The position numbers were made by a program, and so were the translations under genes. Below are positions 1 to 64,000 of a stretch of DNA of 64,000 nt, piece after piece. Under the pieces are notes generated by a model, which was not told the origin of the DNA, ran no database searches, and saw nothing but the letters and a program-made list of their open reading frames with translations. Each line of letters starts with the position of its first letter. Position 1 is the stretch's first letter. Source of the DNA: Lophium mytilinum (taxonomy: Eukaryota); NCBI GenBank assembly GCA_010093605.1, contig MU004183.1, positions 186,001-250,000 of the forward strand. The letters run 5' to 3'.

Positions 1-150
1 CGGAGATGTGGTCATGTGGGGGTTTTGTATTTCGGAGATTATGGGAAAGAGGATAGTAGATATTAGGTTCATTCCTGGCGTACTTAGTCTAGTCTACTAA
101 AAGCGTGAGGGTTATAAGTGACTAGCTATAATATCGAGTTTAAGCACTAT

Positions 151-378
151 CAAAAAGTCAAAGTTCAGCATGTCAAAGTTTGCATTTCGACTCGGTGCTC
201 CACGGTTTCCCTAGAACCTTCCTTTCTAGGACTCGCACGTGACCTTTGTCAAAGTTCAACATTGTCAAAACGTCGAAGTTCGGCATGTCGAAGTTTGTAG
301 TTTGACTCCGTGCTCCACGGTTTCCTAGAACCTTCCCTTTTTGGACTTGCACGTGACCTCTGTCAAAGTTCAGCACTG
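151..378. repeat. Imperfect tandem duplication, 2 x ~115 bp (array A)
   Basis: 151-265 aligns with 266-378: TGTC(A/G)AAGTTTG...GTGCTCCACGGTTTCC(C)TAGAACCTTCC...GCACGTGACCT(T/C)TGTCAAAGTTCA. An internal GTC(A/G)AAGTT sub-repeat is also present. Confidence 0.85.
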
Positions 379-841
379 TTAACTGGATTGCCTCTTCGCT
401 AAATGGCTGCTCAGCAGCCTGACAACCCCCTACAGCGGTGTCGAGTGAGCTAAAGCAGGATGATAGGTGTCAGATTCGTGTGCCTAGACTTATGGGCTAG
501 TACTATAGACTAGTTCACTACGTGCGAGACGGCAAGATGATAGTTAGGCTCAGGAGATACTTGTCACATAAGTAACGAGCAGGAGGCCAATGTGGCATAG
601 TAGACACAGTGATTCATTGTAACTACCCTATTCCCCTCTGTCCCTCAGAGCAGAGCAGGAGCACATACATGTTTGGTATCAGGCCATGAACCAACACGTC
701 CTCCTCTAATCTTGGCTAGCTCGCCACCTGAAGTTATCGTAGAACCCAGCACATCCCACCGGTCATTCTCCGAATTCCCCAGAAAACAACAAAAGAGATT
801 CATTTTACACATCCTCACCGGCCATCCCAGAAGCTAAATCC

Positions 842-3733
842 CTAGGGTCTATACTGCTGCGGAGGCGGCGGCTGTTGGTACGGATTATTCGACGCCGCAC
901 CCCCCTGCCCCGTCATCCGCGGCGCCTGAACCGGCCGCTGCATACTCACCGCAAACGCGTTGTTCTGCGGAACAGGACGCCTCGACGTGCTCGACACCTC
1001 GCTCTGGTAGTCGTCAGACGTAACCGACGGCGACAGCACGGGAGCAGGCGCGTAGTCGTATCGCCCCACCGGCGGCGACTGCTGCTGCGACTGCTGCGGA
1101 GTGATGGGGATCGGGATGGGCGGCATGCCTTGCCTGGGTTGTTGGTAGACCGGGCCCTGCTTGCGCTTTCCCCTACTGCTCTCCTTGCGAAGCAGCCCGC
1201 GGATTTCTTCGAAGTCGGGGTGTTCTGCGCTGGGGCGGCCGAGGGTGCTCACGTCGTCGCGTGCTTCCCACGCATCGTCGCGCGCGTCGGTAGCTCCTGG
1301 ATTGCGGGAGTTCAGATTGCCGGCTGCGCTGTTCTCGGCCGGTGCGGCTGCAGCTGCGAGGTAGTCTGAGCCGCTCGACTTGCCCTTGTCTTGGCTATCG
1401 GGGGACTCTGGTTTCTTGGCCGGGAAAAGGCGCTTGGCATCCTTGTCTTCGTTGTACTTCTCCCGCGCGTGGATAGCTTCCTCGGGAGAGATGGCGACGG
1501 ACCAAGAGGGCTTGCCGTACTCCCCTAGCCCGGCGTCGCTGCCGCCAGGACCGTAGATGGGGACCTTGCGGAGGGCGAGGACGAGGGCGCACATGAACTT
1601 CGATCGGCGGGCAGAGCGCACGACCTCGTTGGCCCAGTTGCTCTTGTGCCTTATCTCGACGCGGAGCTCTAGCTTGTTCATCTCCGCGATGCCGACAACT
1701 TCGACTTCGATCTCGGGCTGGAAGTCGCGGCTGTTTTCTTTGTCGGTGACGAAGGATTGGAGTTCGTTCTTCAGGGCCTTGATGTCCTCGAATGTGGTGT
1801 CGAAGTTGACAAACATGGCAACTTGCTCGCGCATGGCTTTACTACGGCTAACGTTCTCGATCCAGACGCCGTTCAAGGTGATGTTGGGAATTTGAACCAT
1901 CTTGCCGGTGGCGACGCGCTTGAAGACGGTGAAGAGGAGCGAGATGTGCTCGACGGTGAACTGGTCGGTTCCGATGTCGATGCGGTCGCCGATGTCGAAG
2001 GGGTGCTTGACGAAGAGGAAAATGCAGGAACCTAGGACTTCTTGACAGGTGGCTGCAAAGACGAAGGAGAGGGAGAGAAGCGCAGTCGCCGAGGTAGCCA
2101 AGGTTGTGACGAAGCTTGCATTGAGGAAGGCAACTTATTTCGATTAGCAGGTGCTATAAATCAGCAATAGGAAGGCTTACTGAAGACGAATATGCAGATA
2201 AGGAACACAACTGCAGACAATAGGCCATCGAGAACGTTGATAGCCTGGTCTACATCATGCATGCTAGTAGCGATTGACTTCCTCTCGCGACCATACTCAG
2301 TGACTGTTAGGATCATCTCGTCAAGACTGATGTCGCCGTTCCCGTCACGATCGAGGGCAGCGAAGGACTCCTCGGCTTCGGACTGGCGTCCGTTGCCAAG
2401 GACTTCGACGATGTCTTCTTCATACAGCTCGTTCTTCCCTTCCACGACGAAAGACATCCATATACGTTTTGCCAAAGCTTCAGCAGACCGCTTCTTCTCC
2501 AGAGCTTCGATTACGATCGAGTGAGCCGAGTTCGGGTTGAAGACCTTCTTGCCGGTAACCTCGTGTGCGATGTGGCCAAAAGCGGAGGTGACCTTGTCAC
2601 CGAATCTGCCCACATCTTGAAGCAGCCTCATAGGAGTTGCGGACCCAGATCGGGCATGGGTGCCTTTCTTGCTTCCTAAGCCGAGCTGCAATGAATCTTG
2701 GATGATGTAGTCCTCCTCAGCAAAGTCATTGCCATAAGCAGGAAACAGAGAGACCGATGCGTCGTAGAGAAGGCTCAGAAGGTAGATATTGTGTTTGGAG
2801 TCCTTGATCTTGGAATCGAACTGCTTGCGGTGGTAGTTGATGCTGATGAGCTGAATAAGAAGGCGCTCTCCAAGGAGGATGCAGGCGCTGATCAAGCATG
2901 CGACGAGAATCTGGCGCACGATAGTTTGCCAGTGTTCCACATTTCCCTTATGTTCGCCACGAGCGGTTGGTACTGAATGAGTGACCTGATACAGTTAGTC
3001 GCTGCTGTATGGTATGAAGATGCGCGAACTTACTGGGATGAAGGTCGCCAGCGAAACAATAGCCCAACCAACTATAGAGAGAGGAATCTCCAGTGATTTG
3101 AGTATCAATGCGTATTTGCGAACGCCAGCGCTGACCACGCCGATAACAAACTCGAATATGTTGGGTAGGAAGTGAGCAACGATCTTCGAGATCCACAAGC
3201 TCAGCCATACTAGCCATATGTCAGTCAAATTCTGTCTCAATATCTCTTGCCTTCGCTTTCTTACCAATTTCAAGCCACGTAAAGATCCACACAATCCTGA
3301 CCTTGCCAATCGTCGATGTGTTCGCGACCGTGGCACCAACAATGATGGGAACCGCAAGGCAAAGAGCCAGCGGGAGGACATAGATGAAATAACGAGTGAC
3401 AATGCTGAAGTTGAGGATCTTCTCGTATATGCGACCCATGCGGTTCAACGCCGTGTCCTCCTCAGCAGATCCAGGACGAGTGCCGGCGCCCGTCTTGGAG
3501 TCGAGAGTCTTGAGGCGCCTCCTGCCATGAGGACTACGGTGGAACATGCCGCTCTTCTCGGTCATGGAGTCGTCCTGCACAGTGCGAGCGTGCGAGGGGG
3601 TATGGCTGACGACAGTCTCGAGGGGGATGCTCTCCATGGTAGCCATGTTCGCGTTGTTCGCCGAAGTGGATTGGTGGTCCAGAGGCTGGAACCCTTGTCG
3701 AGAGAATCGGTGCGGGTTCGGGGAGGTTGACAT
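842..3733 (-). CDS. MscS-family mechanosensitive channel with EF-hand (Msy1/Msy2-like), 4 exons
   Basis: Exons 3733-3265, 3209-3034, 2985-2181, 2133-842 join in frame via GT-AG introns. The protein has several TM segments, an EF-hand (DRDGNGDISLDEM) and the MscS motif FLFVKHPFDIGDRI...QIPN. Confidence 0.9.
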
Positions 3734-5558
3734 TGAGATGCGCGCAGCGAGGGTGCCACAGAGGCGCGTGTGAAACCGGGGTGGTCGTGTATCGTCACTG
3801 GAGACAGTGGCACAGTGGTGAAGCTGTGGGTTGGAGGCAGGGGCCGGAATGTCGATTCTCAGGAATGATCCGCGGCCGTTGGACGCAACGAGTGTGAAAA
3901 GAAGGTGGGAGAGACAGCGATTGAACGGAGGCCTGCCGTCAATTCAGGAGGAGCAAAGGGAAGAAAGAGCAAGGAAAGAGAGGCAGAGGCCAGCACGTCG
4001 AGCACTTCGAAGTTGGTGGTGGAGGAAGAGAAGGAGGATTGAAAAGGAGCGACTGATGTTTCTCGTAATTCGTAGACGGACTGGGCAGTCTAAGGACTCC
4101 TGCGCCAGAGCTGCACAGAATGGCGTGGAGGACAGTACCCGGTTATTTCACAGCATGGATAGTCCCTGAGATGCAGGAACGGCGACGCCACAGAGATCTG
4201 AAACGCGCTTGGACGAGCGGCAGGGCGAATGACGGCTGCCGGCTCCCCTCGCTCTCCACAGCTCCACGCCGCCCTGCGTAACTGGCTGCGAAAATCTCGA
4301 CCGCTAATTACTCAACTGTTTCTCCTTTCAGCCCTCAAGGGCCCTTCATCAAGCCCTTCACACCTTTGTAACAGCCGCGGTGAAGTCACGAGCTGAGCAC
4401 AACACTCCAACACGCGGCTAGTCTTGATACGAGGTTCGGGATTGAAGAAAGTCCCCTGCATCGCATCTCCGGACTCAGCCCCATCTGCAAAGCCTCACCT
4501 TGACAGGAAGGAACACAATCCTACAAACTCTCCTGAGAGCAACATTCACTACTAATAGACGACTGCTGCATAGTCAGGTGATACGCGACCTTCTCTCGGC
4601 TCAAACCTGATCTGACCAAAGTCCATCTCCGCTTTCCAAAGCAAACCCCCAGTTTCGAGCCTCTCCAGCCTGTACCACCGTGACACTGCCAAGGCCTTTG
4701 TGCAACCTTGAACACTGTGTTCCAGGCGGCATACCTGAGGCTGGGGAGACAGGCCAACGCTCAGCGTCCGTGTTAGGCAGCGAGGCAGCAGGCTAGTGAC
4801 CATCAAATTCAGCCTTCTCTTTCCATAGGCAAAAGGCAACATCATCTAGTTCTGTCCGGAGGACACAGACCGCTCAGGAGTTTCACTCCTCAATCTTGTG
4901 TGACTCGTCATATCCCATCGTCCGGTAATAATGGTACGACGTTATCGATAAGGCTGCATCCAATCAAAGCCGGTTGCACTGTGTTGTACGCAGAGGGCAC
5001 ATCTGAGAATGATGTTCGGGCCCAAGCGTTGCACCTTACCGGACGATGGGATATAAGTTGTTCTCTCATGCATATCCTAAAATGTCTACACCCTCCAAAT
5101 TATCTACTATGCATCTTCGCGTTGCAAAATCTCGAGCCACGTACGGCTCCTAGACGCATGCCGTGGTTGGCGTGCAGTTGACTGTTAGGGTGAAGTAGGA
5201 CACTGGCAGCTGATGAGAGATTTTCTTTTGATTTGTTACGCAGCATTTACGGAATATACGAACTATCATATGTGCCAAGGTGCTGTAGACCTACCGTCAT
5301 GTTCCAAAAGGTAGTTCTTCTGATGTTTCGCTTCTTATCTGCCTAATCTTGGACATCGGTTGAGTTTTGCGCTGGCCAAGGCAGACTGCATTAACGAAAG
5401 AAAGTCGATTGGTGCATCGCGCATGAGAGGCGCACATGCACTCTGCACTGCCTTGGAGTTGCGGCGCAGCACTCAGCTTTGAATTAAAACACCTCGAACC
5501 CTCCACACCTCTAGAGCATCACGTTTCTCGCTAGATTCGTGCCATAATTTTGGCCATC

Positions 5559-8500
5559 ATGGCCGAAGCCATCGGCCTCGTTGCGAACATTATCGCTGTC
5601 ATACAAATCTCCGAAACCGTTATCAAAGTCTGCAAATTCTACATCGAAAGCTTGCACGATGCGCCATCAGACCTTCGCGCAATTCTCATCGAAACGTCGG
5701 CCTTGAAAACGATCTTGGAGAACTTGCAGTTTCTTCTGAAGTGCGGAGGTGGCGATGGACTGTCAAAGATGCTTGATACGTACAACCTGTTTGGTGTCGA
5801 AGGCCCAATTGAAGGGTGTCAAAGGACGGTCGGCAAGATAGAAAGGCTGTTTCCAACTCCGACTAGCAGTAGTTCGAAGATCAGAAGTGCATATGCGGCT
5901 TTGGGTTGGCCGCTAAAAGAAAGCAAAGCGAGAAAGCTACTTACGGAGTTGGTTCAATATAAAACGACGATCAATTTGGCGATCGACACGGACTCTAGGT
6001 AAGAAGTCTTGTCCTCTCCGCTCTCTGGTATGCCTGAGCTTTGATCCTAGGGGTTCTTCGGCTTCCCCTTTGGTGATCATATGTACATACCAAATCAGGC
6101 TGACTTTTAGGTAGCCAAGACATCAAAGAGATCAAGAAAAAAACTATAGAAATGCATGCAATTCTCACAGGTAGGTATTACCCTCTTATCTTGGCTTACT
6201 CTCTTTCTTACCTTTCATTGAAGAAAGTCAGCGGAATGAAATATACCAGTGGCTCAGTACCACTGACCCATCTCCTCTGCATCATCGAGCTATGGACCAA
6301 TACGAGCCCCAGACCGGTGACTGGATGTTGCGGTCCCCAGAATGGAGAGACTGGATCGACGGCAAAAATCGATGTCTGTGGATACACGGAATTCCCGGAG
6401 CTGGAAAGACTGTCCTGGTCTCACACCTCATCGAGAACGTCAAATATCTTTGCCAGAACAGACGCACTAAAAGGTGTACTTACGCCTACTACTATTGCTA
6501 CTTCGGCCACAACCAGGATGAAGCAGCGCCATTCCTTCGATGGGCACTGAATCGTCTGTGTCGCGAGGCTGAAACCATACCCGCGGCCATCTACAACATT
6601 GTCAGAAAAGGTGAACAGCCAAGCGTTGTCGATCTTTTGAACGCTCTGGAATCGGTTCTGGATGAATTCGATATGGTTTACCTCTTTCTTGATGCTATCG
6701 ATGAGAGTATGCCTCGAAAGGACCTACTTAAAGTCCTTCGGGATCTTTCAACCGACTCAAGATTCGAGAAGATTCAGCTCCTAGCAACTAGCAGGCAGTA
6801 CCTTGACATTGAAGAAACCATGCAGGACATCTCAGTACCAGTATCCATGTCAAACCCGCTCCTCGATGAAGACATACGATTGTACGTCCGCGCCAGGGTG
6901 GACACCCACCCAAGACTCAAGGGTTGGTCTGTACAGATACGGGACGAGGTGGTGGAAGCTCTTTCCAATGGAGCGAAGGGAATGTGGGTTTACTTTCTCA
7001 TCATTGCTGCACCCACTGGGGGATTTCGTTAAGTATTCAATCTAATTCTTGGCATAGGTTCCGCTGGGCCGTTTGTCAGATTGATGCGCTACAACGCCTG
7101 AAACCTCAAAGCCACATCGTAAGGAATGCTCTGAAAAACCTACCTAGGACACTGGACGAGACTTACGAAAGAATATTTATGGTCGTACCAAACGAAGATC
7201 GCCTACTCGTGCGTTTTGCGCTACAATGGATCTGGTTCCATAAATGGTTACGAAGAAATGACATTTCCGTCCACTTACTTCTTCAAGCTATCGAACATTG
7301 CATCCTGGAATCCGATCCTTCGAAGATGGAATTGTGTTACAATCAAGACGCACTCCGCGACATTTGCGGATGTCTGATTATGGTGACAAAATCAAGATCA
7401 AGAAGATCAGATTCAGAAGACTCATATGACACCGTGTCATTTGCACATTACACTGTTAAGGAATTTCTAGATTCCTCCCGGATTCTAACATCCCCCGCAA
7501 ACTTCTTCGCGATGAAGGAAAAAGATACAAAACTTGCGTTGATGCGAGCCACCCTCCTGGAGGTAACTCGCAACCCAGAGTATGATACATGGAGGGTATT
7601 CGTTAAGCCCGAGCGTGCTCACTTTCGCGAGTTCAACCCGTTCTGCAATGTCGCCGTTATGTGGTATCTAGAAAACAACGGCGAAGACCTAGCCGAAGAT
7701 ACAAGCCTACTTGATTTGATATCCAAGCTGCTGGATACCTCACAGCCTCATTTCCAGAGATTTGCCAACATCTTGGAGAATTATGAAAGCACTAATGGCG
7801 CCACCTTCACGAACGGAAGCTTTGATTTCTGGGACATCAAATGGAACAATCCCCCAAGCACCAGTGGGGTCGCACCCCTACTGAGTCTACTAACTTGGTT
7901 TGGCGGACTCAGGGACAAAGATACAATAGCAAGTGTCACCGAGGTTGCGAAAAAGATACTGGAAAAGATTGACACCAGAGCGTTATCAGAAAGCGTCGTT
8001 GATATTCGAAACACCAAAATCGAGCAAAACCCGTCGAATGACGCCTTTCGGGGGTCGATCGTTGAGTACCTCGCACGTCGTGGTTATGTTGAGTCATACT
8101 ACGGGGCACACAAGGCTTTTTGGTTTTTGATGGAGCACGCGGCTGACTTCATCGACCCTTCAAAGACTCTTCTGGCTCTTCTCGCGTCGCACATTCAGTG
8201 TTCCGCCCACCATTGGGGCGATGGTAGCTCAGAAAAATGCCCATTAGCACGCATGCTCAAATTGGGAGCGAGCGCAAATGCCCCAGGATACAAAGTCACC
8301 CCTTTACAGATTGCTGTCAAATGTCGGGATTTCAACGGTGTCAAATTCCTGCTCGAGGCGGGAGCAGATGTAAACGGCACCGGGGACTGTGAAGGGGTGG
8401 AGTGGAACGCGGATAGTTATTTGAGCATTTTCAACCATCTACATGGTATGCGACCACTCGAGATAGTCCGACCGGTTGAAATATTGAGCACCACTGTGGA

Positions 8501-8624
8501 TGGGTTTTCCGCGGCAAGAGGATGTTGGAACGTAGAACTTGAAACAAAGATACAGCAAATCCTCATCCAGTATGGAGCAACAAGCGACATTCCCGCTACA
8601 ACAACGAAATCGGCCACCTTCTGA
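5559..8624 (+). CDS. Fungal NLR-like STAND protein: HeLo-like/SesA-type N-terminus, NACHT, C-terminal ankyrin; 4 exons
   Basis: Exons 5559-5998, 6115-6170, 6224-6983, 7058-8624. N-terminus MAEAIGLVANIIAVIQ...ALGWPLKE; Walker A WIHGIPGAGKT; Walker B LFLDAIDE; GMFRWAVCQ and LPRTLDETY motifs; FAHYTVKEFL winged-helix motif; ankyrin TPLQIAV...FLLEAGADVN. Confidence 0.88.
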
Positions 8625-9780
8625 CGAACGGAAGTAATGCTGCCCACAGCACTCCTGACAGCGGTGTCAAAAGAGCAAGGATACAGCCAGAGCCGTAGCA
8701 TATTCATGTGCTTGGAATCACAGCTTCAGATACAATTGCAAAAGTCGACCCCGTAGAAACTAGCCTACCTTTTGCAGAACCAAAGTGAATTTTCCCAGGG
8801 TACTCTTGACGGTGCTATTACAAGGATAATAGTAAAGCTAAAGCCCGTCTATATCTATTTATCTAAAAATATAACCTGAAATACAATTGCAAAAGTCGAC
8901 CCCGCGGAAATTAGCCTACCTTTTACTGGACCTAAGTAACGTTTTCCAGGGCACTCCTAACAGCACTATTACAACAACAATATTAACGCTAAAGCCCGGC
9001 TATATCTATATGTCTGAAAATATGGCTTGAAATACAATGCTAACATCAATACCGTGGAACCTAGCCTACCTTTGAACAGAGCGAGGTAATACTGCGCTCG
9101 GCTCTCCTTACAGCGCTATCACGAGAGCAATAGTAAAGCCATAGCCCCGCGGTAACTACCATGCAAAGGTCGACCCCGTGGAAACCAGCCTACCTTTTGG
9201 CAGACTAAAGTATTGCTACTCAGGGCACCCCTTGCAGTGGCATCAAGAGAGCAGGGCTGAAGCCAAGGCGCTGGTGTATCCACGTGTCTAAAACTAAGAC
9301 TAAAAAGATAACATAAAAGCCAACCCAGCGGAAACCAGCCAACCTTTTAATGGATTGAAGTTATGTTACCTAGGGCACTCCTAACATTGCTATTAAGAGA
9401 GTAGAATGCGAAGCCAAAGGTCGTAATATATCAGTACTATAAACACCAACACGCTAGATCAGCATTACACTTCATGCAAAGGTCGACCCTATGGGAATTA
9501 GACCACCTTTTGAATGACTAAAGTTATGTTACCTAGGGCCCTCCTTACAGTGGCGTCGGAAGAGCAAGGGTAAAGCTCGAGGCCGAGATACCTTAGTACT
9601 ATTAACATTGCCACGCTAAAACAGCATTGAACTCGATGCAAAAGTCAACCCAATAGAAATTAGACAACCTCTTAATAGGCTAAAGTCGTGTTGCCTATGG
9701 CTCTCCCTTAGAGTGGCATCAAGAGAGCAAGAGATAAAGCCAGAGGCCACGATACACCAGCACTGTAAACACCACCACCC
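8604..9780. repeat. Degenerate tandem array, ~8 units of 124-163 bp (array B)
   Basis: Core TGCAAA(A/G)GTCGACCCCGTGGAAACTAGCCTACCTTTT...AGGGCACTCCT.ACAG recurs with its GTCGAC-equivalent at 8744, 8895, 9045, 9169, 9319, 9482, 9644, plus a partial first unit from ~8606. Confidence 0.9.
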
Positions 9781-11142
9781 CCAATCAGCCTCACACTCAC
9801 GCAATCACATCCAAAGCGAAAGAAATGTAGAAGTAGGCAACATGCCCACACGGGTATTTTTTTTAAAGCTCCTGCTTCCGCAATATAAGGGGTAGTGTAG
9901 TGTGGTCCTCATTTTCCGCCCAACAACCACTCCCACTACCGAAGGCTACCAACAGCGCCTCTCGCTCGCTTTTTGAAGCACCTCAACCCGCTTTGCAAGA
10001 AAGCCAAGTCCGGTCCAGCAAGAAGCAAAAATCAGCCCTCCCAGGAAAAAGAAAACCAAACCCCCACCCAAGTCTCCGCGCAGAAAATGCCATTAATTAC
10101 AACCAGGAGCTACCGAACGGAACCCCCGCAAAAAGGCCGCCTCCGATTTGAGAGCAGCCGAGGGCATAGGAAACCAGAAGCAAGTCGTAAAAAACGCCAT
10201 CCGTTGGCTGAACAAGAGGTGTGCAAGGAAAGAAGAGAAAGAAAAGGGAATAACCGTACCAGATCCGAATGTGTTTTAGTCATCTCAACCTCGCTGGCTC
10301 AGCGAAGGTGACTGTGCTGTGCAGGAATCGTGTGTCGAAGCAAAAAAAAGAGAAAAAGTAGGCGGCCGCTCCGCAACGAATTGCATGTCGCGGCGGCAAG
10401 AAACGCAACCAAGGAAATGTGTTGCCCCAGATATGCAGAGCAAAGAAAAACCGCAAAATGTGACCCGAATGTCGTGTTCGCAAAAGGGCCGTCGTGAAGA
10501 AAGCCCTACGCGTGCCCCATGTGCCGCTGGCATACACCTAAAAGGCTTTCGAAGCGAAAGAAAAGTCGCATACCGCTTGCCTCAATGTTAACACCAAAAT
10601 CAATGGACTCCGGAATCCCCTCGCATTTCGCTTTCCGGTGCTCCCTGCCAAAACCCACATTCTAATGAGACGCAAGGGGAATAGTAAACAAAAATCAAAA
10701 CCCGCAAGGAAAAACACTAGGAAATCTACAATGCAGTATGAAACTTACGTAAGGAAAAAGTTTTTCCCCCGGTCCGGTGGGTTTCGAATATGTATTCGAA
10801 ATAGCGACAGAGAAGTGAATAGCGTACCGATTCGTGCCTTAAGCTTTTCATCTAGCTCCCTATTGCGAAAGATCGCAGAGAGCAGAAAGAGCTTTGTCGA
10901 CAGAACCGTTAGCATGAACCGATTGAAAACCTATCATAATCGAAAATCGAGAGAAACCGCCGGGCTAATGCCAAAATTTGCAACCGATAGAAACTTTTGG
11001 AAGGGAAGGGTTATGTGACCAATAGCAAGCGAAGTTGCTGAGTCGAATGCAGACGGCATATGTCAACAGTCTCGGAAGGGCCATTCGGGTCTCCGCAGAA
11101 CGTGTTCATCCACGGTAGAAAGCACACCGACTATTAGCATGG

Positions 11143-12591
11143 TTAGCCTGCGACAGACTGGGGTCCATAGCCAGGTGCCATGAAATAGGAGGGCTGCCTC
11201 TGGGTACAATACATGCAAGAGCAGTTGACCGGGTGATTGCTCCAGCCCGGTGCGTTGTACTGAGGCGTGTAAGCAGGCGGGCCGTAGTTGGCCGGCTGCT
11301 GATGCGGCTGAGACTGGTGCGGTGGCTGAGACAGCGACGAGAAGCCAAACATGGTGCGTCGCGAATAGCCTTCGGGCGGCGCCCAGGTACCCGGTCCACC
11401 ATAGTACTCCGGAGTTGTCGGTCCTGTGGTTGGGGCCGACGCAGGAGAGTGGTCAGTCGCAGAGCGCGGAACCAGCCACGGATCATACTGTGAGTACGCA
11501 GGAGTGCTGTACTGAGACTGTTGTGGCTTCGGGGCGAACTCATACGCAGGAACAGGTGGATTGGCGTACTGTTGCTGGAGGGGTGTGGGTGGCAGCGGCT
11601 TGTTCTGGTTGAGAACCCGCTGGCGCTGGACCGTAGTATCGATGGGGCTGAGCTTGTTGGGGCGATTGAGCTGAACCAGCTGATAGTCCTTCCAGTGCTC
11701 ATTCCACGAACACCAACCTTGTTGTTCCGCGGGATCGCGATGGAGCTTGAAGTCAATAGCAACCAGCCATTCCGTCTCCAACTCATTCAGAACGCGCACG
11801 GCGATGCCGCTAACCTCAGCCCAGGACCGATTGATGAAAGTGTTATCATCCAGGAACTTGCTGCCCAGGATCAATGCAACGGTGAGGGTGCGATACACGT
11901 CAATTCCGACAGGCTCGCCTCCAGTGGAGAGCATGGTCACCCGCGAGCACAAGTAGTGCAAGCTGAGCAAGATAGTAGCCGAAGGCAGTCTGGTCGCACA
12001 CAGAACTTGATGAATCCAGTTACGGTATGAGGTCGGGAGCTCTTTGCCTGGGATTATGCTTCGCATTACGTCAATGTCTGCAAGGCAGATGGGGGAAAAG
12101 TAGAGTTCGTACATTCCATGAGCCATGGCGGTGACAAAGTCAGTCATGACCTCCATATCATAGTCCAGCTTTGCGGACACTCCACCAACGGACTTGTCTT
12201 CCTTGGGCGGCTGAGTGGTGCGCTGATTCTGCTCCAGCGAGCGTCGCGGATGCATCGCCGGCTCTCCCATGCGAGGAGCGTTATGGACGCGCATTGGCGG
12301 CAAGATGGGCGCACCCATGGGCTCATAGTAGGAGCTTGAGGGTGGCATGGCTGGGGGCGCATTGCTGAGGTAAGTGCCGGCCTGCGGGTACATCGGAGGA
12401 ACCGCAATAGACAGCTGGCCATAGCGATCGGCGAAGTCGAAACCATCATCCTGTCGGTGGCCCTGCTGGCTGGGGTACTGCGGCTGCTGGTACTGCATGT
12501 TGCCACAGGCGTTGGTGTTGTAGCTGGGAATGAATTCTGGAGGAGTTAAAGGCAACTGCCGGGGCATGTTGCGAGGGTAGAAGGATGGCAT
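11143..12591 (-). CDS. CLG1: Pho85-type (Pcl/Clg1-like) cyclin
   Basis: Single coding exon. GGVSAKLDYDM and cyclin box QVLCATRLPSATILLSLHYL...LILGSKFLDDNTFINRSWAEVSG...LNELETEWL, with Q/P-rich flanks. 5' leader intron at 12688-12638. Confidence 0.8.
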   Translation of the reverse strand: MPSFYPRNMPRQLPLTPPEFIPSYNTNACGNMQYQQPQYPSQQGHRQDDGFDFADRYGQLSIAVPPMYPQAGTYLSNAPPAMPPSSSYYEPMGAPILPPMRVHNAPRMGEPAMHPRRSLEQNQRTTQPPKEDKSVGGVSAKLDYDMEVMTDFVTAMAHGMYELYFSPICLADIDVMRSIIPGKELPTSYRNWIHQVLCATRLPSATILLSLHYLCSRVTMLSTGGEPVGIDVYRTLTVALILGSKFLDDNTFINRSWAEVSGIAVRVLNELETEWLVAIDFKLHRDPAEQQGWCSWNEHWKDYQLVQLNRPNKLSPIDTTVQRQRVLNQNKPLPPTPLQQQYANPPVPAYEFAPKPQQSQYSTPAYSQYDPWLVPRSATDHSPASAPTTGPTTPEYYGGPGTWAPPEGYSRRTMFGFSSLSQPPHQSQPHQQPANYGPPAYTPQYNAPGWSNHPVNCSCMYCTQRQPSYFMAPGYGPQSVAG

Positions 12592-15240
12592 GACCGATGC
12601 AGTCGCAATAGCACAAGAGGAACCGGCGCAAGACACCCTGAGGGGTTGTTAGCTTGTGGAATTGGCCAAGTTAGTCAAGCCCACGTACAGTTTCCTCTAC
12701 TCCCGACCGAAGGAAAACCTGAGCGCACGCTCTTGAGCGAACCGGCGGACGCGGGCTAATAAGCTCCTCTCATGCACAAAGATGATTGCTGTAGAGTGTT
12801 TTGCCAAAGGAAGCCGATCGGAAAAATGTGGTGGAGCTCGTGAGTCTCAACCAGACAATGCGGCGGGGCCGTTAGAGTTTGTGATGCGGAGAGAAGAATG
12901 TGGTTTGTTGATGGCGCGAGTGTTGGCTTTCCACGGGTAGAGGTGAATGTCGGTCGCGTCGTCGGTCAACGTCGAGCTTTGCTGGGTGACGCGGAAGAGT
13001 CAAGGCGACGGAGGCGTGACGTGTTCAGACGCTCAATACGGACTCCAGGACGAAGCCTAAATCAATAGATCGCCACTGGAAGGCAGATGGAACCGGGCGG
13101 AGAGACGTAAACGTGGGCTCCCCGAGGTCGCGGCTGACAAAGGAAGAGGAGATGCCGAATGAAGGATGCAGCAGGCGCTGACCGCTGGAAGAGGAGCAAT
13201 GCAGGTCGTGAAGTCGAAGCGTGTCGTCAAGTCCGAGGGCGTTGTGCCGACGTGGTGTTGTGCAGGGCGCGGCGGAGGTGGAAGGGGTCGAGACGGGCGG
13301 CTTTTTTTGGCTCAGCGAAGAGTCCGTCTCCGGAGAAGCGCAGCGACTCAGCCACCTGGGAGAGAGAGTAGACGAAGGGTCGGGTCCTTGGCCTGCGACG
13401 CGCAGCACACGACGAGCGGCGTGCGGAGGGAAGAGGGTGGCGGAAGGAGGGTGGTGGTGATGGAGAGCGATGGAGGAGGAGAGACAGAGGTCGACGGGCA
13501 ACGGGTTGCAGGGTGAAGTGGATGTGGATGTGTGGAGGCCAACGAACCTGGCAGTCGGCTCACGGGCGGCGAGAAAAGCTGAGCGTCGCCGGATGACAGA
13601 GACGCTCGGGCCGGCCAATCAGCGGCCGCCTGGTTTCCACACCCACAGAACGGCCAGGACCCCTTTTTCGACCTGATTTCGGCCGTCCACGGCTAGAGCC
13701 AACGAAGGGCCCTTGGACTCCCAATGCTTCGCCTCCGTCAGCCCGCGGCACGCACACCACCACGGCCCGCCCAGCGCTGCGAGAACTGCTGGGAGAGCGG
13801 CCTCAGTGGCTCCAGCATCCTCCCGACCAGCCTCAGTATCAGGGGAGACCAGAGGGCGCAGAGACACCGCACCACCATCACATTACAGCACAGCGCTTCA
13901 GCGTCCTGCGTCCTGCGACGGTACGCCTGCCCTCTCGTTGCCGCCACTGGCGACCCAACTCCCTCGTTCCAGCAGCCGGCCACGTCGGAAGGCCACGAGC
14001 GGCTACTGCTCGCAAGCTGCAGCCCGTGCTGAAATCAGCGTGCAGCAGCGGCTGCCTCATGCTTGAGACAACGTCGTTACGAGTCACGATGGCAGGCAAG
14101 TAAATTTAGCTCTGTTCGGTCCGCGCAGACGATACATATATTGACTCCCGATACCGCACGCGGCCTCGCACTTATTGGCCCTGTCTTTGCGGCCACTGGC
14201 GACCTTGCTCGTGCCCACCACCACCCCACTGCTGCGTCTGCGTTTCTGCATCTGTGGCCTCGAAGTGGTGCCGCCGTCGCCTTTCGCCCGTTGTCCCTGG
14301 GTCGGGCTCCCGCGAAACGACGTCAAGCAACAGCAGGTGAAGCTCCGAGGATGATGGAGCAACTCGGGACGCGGACGGCTAGCAAGGTTTGTTCGGGGGA
14401 ACGACCAGGCCAGGGCCGATGGCAGCGCTGCCATCACAGTTTGGTTGGAAATCGAGAAGTCATAGAGCGAGAGGCAAAAAGCCAGACTCACCACTCCGTC
14501 ATACAGCGGTCCTCGTGCCGTCTCTGCCCACGATGGCGGTGGGTGAACATGCATACCAAGACACCACCCGTTTCTTTTCTGGCTAGCAGCCAAATCAAAG
14601 GCCCAGCACGTGAAATCCTTCCCTGCTCTTCGAGATCGGCAGCCCAGAAAAACTCGTTGTCTGTCACGGCCATGGCAACTCGGTGACCGACCAGCCCAGA
14701 CCAAGTCCCCATACTCACCCAAATTCTAAACCCCATCTGAAGCCGCGCATAACGCTGCCAGGCAACAGAGAACATCCTTTTCGGGGATTGAATGTTTCTG
14801 CCTGTAGTCCTCGTGTTTCTGACGCGGCCAGCAATCACCGCCATCTGCCGCTGAGGGGCACGGCTCACTTGCGTCGTGTGTTCTTCTCAGCCCGGATTTA
14901 CCGTTAACATCGTCAGACTATCCAACCGGCTGTAATTCGGAGTGGGAGCCTATCCCACTCTGACCCAACAAACACATCCACTTCAGCCAGAAGGAGACGA
15001 ACGTCCGACTCGCATATGGCTCCAATAATGGATGGCCATCGCCTTTTTCAATTAGCGTCACACAGTGGCAATGTACTAATCAAATTCGTAGTTTTCAATG
15101 CTCATGTGACTGTCATTATGGACCATCCTGAACGCCGTAGAGGTATCAACCGTGGTATTCAGCAAGCTACCTAAGAGACAGGTCCCCGTTATGCATGCAG
15201 CAAATGATTCATTTCCGTTCCAAACTTTTGAAGTCGTAGC

Positions 15241-16752
15241 CTAGTTCATCTGCTTGATGAGAGCATTGATCTTGTCCTCGCGGTTGCCCAAGTCACCACC
15301 TTCGATGAAATGCTTGAACTTCCTCGGTCGGAACCCACCGGTAGGGTTGCTCAGCTTGAACGGCCACAGGAAGTTGCTGGCCTGCTTGAAGTTGGGGCCG
15401 ACGGTGAAGATCTCGTGGATCAGGTCCTCCACACAGATGATGCCGTACTTGCCAAGGGACTCCTCAATGATAGCGTTGTCGGTCAGCGCGATGCGCTGCT
15501 TGTCGATCTTGCCGTAACCACGCTTGTAGACGAGCTCACGCACGCTCTTGAGGTTGGGGTATCCGTAGGCGACGAAGGGCTCGACGATCTTCAACATCTC
15601 TGAGGTGGCCTTGGTGAGGCGGACGAAGACACCGTTGTTGATCTGGAGAAGACGCAACAGCTGGAGCGTCTTCCTCTTCTTGGGGTCGATCTTGTTGATA
15701 CTAGTACATCATTAGCAAAATGTTGTAGTTTGACGAAGGCAAAGATGCGGCATACCCCTTGATGCGGACGACGAAGACGAGCTTGGGCTCAGCCTCGACG
15801 TAGTAGGATCCCTCCTGCTTGGCTTCCCTAGAGAGGCGGATCTTCTCCTTCTCTACATCGCGGTATTCCTTGACGTAAGACTCGGCGCGCTTGAAGATGA
15901 CGGCACGCTTCTCTTTGTTGGCCTGTGGAAACTTATCAGTATAGTTCCAATGCGTAACGACATGCAAATGCATTTTGGGAGGTTGAATGATCAGTCCCGA
16001 AAGATGGTTAACAAGACGACAGCATTGACCTGGGTCTAGTCGTTATGATTGGTAGGTATCATCACCATATTCTCTCTCCCAATTGCGAGACATGCGAGAG
16101 TATTTGCCTACCTTGCGCTTCTTCTGAAGATCCGCAGCCCGGGTCTCACGTTCCTTCTCCTGGGACTTCCTCTTCCTAGACAGCTATGAGTATGTGATGG
16201 CGGTGGAGCGGATCGAGGGCTGGCTTACTTCAAGAGGGTCTCCGGGACGAGGATGGAGTCCTTGGTGGGAGCGGTCCTGTGATACACGAGAATGGTCAGA
16301 ATGGTCTGGTGAACACAAACAGTGTACAGTCCGAGAAGAGAATTGCAGCCAGTGCGGCATTCTCAACTGGAGGTTGAACTCGATAATATGTATTTGATCG
16401 ATGAGATAGTACAATGTCATGGCAATGCTGATGAACAGCGCGCGTACGACAATTGACCTGCCTCAATCGACAAGACCCCGAACAGATGTTCGAGAAGAGA
16501 TGCGCGTGCCCCAAGTGCGACGGCATATAGATTTGAGGAAGAAGAGTTGCTTCATTCCCAATACCCCGATCTCACATTCTAACAAGATGAGCAGCTACGC
16601 CCATGCTTGAGAGGACTGAGACGCAGGAAGAATCGAGCTGGCGCTGGCGAGCAGCGGGCCCAGCGAGAAAGACCGCGACCATCTGAATTGCATCTCGGAT
16701 ATCAGCACAAGAGAGGCGGAGCTACTCACGAGGTCTTCTTGGTGGGAGACAT
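15241..16752 (-). CDS. RPL7: 60S ribosomal protein L7 (uL30), 5 exons
   Basis: Exons 16752-16730, 16276-16229, 16175-16112, 15922-15756, 15700-15241. Motifs [53 protein letters not shown]. Confidence 0.97.
15987..16069 (-). ncRNA. snR39: Intronic box C/D snoRNA, snR39/snR59 family (guide for 25S rRNA 2'-O-methylation at the yeast A807-equivalent site)
   Basis: Lies in RPL7 intron 3. C box GTGATGA (16065-16059), D box CTGA (15994-15991), guide ACCATCTTTCGGG complementary to LSU rRNA CCCGAAAGAUGGU, short terminal stem ATGG/TCAT. Yeast RPL7A/B introns host snR39/snR59. Confidence 0.88.
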
Positions 16753-16955
16753 GGCTGCTGTTGTCGGAGTGCGGGTTAGTTGGCGTCGACGAAGGGGAAG
16801 CTGCGAAGGAGGTGAGTAAAATTTCGCGTGTGGCCTTCCAATTTTTCGGAACAGCTGTCGGGCCGAGTTCCTGGGCGCTAATCCCTGCTACCTCTCTACT
16901 ACCTAGGCCCCCCCTCCAAGCAATCATCGCTCATCAACGACCGTAACTATACAAC

Positions 16956-17808
16956 ATGTCCTCAAATCGACGCGGTGTTGGCCTTAGCGCCTTCACTCGC
17001 AGCCATATTAGCACCGCACAATATGCCTCCCACGGCAGCGCCCTACGGTCCGCCCAGTCGGACTCCCTCCAAACCCAACTCTCCGTCTTCCAGCAGCTCC
17101 TCCACCAGTTCAGTATCACGCACGCCAAAGACATTCGCTCGAATCCTACCTTCCGCGCCGAGTTTGCGCGTATGTGTAACGCCATCGGTGTCGACCCTTT
17201 GGCGTCTTCACATCACAAAGCAGCCGGTGGTGGGGGCAAGGACGGTGGCAGCTTTTGGGCGCAGATGCTCGGAGGCAGCGTGAATGACTTTTACTTCGAG
17301 CTGGCAGTACGTGTGGTGGAGGTTTGTCGAGATACTCGGGCAGAGAACGGAGGCATAATAGCGGTTGCCGAAGTACGGCAGCGCGTTCAAAAGGGCAAGG
17401 GCATTGGAGGGGGAATGGAGGTTTCAGAGTACGTGAATGGCTTTCATAAAGCTTTCTGGTCATCCGGAATGTGAACTTACATTTTTTTCCAGCGACGACG
17501 TTCTCCGCGCCGTATCCTCCCTCAGTCCACTCGGATCAGGCTTCACCATCATGAAGCTCGGCCACAATCAGATGATCCGCTCCGTTCCCAAGGAACTAAA
17601 CACCGACCAGACCACCGTTCTAGAAGCTATACAGGTCCTCGGATATATCACCACATCAATGTTGCAGCTCAATCTCGGCTGGACCCGCGTTAGGGCTATG
17701 GCTGTGATAGATGACCTCATGACCGACTCGCTCGTCTGGGTAGATCGCCAGGCTGAAGAGACGGAGTACTGGTCACCTACGTTTATTCACGAGGCGGCAG
17801 GGTCATGA
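16956..17808 (+). CDS. SNF8: ESCRT-II subunit Snf8/Vps22
   Basis: Exons 16956-17428 and 17493-17808. Motifs RRGVGLSAF, FRAEFARMCNAIGVDPLAS, DFYFELAVRVVEVC, ENGG, RSVPKELNTDQ, WVDRQ. Divergent from RPL7 across ~200 bp. Confidence 0.93.
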
Positions 17809-18832
17809 GATGCGTAGATTATCAATACGTTCATACCGCGAGATGGTCGTAGCCTCCATGGCTACGCCAATGTTTTTTGCGACAGAGTCGTAGGAAACAC
17901 TATCCTCAAACAAGATGCCAGTAGAATGCTGTAGCAACTACAAATACGCTGCATATCCGAGCCGAAACCCTGCCATCCTGGGAGGCGAATACCTAGAGAC
18001 AGAGGGTGTGATCACTACCCTAGATACGATCTTATGAAGAATCAACCGGCGAAATTCGACGAAGGAATGGATACTAATTCTATCTCCGAAGTCGGAACCT
18101 GGGCCTTTGAGGCTTAGGTAGCGTGTGATTCTATCTATCGAACCATGGATAAGTCATTCACTTCATATAGCGATGTATGCGAAGTACAAGTAAATCTTTT
18201 CTTTTGCTGCCCAGCTCAGATACAATGGTAACTATTTTCTTCTGCTGTAAACACCACAGCAATTTCAAAATGTAAAAGTATTCAAGCAGTAAGCTTCGGT
18301 CATAAAAGCAGACCTCAGAAGAACACAAAGGTAGATTTATTAGACTGTCAATGCGGCACCTTTGTGGCACTGGCAAGATATGAGACAGGGGGTCATCTTC
18401 GAACAAACTCTTGCCTCCATCTCCAAATGTATTTGTGCAGCGACTTTCTAGCAGTTTCCTTACGTCTGCTTCAAAGGCTCGGATCCATCACGAAGCACCA
18501 GAGTACATCACTCCTCATCCCGATCTTAGCCTGACCGTGATCATCCGGCCTTTTCAGGAAGCAATTTTGCATAAGTTAGAGATATCAGATATGTTGAGGG
18601 ACGGATGTGCTATGGGCATAGACCTTATGGTCTTCCGGCAGGCGCAGGTAGAGCTCGTTCCCTCGCCTCGGTTTCTCTTTCCCCGTATTGCAATTCAGCA
18701 AGAGTCGTCCTATGCATTGTCAACAGTCACGGCCAACCATCTAGTCTCCAACAAGTCGTCACTCGTTATTCGCGTTCCCAACTTCTATCCTACACCTATC
18801 ACCACATATCCGCCAGTCCTGTACAACATAGC

Positions 18833-21078
18833 ATGCCTACTCAGAGCAATGCTCATGAGCCAAGACAAATTCACGTCACCGAGATACCTGTAGCCAAGTC
18901 CTCACATCCCCTTCCTAACCGTCCGAAAGAAGCCAAATGTCACGACTGTCGCATCTGGGAACCGTCGAACCTGGAAGATAGATTTCCAGCAATTCCTTGC
19001 GGGCACCATCCTCGCTCTAATCCGAACGGTGAGATTTACGCCTGATGAGATCGTTGATCTCTCACTTCTAACGAATGACTACAGAAAACCGTTTCAGTAT
19101 TCTAGCGCAGCTAGACTCGCGAGGCGAAAAGTCTAGCTGGGCTTTCGACTTCATCCCACCCTCAAAACGTTTCACTGCGCGACGCCGGGGTAAAAGAGGT
19201 GGAAGACATAGCAAGACGAAGGCCAAGCAGGGACTGCGACCCGACATCTTCGATGACCTGTTCGCAGACTTGAGATCCAAAGACACATCTAGCACTATAG
19301 GCGGTGTCTCGAGTGGGAGTCCAGCCAAGACCAACGACATCCCTCAAAGCCGCAAGTCAGAGGTACCGCAAAACTCACCGAGCAGAGTGGAATCCGTCGG
19401 ACCAGCTCCCCATGTTTGCTCTATCACAAAGCCTCCACCTGCTCGGTCTATCTTCAGCCGTCAAAGCTCGCAATCCATACAGCCAACAGTCCCTAATCTG
19501 ACTCTCGGGCGTCGAACGCCACCCATCCACCCACCACTTCAGACGCCATCCTTTCAACAGTCCCGCTTCTATCTACCGGCTACCTTCAGCCCCGGAGTTC
19601 CCTCACCGAGCTTATCCCCGATCCTTAAGAAGACTTTGAGTCGTCGCTCGTCGCTCTCCACAACTTCAATTACATCAACTACGGGCGGTGCTACTAACCA
19701 TCCTCGACTACATCTCCTACAAGATGCCTCCTTCGCTACACATACCGATAGGGAAAAACACAGCAATGACTATGCCAGGACCACCACACGCCGCAACTCC
19801 CGCTTCTTTCCCCACCGCGCTGCCGCGGCCGCTGCTATCCGGGCCCTCTCGCTGCCGCCGTCTACTCCAGTCACCCCTCTACATTATAGAAGTAAGAGCT
19901 CCTGCGCGACAACGCCGTGCTCTCTCCCTCCCAGTCCACCGCTAGCCCTCGAGCCATCTCTTACTCCGCCCCTAATTCTTGAGCCAATACCCACACCGCC
20001 GTGGGTCACTTCCCCCCTCTGCCATCCCAACGCTTTACCTTCCCCCACGCCGTCTCCATCTAGCACCGCTCGTGCTCTCAGGGACTACATTTGCGTTTCC
20101 AATAGTCCAACGGCCAGTGCTAGTGTCGTTGTCACGCCTTCCCCTTCTACCCCCTCAACCCCTCCATCTTCGAACTGGAGGACATGGCAAGACTGCCGAT
20201 ACGAGTCCGTTTCTACCTCTCCTTATCCGCCTGAAAATCCGTACTCGCCTATCGATTCTGTGCCTTCTGCTGAAGGAGGATGTCCGGATATGGACGCGGG
20301 TGAGACTCCTGAGATTCTGCACAGGCCCAACTCCAGCGACCCAGCACCGGTTGGCTGTCCAAGCCCCACTCCACCCCCACTGACAGTTGAAGAGAGGGCA
20401 TCTCTGACAAAATTCTTGGCAATGGGACATGCGGAGCCGTGCTGGTGCCGCAGCACTCAAGCTTCGGTCACATCAACGGAGGTCCTTCCCACACCGAGTC
20501 AGCTGTTTGCGGTGCAGCAGTCTATCGCCTCATCTTCCACCACTCCGGCAGACCCGTCCCTACCATCTGAAACATTACTCTCAACGTCTCCAGACGTCTC
20601 CAGCTCTATCGAATTTGAGCACATCCTCCCCTCGCCTACCGCTTTTGACGCCGATGGCGATGACGATGATGGATGGACTCTACTGCACGACGAAGCGAGA
20701 GTTGGGCGGCCGGTTGTGCGACATGTCACTACTCCGTTGACTAGGACGCGTCCAAGGGGCCCGAAATGGCGGTGTCGGATACCTGTTCCTGCGTCTTCTA
20801 TCCCGCTTTCGAAGGGAAAGGAGAAGGAAAAGGAGAAGGAAGAAGAGGATATCGGCATGGAAGAGTGGTGGTATCTAGAATGTGATAGTGACACGAAAGT
20901 GGAGAAGGGAGAGGGTAGTCGACAGGCTGTGGAAGAGACTTGTGAGAAATGCGAAGAGCGAGTGTGTAAAAAGGGTTGGTGCGGGTGCGAGTGGGAGTGG
21001 TATTGGCCGAGTTTAAAAGAGGCCAGGGAGATGGGGTGGGAGAAAGGAAAGGGGAAGGGGAAAGAGAAGGTTGTGTGA
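18833..21078 (+). CDS. Hypothetical Pro/Ser/Thr-rich protein, 2 exons
   Basis: ATG 18833. Intron 19029-19084 (GTGAG...CTAAC...CAG) joins in frame to the 667-codon ORF. Low complexity, with small Cys clusters (GHAEPCWC; CEKCEERVCKKGWCGC). No recognised domain. Confidence 0.65.
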
Positions 21079-21375
21079 GTGATTGAAGGAAGAGAGTAGG
21101 ACTGTTCGAGTGGATAAGGTGGTTAGGCTGAGTTGGATGGACGTTTCGTTGGGTCGTGGTCAGTTTTGTATTGTTACCTGAGTACCGAGAATAAATGATA
21201 TAATATCCTCAAGTTTCACTGCAGTGAGTAAAGGCTGCATCAATCTACTCATCTGTTTCTAACATCCAGGATCACAGATAGATATCGTAAAGGATCACGT
21301 GAAGCGCGACGTAACCGCGATACCGCGTCTACACTAATCTCAATCTAGTGCACGCGACATCAGCTCATCTCCCCC

Positions 21376-23476
21376 ATGTTCCGGCCTCGAATATGTTTGA
21401 TCCGACAACCTTCTCGCCTCGTTGCAAGGACGAATACTCAATCGCAATCTTCTCTAACAAACAACCGTCATCTCCGTCGGGTCTCGAATCACGGAAAGTA
21501 TATACTCACTACTGAAGCATGGCATGCACCCACATTAATTGCACCGCTAAAAATCTTTAGTATTACATCTATGGAGACTCCACTCGACCCAGGGACGACG
21601 CCTTTCATTCCATCCGACCAGGAACACTCGAGTCCATTTTTTGGGAGCGCGAAGTCTGCGCTATCGCTTCCTGCGAGTACACAGGAGGTTATGGATGAGA
21701 CTGTGGAGCTGTCCGGTCTTGACAAGAAGCGCAAGAGACCAGCATCTTGCGAGGGCATTGAACTATCCAGCCATGTTAGTATGAAGCGTGGCAGATCAGG
21801 GAGATCAGGGAGATCATCGTCGAGCACATGCTTCGAGGTGGTTGAGCCAATAGAGGGTCAGGATGGCATGGGCATCAACCCAAACAGCCAAGCTGAGGCT
21901 GCCGCTGTCCAAAAGCAACTGGAAATTGAGACTGGTTTACCTCCGGGGAACAAGACGCTAACCCCGGAGGATGAGAGGGACGATAAATCTACCGAGACGA
22001 GCGATGATGAATCCACCGAGACGAGGGACGATGAATCGACCGAGAGCGAGGAAGAATCCACGACAAGCTACGAACCGCAACCGGACCTAAGCATTGTAAT
22101 AGACCTAGCAGGCGACCGAAAGCTGATCATACGGGGACATGCGGACTTACAAGCTCTCATCTCCACACCCTGTGTCCGCCGGATAAGTAACTTTTGGAAG
22201 TCGCTCTTGGATACAGACGTTACGGAGCCCGTGGTGGAGGAATTTGACTCAAAAAGCGTTCTAATTTTGTTAGATATTGCCCATGGAAACATGCGCTACG
22301 TCCCGGAGCATATGGAAGACCCCGCTATGCTCCTTAAGATTGCCTTCCTCTGCGTTAATTACGGCGGGATTGAGCATATCAGACCATTCTTACGCGGCTG
22401 GGCCTGGCCAATTATATCGTCCACGATGAAACCAGATAATGAGGAGTGGCTTTTCATCTCTTGGGTATTCGGATACAACGACACTTTCGAAGCGGCGACT
22501 CGGCGTATCGCTCTCACTGCCAATTCAGACGAAGATATATTTTCGATTGATGGAAACCCCCTTGCTGCAGACTCGGCATTCGAAGATGCTGAAAAAGGCG
22601 TGTACCGCATTATCCTGGGTACGAGATCTTACACTTTTACCCCTTGCTAGAGCCCGCCGACCTGCGCAACTTTTCTTTGTAACATGACATATCTCCATCA
22701 TGTTTATCAGCTTATCAATAAGGCAAAATCCTTATGCTAATCATATTCCAGATAATGTTAGTCGTGTTCGTTCCGGGATCATCAACGAAATACTGGATGT
22801 CTGTCATAAATATGTTGAAGTTCTCTCTAAACCAGGCCGGACCCGTTGCAAGCTCACCTCCGGGTCCACAGTCTGTGAATCTCTAGCTCTTGGATGCTTG
22901 GTCAAGGGCTTGACCGCATTGAAACTATGGCCTCGGCGCCCAGATCCCAAAAAACTGATAATCAGCGTCCACAATCTGATCCTCAAGCTCCGGACGGTAT
23001 TGCTCATTGGCAATGGCAGCCACACAGAAAAGTGCGACCATAATACCGACTTCCACGAAGCACTAGCGCTATGTTTGAGCTCTGACGACGCCCTCCTCGA
23101 GCAGAAAGGTCTATGGTTTCCAACGACTGGCTTTAAAGCCCTCGAAGATGAGCACGAGAAGCACTTCGAAAGCTTCAGACTAAGAACCTCCGAGGTAGAT
23201 CCTCTAATTTGGAAAAGCAAAGCCCTCATGGACATGGGTTTCGTGGAAAGGGACGAGATTGGACTGATCTATAAACCGCAAGATGATGGTACGACTCTCG
23301 TCATCTGCCCCGAAGAGAATTTCGTCTACGATAGCGACTGCGACGAAAGCAACTGGAGTGATGACAATTCCGTTATCGACTTGAAATTGATATCGCAGCC
23401 GGACGAGGAATATCTGGCGCCAGGCTACGAGAGCGGCTGGGACTCCGATGCACCTATGAACGACGATGCGGACTAA
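21376..23476 (+). CDS. Fungal BTB/POZ-like domain protein, 2 exons (start 21376 or 21571)
   Basis: Intron 22619-22751 joins the two ORFs in frame. BTB-like segment IDLAGDRKLII...RRISNFWKSLL...ILLDIAHG...EEWLFISWVFG, a basic KKRKR motif, acidic 8-aa repeats and a Cys-containing C-terminal half. Confidence 0.65.
21973..22060 (+). repeat. Coding 24-bp minisatellite (~3.5 copies)
   Basis: GAGA(C)GAGGGACGATGAATC.ACC-type repeats encode ERDDKSTE-TSDDESTE-TRDDESTE-SEEEST. Confidence 0.7.
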
Positions 23477-24648
23477 GCCGTTATTCTGGATGACTGAGAT
23501 GCAGCGTCTCACTAATACCTTACTCACGTCCGTTTGGCACTGCTTGAAGTGCTCCCATAGGCTTTCAGAATCCAAGGTGGAACATAAAGTTTGTGACCTT
23601 GCGATTTGGGCACCGTTTTGACTGGGTGGCGGCTTGACAGCTGGGGTCCTCCTGACGGTGGTATACCGTTATCAAGACTGGCATTGGAGCAGCTCCATAT
23701 TCACACTTCTATCGGTAATAAGACCAGAAATTGCCGCGTCGTATCTTCTGTAATTAGAATTGTCAAGAGTTCTATTCACCATTGCGCCCACCAGGCCCTT
23801 CAAATCACGTACCCTCCACGTGCCCAAATCGCTTAGACCCTTCTCGAGGAGGTATAAAAGCGTCCAAAGGTCCATCCTCCAACCTTCAGAGCTCGAGTTG
23901 CTTCCTTGGCTATGTTCAAACATCTGAGGCAGCGGCGTTGATTGTATGAACAATGCCGCACAGACAGCCCTATGGAAGTGTGGAAAGCTGGAGGTGCAAA
24001 TAGGATGATGCCAGCGACGAATGGATCGAGAGGGTCTTTGCGCGCTATTAGTGGTAATGAAGATTATTGTCAGATGTGAAGATGATGATTACTTGCAAGT
24101 TTTGGTAACAATAGTAGGCGAGTTTGCTCGGTCCAGCACGGCATCCATACTTGTGAAACATAGAGCGCATCATCATGCAGAATAATGAACACACTTTCAC
24201 ACTACTACTCCATTATGCAGAGCTGTAGGACATTGAACCTCCACCTTCTACTCCATGTGGAAGGAGGCCGGTCGATGTTCAATGTTCCACTCCATTCCAA
24301 TCTATTCACACCCCTTCTACCACTACTGACCGCTCAATAGTTGGTGGACTGCAGCATTGAGACCAAGACTTTTAAGAGGCATAAATAGTTGAAGAAATGT
24401 TATCATCACGTGCAAGAAGTGTTAAAACGTGACTATAATGTGTACACATGTAATGCTAAAAGAAGTAGCTGACCGTGATACCACGTGCAGGATCCAGTCC
24501 CCCTTGTTACTCTTTGTATTATACTTGTGGATATTGTATCGAATATCTCGGGGTATCTCATCAAGTTCGTTCAACTCCCACAAAGAAAGTCCAAACTGCA
24601 AAAACACGCGCTGAACAGTTACGGGCCCTGAGCTAGTTTTCAGAATTG

Positions 24649-27383
24649 TCAAGTATCTTGATCTTCAATGCCTTCCAATCTTGTTTGGATGACCTCGGGA
24701 TCTGTGACACCCTTAGCGTCTGTGAAGCGTCGCAGAACCTCTTCCCTCATCAACCTTCGCGGTGCTCTTCGTGCAGTGAAGAGCTCAAATTGCGCAAAGC
24801 CTTGCTCAGGGAGAAGGTCAAGGCCATCCATGCAAACCCAGCCCTTGTGAGATTCCGCCCGAAATTGCTGAAGAAGCGGTGTATGGAGGGTTTTGTAAGC
24901 AATTTCGACGAGGACACCCCCAGTCGGGCTTCTAATCCACTGAGAAGGAAGAGTGAAGTTCGGGGCTGGGCTGTCTCCGAGGCGATGAGTGGGTATGCAT
25001 GATACAACGATTGTTGGGTAGCGGAGGTCTTCAGGCCAGGACTCCTCCCGAGACTTGATTATGCGGAAGAGTGGCCTTGTGTCCGGTGACTTGGAGGATG
25101 GCAACAATCCAGCGTCTGAGCTAGACACAAGCCGATTAAAGTGAGTTACCAAGTTTTCTGCGTTGGCTACGGTCCGGTTGAAGATGACGATGTTTTTGAC
25201 TCCAAGGTGCAGCATAGCATAGGCGGCGGCTCTGCCCATCCCGCCGGCACCAATAATGAGGGCGGTCGTCCTTGGCCTTACGGCATTTGCGGGAGAAAGG
25301 CCTCGTCGAATACACGATCGGATGCCGATCCAGTCAGTATTGTCACCGTATAATGCTTTGACGGGCCCTGCTCGACACCGCTCGTTAAAAAGGCTCAACT
25401 CGTCCGGAATGCTGCCGTCTGGATTGAGATTCCGCACTGGTATGAGGGTATTGACTGCGCCTATCGCTCTTGCATGTCGACTTAGGGAGTGGGTCAATGA
25501 GATGACCTCAATCTTGAACGGCAAACTGACAGAAGCACCCCCGAAGTTGGGATCGTTTACTAGTGCCTTCAAGCTATTGAGAGACGGAGTCTGGTGGGTT
25601 TGGTAGTGATGGGGTAGGCCGTATCTCTGAAAGGCTGCGTTGTGCATGGCAGGCGATAAACTGTAGCCAGCACTTGCACCAATGATGTAAATTTGCATCG
25701 GGTCAAAGACGAACGATGCGTAGAGCGCCCGAGTAGAGTCTTGCGCCGTGATGTGAGGCCCGCAAAGAGTCGGAGACGATAGATGGTCTTTCGATGAATG
25801 CTGCAAAGCTTCATGCGTAACGTTAGTGAATACTTCATTGAAACAGATCGATACACGACCAAGATGCCCAGTATTGTAGGCGATCAGAGGAATGGCCGGT
25901 TCAGCAAGTGCTCTGCATTTCTGTTTCAAGATGCGAATTGAGAAATTGTCATCCAACGACCGCGCTGGGCGCGTAAATCGTACAAGGTCACAACCAAGTC
26001 TCCTGGCTCTTTCGTAGCTGTCGGTCCAGAAAGAGTCCGACCACTCCGGTGCTTCGTAATTGGATGTGTTTAGGTGACCAATCATCTTTGTTGAGCCCTT
26101 GGTGCTTAATATCTGGAGGATCACTTCGTCATCTAGCAATAAACTGATCGTACAAAACTCGGGGGCGAGCCGCAAACCGTGTCGCAAGTGTTCTAGGTAT
26201 GTCGACCGATGGCTCGCAGAAAGTTCCGAGTCTGCATGGACGTGAAAGATGATTGGAATAATCACTGTCCTCCTAACAATCGATATGGTGCGGCTGATCT
26301 GATCTGCTCTTGCAGGTGTAAGCTCCTGCGCCGACGAAGAAGCCATCATCGACAAAGAAGTTTTTTGGAGATCATCGATCACAATTTCAAACGCATCAGA
26401 CCCAATCTCCAGATCCTCAATGTCCAAGTCATCAGCTGTAAGTTTGGAGAAAGGCACTGCAATGGCGCAAGTAAACCGTCTGAGCTCTGTTGGCACCAGA
26501 GACAGTGGATAAGCTGGTTCTAGCGAAGGCACTTTCCCCCTCGCTATGATTAATGCGACGAACTTCAGGAAATGTCGTTCTGCGCGTTTTAAAGCCAGAA
26601 AAGGAGGCGTGGCCTTTTGAGCGTACACCACGTCTCCAGAAGATTCTCTTGAAGGCATCCCTTGCTCGGAGTGATTTGATGGAGTTTCGGAGAAATTGTA
26701 GAATTCGTAATTAGAACACCCTCGAAATATAGGCCCGCTGATGGCGAGTAGACCAGTGAGCTTGCTTTCTTCCCGAATCTTGAGATAAGCGTGTATGCTC
26801 TTAGGGTCTCGGACTACGTGGACTATCGGATGTGTGGAGGCGTAGTCCCGTAAGAGACTTTGTCCGCTGCGTTCCATCGAGCCTGCATTGCAAACGATGA
26901 TACAGTCCCGACCATAAGTGTCCAGAACGGATCTGAGGACCTCTTCTTGGCGGCAGTTGTGTTCAAAGGCCCCATATAGTTTCCGGTGGGCTGCACTGGA
27001 ATGCCCAGTCGTTTCCTGGAAGAACTTGTCCACATCGACTACACGCCTCTGAAATGCTGCAGATGCTATGATTGCCAGTGTAGATTTCCCAGTTCCACGA
27101 ACTCCGACGAGTACTAGGGAAGCATCTGGTTCGAATGACCTCGACAGGTCGATGGCCACTAGGGGCGGTGTAGGAGTGGAAGGAGCGCTTGAAGATCGAG
27201 AGTCTGGAGCTGTTAGCGTTTCGGCTCTTCAAAATGTAGAGAACGCAGCATACAAGGTTCCTCTGTTCGGGACGTCAGGTTGTTGGGATTCCGGCGGAAT
27301 AGAGAATATGGTGTCTCTTGAGAAGGCTGCATCCCCTCCATGACCGCAAAGGGCCTCTTCGTCCCAACTACGGCGGCCGCCAT
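24649..27383 (-). CDS. qutR: Quinate repressor (shikimate kinase-like, type I DHQase-like and shikimate DH-like domains)
   Basis: Exons 27383-27254 and 27209-24649. P-loop GVRGTGKST; SLSPAMHN, GAVNT, DNTDWIG, IGAGGMGRA and GLDLLPEQG motifs. Homologous to the C-terminal three AROM domains; divergent from a Zn2Cys6 gene. Confidence 0.93.
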
Positions 27384-27705
27384 CGCGGAAGAGTCCGCAA
27401 AGAGGGAGGAGTTGTTACTTTCTATCCAGGCAAGCACAACAATATCGCGGCGTCGGCACTCTTTCTGCGTAGAGCCGGACGAGTTTTAAGTGTGTAGGGT
27501 CTAAGGAACAATTTCCCTGCTTCAGTCGCGATGCTTGAGAAATTAATGGTGAAAGACGACGAATCCGGTTCAAGCAGTCAATCGGGCTGGAGTATACGTG
27601 GGGGTGTCGAAGTATCAAAGTACCTGAGGCTTAAGATCCCCATAGTCCGATCAATTGTGGAGATGTGGGAACATGCCACGGCCAGAAGATTTCGGGAAGA
27701 GTGAT

Positions 27706-27721
27706 GGATGAATGTTCTTCC
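27706..27721. promoter_or_regulatory. Candidate QutA-binding 16-bp dyad (qutR/qutA)
   Basis: GGATGAATGTTCTTCC. One mismatch to the cluster consensus GGnARAnnnnTYTnCC; resembles the 16-bp qa-1F/QutA sites. Confidence 0.55.
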
Positions 27722-28328
27722 CAAGGACTTAATCGTCTTTAGGGCTAGCGTGGAATCACGTGGCCTCGAGCTTCCCCAGATTTGGTTCTCCGCTTCCCCA
27801 ACATGCATCATCAAGCGAACTCTATCAGGCGTTTGAACTACTGGCCTTGTTATCGACCGACCTCTTATTACGCCTTGAATGGGCGCACTTGATTATTTTT
27901 AGACCATTCATCATCCTCGCCGTTGCTCTTAGCATTGGCGATGCTATTGCCCCCGTCCTAGAAGCATCTGTCAGCTGTCTTTTTGCACTCATATATCGTT
28001 AATTTGGGTTACACGAACTATTTTCATATTCTCCAAGTCTGCGAATATACCGAGATATCATTTCTTCTCGATTTTTCCCTTTGGGATGATACAATGATGT
28101 AAGCACTCGATGAAGGATATTCAACCATCCAAATCTTGTTTCAAACAAGACTCACCAACCGTCTAGATATCTGAAATTAGAGTAGTATCGACGCACTTTG
28201 AACAGCAGCACACAAGTGCTCGACCGCATGGATTCCGAGAACTTTGTCGCATAGAACACGCCCCCGTCCATTGAGACTACCCGACTCGTTCTCGGAGGAC
28301 CACCCGGCCTGGAATTAGGGAATTAAGC

Positions 28329-30752
28329 ATGCGTGGAAACGGAAATGATGGGGCGCAAACGAAGCGTAAGGCGGCCAACTCTACCTCCAAAGTTATCGAC
28401 GAAGGCAACGAAAAGGCCCCTGTCAAGAGGCAGCGTGTTTCACGGGCATGCGATCAATGTCGTGCGGCCCGGGAAAAATGCGACGGTATTCAACCTGTGT
28501 GCTTTACTTGTGCCTCTTCCAATCGAGACTGCTCCTATACTACAAATCCTAAGAAGCGTGGAATACAACCTGGATATATTAGAACGTTGGAGCTTGCCCT
28601 CGCCTGGGTCTTCAGCAACGTCGCCGGGAGCGAGGCCGCCTTGAGTACTATGCTCACTGCAGATAACGGCCATGGATCCTCTCTTCTTGTGGGAAAAGAT
28701 ACAGTGGATTCTGATAAGCTACATAAGAGATGGCGACGAAGCACTGTGTGTAAAGAAGTTGAAAGACTTCTGTCTGGGTCGGATAACATTGATAACGACA
28801 GGCTCTCCCCCGAAACACCAGAGCCGGAATCTGGGGTTTTCAACGTCCCTCAAACACAAGCAGGGGCTACCAAAATATCAACTCCCCAAAGTCCGATCCA
28901 CCCTCGTAACCAATCTTCCAGGCCTGACGCCATCATGCCAATTCTTAGCCATCCATCAAGCTCCCTAGTCCAACGCTGGGAGCAAGAATCTTCACAGCCG
29001 TATCGTCAGTTTGGTGTGCTTTCAGAGGGGCCTGCGAAAAGCAAGCTAGTGCTACCAGCGAACATTTGGCACCTGTTCGACATATATTTTGCCTATACTC
29101 ACTCTTGGCTCCCCATCTCTGAGAAGCATGATCTGCTCAAGCTTTCTTACTCCTATCCGGAAGATGGACTTGAGATAAGCCCAACATCCCCTGGCTCTGG
29201 AGAACATGCGGAGCTTTGGAGTGTGCTGACTTTAGCTTCGATTCAGGAAGCTTCTACACTAAACGATTCGGCGTCACAGACGGCCTCTTCGAGGCGATCG
29301 TCAGAAGAGCTTTACAACACTACCAGGATCCTCATACCGAACGAAGATGGAACGTTCGAGTTGGGACACGTCAAAGCGCTCATTCTACTTTCTCTAGTAA
29401 ACCTTGGCCAAGACAAGGTCGAGATTGCGTGGCTTCAGATAGGCCACGCAAGTCGACTTCTGTTATGTCTAGAAGGAAGAACAGGCTCCCCCAAGGCACA
29501 AGCAAGCCTCAATTCCCGGCTCAAGCACGTCTTCGCAGCTTGTTTTGTGCTTGACACTATCATCTCCGCTCAATTGGGTCAACCCTCTTATCTGGCAGGC
29601 TCAGACATCGCGCGACGTGGACCAGTAGACGAGGAAGGTCTGGAGGAATGGCACCCGTGGGTAGGCTGTGAGGGGTTCGGTGTAAAGAAGGAAGCTTTCG
29701 CACCCTCAACTCGTAGCCCGATGCACAGCCTGAGTGTTTTCAACCAGCTTGTGAAGCTCATAAGCATATTCAACGCTTCTCGACATGCCGAAAATATTTC
29801 GCGATCCTCATCACTAGAGGCCGCGTCACAAATGGAAAGCTGGATTGCAGGGCTACCTAGGACCTGTGCTTTTGTACGAACGGGCACTGTCTCTGCAACC
29901 TCAACACCGCCAATTCTGCTACTCCGTCTTACATATCTATTTGCAGTCAGTGTCAACGACTCCTCATTTGTACGTCCGACCGGTGACTTGGTTAACCTAT
30001 TGGAATATTTCTCTGAGACTGTCGGTGTGGTAGCATTGCCGTCCTTGGTAACAAGTTTCTTGGCCATTCTCATCAATCACCAAGGCTTCGGTGTACTGAA
30101 CACCAATTTCAAGTCCCGAATTCATAACCTCAAGACAGCTTGCATCAAAGCATGGTCTCCATCATCAAGCGACGAACACATTCGGAGTGACGCACTCCCA
30201 AGAGAAAATAGCAATCAGGCCAACCGTGGGATCGCAACGTCACAATCCTCAAATACGACGAACTTCCAATTACCGACTCCGGAATCGATACACGCAACTT
30301 TTCAGCCCGCTGTGATATCGACATCCAAATCTACTAGCGGTCTCGTTAGGTCGAGGCAACAATCAGCATTGTTCCCAGATAACCTGCCGCACATGAGCCC
30401 CCCGTCCTCTGCAAAGGGGCCTAGCTTTGCGGCTCCTCAACACCACCTCAGCAACGTTGACTCATCCCAATTTCACCATGTTTACCAAGAAATCGGTATA
30501 GAGAGCTACAATCCCGCGGCCGCTATGGATCTAGACGCCTTTTTTGATGAGCTTGCATCACTCGATGGTGCGGAGAACCGCGAGAACCAGCCACAATTCA
30601 TGCAGAATCTCGGGTTCGCGCCGGATGCAGACCTGACAGATGTGCTAGCTTCGGATTATGGCCAATTTGATCCACTACTATCCGCGTTCATGAACCCCAG
30701 TGTATTGGGGCACTCGTCAATAGACCAAGGAGGGCCTTTTGATGGGGGATGA
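28329..30752 (+). CDS. qutA: Quinic acid utilisation activator, Zn(II)2Cys6 transcription factor
   Basis: KRQRVSRACDQCRAAREKCDGIQPVCFTCASSNRDC, PKKRGIQPGYIRTLE, fungal TF middle domain (DIYFAYTHSWLPI), acidic tail FFDELASLDG...PQFMQNLGFAP. 807 aa, no introns. Confidence 0.93.
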   Translation: MRGNGNDGAQTKRKAANSTSKVIDEGNEKAPVKRQRVSRACDQCRAAREKCDGIQPVCFTCASSNRDCSYTTNPKKRGIQPGYIRTLELALAWVFSNVAGSEAALSTMLTADNGHGSSLLVGKDTVDSDKLHKRWRRSTVCKEVERLLSGSDNIDNDRLSPETPEPESGVFNVPQTQAGATKISTPQSPIHPRNQSSRPDAIMPILSHPSSSLVQRWEQESSQPYRQFGVLSEGPAKSKLVLPANIWHLFDIYFAYTHSWLPISEKHDLLKLSYSYPEDGLEISPTSPGSGEHAELWSVLTLASIQEASTLNDSASQTASSRRSSEELYNTTRILIPNEDGTFELGHVKALILLSLVNLGQDKVEIAWLQIGHASRLLLCLEGRTGSPKAQASLNSRLKHVFAACFVLDTIISAQLGQPSYLAGSDIARRGPVDEEGLEEWHPWVGCEGFGVKKEAFAPSTRSPMHSLSVFNQLVKLISIFNASRHAENISRSSSLEAASQMESWIAGLPRTCAFVRTGTVSATSTPPILLLRLTYLFAVSVNDSSFVRPTGDLVNLLEYFSETVGVVALPSLVTSFLAILINHQGFGVLNTNFKSRIHNLKTACIKAWSPSSSDEHIRSDALPRENSNQANRGIATSQSSNTTNFQLPTPESIHATFQPAVISTSKSTSGLVRSRQQSALFPDNLPHMSPPSSAKGPSFAAPQHHLSNVDSSQFHHVYQEIGIESYNPAAAMDLDAFFDELASLDGAENRENQPQFMQNLGFAPDADLTDVLASDYGQFDPLLSAFMNPSVLGHSSIDQGGPFDGG

Positions 30753-31242
30753 AATGAATGCGGAGAACGAAAGTATTTGAATCTATCCGCTTAGATACAT
30801 AGGACTTAGCCATGTCCGCAGTGGTTCGCAGGACGCGAGAAACTTACCTCCGGACAAAGTCGAGAATACGCGATGGAAACGCGGCTCAACTCTATCTGAG
30901 TATCTCCCCAATAGCTTCCCATTTCTAGGAAGTCTTGTCTTCCGAAAGATGTCCTGCGACTGAAATGTGCAGAAGTAGCTCTCTATCGCTCGGATTCTCT
31001 TGAAGGATCCATAGACAAGATGGAAGGATCGCCGAAGAGATGAACGGGTTTAAGTAATTATGCCAAGTCGATTTCGAGTATTAGCTCCGAACGCATCGAC
31101 GCAACGGCCGTTGATAACGACTGTATATCTTCGGCCTCATGAAATTCACATCGCCTTCCCAGATATCAAACACACAGTCATCAGCTCCTTCGTGCACATT
31201 TAATATGGTCCTCAGGCAAGGACCCACATGAACAAACTTGGA

Positions 31243-32081
31243 TCAAATATCTACCTTCTCACCCTCAACCCACTGCTTGCACTGCCAGTACAATTGGTCG
31301 TGCTTCTTCCCACACACACTATCGCCTTCCCGCCTATGCCCTGGCATATCTAGCATCACCTTTACGCCCATCGTAAGCTCCTGGCAATACGCCAGATAGC
31401 GATACCCGCTCGGATACGTCGCCAATTTCGCCTCGTCTAGCTTGGGGACTTTATTCGGGTTTATCGGGATCAATTTGTCCTTTTCGTACCAGTGCCTATC
31501 CCCAATCACGTCAGCTACTATATATATTTCGCAGGGAGGGGTTGGCGGTGGGAATGATAGCTCACCGCACAAACATCGCACGCCACTCCCGATCATGCTT
31601 CTCCCAAAAGAAGCAGAACCGACAATCGCTCTCCGCATCAACCTCGCACCCCTCGATCTCAAAGCGCTGAGTAATAGTCGCCTTCATCTTAGTTACTGCC
31701 CGTGTCGCTTCGGTATTGATGTCCGTAGACGACCCGTGGCATCGGTGCATGATGAACGCGCCTTTGTCCATGCCGGCTTTCGACGCCGCGATGAAGTCGA
31801 GGTGGTGGGTGCGCCCTGTCCAGGTCGTGTAGATGTAAGCGGTGGGGTGGAAGATGGAGAGCAGGTTTTCCCATTCGCACGCGTCACTGTATTGAGAGAT
31901 ATATAAGTTTAGGTACCTAGTGATAGTATTATAAGAGAGAGAAAGAGATGTACCGGTACATAGGCCATCCTTCAGCCAGCTCTCTCAGCTTGAAGCGCTC
32001 GAGGGCGAGCTTGTCGGGGCCGTTGTTTCGCACGGCTTTGGTGGGTTGGGAGCCCGCGGGGAGGGTGTGGAGGTCTGGCAT
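31243..32081 (-). CDS. PEP2-like SnoaL/NTF2-fold protein of unknown function, 3 exons
   Basis: Exons 32081-31954, 31886-31566, 31495-31243 give [10 protein letters not shown]...[19 protein letters not shown]...YTTWTG...FIMHRCHG...[10 protein letters not shown]...DCRFCFF...HWYEKDKL...[13 protein letters not shown], which resembles pea-pathogenicity-protein-2-type SnoaL proteins. Confidence 0.75.
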
Positions 32082-32488
32082 TTTGGGATTGTACAGCTAG
32101 CAAAGCGTTGCTCAGGATGAAGGGATCGATGAGAATCCAAGAATTGGAGCTAGGAGGGGCTCCAGGAATGTGTAAGAGTATCTTGGCATGTTTACACAAG
32201 TCTATTTTGGTGTAGTGGAGTTGAGGCGGGATAAACTTTCAGGAGAGCTCAAAGGACGGGTAGAGGGGTAGTGGAGATGTGGGGCACTACTTCCCACTTC
32301 CCCTTCCATGGAACCAATTCCGCTCACTGTGGGACTCTGAGCGACTCCGTTGGTAGTAGGTATGTAAAGATGAAGTGATCAGACAGTGTCGGGGTTACCA
32401 GTAAAACTCAATTGTGGACTCGTGGTCACTTTACAGTCAAACATGCGAGAACTTTACATGCTATAAATTGGTATAACGTGTCATTAGA

Positions 32489-33451
32489 CTACAATTTCGG
32501 CGCTGAACTGTCAAAGTTGATACCAGGATGCGTTTCCACAATCTCTGTCAGATTCCTCCATGCCTCGTCCAGGGGCAGCTTCTCCTTAGGCTGCCCAGCC
32601 CATAGCCGCCACTGCTCCTCAAGCTGGTGCCCTATTATGCCTGTCCCCTCTTCTGTCATCCATCCAGCCGCCTTTCCCAGCTTCAGATGCCGTGTGTTCC
32701 TTGGCTTGAAGCACATATCCAGCAAGACTCCCTTCTCGCCTTCTTTGCGGTTCAGGAACTCCGTCAGCATAGCCCGCGCCTCAAGCTCCTGCGCTGTATG
32801 CGGCTCGAAATCTGGCACCGTACCGACGATGTAGTATGGTGATGGTAGAGCCTTTGCTTGAGCTACAGTTTGTATATGTATGAGCTTCGGTGCCGGTTGG
32901 CCTTCCTTTGCGTACGCGCTGCTATCTTTGAGGAGGGCGGCAACTTCGTCTGCATCGCGGTTGATGATGTATATAGGGCTACAGCCGAGCTCTATGGAGA
33001 GGGCATATACAGCTGCCCGGCTAGCGCCTCCTGCACCAATTATCATGGCGGGTTTGCCTTTCCCTTGACTGCTGGCGCCGAGTAAGCAGCCTTTGATGCC
33101 TCTCCAGTCGGTATTCGTGCCTCGTAGCTTGCCCTTAGGTGTGAGGTAGACGTTGTTACAAGCACCAAGGGTGAGGGCGAGGTCATCGAGTTCGTCGAGG
33201 TGAGGCATTATGGACTGCTTATAGGGCATCGTGACGACGCCGCCGGCGAAGTTAGGGCGTCGGAATATTTTGACAACAGTTTCGACTGTAGGACATTCTT
33301 GGTTGACGAACTCCCATGGCAAATCGAGCGATTTGGCAACGAGGTTGTGAAGAGCGTAGGCAAATGAGTGTGTGACGCCGATACCAGCTAGGTAGAGGTA
33401 TTTGCGGTTATCAGTGGAGGTGGCGAGAGTTGTTTCTACTATTGAAGTCAT
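32489..33451 (-). CDS. Second quinate/shikimate 5-dehydrogenase (AroE/QutB family)
   Basis: GGVVTMPYK, LGACNNV, GTNTDWRGI, IIGAGGASRAA, LDMCFKP motifs. 320 aa, no introns, ends in PKL. Confidence 0.88.
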   Translation of the reverse strand: MTSIVETTLATSTDNRKYLYLAGIGVTHSFAYALHNLVAKSLDLPWEFVNQECPTVETVVKIFRRPNFAGGVVTMPYKQSIMPHLDELDDLALTLGACNNVYLTPKGKLRGTNTDWRGIKGCLLGASSQGKGKPAMIIGAGGASRAAVYALSIELGCSPIYIINRDADEVAALLKDSSAYAKEGQPAPKLIHIQTVAQAKALPSPYYIVGTVPDFEPHTAQELEARAMLTEFLNRKEGEKGVLLDMCFKPRNTRHLKLGKAAGWMTEEGTGIIGHQLEEQWRLWAGQPKEKLPLDEAWRNLTEIVETHPGINFDSSAPKL

Positions 33452-33894
33452 GTTAAAAGACCAAGCTGATTAAGAGACGATAGGATTCGATAAGTTGTGA
33501 GGTATTTGGCAGTTATGCGTAACTAGCAAGCATGGCTGTCTGATTGAATTGTAAGCTAGCATCTTTGGGAAGGCGGATGGAGCGTGAATGGAATAGCATT
33601 TACGCGGATCGTAGGTCGCGTGGGGACGGACGTACCTCGGGGTGGGGCTTCATCATTAATCTGACTGGGTTTCTTCGAACATCAGGCTACTGCAACTCGT
33701 TTATCGGACAGTTGGCATGGTAGAATTGACGATGGAAAAAGGTCAAAGACGGGGGGCTAGCGAGCCTTTCTATGCTTCACTTTTCAAGAAAAACCGCACT
33801 ATTGCGGATCGATACGCGAAATTTGGTTGCCGGAGTGATCCAGAAGCCCATGTATGACGCACTGATTGTATACTTGTGCCCATAAATGAGGTTA

Positions 33895-35006
33895 CTACAG
33901 ATCTTCTGCAATATCGACGGAACCTCCTTGTTTCAGTGCTTTCTTAATCGCCTCGCAGACGACGACAGCTCGGAGTCCGTCTTTTCCCGAGCAACTGGGC
34001 TCCTCCTGCCCTCTGATGACCTTGACGAAATGAGCTACTTGTAGCTCAAAAGGCGCTTTCATCTCCTCTACCTCCACCTTCTTAGAGTCGATAGTCTCTG
34101 TCCAAGATTTCTGTCCAGAAGGGTAGCTCCACAGGTGCATATCCGGCACGCTCAAAGAGGCATTCGTCCCGAAGATCCTGTAAAAGTCCTGGCCGGTATA
34201 TGGGATCGTAGGATTCTCTCCCGTGCCAGCTTCAAAGCTGTATGGCGAAGGTATCGCATCGCTGAGCACGAAGGTACCCACAGCACCACTTGCAAACTTC
34301 AGGATGATAGCAGCCCCTTCTTCTACGGCGTGTTCTCGCTGTTTTGGTGTGGCTTCGGCATGAACCCTGGTGATAGGGCCGAAAAGATGATTGAGAATAT
34401 CAATCTCGTGAATGAGATTGATCAAGATCGGACCCGCAGATTCAAGTCGGCGCCACTCGGTGGGCGGGTCGAAGTATTCTGGCGGTTTGTATGACGTCCA
34501 AAGACCATTCAGGGCTATGATACGGCCGAGAGAGGGTACGAGTTGCTTCGTAGTGATAACATAACGGTTGAAGCGGCGGTGGTGTCCGATGAGGAGGTGC
34601 AAATTACGAGACGCTGCGTAGTCGACCTACCGTGACAAATGTAAGATATCGTATCGGATCCAGCCAGTCAACATACCAGCTCTTTTCCACTCTGGAGATC
34701 AACCGAAATGGGCTTCTCGCACAAGACATGAAGTCCGCCATCTAATAGCTCTTTTGAGACAGCTACATGAGTGTGGTTCGGGGTGCATACGAGGGCAGCG
34801 TCGGGCTTTGACGACGATGCTAGCATTGCTTGGATAGACGAGTAGATGGGACATTTCAATCTCTCGGCAACAGCTCCGGCTGCCGGGCTTGGATCAACGA
34901 TACAACTGAGCTCTGCGTCAGGGTCCGTCAGGACTGCCTCTGCGTGTCTTGGTCCTATCAAACCAGTGCCAATGACGGCAAGCTTGACTTTCGAAGTACC
35001 AGCCAT
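33895..35006 (-). CDS. qutH: Gfo/Idh/MocA-family oxidoreductase, 2 exons
   Basis: Exons 35006-34677 and 34626-33895. IGTGLIG, TPNHTH, HVLCEKP, GHHRRFN, GPILINLIHEID motifs; position within the qut cluster. Confidence 0.85.
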
Positions 35007-35309
35007 TGTGTAGCGAAACCGATAGATGATATATTTGATTCAATGGCAGAAGAAACGACCGTAGCTTGGAAGCTGACGGGAATAGCAAACCGCAGTATAG
35101 ACGCTCATGCTGAGCTGGCAACTCACCAGCCGTCGCTCTCTACGGGGGAACACTCTTGCGGGGACCTCATGCGTTTCCCCATCTTCCACAACTTCTCCAC
35201 ATCTCTAGGACTCACCCAAGACGCTCTGACCCTGTACTGACTCGAAGCTCGGCCAAAGGGGCTGGATCCGGAGTTGTTGTTGGGGTGGAGGAAGCCGAGG
35301 AAGCGAAGT

Positions 35310-35325
35310 GGAAAAAGACTCTCCC
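35310..35325. promoter_or_regulatory. Candidate QutA-binding 16-bp dyad (qutH/qutC)
   Basis: GGAAAAAGACTCTCCC fits GGnARAnnnnTYTnCC. Confidence 0.55.
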
Positions 35326-35725
35326 TGTGGTCAGAGCGTCGCTTGGAACCCAGCCTTCTCTGACGATATCATCTGCCGGAGCTACATCAGACCTCCCTTC
35401 TCTGTGGAGACCAGCGTCCCGCTTCTAACCATCTCCAGACGGTAGGTGAGGGCAAAATGGTAGCTTTCTCGGCGTATCGAGATGACATTTGCTCAGATAT
35501 GCCCCTCCTATCCGCCCAGTAGTCGTTTTTCTTCTTTTCCTGCTTTTGGAATCACAAGAGACATACAATTAGACATACAACACGTGTACCAACCAATCTC
35601 AGACAAGGTATCAGAGCTATAGCCACCACTCTACATATGTTCAATTTATATTCTATATAATATATTCTAACTTCGCACCCATCCATTTCACATACTCCAA
35701 TTCAATCCCTATCACAACCACCACC

Positions 35726-36793
35726 ATGTCCTACAAACCCGCCATCTCCACCATGTCCCTCGGCCGCTGCTGGGCCGGTCACGACTTCACCCACAAGCTC
35801 GACATGGCCGCCAAACACCACCTGACCGGCCTGGAGATCTTCTTCGAAGACCTCGAAGACGTCGCCGCCCAGCTCCCCGGCGGCGCGACCCCCTCGAACC
35901 AGCTCCAAGCCTCCCACAACATCGCAAAGCTCTGCGCAGACCGCGGCCTCACTATCATCGGCCTACAGCCCTTCCTCCACTACGAGGGCCTCTACGACCG
36001 CGCCGAGCACGCCAAACGCATCGAGAAACTCACGCTCTGGTTCCAGCTCGCGAAAGCCCTGGGCACCGACATCATCCAGATCCCGACCAACTTCCTCCCA
36101 GCAGCAGAATGCAGTTCCGACATCGACCTCATAGTCGCAGACCTAGTCGAAGTGGCCGACATGGGCGCGAAGGAGAGCCCGCCGATCAAGTTCGCGTACG
36201 AGAGCCTTGCGTGGGCGACGCACATCGACACGTGGGAGCGCTGCTGGGAGGTCGTCGCGAAAGTCGACAGGCCCAACTTCGGACTCTGTCTGGACACTTT
36301 CAACATCGCGGGCCGCGTGTTCGCCGACCCGGCGGCGGTGAGCGGGAAGACGGTGAATGCGGAGGCGGATCTGGCGGCGTCGATTGCGCGGCTGGTGAAG
36401 ACGGTGGATGTGAAGAAGGTGTTCTATATCCAGGTGGTGGATGCGGAACGGCTGGCTGCGCCGCTGATTGAAGGACATGAGTTTTGGGCGCAGGATCAGC
36501 TGACGCGGATGAGTTGGTCGCGGAATTGTAGGCTGTTTTATGGGGAGCAGGCGCTTGGCGGGTATTTGCCGGTGTTGGAGATTACGAGGGCGTTTATTGA
36601 GGGGCTGGGGTATCAGGGATGGGTGAGTATGGAACTGTTTAGTCGCGTTATGACGTATAAGGAGAAGGATATCCCGGAGCACTTGGCGAGTAGAGCTGCG
36701 ACGGCGTGGTCGAAGCTTGAGAGGGATTTGGAGCTGAATGGCGGTGGGAAGGGGGTGATGAGAGGTGGGCACGTGGAAGAGGCACGCTTGTAG
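35726..36793 (+). CDS. qutC: 3-dehydroshikimate dehydratase
   Basis: PAISTMSLGR, LQPFLHYEG, FAYESLAW, VDRPNFGLCLDTFN, KVFYIQVVDAERL, RMSWSRNCRLFYGE, GWVSMELFS motifs (xylose-isomerase-like TIM barrel). Ends in ARL. Confidence 0.93.
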   Translation: MSYKPAISTMSLGRCWAGHDFTHKLDMAAKHHLTGLEIFFEDLEDVAAQLPGGATPSNQLQASHNIAKLCADRGLTIIGLQPFLHYEGLYDRAEHAKRIEKLTLWFQLAKALGTDIIQIPTNFLPAAECSSDIDLIVADLVEVADMGAKESPPIKFAYESLAWATHIDTWERCWEVVAKVDRPNFGLCLDTFNIAGRVFADPAAVSGKTVNAEADLAASIARLVKTVDVKKVFYIQVVDAERLAAPLIEGHEFWAQDQLTRMSWSRNCRLFYGEQALGGYLPVLEITRAFIEGLGYQGWVSMELFSRVMTYKEKDIPEHLASRAATAWSKLERDLELNGGGKGVMRGGHVEEARL

Positions 36794-37264
36794 GATACAG
36801 AGAAGTTTATTCATTGAATGATTAGTTGGATGCAGAAAGCAACCTTCGCCAACTTTTCGTGAGTGTTTTGACGTGTCTAGGGCGAGGCTTTCGTTACAAA
36901 CATAAAATGAAGCGCCTTAAGACTATTGAGAGGTGTAAAAGCTTTAGCCAAGCGATGTGGAGAGTGAGGAAAGTAAAGTAGCACGCAAGTGAAGTAGGAA
37001 GCAAACAAGTGAGGAGACAAGGACGGTGGACAGCGTAAGTGAATGAAGGAGAAAGCTTGACATCATGTCTTCGATCAAGCTTCACGTTCAGCAGGTCGCA
37101 TAAGTATTCAGGTCGTTCAGTCGTGCTTGAGTGCTATATGATAGACGAAAAGGTAGAACCCCAAGATCAAGCAATATGTACCAAGCTAATATATTTACAG
37201 TAGAAGATCCGTTAGGTTCAACCGTCAAGAACATGCCCAATTGCCAGTTCATACACCCATCTAT

Positions 37265-39002
37265 TCATACATCAGCGACCACATTCTCAATCCTCGAGAC
37301 CTTCGTCTTTTCAAGAGACAGCCCAGCGCCCTCGGCATCATGTCTGAACTCGTCCTCCGCCTCCCGCAGCTCGGCAATGACCTGCTTATTGGCCTTGTTC
37401 ACAGGCTTAATCTCGAAGAGCCTATCCATCGCCTCAAGCGGGATAGACTTAGTCTCAGGGATAAAGAAGTAAACAAAGACGACCGAGATGATCATGAGTG
37501 AGGCAAAGAAGAAGTACACGCCGTACTCCATCTTGAGGAACATCTGGGGCGTGAAGCGGGAGATGATGAAATTCCAGAACCAGTTGTTTGCCGCGGCGGA
37601 TGCTTGACCGAGGGAGCGGGTGTTTTGGCTGAACATCTCGGAATTGATGACCCAGGGGACACCATTCCATGAAGGAGTGTAGAATGCGGTCCAGAGGTAG
37701 AAGAAGAAGATAGCAGCGATGCCGCCAGAGGAGAGCTTGGTGTTCTTGACGTTCGCGGCTGGGTTTGAGAGCTTGATGTAGGCACCGATGAACCACATAC
37801 AGAGAGAGCCGCCGGTAGCACCGATCATGAGTAACTTCCTACGGCCGAGTCTATCGATCAGGAAAAGGAGCCAGATGAAGGTAACGATGGTCTTGACAAC
37901 GCCGAAAATACCAGTGGTTAGGAAACCGGTGTTAGTTCCTTGAATACCGATGCTCTTGAAGACAGTGGGAGAGTAGTAGTTCTGGAAAGTCTGTTAATGT
38001 ACTGCTCTTAAGATATGGAGTGCTTAAGTAAACTTACAATAGCATTGATTCCAGATCCATTCTGGAAGAGGAAAAGCATACCACCTAGCCAGAATCGCCA
38101 AAGGACTTTCTTCTGCTTCAATGCGGCGAATGGCTTCCAAAAACCGGCACCAACATGGATACGTTCATATTCGAGCCCAGCATCGATAGCAGCAACCTCT
38201 TCAATTAGGTAAAGGTCATCGGCGGGCAAGTTCCGGATCCAGCAAAGGTTCTTCAGAGCTTCCTCTCGCCTGCCCTTAGTGAATAGCCATCGAGGGCTCT
38301 CTTTGATCCATATTGATCCAAAGAGAAGAAGGCCAGCGGGAATGAGCTGGACGGCGAATGGGATAAGCCACTGAGTGTGGGATGGTGCCAAGTGTTCGCT
38401 GATGCCATAGTTGATCCAGCTGTAACTTACGTTAGCGCATTGCGGGTGAAGCTCAATATATTGAGGTCAACTTACAATCCTACCAGGCCTCCAATCTGCC
38501 ATCCCGCCTCGTAGATACCAACCAATCGTCCACGAACAGCCGGAGGAGCTAATTCTGAGATGTAAATTGGTACCATGTTGGAAGCCCCACCAACACCGAT
38601 GCCCGCAAGGACACGCCCGCCAATAATGAGACCAAGACCACGGGCAGAGTTCGCGCCAAGCATCAATCCAGCTCCTAGGATGAACACAGTGACAAAGATC
38701 CAAAGACTCTTCCTGCGGCCTAGGTGGTAGCTGGTAGCGTAGGCAAACAATGAACCGAAGAAGGCGCCGGCTTGGTAGACAGAGACTATGTTGGCCTTGG
38801 TGAGAGCTAGATGGTCCTTTGACATTTTGTCGAAGCCAAATTCTGCGACAAAAGATGGGAGCGCGAGCGTGGTGCCAATGAAGGCCGAGTCGTATCCAAT
38901 CATACATGAGGCGAATGATGCGACGGCGGCGCAAGTGTAGACGCGCCAATTGTAGACGGCCTTGGGCGTCGGCCTGTCCTCGACGAGGGTAAAGAGGCCC
39001 AT
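37265..39002 (-). CDS. qutD: Quinate permease (MFS sugar porter family), 3 exons
   Basis: Exons 39002-38476, 38419-38038, 37981-37265. LVEDRPTPKAVYNWRVY, ISELAPPAVRGRLVG, ESPRWL, QNGSGINAINYYSP, PETKSIPLE motifs. Confidence 0.95.
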
Positions 39003-39306
39003 TGTGGAAGATTTTGTCTTTCTTCTTTCGGGATGGATGGATGAAGATGCTGACAGCAGACTGAAACCCTCAAGAGGGATTGAGTCAAGAGGATCGACTC
39101 AGTGAAGGTCGCCTCAATTATATGAAGGTAGAGAGGAATGGGGACAAGGACAAAGATGAAGATGGAGATGAAGAGAAGTGACAGGCCATGACAGGGCTCA
39201 TCTATTTATCTCCATGTGGCGACTCATCCAGCCCACGTCGACCCCGTGGGGATGGTGTTGAAGCGGGCCGACTGGCATCCTCCTCTGGCACGCCTATGCC
39301 CGCATG

Positions 39307-39322
39307 GGAAGATGAATTTTCC
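39307..39322. promoter_or_regulatory. Candidate QutA-binding 16-bp dyad (qutD-proximal)
   Basis: GGAAGATGAATTTTCC fits the consensus. Confidence 0.5.
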
Positions 39323-39541
39323 TTCGATCGGCTGGGGATCCTCTCTGGGGAAGACGCCAGACTCCTCGTGGCGGGCTCCAGATTTGCGGAGAGGGCTGGC
39401 GGCGGAGAGGCTACAAATGCCGGCGTTTTCATTGGTGTTCAGGGCGGGTATCGAGCCGTGCATGCTGCGGAGCATGGTGTCCTGGCTGTGGAGAAGGGAC
39501 GGCAGATGCTCCCCCGAACTTCACCCAGGCCAGACATCCCC

Positions 39542-39557
39542 GGCAAAGCATTCTACC
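39542..39557. promoter_or_regulatory. Candidate QutA-binding 16-bp dyad (qutB-proximal)
   Basis: GGCAAAGCATTCTACC fits the consensus. Confidence 0.65.
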
Positions 39558-39872
39558 AATCTTCTAGCACCCTTCCCCGCAATAGGGCCGAGAGCAGTGA
39601 GACAGCTCGAGCAGCGGCGGCTCGTAGCTGGCAGTGGTGTTGATTGGTGATGGAGTTTCTAGAAGGTTGGGCGCGAACGTCAGCTCGCCCCGGCTTCTGG
39701 TAGACAGGCATGCCGCAAGTATTGAGGAAACAATTATCTTCGTAAAGCGCTTTCTGTCTATCAAGCCTTTGGTTGCCTTCAATCAGACTTTGCTCAATAG
39801 ACCTACGTGTTCTGTTCGTTTGGACGCCTCCAATCACCCATCGTCGTCACTTCGGGCACTATCGTTATCAAA

Positions 39873-41084
39873 ATGACGGTCACACCAGACTCAGGCCATC
39901 TGGACCGGGTTGGCTACCTCTTTGGCCATCCCATTGCACATTCCATGTCTCCTTTGCTCCATCAGACCGTATACGAGGGGTTGGGACTCAAATGGGCGCA
40001 GCTTCCGCTTGACTCAACGGACATGGATCACTTCCTTAAGTTGATTCAGGATCCGAAGTTCTATGGTAAGTTCCTGGAGTCTCAAAAGCTATTTCATTAT
40101 ACATGGGCTTGAGCATAGTAAAATGAGGGGGCTTAATTGCTCAGTATAAGCAGCCGATGGTCTTCTTGAGCGGTCTTTTAAAAAGGTCGTTTATCAACCT
40201 CAAATCTGCGGATTCTGATGGGAACATCTAGGAGCATCGGTGACCATGCCCCACAAAGTCGCTATCCTGAAGCACCTCGACTCCTTGACCGACGAAGGAC
40301 GCGATGTGGGCGCATGTAACACCATATTCACGCGACTCGATCCTACCACGAACAAGCGTCAATATATCGGAACCAACACGGACGTAGTCGGTATCCGCGA
40401 CGCCTTCTACGAGAACATCTCGGACGCTGATGCATGCTTCCACGGCCGGCCAGCGATGGTTGTTGGTGGAGGCGGCGCAGCAAGAAGTGCAGTCTACGCG
40501 TTAACGAAGTGGATGAAGGCGACGAAGATCTACCTCGTGAACCGAGATCGATCCGAAGTAGACGCGGTCATCAAAGAGTGCACACAGCGTGGGTTTGGCG
40601 GCGAGCTAATCGATGTTGCAAGTGTTGCCCAGGCGGAGAAGCTCGAGGGTCCTGGCGCTGTGGTTTCGTGCGTGCCGAACTTTCCGCCTCGAACGGACGC
40701 AGAGAAAGAAGCCAGGGGTGTCCTAGAATGTCTGCTAGCTAAACAGCATAAGGGTGCTGTGTTGGAAATGTGCTACCACCCATCACCGTGGACAGAGATC
40801 GCCGAGCTTTCGAAGAAAGCTGGCTGGAAAGTGATACTAGGCACAGAGGCGATGATTTGGCAAGGGTTAGAACAGGTAAGCACACGCAACCTTTCCTCAT
40901 GCCCTCCGGATCGAGTGTAGTGGTGTTGAAAGGCTTCTGGAATAGAGGTTCCGAGAATAGGGATTGTCTGCTTCTGGCTAACGACTCGCAGGATAAATTC
41001 TGGACCGGTAAAAAGGCACACGATCTTCCTGTGGAGAGGGTCCATGAAGTCATTGCATCTAGGCTAGACGAATCAAGGATCTAG
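39873..41084 (+). CDS. qutB: Quinate 5-dehydrogenase, 3 exons
   Basis: Exons 39873-40065, 40232-40875, 40992-41084. [53 protein letters not shown] motifs. Ends in SRI. Confidence 0.92.
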
Positions 41085-41415
41085 GCGCAGGTAGCGATGA
41101 CTGCTCAAGCTTTAGCCGGTATGTCCGCCATACGAGATTCCGCCTATCTGCCTAGGGAGAAAGGGGCCAGAGGGGAAAGGGATTAGTGAAGGTGCCGCCA
41201 CGATATGGACCTAGGTCGGTCCGAATGAACGCACATGAGGCTCCATCCAGCACGATGCGAGGTTAAGAAATGATGACTTATTTGAAAGAGTTTGCTATCA
41301 AAGAATGTATGGATATGATAGATCTCAATGGTGGACTAATCTCTTCCACGTGGATGGTGGTAATAAGCATCGATTGAATCCAATCTGTGCTGTAACATGC
41401 ATCACCCCCTACATC

Positions 41416-43068
41416 TTAAGCGCCAGGGCGAGAATAATCCAGATTGCGGACCCTCCGCCAGACTTCCCGCACAGTCCTCTCCTGCCCCTCGCGTCCTGTT
41501 TCAGTGGGAGATGGCCCAGCAGGGCTGTTCCGGGAAATAATTAGCAAAAGGCCATATTAGTTGTAATCTGGAAGCGAAAAAAAAACATGAGACAGCTGCG
41601 GAAAGAGTGATCTGAAATGTCGGATAAAGTGCGGAGATAGGAGAATCCGGAGTGGAAGAAACGTACCGGATTGCTAGATACAATCTGCTACCGAGTCTGA
41701 CTTCTTCCACAGGGGCGGTAGCTTCGTTCTCTGGAGGGTTTGCAGAGGTCACTAAGCCACCTGCTTCAGACAAAATAGCAATGCCGGCCGCGACGTCCCA
41801 TTCCCAGCATCCGCCTTCCCACCTATAAGCAGGATTAATACGTCGTATCTTTAGTGTTGTGGCCAGAGTAAGCTACCAGATGTCGACTGAGCCCATAGCC
41901 GTGTAAGCAAGATCTAAAGTTGCACTATGAAAGAAGAGGTCAGAAATGTCCTTCAGAATCACGGACAGAATGACATCGTCCAGTATGCCCCGTCTTTGTA
42001 CTCACCTTCCTAGACATCTAACCCCGTGAACCATTCCACCTCTTCCATTCCTCCCGCCCACTTCAGCAGCCATGTTAACGAAGCTTTCTACCTTGCGGTG
42101 GAGGTTACTATCCGGCTGATCTCTTCTATCTTTACCCCACTCGCATGCGAAGACGCAACCTCCCGGAGCTTTGGCAGGCATTGAAGGTATCGGATCACGA
42201 ACTAGGGGAAGCTGCTGAGTTTCGTTCAGCCATGCTCCACGTCCAGTGCATGCTGAAAAGAGTTGATTGAGAAACGGTGCGAACACCACGCCGATTGTGG
42301 CCTTGCCGTTCACTATGAAGCCAATGCTCACGCAGAACATGGGGAATAGGTGGATGTAGTTGACGGTGCCTGAGAAGTCCGTTAGTCCTTCATATCTTCT
42401 TCCGAAATTGATCTTCTGAGAGAAATCGGGACACGACGGGAATAGACCTAGAGTGACTTCTACTTTTTAGTGTCCCCAACTCTCCACAATGCGTGGCCTC
42501 ACCATATCAACATCGAGTGAAACCGTGCAAAAAGCACACATACCGTCTAATGGATCCACGCACCATGTTGGCTCATTACCGATCAGGTATTCGCGTGATG
42601 CACCTTTCGAGTACGTCTCTTCTCCAATGAACCTGGTGTTCATATACGCATTAGTGCCCTGCAGACTTCAAATGCTACACTTCGGTTCATAGAAACGACA
42701 CTGACTTATGTGATGGATATTTCTTTGTGACTTGATCTTTGATGAAAGCTTCAACGTCTAGGAACCAAGTCAGCGCCTTTCGCCAACAGGAAAGTCCCCA
42801 AACTTGAAGCCAGTTCGAAGAGGGCGCGCAGACTGGGCCCAGCAAAGGCCAGGGGACTCTCGAGATGAGTCCTCGATGGTATCTTACCTTCATCCGTCTG
42901 CGTGACAAGATCTACAGCATTATCTTTCTCAACATGTTCCTTTTCTTTAGGTCTCTTATCCCCATACCTCAGCTGTGCAGCCTCTAACAGCATCCGCCCC
43001 GCCTCCTTGCCCAAATTGACAGCAAAAGCATAAATGCCGTCCAATTCCTCTCTCGAAAGTTCCGCCAT
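41416..43068 (-). CDS. qutG: Inositol monophosphatase-family protein (QutG/qa-x), 7 exons
   Basis: Exons 43068-42888, 42757-42706, 42632-42544, 42369-42006, 41924-41877, 41822-41667, ~41524-41416. DLVTQTD, FIGEE, WCVDPLDGTVNY, WEWDVAAG motifs. Confidence 0.92.
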
Positions 43069-43374
43069 GTTGAATACAAGGCATGGCTCTCGAGACGCGA
43101 GACCGCTCCGTTTATGAAGCTACGTGAAATCTGGGTAAGGCCGTATGGAGCCGAAATGGGAGCCCGAGACGAGTACCCTTCCGAATCCGATCTATTCCCG
43201 AGCCCTCTCTCCTCTCTTTTCCAACAATTTTGACCGCGCATTGCGCTCCATCGGGCAATCAGATCGCGTCTTCTTAAACCTGACTCCTGGCTCTGTCGGC
43301 TTACTGATACTCACGGCTGTTCCAGGCAGGCTACGGAGAGCGGCCAGCGGTGATCCTCTGACGAATCAGCAGCC

Positions 43375-43390
43375 GGCAAAACGCTCTTCC
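43375..43390. promoter_or_regulatory. Candidate QutA-binding 16-bp dyad (qutG/qutE)
   Basis: GGCAAAACGCTCTTCC fits the consensus. Confidence 0.65.
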
Positions 43391-43560
43391 CAAAGGCCCA
43401 CCAGCACTCTTTTGTCACCATTTCGACCAGCTTCGTGACTGCACAGATGACATTGACTCTACCCACTACCTCATACAGCTAGGAACCGGTCGAAAGCAAC
43501 TACACACCGTCCCTACCCCATTCCCCCCAGCCACTTTGTATCACATCAAAGCCCACCAAG

Positions 43561-44010
43561 ATGGCCAAACGCATCCTCCTCATCAACGGCGTCAACCTCA
43601 ACCTCCTCGGCACCCGCGAACCCGACCTCTACGGCTCCACTACGCTCCCCATGGTCGTCGAGGCCGCGCAGAAGCAATGCGACGCCCTCTCCGTCCACCT
43701 CGAGACCATGCAGTCGAACCACGAGGGCGTCATCGTCGACCGGCTACATGATGCGCGGGGGAACATTGACGCCGTCGTGATTAATCCTGGGGCTTTCACA
43801 CATACGAGTGTAGCATTGAGGGATGCGCTGTTAGGGGTAGAGATACCGTTTATTGAGGTGCACATCACGAATATACATAAGAGGGAGGCGTTTAGGCATC
43901 ATAGCTATTTGAGTGATAAGGCGGAGGCGGTGATTTGTGGGCTGGGGACGTATGGGTATACGGCGGCGATTGAGTTTGCTGTGAAGAATATCCAGCCGAA
44001 GGCGAAGTAG
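43561..44010 (+). CDS. qutE: Catabolic type II 3-dehydroquinase
   Basis: [63 protein letters not shown] motifs. 149 aa. Confidence 0.96.
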
Positions 44011-44306
44011 TGGAAGGCAGATTGCTGAGGCATTGGGTGGGTTGGCATAGGCATTAAAAGGCGTAGACGAGGTTTATGAGCAGCATGCATAGAATTGGTG
44101 CAGCTATAGCGAGGCTTCTTAACGAAGCTGTTCTCGTTGAACAATTGCGTTTTTACTCAACTGTCGGCCACCATCCGTCCTCCTCTCGAGCAGAAAGTCT
44201 GGGAAATCTAGGGATTCTTAAAATTCTAAGTCCATTTGCGAATGCGATTTCGAGACCCGCATTTTGCTTCCCTTCCATTGGTCTCCATTAACCAACCAGG
44301 GTCTCA

Positions 44307-44322
44307 GGGAGAACTCTCTGCC
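44307..44322. promoter_or_regulatory. Candidate QutA-binding 16-bp dyad upstream of the dioxygenase
   Basis: GGGAGAACTCTCTGCC fits the consensus; ~470 bp upstream of ATG 44788. Confidence 0.6.
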
Positions 44323-44787
44323 GTACCCCTCGCCCGAGTGTGGGGTAGATAGAGGGGAGGCATCTGCTCAACTATGTGGACATTATTGCCCGCCACGGCC
44401 ACGCAAACACCCTGAAAGAAGGAACAGTTTTATCATCCATCAGGCCATCCATAGCATGTTCAAACGTATAATTGACATCTTCTCAGACCATCACCAACCC
44501 ATTGAGACGTGAGAATATACCTACCGCAGCAGCCTTGAAAGCTAACTCCCTGACCACGATTCAACTATCCACTTATCCGTCCCAGAATTGTAAGCTCTCG
44601 GCCAATCTGTGTAATAGTGCGGAATTGGACCGTTACACATTAGATCCCTCAAATATATCCAGCTTATTGTTACCATCTCCCCCCCCCCCCGCCTTTGTCG
44701 TTTTTCTGCTGTGCACCCCAATACCTCCCCCACCCCAACTCCCCGAGACTCATACAGTAGACCATTGCTTCAGCGTACACCGCCCCA

Positions 44788-45916
44788 ATGGACCCCTCCA
44801 AAGTCAAGATCCCGGTCCTAAAAGACCTAACAATCGACAACATCACCGAAAACGTCCACCGCATCAACTCAACCTGCGCCGACCCGCGCCTAAAGTACAT
44901 CCTGGAGCAACTCGTCACACACATCCACGACTTCGCGCGGGAAACGCGGCTGAGCACGAAAGAATGGATGGCGGGGATTGAGTTCCTGACCGCGGTAGGC
45001 AAAATATGCACAGATGTGCGGCAGGTACGCTTCATCTCCCAGCTCCGGCAACCCCAGTTCAAAAGCTAGATTGTTAAATGTCTATTAACACGCTTGCGAG
45101 TACTAGGAGTTCATTCTGCTCTCCGACATCCTCGGCCTCTCCCTCCTCGTCGACAGCATCGACCACCCCAAACCGCCCGCGTCCACCGAGGGCACCGTGC
45201 TCGGCCCCTTCCATACCCACGACGCCGAGCACCTCGCCCTCGGCACCAACATCTCGCACGACCCGGACGGGACGCCGTGTCTAGTGGTCTGCAACGTGCG
45301 CGACACGCACGGGAAGCCGGTGGCGGGCGTGAAGATCGATATCTGGGAGACGGACAGCAAGGGCTTCTACGACGTGCAGTACAGCGACTACGGCAAACCG
45401 GACGGGCGCGTGGTCATGGAGAGCGACGCGGAGGGCGTGTTTTGGTTCAAGGCGATCGTGCCGGTGCCGTATCCGATTCCGCATGACGGACCCGTGGGGA
45501 AGTTGTTGATTGAGTTGGGGCGGCATTGTTGGAGGCCGAGTCATATGCATTTTATGTTTGAGAAGGGGGGGTATGATCATTTGATCACGTAAGTTAGAGT
45601 AGATACTTAGCTTGTTTTAGGGAGAGGTTGCTAACGTGGGGATAGAGCGCTATATTTGAGAGGTGATCCGTATGAGACGTCGGATGCGGTGTTTGGGGTT
45701 AAGAATACGCTGGTTGTGGATTTGGGGACGGTGGATGCGGAGATGGCGCAGAAGTATGGGGTTGAGGAGGGAGGTAAGCTGCTGTCGTATGACTTCGTGC
45801 TTGTTTCGGACGAGGAGTCGAGGAAGTTGAGGGAAGAGAATGCGATGAAGGCGATGGAGAAGCTTGGGAGGAGAATGAAGCTGTACAACGGATTACCTGT
45901 ACCGGACGTCGACTGA
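44788..45916 (+). CDS. Intradiol ring-cleavage dioxygenase, hydroxyquinol/catechol 1,2-dioxygenase type, 3 exons
   Basis: Exons 44788-45024, 45107-45588, 45646-45916. HIHDFARETRLS, RQEFILLSDILG, TEGTVLGPFH; Fe ligands in YDVQY, PYPIP and RPSHMH; DAVFGVK. Confidence 0.9.
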
Positions 45917-46705
45917 TTGGGAGAGCGGAGGTGCAATTAAAAGAGGAACTTCTTTTACGAGAGTGTATGATATCCAGACCTTCTTAGCGCAGGGAATACA
46001 ACAACGCGAGCAACCGTTTTTCTCGAGGCAAAGAGTTCTAGGTTTAGCAACCAGACGCAAACGCCTTAGCAGTCGCCAGCCCTTCCCATCCTGTTTGCCA
46101 AATAATGGCAGTAAGAGTGCCACGTGCAGACACCGGAACAAGCGTTATTTACGTCGAGTGCGATTAGAGATCCATCAACTTATCAGCTTCATGCATGACA
46201 TCTCTTCCAGTGTGACCTTGACCGGAGCGCGTTTGCCAGAAAAGGGTTTAGATCTATCATGTGGTACAGAGATTTAGAGATGACGTGCAGTATGATGCTT
46301 GTTATGACTGGCGTTTGATCAACCTCGTTTACGAATCTTCTTCTAGTCACGTTTCACCGGATCGTCGACTAGACCTGTGAGAGGTTGAAGGTGGGGTCCA
46401 ATATGCATGATGGTCCTTTATTACGTCTTTTCCAGTCATACTTGACCGGATGGCGTACGATATAGAGAGACTCGAAAGACGTTGGGGTTAGTGTGGACGG
46501 GGGAGACTAAAGAGGACCAATGAATGACACTGAGAGTAGATGGATGGCGTCTAGATCAAGAGAGCATGCAGCTTTCTCTACTTTCCTTCTAGTTTCGTTT
46601 GACCGGATTCTGTTGGGTGTGCAAACGTCCTGGATGGCGTCGTAAGTGATGTGGACGGCCTCTAGTATAATAGGATAAGGAATAGAAGAGCCCTGATAGC
46701 GCTGT

Positions 46706-46775
46706 GAGTCGTCCTCAACGAGTCCAGTCGGATAGAGTCGTGCTCAACGGGCCCAGTCGGATAGAGTCATCCTCA
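46706..46775. repeat. 29-bp tandem repeat, 2.4 copies
   Basis: GAGTCGTCCTCAACGAGTCCAGTCGGATA / GAGTCGTGCTCAACGGGCCCAGTCGGATA / GAGTCATCCTCA. Confidence 0.8.
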
Positions 46776-47712
46776 CCCACACCGTCAGCGCACTGGGCGA
46801 CGAGTCCAAACAGCTGCATCCGGGGGCGGATTGCTGTCCAACGCGGGTCGTCTTCAGCTCTATTAGTTTGTCAGAAGGTCGTCTGACTGCCGGGACTAGC
46901 AGCCTGCCAGGCAGCCAGTATACGCGTAGTAGGATGGGGATGAGTCGAAAGGGGGGGCGAGAGAGGGGTGGGAAGTGGCAAAGCCGCCTCTTCATCGAGT
47001 GCATGGCTACTTGACAGTCACCGCTGAAAGAGAGGTGAGAGCACGTATGAAGAAGATAACAGGCTGTGCATCCTACCTAGGTTTGGCGAGGCTGTGTGGC
47101 GGCAGTAGCCACACTTCACACGGGGCCTGCAGTTGATCTAGGCATGCCGTTGGGATCCCCCCACCACTCAGCATGGACCTACAAGGGGAACATCTGCTCG
47201 CCGTGCACAGATCGGTGAAGGCCGGGCTTAAGCGTGGCTTTGGTGGCTAGTCCTGCATGCAGTTTCCCTCGACTGGCATGCAGCGCGTGGTGCAAAGATG
47301 CATGCCGCGTGCAGGCGCATGAAGCCAGGGACTAGCTTGTCAGCGGTGAAGGGCAGAGATTATTCTCCATTGCGGCGTCGCCAGCTAGCAACACAGCGAA
47401 CCTGACCGTCTAGGCAGTCGTCGACATCCTGGATCTGCGTTGAGCACCGCCATGGACCCAATTGATCGATAGTGCTGTAGTCGACTCGAGCGGCCTCCTA
47501 CGCCTTCTTAAAGCAAACTCTATCTACACCTATTCTAATCTCCGGAAGGCGCTTCCTCGCCCTGCCTTGTTGCCTCTCACTCCACAATTCGGAGCTTCCC
47601 CGCAGTCCGACGACTCTTTTTGCCTGCTGCTTTCCTCCATCACACTCCACTTGTTGCTCCTGTTCTTGTCTCCTCCCCATCCGTGCCTCGTTATTGGCAC
47701 AACCTCTCCAAG

Positions 47713-50685
47713 ATGGCGCCCAACCCTGCGGTGCTCCTCTCTTTGGAGATCTTCCATTACCTCACTCCTCTCGCCGTCATAGCTTTTGCTCTGGGCGCGC
47801 ACACCGTTGCCTTTTGCACGCTGCAGACTGGAAAGAATGCGCCGAGTAGCAAAACTCGCCACTCGTCAGCAACATGGCTCACCCTCGCCGTCACCATGGC
47901 CTACACGGCCGAAGGCTTCATTTACGTTCTCCACGCCCTTACCAAGCATGGCTGGTGGGCATCTCAGGACTCCGTTCTCTACGTTCTAGCGTCTGTTCTC
48001 GTGTGGGGGTGCATATATTGCATGCTGTACGAGTCCAAAAAGCCAGTCTGGTCGCCGTACGTTGGCTCCTGGATTCTCGGACTCGTACTGGAGACAGTAG
48101 TGTGCGGCCTGTCCATTGCCGCCGCTCCTCGCACTAATGACTTCGAAAACATTCGATTGGCTATACAAGTGATCAGAGTTCTGATTCTCCTTGTGCTCTC
48201 CGGAAATGGAATATTGCTCGCATTCCCTTCTGCGAATCCTCTCCCTCAGCGAGATGCAGAACGGCAGCCGCTTCTCGGCGGGAATGTGACCGCTGATGGA
48301 ACGGACAGCGAGACTTTGTACGGTGCAACTCCTGCAACGTCGAAGAACGCCAGTGATGACGAGGACGAGGACGAGGATGAGCCCGAAGACAGGAACAAGA
48401 AAATCAAGGAGCAACAGCGCAAACGTCTCGAGGAGCAGGGGGGCTGGCTTGGATATCTGAAAGGCTTCTTGATATTCCTGCCATACGTCTGGCCTTCCGA
48501 GAACCGGAGAATGCAGGTCTATATCGGCATAATTGGCCTTTGTATCCTGGCAGAGCGCGCTCTAAATGTCTTGATACCTCACCAGCTAGGTGTCATCGTT
48601 GACAAGCTTACCGATACCGCGGGGACCGGTGAAATGCCCTGGATGGAAATTGGCCTCCTTATGTTCTACAAATTTTTGCTATCACGCGCTTTACTGGACT
48701 CTCTGCAGAGCATGCTTTCGAGTCGATTGACGTATTGGTCATTCCTCCGACTCACAAAGGTCGCTTTTGCCCACGTTATGGGTCTATCCATGGAGTTCCA
48801 CGACAACAAAGATTCCGGAGAGCTCATCAAATCAGTTGATCAAGCGAGCTGCCTCAATTCGCTCGTTGAACTACTGCTCTTCCAAACTGGTCCCGTGGTT
48901 ATCGACTTGTGGGTCGCCATGATATACGTTACATATCTGTTCGATATCTACTTTGCTTTCATTCTCGTGGCCATCGGTGTAGTCTATACGTTCGTCACAT
49001 ACAAGTTCACGAACTGGACAACCAAAGTGCGCCGCGTCTATACCGAAAAATCGAGAAACGAAAGCAAAGTGTTATACGAGAATGTCAGCAACTGGCAGAC
49101 GATTTCCTACTTCAATCAATTCAATTACGAGTCGGATCGGTTAGCAAAAGCATGCAGCGAGCAGGCTGTGACAGGGCAAAAGTACAACGATCTCTCGAAT
49201 TTCATGTTTGGCACTCAAGAACTCGTCATGCTTTTTGGGCAGCTTTCCATCAGCTTTCTAGCCGCATACCGTATCTCTCAGGGAGATCGGCCTGTTGGAA
49301 ATTACGTTGCTCTCTCTAGCTACTGGGTTACACTCTCTTACCCTCTCCACATGCTTGCGTACTCGTACAAAAAGCTTACCATCGACCTCATTGATTCAGA
49401 ACGCCTTCTACAACTGCTCAACACGAAGTCTAAGGTGGTAGAGCGTGACGGAGCTCTAGATCTCAAAATTGACGGTGGTCGGGTGGCTTTCAACCAAGTC
49501 AGCTTCGCTTACGATGAGCGTAAAACCACAATCAAGGACCTCACTTTTGCCGCAGAACCCGGTCAAACTGTAGCTTTAGTTGGAGAAACTGGAAGTGGGA
49601 AATCTACGACTCTGAAGCTCCTCTTCCGTTTCTACGACATCAGCGGTGGAAGTATCACAATCGACGGCCAAGACATTAGAGACATCACCCTAGGGAGTCT
49701 AAGGGATGCGCTCGGTGTAGTGCCACAAGACCCGAGTCTTTTCAACATATCAATTCTGGAGAACGTACGATATGCTCGACTAGATGCCACGGATGAGGAG
49801 GTCTACGAAGCTTGCAAAGCAGCGTCCATCCACGAGAAGATTTTGACTTTCCCAGACGGCTACAAGACCAAGGTTGGAGAGCGCGGAGTGAAACTGTCCG
49901 GTGGAGAGCTGCAGAGAGTCTCGATAGCACGAGTTTTCTTGAAGAACCCAAAGATTGTTCTACTAGATGAAGCCACATCGGCAATCGACTCTTCAACGGA
50001 ATCGCAGATCCAGGAGTCATTCCGAAAGCTTAGCACAGGACGGACTACATTCATAATCGCTCATCGCCTTTCGACAATCATGGACGCCGACTGCATTTGC
50101 GTCGTAGACAAGGGCGAGATTGTGGAACGCGGAACACACCAGGAGCTTCTGGACCTCGGCGGAAACTATGTCAACCTTTGGAATAAGCAAAGCGCAAAAA
50201 AGGATAAGAGTGGTGGGAGCTCAGTGACCGAGGCTGGCGAACAGGAGGTGCTTATTCCAGACCTCCTCGAAAGCACACTGCCTCCGCAAACTGCCACCTT
50301 AGATGGTGTTACCGACGGATCTAGTCTTCTGGACCAAGATGTCAATGAGTACATTGATCAGCTTGACGGCCACAGTGGAAGCAAGCAAATGCCAGGCTCA
50401 CATCCTGTGCATAGAGCTGAGAAGCCGTCTAGCATCAAGTCTTGTTTCAAGGGCGACAAGGAGGATTCGAGCGACGATGGCGCAGACGACGAGACCGGTG
50501 CCCCTGGAGAAGCCGCAATTCTCAACGCGCCTTTGACCGAACTCTCGCCTCGGCCAACAGAGGCACCACTACCGTCTATAGCAAAGGTGTCCAAAGGCAA
50601 CGGAAAGAATGTCGAGAAGTCAGAGAGGAAAGACGGGCCACCAACAGACAAGGAGGGTGACGATGGCCCGGAAGCATCAAAGTAG
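47713..50685 (+). CDS. ABC half transporter, HMT1/ABCB6-like (heavy-metal tolerance type)
   Basis: N-terminal TM extension, ABC membrane domain (LSMEFHDNKDSGE), Walker A GETGSGKST, signature LSGGELQR, Walker B LLDEATS, IAHRLST. First ATG at 47713; no introns. Confidence 0.88.
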   Translation: MAPNPAVLLSLEIFHYLTPLAVIAFALGAHTVAFCTLQTGKNAPSSKTRHSSATWLTLAVTMAYTAEGFIYVLHALTKHGWWASQDSVLYVLASVLVWGCIYCMLYESKKPVWSPYVGSWILGLVLETVVCGLSIAAAPRTNDFENIRLAIQVIRVLILLVLSGNGILLAFPSANPLPQRDAERQPLLGGNVTADGTDSETLYGATPATSKNASDDEDEDEDEPEDRNKKIKEQQRKRLEEQGGWLGYLKGFLIFLPYVWPSENRRMQVYIGIIGLCILAERALNVLIPHQLGVIVDKLTDTAGTGEMPWMEIGLLMFYKFLLSRALLDSLQSMLSSRLTYWSFLRLTKVAFAHVMGLSMEFHDNKDSGELIKSVDQASCLNSLVELLLFQTGPVVIDLWVAMIYVTYLFDIYFAFILVAIGVVYTFVTYKFTNWTTKVRRVYTEKSRNESKVLYENVSNWQTISYFNQFNYESDRLAKACSEQAVTGQKYNDLSNFMFGTQELVMLFGQLSISFLAAYRISQGDRPVGNYVALSSYWVTLSYPLHMLAYSYKKLTIDLIDSERLLQLLNTKSKVVERDGALDLKIDGGRVAFNQVSFAYDERKTTIKDLTFAAEPGQTVALVGETGSGKSTTLKLLFRFYDISGGSITIDGQDIRDITLGSLRDALGVVPQDPSLFNISILENVRYARLDATDEEVYEACKAASIHEKILTFPDGYKTKVGERGVKLSGGELQRVSIARVFLKNPKIVLLDEATSAIDSSTESQIQESFRKLSTGRTTFIIAHRLSTIMDADCICVVDKGEIVERGTHQELLDLGGNYVNLWNKQSAKKDKSGGSSVTEAGEQEVLIPDLLESTLPPQTATLDGVTDGSSLLDQDVNEYIDQLDGHSGSKQMPGSHPVHRAEKPSSIKSCFKGDKEDSSDDGADDETGAPGEAAILNAPLTELSPRPTEAPLPSIAKVSKGNGKNVEKSERKDGPPTDKEGDDGPEASK

Positions 50686-51198
50686 ACGAACTTGGTCCAC
50701 ACATTGGGTACGTTACGACGAAATTCCGGGATACGTTTTCCAGGCCGAATTGATACGTGGACATTGGTTTATGTCCTTTTTGATGCGCATACGGCCTGTT
50801 ACGAGTTATTTGGCGTTTATGAGTCCATCGTCAAGTTTAAAATGGGCATATTGTTATCTGGGCACTGTTATTGATAGCGGGATTACTTCTACTACTACTG
50901 CAATGGCATCCAGGTGGCAGTGTTGATGCATTTCTAGCGAATCTTAGACTAGTCTAGGCGGGCATACACATGTCTTTTATAGGGGTGGGATGTTCAATAA
51001 AGTTAGCATTTCGGACGAGCATTTGAAAAAACTTGATATCCTTTATGGTGTATTCATGCTTCACTAATTTTAAAAAGCTTAATCTGAAACCACATCAACT
51101 TGAGCAACAAGATCTTACTTTTAAAAGCCTTCTAACTTCTTTTGTTTGGGAGATAGACCTTCATGTGGATGCATGAGAAGTGAGGTGCCCAGGTGTGA

Positions 51199-52158
<960 letters not shown>

Positions 52159-52590
52159 GGGAAGAAGGGGTGTGTTTTTGGGATGGGATGCTGCATGGGC
52201 ATGGCGTTGGGAGGTGGATGGGTATACTCGTCTATCTGTCTGGGATAATCAGGTTGGTTGATTAGCACAAGCGATGGCTTTTGTGTATGGTCAGTTCTCA
52301 AAAGCGCGGGACTCATTATATGGATCTCGGGCTACATCGTAATATGTCAAACCTCCACCCTTCTATCATCCTTCTATCAGATCTATGTTTACCTTACAAG
52401 GAACAAAAAACCACAACACGTATACCCAGCATGCACGGACCTAGTAGCTAGATTTCGAATCTCCTTGGGTGCTAGGCTTTTTCTCTAATGAAGTGCGGTT
52501 CTGAGACCAGGAGGGTGATGATGAGGTTTCGTCGTGAGGCGTGAGTAGGTTTACATTTGTACCGCGGGAGGCATCAACACCCTCATATGC

Positions 52591-53870
52591 CTATCGTGCA
52601 TTTCCGCGCTTGAACCATCCGATGAGGCTGAAAGGTAGCACTCCTTCTCCCGGGCTCATTCTCGAAATCGGATATGTCCATACTGGCATCGTCCACACCA
52701 TCCACGCACAGACCCAAATAAAGCCAACGATCTTCTGCCACAGCTTTCCGTCTTCGTTCTTACTAGTTCCAGTCATCGCAGCCACCAGATCCTCAATCGG
52801 AAGTCCAAGTGCCTGGACGCTGAACCATTCCCTTACTCCAGACTCTCTCATGGGAACGCCAGCAGCGACATCTCCCACCACATGTATGAGGCCGGAGAGC
52901 TGGAAGACAAGCATGATGTAGAAGTATCTTCCCACAAGCGATGACGTTGGCAGGTGGAAGATCTGGGTCGTAATGTATCGCGCTGGACCGGTGAGCGAGG
53001 TGCCCATGCCCTGGTGCCAGAATTTACTATTCTCGTCAACTCAAGGCCCGCAAATCACAGAATCACAAAGACCTACTTCCAAGCACCTCGTAGCGACGTG
53101 ATATTCGACAGGTCTCCAAACAATGGTCTCCATGACGCAACTTCATTCAAACCTGAACCAACCATAACGATTGCGCTACACGTGTACATCGCCTGGAATA
53201 GGAGGTAGGTTGTGAGAGCCGTTGCGATCGAGGAGCTGACGCGGACCACTATCTCGCCTTTAGTCACCTCGGATAGTCGAGTGAAGAGTGGGACGAAGCG
53301 TTGATCAAAGAGAGCCTTGTTCTGGGACGTATCTTGGCCCGCAATCGAGATACGATCTAGCAGGAGGATGCAAATGAGGCATCGTAAAGAGTTCTTGGCT
53401 AGGAACTCTCTTCGAGAAGGAGTTCTCAGGGGGTCCTTCGCGTCGAAAGAAGGGACGTTTTTCGCTTGCCACGGGGTTCCACAGTGCCTTTTATCGAAAA
53501 CAAGCCAAAGGCCGAATATGAAACGATCGTAAATCGAGCCGGTACGATGTTCCGTGAGCATCTCGCTAGGCGGCGGGTGCCCCTTTGCCGAAGATGTTGG
53601 GCCTTGAGTTTCGTATGTCCATCGTTGGAGAAGGGCGACATCGACGTATTGAAGCGACACACTAAAAGTCGTGCCTCCCGCAAGGTTCGGGTAGATTGGA
53701 TGGGTAAACCAATCCCGCTGGGTTGGCGAAACGAGGACTATCAAGACATAAGACAGCATGAGAATGAATCCCATAATTCGGTATCTTGAATTTGACGAAG
53801 TGAACCCCAGGACGAACACTGAGGTGAGTATAGAGAGAGTAGCAGCGAGAAGAGGATCCTGAAGAAACAT
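52591..53870 (-). CDS. Membrane-bound O-acyltransferase (MBOAT_2 / wax synthase / Tri7-like), 2 exons
   Basis: Exons 53870-53077 and 53026-52591. WRPLFG...SLRGAWNKFWHQ and VFQLSGLIH motifs; multiple TM segments. Confidence 0.82.
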
Positions 53871-54724
53871 GGTTGTAGAGAGGACTTGGCCTTCGAGAGA
53901 ACTCTGGGAACGAACGACTAGGCGAGCGTTGAAACTACTTTGGAGTCGAATCTTTGAGACGAGCTTGTCTTCTCGCAGCAGCAAAGGTGAAGTCGAAGGA
54001 AGCGGCGTAGGCGGCGAAGCTAGACAGCCTTGGAGACACGTCAGCTTAGAGCAGCCAATCAAGTGACCCTTTACCAAGATTTATCAATGCTAGATGAATC
54101 GTCCTTGTTTGAGCTAAGATCTATGAAAGACGTCTAGGTACTGTACATACAGTGTAACGCATTTTTAGTTCGTGACACCGTGCCAATAAACACAAACCTC
54201 TCGGTCCCCGATGCGAATCAACATGCGTAACCATACGTTTGACCCCAATTGCCCTTTGCATATCAACAATCCTTCAGCGCAATTGTGGACAAGGGAAATG
54301 CCCAATGCTTTAGGCCAATCACATATCCTTTTTCGTCTAGTTTTGTCAACTAATGCAGCTACCGAGTGTGATTCCCCTTAGAACCACCGCAATGCCACTC
54401 GAGTTGACCGAAATGTCCAACGCAGTTAGGTCGGTGTTATTAGCAATCTTGTAGTGTTTCGGAACAGTATTAGAAGTCCGAGTCAGATGTAAAGTCCGAC
54501 GGGACGTAATTGAGAAAGAGCGGCAAGTTCTCATGATGAAATGAGCGAGGCGAAGTGATCTGTACGGTGAGCGGCAGTAAGATGGAAAAGCAATAAGACC
54601 AGATGTGGGGGCCAAAGGCTGTTGTATTGATGATGGTGAGGAAGCAAGCTAATGAGCGGGTGAGGAAGGATACACACCAGATGCTGAGTAAGCCCGCTAG
54701 AGAGGAACCGGCCCGACAACGTCT

Positions 54725-56930
54725 ATCAAAACCCTTCTACACGGTCAGATCCGTAAGTTCTTCCTCATCTTATAGCTAATTCGCTCCAAGAGATGGCATC
54801 CTTCGTGGCCCTAGTGTGCCTACGCCACGTTTAACAAAGTCGCCTCGACACGGTTGATTATGTACAAACATCTTACGAAAAACCCCTATTTTTAGCCTGA
54901 GGTGTTTCAGCAACAAATCATTATCCTCACGCCGTCGACCTGATTCAGTCCTAGCCGGCGGTGGGCACGAAGCAACTACGTAAGGTAGACGCAGCGTGCT
55001 CTCGGCAGCTATTGAACTCTCTTCTACGCGGTTGATTCTGTATAAACTTGTAACCGGCCTACGTTATTTCTGTTGTGAGGTGCCCCGGTAGAATAGTTCC
55101 TTACTATCCTCGGAACACAGAGCTGATCTAGGGCCTTTGATTTCTGCTATCAGAAATGAGTACAATATCGCCCCTGATACAGCGTCTCTAAAAAAGTCGT
55201 TCACACGGTTAGATCTGTGACTCTTTGTAACTGAAGCTCCTAGATCTTAGCCGGAAGCACTTTCCTAGGTTTTCATTATGCTCTTCACGCAGAGCCGATT
55301 TAGGGCCCGTTGCTTCTGCTATTTGGAATTTGTATAATACAGCCACTCTGCGTGCCGCTCTGCGTGCCCTCCGCGTGTCCTAAAAATTCCTTTACACGGT
55401 TAGATCTGTAACTCTTTGTAAGTAAGACTCTGTTATCTTAGCTAGACGTGCTTCGCAAGCTTTTTATTATCTTCTTAACAGTAAGTTAATTTAGACCCTC
55501 TTACTCCGGTTATAAAAAGCCACCACGCTATGGCCCCCTTAATGTACCCTAGGCGTCTCAAGCAAAATCATTCACATGGTTAGACTGGTAAGAACTTGTA
55601 ACCAAGGCTTCTAGATTCTCGCATGTAGTACTCCAGCGCCAAGACTCTTATATACAACTATCCTCTTATCTAGAACCTAAACCAGACCCTCCTACTTCTG
55701 ATAGAAAAAGTAACCACGCCACATCCCCCTCCGCGTAGCCTCCGTGTCTCCCAAAAATTCTATATACACAGTTATATCCGTAAGAGCTTGTAACTAAAAC
55801 TCCTATAGTTAGCTTAGGACACTTCCGGAGCTTACTTCCTATGCAATCATCCTACTTCCTAGAGGCTAATATAGAGGCGCTGGTATTAGGGTTAAAAGTA
55901 ACGACGCCGCGTCCCCCCTCCGCGTGCCTCTAACGTCTCTACATTTTAATCTAGACAGTTAAATCTGTAACAACTTGCAATAAATGCATTAAACCCTTAG
56001 CCCGAAGCGCTCGAGCAACTTAGAGCCTGTAGCTATACATCCTCTTTCCTAGAACCCGATTTAGAGGCGCGGGTAATAGGGTTGAAAGCAACCACGCCAC
56101 ATCTCCCTTTACGTCTCCAAAAACTCCATCTACACGGTCAAATCCGTAACAACTTGCAACTAAGGCCTAAAATACCTAGCCTGAAGTCCTCTATCTCCTG
56201 ATATCTTGTAGCCAGCAAACCTTTTTCCCGCGACCTGATTTAAGAGCAACGAGCAAAGCGTTAAACGCAACCACGCCGCTTCCCCTCCTATAAACTCTCT
56301 CACGCGGTTAGATCCGTAAAGCTTGCAACTAACGCTCCAAACCCTCAGCTTGACACGCTCCTAGAGCTCAAGGCTTGTAGGAAAGGATCCTTTTTCCTAG
56401 AACCTAATTAAAGAGCATCGGAAAAGCGCTAAAAGCAAACCCTCCGCGTCTCCAAAATTTCCATCTACACGGTTAGATTGGTAAGAACTTCCAACCGACT
56501 CTAAAGATTTAGCATAGACCGCCCCCGGAGCTCGATTCTCGTGCAAGACAATCCTCTTTCCTAGAACCTGATCTGAGAGCCTCGAAAAAACGTTAAAGCA
56601 ACCCCTCCGCGGCTCCTAAAAACCCATCTACGCGGTTAGATCCGTGACAACTTCCAACCGCCTTCCTAGATCCTGAGCCTGGCAAGCTCCCGGAGCTGTT
56701 CATGTAAACCTAACGATCGTCTTATCTAGAGGCTGATTCGAGAGCACCAAGAAAAGGGTTGGAAGTAATCACGCCGCGTACCCTCCGCGTCTCCTTGAAA
56801 AACGTCTCGCGCGGTTAGATCCGTGACACTTTGTAGTTGTTTTGACCAAAAAGGTTAGGGGATGTAGTACCTCATTGGTGGCCTCGCTGGAGGAAAGAAG
56901 TGGAAAAGGTCACGAGTCTAACCGCGCATA
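54725..56930. repeat. Degenerate tandem array, 13 units mostly 163-192 bp, with terminal inverted core (array C)
   Basis: Core CTAC(A/G)CGGTTAGATCCGTAA..(A)CTTG.AAC, with its ACGG-equivalent at 54741, 54850, 55028, 55205, 55396, 55576, 55768, 55955, 56134, 56304, 56469, 56632, 56811. Secondary blocks TTTCCTAGAACC, AACCACGCC and CCCTCCGCGT. No ORF of 60 aa or more in the interval. Confidence 0.92.
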
Positions 56931-57304
56931 TCAATTTTCATAGAGCCGTCGCAGACACCAAGAAGCTCTCTCACCATCGAGCCCCTTAAGTAGCCAACCG
57001 TAAAAAGAGGCGCTAAATGAATAGACTTGGGATGAATTACGGAACCGAGTATGGATAGTATTAATACCAACACCCCAATTCTCAAATAAATGCAAATCGT
57101 GACTTCATCAACTATGGATAAGAAGGGACGACGCTCCTATGCCTATGTGATGTTACCCAGCCCTACCCATCCGATGCATACAAAACCTCCCCCACAGCCA
57201 ACCACTAGGACCAATACCTGTAGCTCGCTTTATCGTCAAGAAATAATCAAAAACACCGTGGCCAGAAATTCAAATTCCATGTAGGACCCATTTTCTTTCC
57301 CCTC

Positions 57305-58983
57305 TTATCTAACAATACCCCAGTTAATCGTCCGTCCTACCGGCGCCTTCTTCTGCTCCGCCCCAGCCCCCGTCGCCGCATCTACGCCTCCACTCGGCGC
57401 AGGTTCGAGCGCGAGGTTCGGCTGGCTGGCATGGAAACTCGTGTATGGCGTGAAGAAGCCTTGCTGGTCGATGAAGCCTTGGCTAGGGTAGCGCTGGGGC
57501 GTGGCGGGCGGGTGCATATATGGATCGTATTGCGGAGGCGGGCGGGGCGCGTGGGTGGAGCGGTAGGTGGAGAAGGCGTAATTAGAAATGACGAAGATCG
57601 TGATCAGAACGAGGGATGTGAAGAGCTGCAGTTCCAAGTTAGTGATGAGATAATGAGGTAGAACAAAGGATATTGAACGGTAGGGGGCATGGGATCGAAC
57701 GTACCATCGCCTTATACCCAATCTCCTCAACAAAACTATTGAAGATCATCGCAAACGTCTTCGCGCTCACGCTCGCGCGCGCGACCTTCCTCGCATCCCG
57801 CTCCTTGCACGCTGCCCAGTTGCCACATAGTTGTTTTAGGGATGGTGGTGGGTATTTGTGGCCGCATCCGTTTTCTTCCCAGTCTCTGGCGCACTTTGCG
57901 ATCTCGATCATGACTTCGGTTTGGGCGCGCTGGGCCTGGATGTCGACTTCGTGCGTGACGGCACTCCAGCCGGACCACATGATGTACATGGCGGAGAAGA
58001 CGAGGAAGAGGTTGAGAAGGAATTGGGCGTAGAAAGAGAGGATATGAGGGAGGCCGGGGTGGTTCTCTATGAATGAGAAGACGCTGGCGATTGTGCTGCC
58101 TCGGGGGATCGCTGGAGTTGCTGGGACCTCAGGGCGCTTCTTGTCGGTATTGTTGTCCTCGTCGTCCTGATCGCGGTCCCGATCTTGTCTGTCTTTTTTG
58201 CTACCTCGCTCTCGCTCTCGCCGCCGCCGCGAGCGCCCACCGTCGTCTTCAGAGTCTGATTCCATGTTCTGTTGTACGGCCTCACGGTTGACGCCCTTCT
58301 GATGCCGCTTCTTCGTTATTCGCTTCTCCCCGTTGCGCGAGTAGTGATCCGCCTTCACACTTTGAGAGCTCGGCCGCGGACTGGAATTGAAATTGAAGAA
58401 ATTCCCGAACAAGCTCTCCCGCCTGCTCTTACTCGGGCTACCCCTCCCACCTTTGCTCGGACTGCTAAGCATCCTATTCAGTCTACCAGGCCGCGCACCC
58501 GTCTCCGGCGTCGCCTCACTATCCGCACCCACGTCCGGCGTATTCGGCGTCTCCCCACCAGACGAGAACTCAACCTCCTTCGTCGGCGTGCGCGTATCCC
58601 ACGCGGACGAGTTATGCACGTGGGCGAGGCCCGGGTTCGGGGGCAGCGGCTTCTGCGGGCTGGGCGGATTGTTGAAGTAGAAGGGCTGGTTTGCTGGGTC
58701 GCGGAGGCGCGGGTAGTTTGCGTTTGGCTGGTCGATCCGCGTGGGCGACTCGAGGACGCTGTTGTGATTGCCTGTACGAAAAAGAGAGGTTGGAGTTAGT
58801 CTATGCGCGTGATTTATGAGAGGAGGTTGGGGGGTGGGTGGGTCGCTTACGCTTTCTGGCGGTGTTGTTCATGTTCGCCATGTTGTTTCGCGGAAGCTGC
58901 ATGAACGGGGAGGTTGGGTCGGTGTCGCCAGTCTTGTTCGCCCATTCAAAGTCCATTGGCACGGTGGACGTGCGTCTGTCCAT
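57305..58983 (-). CDS. BRL1: Nuclear envelope protein, Brl1/Brr6 family, 3 exons
   Basis: Exons 58983-58851, 58771-57705, 57625-57305. N-terminal PMDFEW; two TMs flanking a four-cysteine luminal loop (CARDWEENGC...CGNWAAC); FAMIFNSFVEEIGYKAM. Confidence 0.85.
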
Positions 58984-59503
58984 GATGCCAGCGGTAGAAT
59001 AAAGGTTGCAGAGAGGTGTGAAGCAGCGGAGGGGACGGGAATGCGGTTGCTAGGAGAGGCTCGAGTGGTAAACAGTGGTTTGCGGAGGTGTCCCAAATAT
59101 CCGGTAGGTGTGGCGGTGCGGTACGCCACAGATTCTTCGACTGTTTTCACGTGGAAGCTGCCGACCCGTTCCCAACCACGAAATTTATCTAATGTAGTGT
59201 GTGGGTGGTGAGGAGAACTTTGAAGTGAAGTTCGTGGATGGGGTTGACTTTATTCACATTAGGGGAAGTTCGTAAATGCAATACAGAATTCACCAAGTGG
59301 TGTCTGACTTGACCAGGCATCTGCTTTACACGACATAGATACAATTTATTCGAAGTGATGATATTAAGCATTTCTACTATTTACAGCTCGTCTAATAGCC
59401 ACGGAATACTACTCGAACAACAGGATATCGCTAGTCTAAACCCACAAAGCCTGTCACAAACGCCGACCTTCTTGCGTCACATGAAAACATAAAGTCAACT
59501 AGA

Positions 59504-62500
59504 TCACGCAACCTGTGCCGCTTTCGGCTCCTCAGGCTTATCCTCATACTTCTCCCAGTTCGCCAAGATATTGCCAATCTTCGGCGAGTTAGTCAGCTTG
59601 TACACATCCTCAAAGTACTCCTTGGTGAGCGCAAACGGCTTGGCCGTCACGTTGGGGATGTATTTGCCGACTAGCTTGGACGGGTCGATCGACGTCTTGT
59701 GAATCTTCTTGAGCAAGAAGCTTCGGAAGGGCTTCACACCAGATCGGAGGAAAGTGCTGTGGAATGGCACGTCGATGCCCTTGAGTGGAATGGTCGCGAA
59801 CCCACGCTGGAGGTCTAGCGGCTTCGGCTTCGCCTCCGTCTGCTTCGCGCACTCCTTGATGATCTCAACCAGGTGAGCCTTCACATCTTCCAGGGACATG
59901 CTGCCCATCAGGGCCTGGATGTCGATCTTCTGTGCTTTGAGGTAGTTGAGCACGTTGGTGAGGCAGTCGAGCGCACGGAGATCGCCAGCGCAGACGTATT
60001 GCATGTTGGCGATGTTGTAGTTAACAATCTCCAGGAGCCAGTCGGTTTCCTCGGAGATGTTCTCGACAACGTATTGCAGCGCTTGCTCGTTGAAGGTCTT
60101 GGAGATCCTGCTTGGGTTGACGGCGCACATAGAGTAGTTGGATCGGCCAGTCTCGTCACGTTCCACAGCGACCTGCATAGTCAAGCCACGGTAGAACACG
60201 ACGGAAACCAAACTCTCGATAGGCATGACTTCTGCAAGCGCAGCCAGAGCAGAGTACTCTCCCAGCGAGTGGCCAGCAAAGCTGCTATCACGCTGCACTA
60301 GTCCCTTGGAGATCATGTCTTCGAAAGAGGCCTTCTCCATGAGGGTCAGAGCAGGTTGCGTGAACTGGGTGGCGGAAAGAAGACCTGTCGGGGATCGATA
60401 TGTGTACGAGGTCGTGTTTTCGTCAATCTCCTTGAAGATCTTCTCGGACTTGATTGTGCCATCAGCGCTAACAGTCTCAAAGGTCATTGACATGTAGTTC
60501 TGGCGAATCGCCTTGCCGCGGGGTCCACCAAAGTGAATGGTAAGCTCGTTCGGGTTGTTTTTGACGATGTTGGTAATAGCAAAACCTAGAGTATGTCAGT
60601 AAGAGAATAATAACATGCAGATGATGAGGGAACCTACCATAGTTGTCCATGAAATGCTTGTCAGCACGATCCCACACATCTTTCGCAACCGGGCTGCTGG
60701 CATAGAGATCCATACCCATGCCCTGCTCCTGTGAGCCTTGTCCGGTGAAGACATAAGCGGAGGTTGGCTGTTCGACTTCAGCCTCGCCGAGGAGGACCTT
60801 GGTGTCAGTCTCCTTATTCGAGGCCTCAATCTTGATGATCTTGCGACCAGAGATCATGCCAACATGCTCGAGCTTGACATCGATAATGTCATCCGGAAGA
60901 ACCATGCCAACCAGAGAAGCATGGAAGCTACGCACGCGGCCGATGTGATTCTCAGCAGCCCAGGTCTCAACCAGGCTTCGAACGGCAGCGCTGGAATACA
61001 TTCCGTGGGTAATGGTTCCAGGAAGGTTGGCATAGCTGGAGAACACCCTAGAAACGTGAATGGGATTGTAATCTCCAGAGACACGGGCATAGGTCTCGTT
61101 GGAAGCAGGGGCCTTCAATGTGAGGGGAGTCTTTCCGTTCAACGGAATGGGGTTCTCGAAATTGACAGCCTGATCAATGGTTGCTCCGTTACGTTGAAGG
61201 TAGTCCAAGACGGGATTGCCATATGAGAAGCCAGACTCGTATTCGACAGAGCCAATCTGGATGATTTCCTTAGTGGGAAGTTCGAGAAGTACCTCACCAA
61301 CGGTTTGAACGGAGCTGAAGGCAGTCTTGTTCTTGTACCGAATGAGACTTTGGAGCTTGAAGGTCAAGGTCTTGTTTAGAAGCTCGATGCCCGGTTCCTC
61401 GAGGTTGAACCATTCCTTGGATCGAAGGATAGCAACGTCCTTGGAGGTGCCGAGGTGCAGCTGCATGGGAGTCTCGTTCTTCCTCTGGAATGTAGTCTCG
61501 AAGTCTGTGTAGGCTCCACGGTACAAAAACTGGCTGGTGACCTCCATTACAGGCTCGCCATCCCGGGTAATTGTGCCGCAGACTTCGACCATCTTTCCAG
61601 ATTCTTGGTTGATCACTGCATTGATCTGAGCTGTGGTGTCGAGAACGTCTCCTTTCTTGAGAGGCTGAGCGCCTTCGATCATTCGGAAGCCGTTGGAAAG
61701 ATGCACAAGTTTGAGCAGATCTCCGTCGATCGCCTTGGGGAAGATCGGTTTCGTAATAGCCTTCCAGCCAACAACGATGGCAAAATCCATAGGAGCCCAA
61801 ACTTCTTTGCCAGGAAGATCTACAAAGGCTTCTCCAGTATTTCCAACTGCATGGACAAAGTCGTTAATGGCTTCGCTGGTGACAGTTGCTCGGCCACCCT
61901 CGAATCGAGATGTAACAGGAGCGTCGAATGGAACCGGCTCGTCGCCGAACCAGATGCGGTAGTAGAATTCCTTGATCCTGTCGTTCCGAGCCTCCATAAC
62001 CTCTCTGATAGGAGCGTAACCTGTCTCTGGATGATATGTGAATTTGAGCGGAAGGGCAATTGGCTTGTGAGAGAAAGTCCTTTCCTCATACATGTTGACC
62101 AAGATCTCATTGTTCTGGGTCATGCTGATTTCCACAGTTTTAACATGCTTGCCACCGTGATATGGCTCCTTGATGGTGATGGCAGTTTTATCGGGTTGAT
62201 TTGGGTACGCAATTTCAACCATCATGCCAAGGGTTGGCTTGAAAATCCGCTGCATAGGGTTGGTCTGGAATCGCTGCCCTTGAACGAATACGTCGGCGGT
62301 GAAGAAGGCGTGTCTCCACGAGTAAATTTTTCCGGCCAGGAGTTGCATCCAAGATTGCACGTCTGGTAGAGTCGCGTTGGGGGCAGATGAAAGACGATAG
62401 ATGACCTTGTCATCTAGCTGTGAGACGGTCAGACCCTCAACTTCAATGTCTTCGGTGGCACCAAGCAGCTTGCTGCCGAAGTATTCGATGACGGGGATCT

Positions 62501-64000
62501 TGGATTCATCTCCACCGTACACATCTTGGATCAAGCTCTTGATGTGGCCTTCGTGAACGCCATCCAAAATGTCCTTGACAGGTTCGTCAACGACCTTGGA
62601 GTATCTGACGGACATAGGACCTTGCAAAATACAGGTCCTGCCAACATCTTGATCGACAACTGCTTCAAGGTCCTCGGATTGCCATAGAGAGTCCTTCTTG
62701 AAGAAGAATTCAAATGTGTCATCCAATACTGGGACGAATGGTACAGGCTTCTGGCCGCGGCGTTGACAGAGGAGGAGGAAATGCTGAACATCTTGAGCGT
62801 TGATGAGCTGGTCTTCCGCCTCTGGGTACTCTTTAAGAACCTTTTCGACAATCGGGAAAGGCGTGTTTAGTTCGTCGTAGCTTTGGATGATTGATTCCCT
62901 ATCCACTTTACTGAAACGTTCTTCCACGCGGCGAATGAAGTCCACAGTGAGACGCTTCAAGCTCGGATCAATCCACCTTGATTCATGCTTGACATACATC
63001 AGGTCGACCATTCGTCGGATGACTTCACCATAGGTCATATCTTCCAGATCAACAGATTCGCCAGCCTTGTTGCGACCAAACCAGACCTTTTGAAAGTCGT
63101 CGTTGAGCTTCTTGGTGATGTAATCGCGCTTCTTCTTGAGCACCGGGATGCGCTTGGCCTTGTCGAGAGCGAAGATCTCCTTGTCCATCTCGGACCAGAA
63201 TAAGACACCGCGAGTTGCAAGTTTGTGGATCGGCTCGCCCATCTCAGAGCGGACTGTAATGATTCCACCAGCTGGGCCTTTGTAGGTCTTCTCCCAGTCG
63301 GCATCGTCCACACCTTCGGCATCGACAATGGCTTGCTTGGCGTTCTTGGAAGTATGAGCTTCCTTAGCAGTCATGACACGGCTGCCGAACAAACAACCAT
63401 CGTATGGCATCGGAGGGTATCCAAACTTATTGGACCACGTTCCAGTTAGATATGGATAAGTATCTTCGGCGCCTCCAAAGCCACTGCCGGCGATGAGGAT
63501 AAGGTTATCGCACTTGCGAATTCGGCCGTACATCTGGAGGATGGGCTGGTGGAAATCCTCAAATGAATGATGCCCACCACCACGACCACCAGTCCATTGC
63601 ATCATTACCGGGAATGTTGGGTTCGCCTTCGCGATATTGACGACCGCCTGAATGGCCTCGACTGATCCGGGCTTGAAGGCGATGTGCTTGATACCGAGTG
63701 TCTCGATGTATTCATTGGCAACCTCGATGGATGGCACTCCGGCACCAATGGTGAGACCCTCGATTGGGACACCGTCAGCCCTGAGTTTCCCGATCAAAGG
63801 AATCTGCCAAGCCATGGCACGTGGGTTGACGTAGATCAAGTTGATAGTGATACCACGTCCGGCGGGAATGACCTTTTCGATCTTGGTTATCGCTTCGGTC
63901 ATGGTTTTCTCGTTGTAGTACCCGCCGCCTGCAAGTTCAATTTCGTAGCCAGCGTTCATGGTGGCAGCGACGAAATCCCAGGGGACTGTGCAGGGAGTCA
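59504..64000 (-). CDS. FAS1: Fatty acid synthase beta subunit (5' end outside the window)
   Basis: Open from the window edge to 60638, intron 60637-60586, last exon 60585-59504. Enoyl reductase GGRGGGHHS, dehydratase [22 protein letters not shown] / AGHSLGEY / IDVPFHS. Confidence 0.97.

Follow-up and report, generated by a model that had tools for sequence, protein, structure and literature searches.

A dispersed family of short tandem arrays with a selected core, a candidate origin-like site, in Lophium mytilinum

Introduction

Between two ordinary genes of the filamentous ascomycete Lophium mytilinum lies a tandem array whose units have diverged widely while each has kept a short core. The question raised by this locus is what has kept the core. 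The array was noticed in a window of 64,000 nucleotides, the whole stretch of DNA that was analysed (G000:C3:186001-250000 of a 43.4-Mb assembly of 49 contigs). Its spliced genes, a quinate-cluster-like gene set, and a NACHT-ankyrin gene suggest a filamentous ascomycete, and the best Rvb1 matches, to Chaetomium entries, agree with this. An initial annotation of the window proposed a phased protein-binding or chromatin-organising array, a clustered small-RNA locus, or an undescribed satellite or non-autonomous element. We followed the core through the genome, measured its rate of change, and compared it with known binding sites, satellites, and replication origins.

Results

The array in the window

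All 13 same-strand cores of the initial annotation were recovered (Table 1), at exactly the spacings given there: 109, 178, 177, 191, 180, 192, 187, 179, 170, 165, 163, and 179 bp. The MBOAT_2 and Brr6-like identities of the flanking genes were borne out as well. The annotated array end, 56830, was too short: an inverted 14th unit had been missed, with its core 100 bp beyond the 13th. A similar inverted end pair was found at G000:C12:137024. A supposed 15th unit near 54420, to the left of the LTR-like element, was rejected as a weak string match with no profile support.

Table 1. Features of the array and its neighbours (window positions). Sites are the 27-bp sites in the register of the Yarrowia consensus, with mismatches to that consensus.
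Feature	Position	Strand	17-mer core start	Remarks
Tandem array	54719..56960	.		13 head-to-tail units and 1 terminal inverted unit; ends approximate
Unit 1 site	54737..54763	-	54740	3 mismatches
Unit 2 site	54846..54872	-	54849	5 mismatches
Unit 3 site	55024..55050	-	55027	3 mismatches
Unit 4 site	55201..55227	-	55204	2 mismatches
Unit 5 site	55392..55418	-	55395	1 mismatch, best in window
Unit 6 site	55572..55598	-	55575	3 mismatches
Unit 7 site	55764..55790	-	55767	3 mismatches
Unit 8 site	55951..55977	-	55954	2 mismatches
Unit 9 site	56130..56156	-	56133	2 mismatches
Unit 10 site	56300..56326	-	56303	4 mismatches
Unit 11 site	56465..56491	-	56468	3 mismatches
Unit 12 site	56628..56654	-	56631	3 mismatches
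Unit 13 site	56807..56833	-	56810	2 mismatches
Unit 14 site	56903..56929	+	56910 (to 56926)	4 mismatches; inverted; 69-bp gap to unit 13 (back to back)
Solo-LTR-like element	54568..54718	.		TG..CA, 151 bp, flanks ACGG/ACGT; adjoins unit 1
MBOAT_2-family gene, left neighbour	52591..54089	-		5' end towards array; intron 53027-53076
Brr6/Brl1-like gene, right neighbour	57033..59320	-		

The window units could be aligned over their entire length. Neighbouring units are indeed more alike than distant ones (identity 0.61 at distance 1 versus 0.47 at distance 10, 11 units), and conservation is higher in the core, with a pair identity of 0.73 in its first 17 columns versus 0.51 for the other columns. 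Neither strand of the array has a long open frame, as annotated, and the six-frame translation is full of stops. A WD40- or ankyrin-like coding relic was rejected on the same stops and on the spacings, which are multiples of three in 36 of 92 cases.

Other details of the annotation did not survive. The supposedly conserved palindrome ACGG-N6-CCGT is exact in just two of the 14 units in the window and, family-wide, in 16 of 400, and the block CACGGTTAGATCCGTAA, described as kept, has no exact occurrence. The statement that no LTR lies nearby was wrong, as a solo-LTR-like element abuts the left end of the array. This element has at least 25 genomic copies; the 4-bp flanks are identical in nine of 24 scored copies and share three of four bases in eight more. 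By these marks (TG..CA ends, multiple copies, short flanking duplications) it is a solo LTR. Cores lie near only two of the 25 LTR-like loci, so we treat the element as a family separate from the array.

Spliced RNA contigs identical to the window, which carry no level or strand information, cover the array patchily; one of them is 356 nt long (54757-55112). The contig of the Brr6-like gene ends some 100 bp short of the inverted unit.

A genome-wide family

The 17-letter core pattern matched the genome 209 times, against 27 for a control, and two further pattern searches gave 58 and 54 matches (control, 0). A profile run on the fetched loci yielded 400 units at 86 loci on 20 contigs; the same profile found 0 sites in reversed sequence versus 402 in the real sequence. 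Six of eight extra candidates, chosen by eye from a search with an adapted consensus (see below), were new members adding 19 units. The family thus totals at least 419 units at at least 92 loci, which supports the proposal of an undescribed dispersed repeat. The first 100 adapted-consensus matches held 16 known and six new loci, from which we roughly estimate some 120 loci in all. Among the matches listed in contig order there was an apparent excess on contigs C3 and C12.

Family arrays hold up to 14 units, the window array being the largest, and seven of the 86 loci are single units. Unit orientations are mixed within arrays. Like satellites, the arrays consist of head-to-tail homologous monomers with a local similarity gradient. 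Subfamilies are common to several loci, with up to ~80% identity. Among the locus comparisons listed, there were no shared termini, no young copies, and no shared flanks other than simple repeats. Searches of viral and metagenome DNA gave four viral and 27 metagenome pattern matches, all lone and lacking the family flanks; a longer pattern had no match, and plasmids gave none. The open-access literature yielded no account of such satellites in fungi. A second array family, of 19 units, is also present in the window.

Unit spacing

Unit spacings in family arrays range from 80 to 220 bp. Nucleosome-length phasing, as initially proposed, is not the family rule: of 284 same-strand spacings, 138 fall at 160-195 bp, 89 at 85-125 bp, and 40 at 130-159 bp. 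The distances between same-strand units fall on a ladder near 89, 100, 111, 121, 135, 145, 156, 167, 178, and 189 bp. Its period is 11.3 bp (R 0.45, 172 de-replicated spacings), and none of 2000 jitter controls reached this R. Helical phasing at 10.5 bp (R 0.04-0.08) was rejected in favour of 11.3 bp. Subrepeats of 11-12 nt lie next to the core (autocorrelation 1.75 at lag 11 and 1.56 at lag 12), where the size classes differ, and their gain and loss can explain the ladder. Back-to-back inverted pairs step similarly, with gaps of 59, 69-72, and 81-82 bp, so a constraint on spacing may act beside subrepeat indels. In 299 of 300 same-strand gaps, at least 53 bp separate the sites. The idea that the 180-bp unit is a dimer of 90-bp monomers, prompted by visual inspection, gained no support (mean z 0.26 forward and 0.28 reverse, 55 units).

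Selection on the core

Each minority base was counted once per array in 48 arrays of at least four units, with spacer columns as the neutral rate; the p-values are optimistic, as events within related arrays are only partly independent. Change in the core is slower than in the spacers, as for a protein-binding site under selection, in line with the earlier view that the array is not decaying neutrally. Several core positions change at 0.28-0.53 of the spacer rate. The best-kept bases are CGGT on the plus strand (0.28-0.40 times the spacer rate at three of the four positions). Constraint extends from about position -2 to 23, close to the 27-bp Yarrowia consensus; none was seen within arrays at positions 25-27 (break events 16/16.2 at 25, all events 1.15-1.23 times the spacer rate).

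At the degenerate positions of the Yarrowia consensus, changes that keep the motif occurred at 1.19 times the spacer rate (235/197.3) and those that break it at 0.53 times (102/192.6). A/T swaps outnumbered transitions at positions 2, 3, 14, and 15 (43:28, including 21:12 at position 3), versus 244:548 in spacers (Fisher p ~1e-6). Tolerance of A/T swaps is expected from minor-groove reading, and drift predicts no such pattern, which favours a protein site over drift. Purifying selection acts on the ~28-bp core, with degeneracy by base class, as expected of a protein-binding site. RIP was rejected as the cause of divergence, as C>T changes show no clear CpA excess (0.155 at CpA versus 0.133 at CpT).

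The dimer geometry read into the core did not hold. Ppr1/UaY-type Zn2Cys6 dimers bind CGG-N6-CCG, which is present in 51 of 400 family units and five of 14 window units. The left half-site occurs in 300 of 400 units, so that the family shares with such sites one well-kept CGG. Unlike in such sites, the second half-site is missing from 333 units (present in 67) and drifts freely, the base that would complete it changing at 0.90 of the spacer rate. An asymmetric element of 27-28 bp, read on the opposite strand, describes the site better.

Genomic location

The family forms dispersed short tandem arrays in intergenic gaps, mostly behind gene 3' ends. None of 73 arrays overlaps a called coding segment; coding was called with a rough codon model that had been trained on 18 frames of the window, and 13 loci with too little flank were left out. 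Gaps that hold arrays are convergent in 31 cases, tandem in 16, and divergent in six, versus 9, 49, and 27 for gaps without arrays, a comparison biased by adjacency and introns. The window's own array sits in a tandem gap. Gene ends within 1.5 kb of arrays are 3' in 73 cases and 5' in 17; for solo LTRs the counts are 12 and 17. The second array family likewise lies near 3' ends (11 versus 2), so the location is not specific to the core family. Orientation relative to the nearer gene end is not fixed (34 antisense versus 20 sense). The flanking genes are ordinary and unrelated: 62 of 109 flanking segments have a Pfam match, none of them to a transposase, recombinase, or reverse-transcriptase family. 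GC content is 0.47 against 0.52 in the surroundings, and the 5' flank of the site is T-rich.

Fit to a yeast origin consensus

The convergent bias and the fixed gaps of inverted pairs led us to consider replication origins. The 27-bp ORC-Cdc6 origin consensus of Yarrowia lipolytica is YATRNNNNNNCNRWWYWRNNNNYVYAA (Bauer et al., bioRxiv 10.64898/2026.03.10.710760). This motif was picked after the data had been seen, and of four motifs tried two fitted. The minus-strand core has on average 3.21 mismatches to the 16 specified positions, the next-best register 5.82, and the chosen register was best on both measures among 96 tried. Permuted motifs did equally well in 0 of 1500 cases with the layout kept and in two of 1500 with a full shuffle. 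The mutagenesis-derived Yarrowia motif, which is not independent of the consensus, selects the same register (1/1000 as good). The second array family of the window served as a negative control and did not fit, 567 of 600 permutations being as good.

Match frequencies at the specified positions were, in order, 0.76, 0.86, 0.08, 0.95, 0.93, 0.77, 0.95, 0.98, 0.97, 0.60, 0.98, 0.96, 0.97, 0.88, 0.48, and 0.67, so that 12 of 16 were matched in 76-98% of units. At most two mismatches to the consensus were found in 119 of 400 units, at 56 of 86 loci, and in five of 14 window units. The structure-derived GNNYR end of the Yarrowia motif agrees with the family at G22 (0.92) and R26 (0.94). The family further resembles Yarrowia origins in site length and register, in its intergenic location, and in its T-rich 5' flank and GC content below that of the surroundings, the last two being traits of early Yarrowia origins (Bauer et al.).

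Two elements depart from the consensus. The AT element has A and T at positions 2-3; the family has A at 2 (0.86) and at 3 again A (0.88) in place of T (0.08), with A or T in 0.96. Position 3 is T and among the most consistent positions in Yarrowia, where the AT element is read through the minor groove with C-G excluded; one change tested there is T13C (Bauer et al.). A reading that excludes only C-G would allow A for T at position 3. In the Orc4/Cdc6 element (CC at 10-11, then NRW), C11 (0.93), R13 (0.77), and W14 (0.95) agree, and C10 (0.06) and C8 (0.06) do not; position 10 is A in 89% of units, and T-Y-A-C replaces the C-rich element. Single C changes are tolerated in Yarrowia and double ones are not (Bauer et al.). 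Against the structure-only Yarrowia motif, the fit was not significant (430 of 1500 permutations as good).

The Orc5-BP element, YVYAA at positions 23-27, gave 0.96, 0.97, 0.88, 0.48 (R 0.94), and 0.67, a weak 3' end at positions 25-27, which are critical in Yarrowia (Bauer et al.). The best-kept family bases, the near-invariant ACCG at 19-22 with T8 and A10, are N in the Yarrowia consensus. Slid registers also gave low break/keep ratios (down to 0.55 versus 0.44 for the chosen one), so the rate test speaks for selection more than for likeness to Yarrowia. Genome-wide, the exact consensus had 93 matches (control, 54), many of them copies of a similar TA-rich repeat, with no evident excess of lone sites. 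The adapted consensus had 164 (control, 117), about what family members account for. Without such an excess, the family cannot be the entire origin set. As two defining elements differ and activity is predicted from sequence, we do not class the family as a Yarrowia-type member; the unit is a candidate origin-like site.

Replication context

The family differs from Yarrowia origins also in that its sites are paralogous and in tandem (the word "tandem" is absent from the text of Bauer et al.), and in density, with about one locus per 350-470 kb versus 556 origins in Yarrowia. In Yarrowia, intergenic and promoter regions are enriched for origins (Bauer et al.). The residues that read bases there are K548 and R557 of Cdc6, R150 of Orc2, R220 of Orc3, and R357 and R362 of Orc5 (bioRxiv 10.64898/2026.03.10.710760). 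Orc4 and Cdc6 genes are present in the L. mytilinum genome, Cdc6 with a basic stretch near its C-terminus. No GRP AT-hook was found in the Orc4 frames read (N-terminal frame); in this it is unlike the S. pombe-type Orc4. Hu et al. 2020 (PMC7560902) point to an Orc4 with an AT-hook in many fungi and consider how the others specify their origins a question of great interest.

Most inverted pairs (11 of 14) stand back to back, as does the one in the window; the other three, at two loci, face each other, with gaps of 65, 65, and 53 bp. The facing orientation is what MCM loading between two sites needs. No hidden inverted site was found in the spacers of family arrays. Replication-type skew at fourfold sites was absent in a test of low power (GC skew -0.247 versus -0.256). 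Origins of T. delbrueckii and K. lactis have no orientation bias.

With S. cerevisiae origins (ACS/B1 with an inverted B2), the arrays share an intergenic location and a preference for convergent gaps, which strong S. cerevisiae Mcm sites also show (PMC10945306; see also PMC12002289, PMC12440816, PMC1635292). The 53-65 bp between the inner edges of facing pairs comes close to the 70-90 bp at which synthetic S. cerevisiae origins with two sites load best (PMC12002289, PMC12440816, PMC10945306). Unlike in S. cerevisiae, the sites are mostly on the same strand with no hidden inverted partner, the 11-bp ACS fits no better than its shuffles (130 of 500 equalled it), and the host Orc4, judged by eye, has no long insertion segment.

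MATE elements are kilobase-sized, with defined ends and internal short repeats; no ends or target duplications were seen in the family arrays among the locus comparisons listed. By description, the family is like AMA1 and MATE in being dispersed, internally repetitive DNA, in their case linked to autonomous replication in a filamentous ascomycete; AMA1 is a replicator in Aspergillus nidulans (PMC11401059). Among the open-access literature matches listed, with subscription journals outside the scope, none maps the replication origins of a filamentous ascomycete or gives a consensus for them.

Discussion

The explanation that we favour, tentatively and at slightly less than an even chance, is that every unit offers one asymmetric site of ~28 bp to a large complex that binds DNA, ORC plus Cdc6 being the likeliest, and that the arrays are compound replication origins. 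ORC-Cdc6 would bind each site and bend its DNA, and MCM would be loaded on the 3' side, the gap of at least 53 bp between sites giving the helicase room. Where two transcripts end in a gap, repetition of the site may make licensing redundant or stronger. Units would have been copied between loci long ago and then multiplied locally by tandem duplication; unit length would have altered in ~11-bp steps, with the spacers left to drift and the site held by selection. A density of one locus per 350-470 kb would make the arrays only a subset of origins, perhaps strong or early ones.

The core may instead be the selected site of another protein or complex, such as a general regulatory factor or a zinc-cluster factor that reads one CGG half-site together with a minor-groove partner, the Yarrowia fit being a purine/pyrimidine coincidence. 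We regard this as possible though rather doubtful. Zinc-cluster proteins read CGG, and DNA-bound proteins can terminate transcription as roadblocks; tandem sites behind gene ends could then be roadblocks, insulators, or nucleosome barriers. The best-kept CGGT, which the Yarrowia consensus leaves free, agrees with such a factor, as do the 3' bias not shared by solo LTRs, the end of the Brr6-like RNA contig near the inverted unit, and the 11.3-bp ladder, seen also in back-to-back gaps. The ladder may, however, stem from subrepeat indels, orientation to the nearer gene end is not fixed, no candidate protein is named, and the single-register fit over 16 positions is left unexplained.

It is unlikely that the family is an ancient satellite of scattered short arrays, or the remains of a non-autonomous mobile element, with no present function in the host. 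Its core would have been kept by gene conversion or a past mobilising enzyme, and 3' gaps would merely tolerate insertions. Whole units align within arrays and lose identity with distance, subfamilies are shared between loci, the 11-12-nt subrepeats are as in classical satellites, and an unrelated array family has the same 3' bias, all as a satellite would have it. Position-specific base-class constraint and A/T swaps above transitions are unexpected from drift or conversion, though, and the comparisons described above gave no shared termini, shared flanks, or young copies, no mobile-element family beside the arrays, and no clear RIP spectrum. Short-array satellites are also known from euchromatin, as in the Drosophila X-linked 1.688-type arrays, and the CENP-B box is a conserved protein box within a satellite. 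The family is like these in its short dispersed head-to-tail arrays among genes, locus-sharing subfamilies, and internal subrepeats; it differs in its much greater age (neighbour identity ~60%), in combining mixed orientations with fixed gaps, in its strong bias to convergent gaps, and in the base-class selection on the box. Action of the units as RNA, as clustered small RNAs or 3'-UTR elements, is very improbable: the arrays do sit behind gene 3' ends, but orientations are mixed within arrays, either strand faces the nearer gene, and the small-RNA proposal of the initial annotation gained nothing from Rfam (no match at E up to 1, seven loci), tRNA searches (none, 29 loci), or consensus folding (no structure, 108 cores).

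Returning to the ORC-Cdc6 reading, we consider it conceivable, if somewhat short of probable, that strong origins of this filamentous ascomycete are set by a Yarrowia-like sequence for ORC-Cdc6, dispersed as a repeat family and amplified in tandem, with helicase-sized gaps stepped by ~11 bp. If so, sequence-directed origin recognition of the Yarrowia type would be older than the divergence of filamentous ascomycetes from budding yeasts, satellite-like behaviour would be possible for an origin, and tandem paralogous sites would be a new origin architecture, perhaps a short replicator for fungal vectors. If not, the roughly 400 selected sites behind gene ends would belong to some other protein. 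With 92 mapped candidate loci and a position-by-position motif, the origin question is open to direct test.

Array distribution and orientation

The main family of short tandem arrays (core of ~28 bp) may be unevenly spread over the contigs. Among the 82 clusters listed in contig order, 13 lay on C3, 11 on C12 and four on C20, and judged among these clusters, the three contigs seem richer in arrays than contigs of similar size. Unit orientation alternated strictly in one array on C3, with gaps of ~70 bp between back to back units and ~65 bp between facing units.

Features of the window (window coordinates) and of other assembly loci
Feature	Location	Description
Second tandem array	8630-9780	7 units; spacings 151, 150, 124, 150, 163 and 162; directly preceded by the stop codon of a NACHT-ankyrin gene
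Cluster resembling the quinate/shikimate utilisation type	~24650-41000	Repressor-like pentafunctional remnant, Zn2Cys6 activator, dehydrogenases, transporter
Glycosyltransferase-2 (+) and MBOAT (-) genes	51288-54089	Convergent; both covered by a single RNA contig
Solo-LTR-like element	54568-54718	~151 bp; further family members at L088-L111
Alternating main-family array	C3:158714-159408 (L022, L134)	
Orc4 (reading frames)	L194:1498-2100; L195:1540-2400	

Orc4 and consensus matches

By eye, the Orc4 N-terminus was long and of low complexity, and no GRP AT-hooks were seen in it in the frames examined. A short Gly/Ala-rich wing appeared to stand at the site of the S. cerevisiae insertion helix. 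The exact Yarrowia lipolytica origin consensus matched dozens of times within a TA-rich repeat family on many contigs of the assembly; this family is probably RIP-mutated, and the matches are likely an effect of composition.

Other repeats and neighbouring genes

The second array family, found at no fewer than nine other genomic loci, did not fit the Yarrowia consensus, and its array in the window appears unrelated to the main family. Near its arrays, 3' gene ends were favoured over 5' ends (11:2). The solo-LTR-like family comprised at least 25 copies (71-90% identity, 4-bp target duplications), and RNA run X3 held fragments of it among its deep contigs. The RNA contig spanning the convergent glycosyltransferase-2 and MBOAT genes carried one GT..AG and one CT..AC intron, which suggests that the two genes overlap at their 3' ends.
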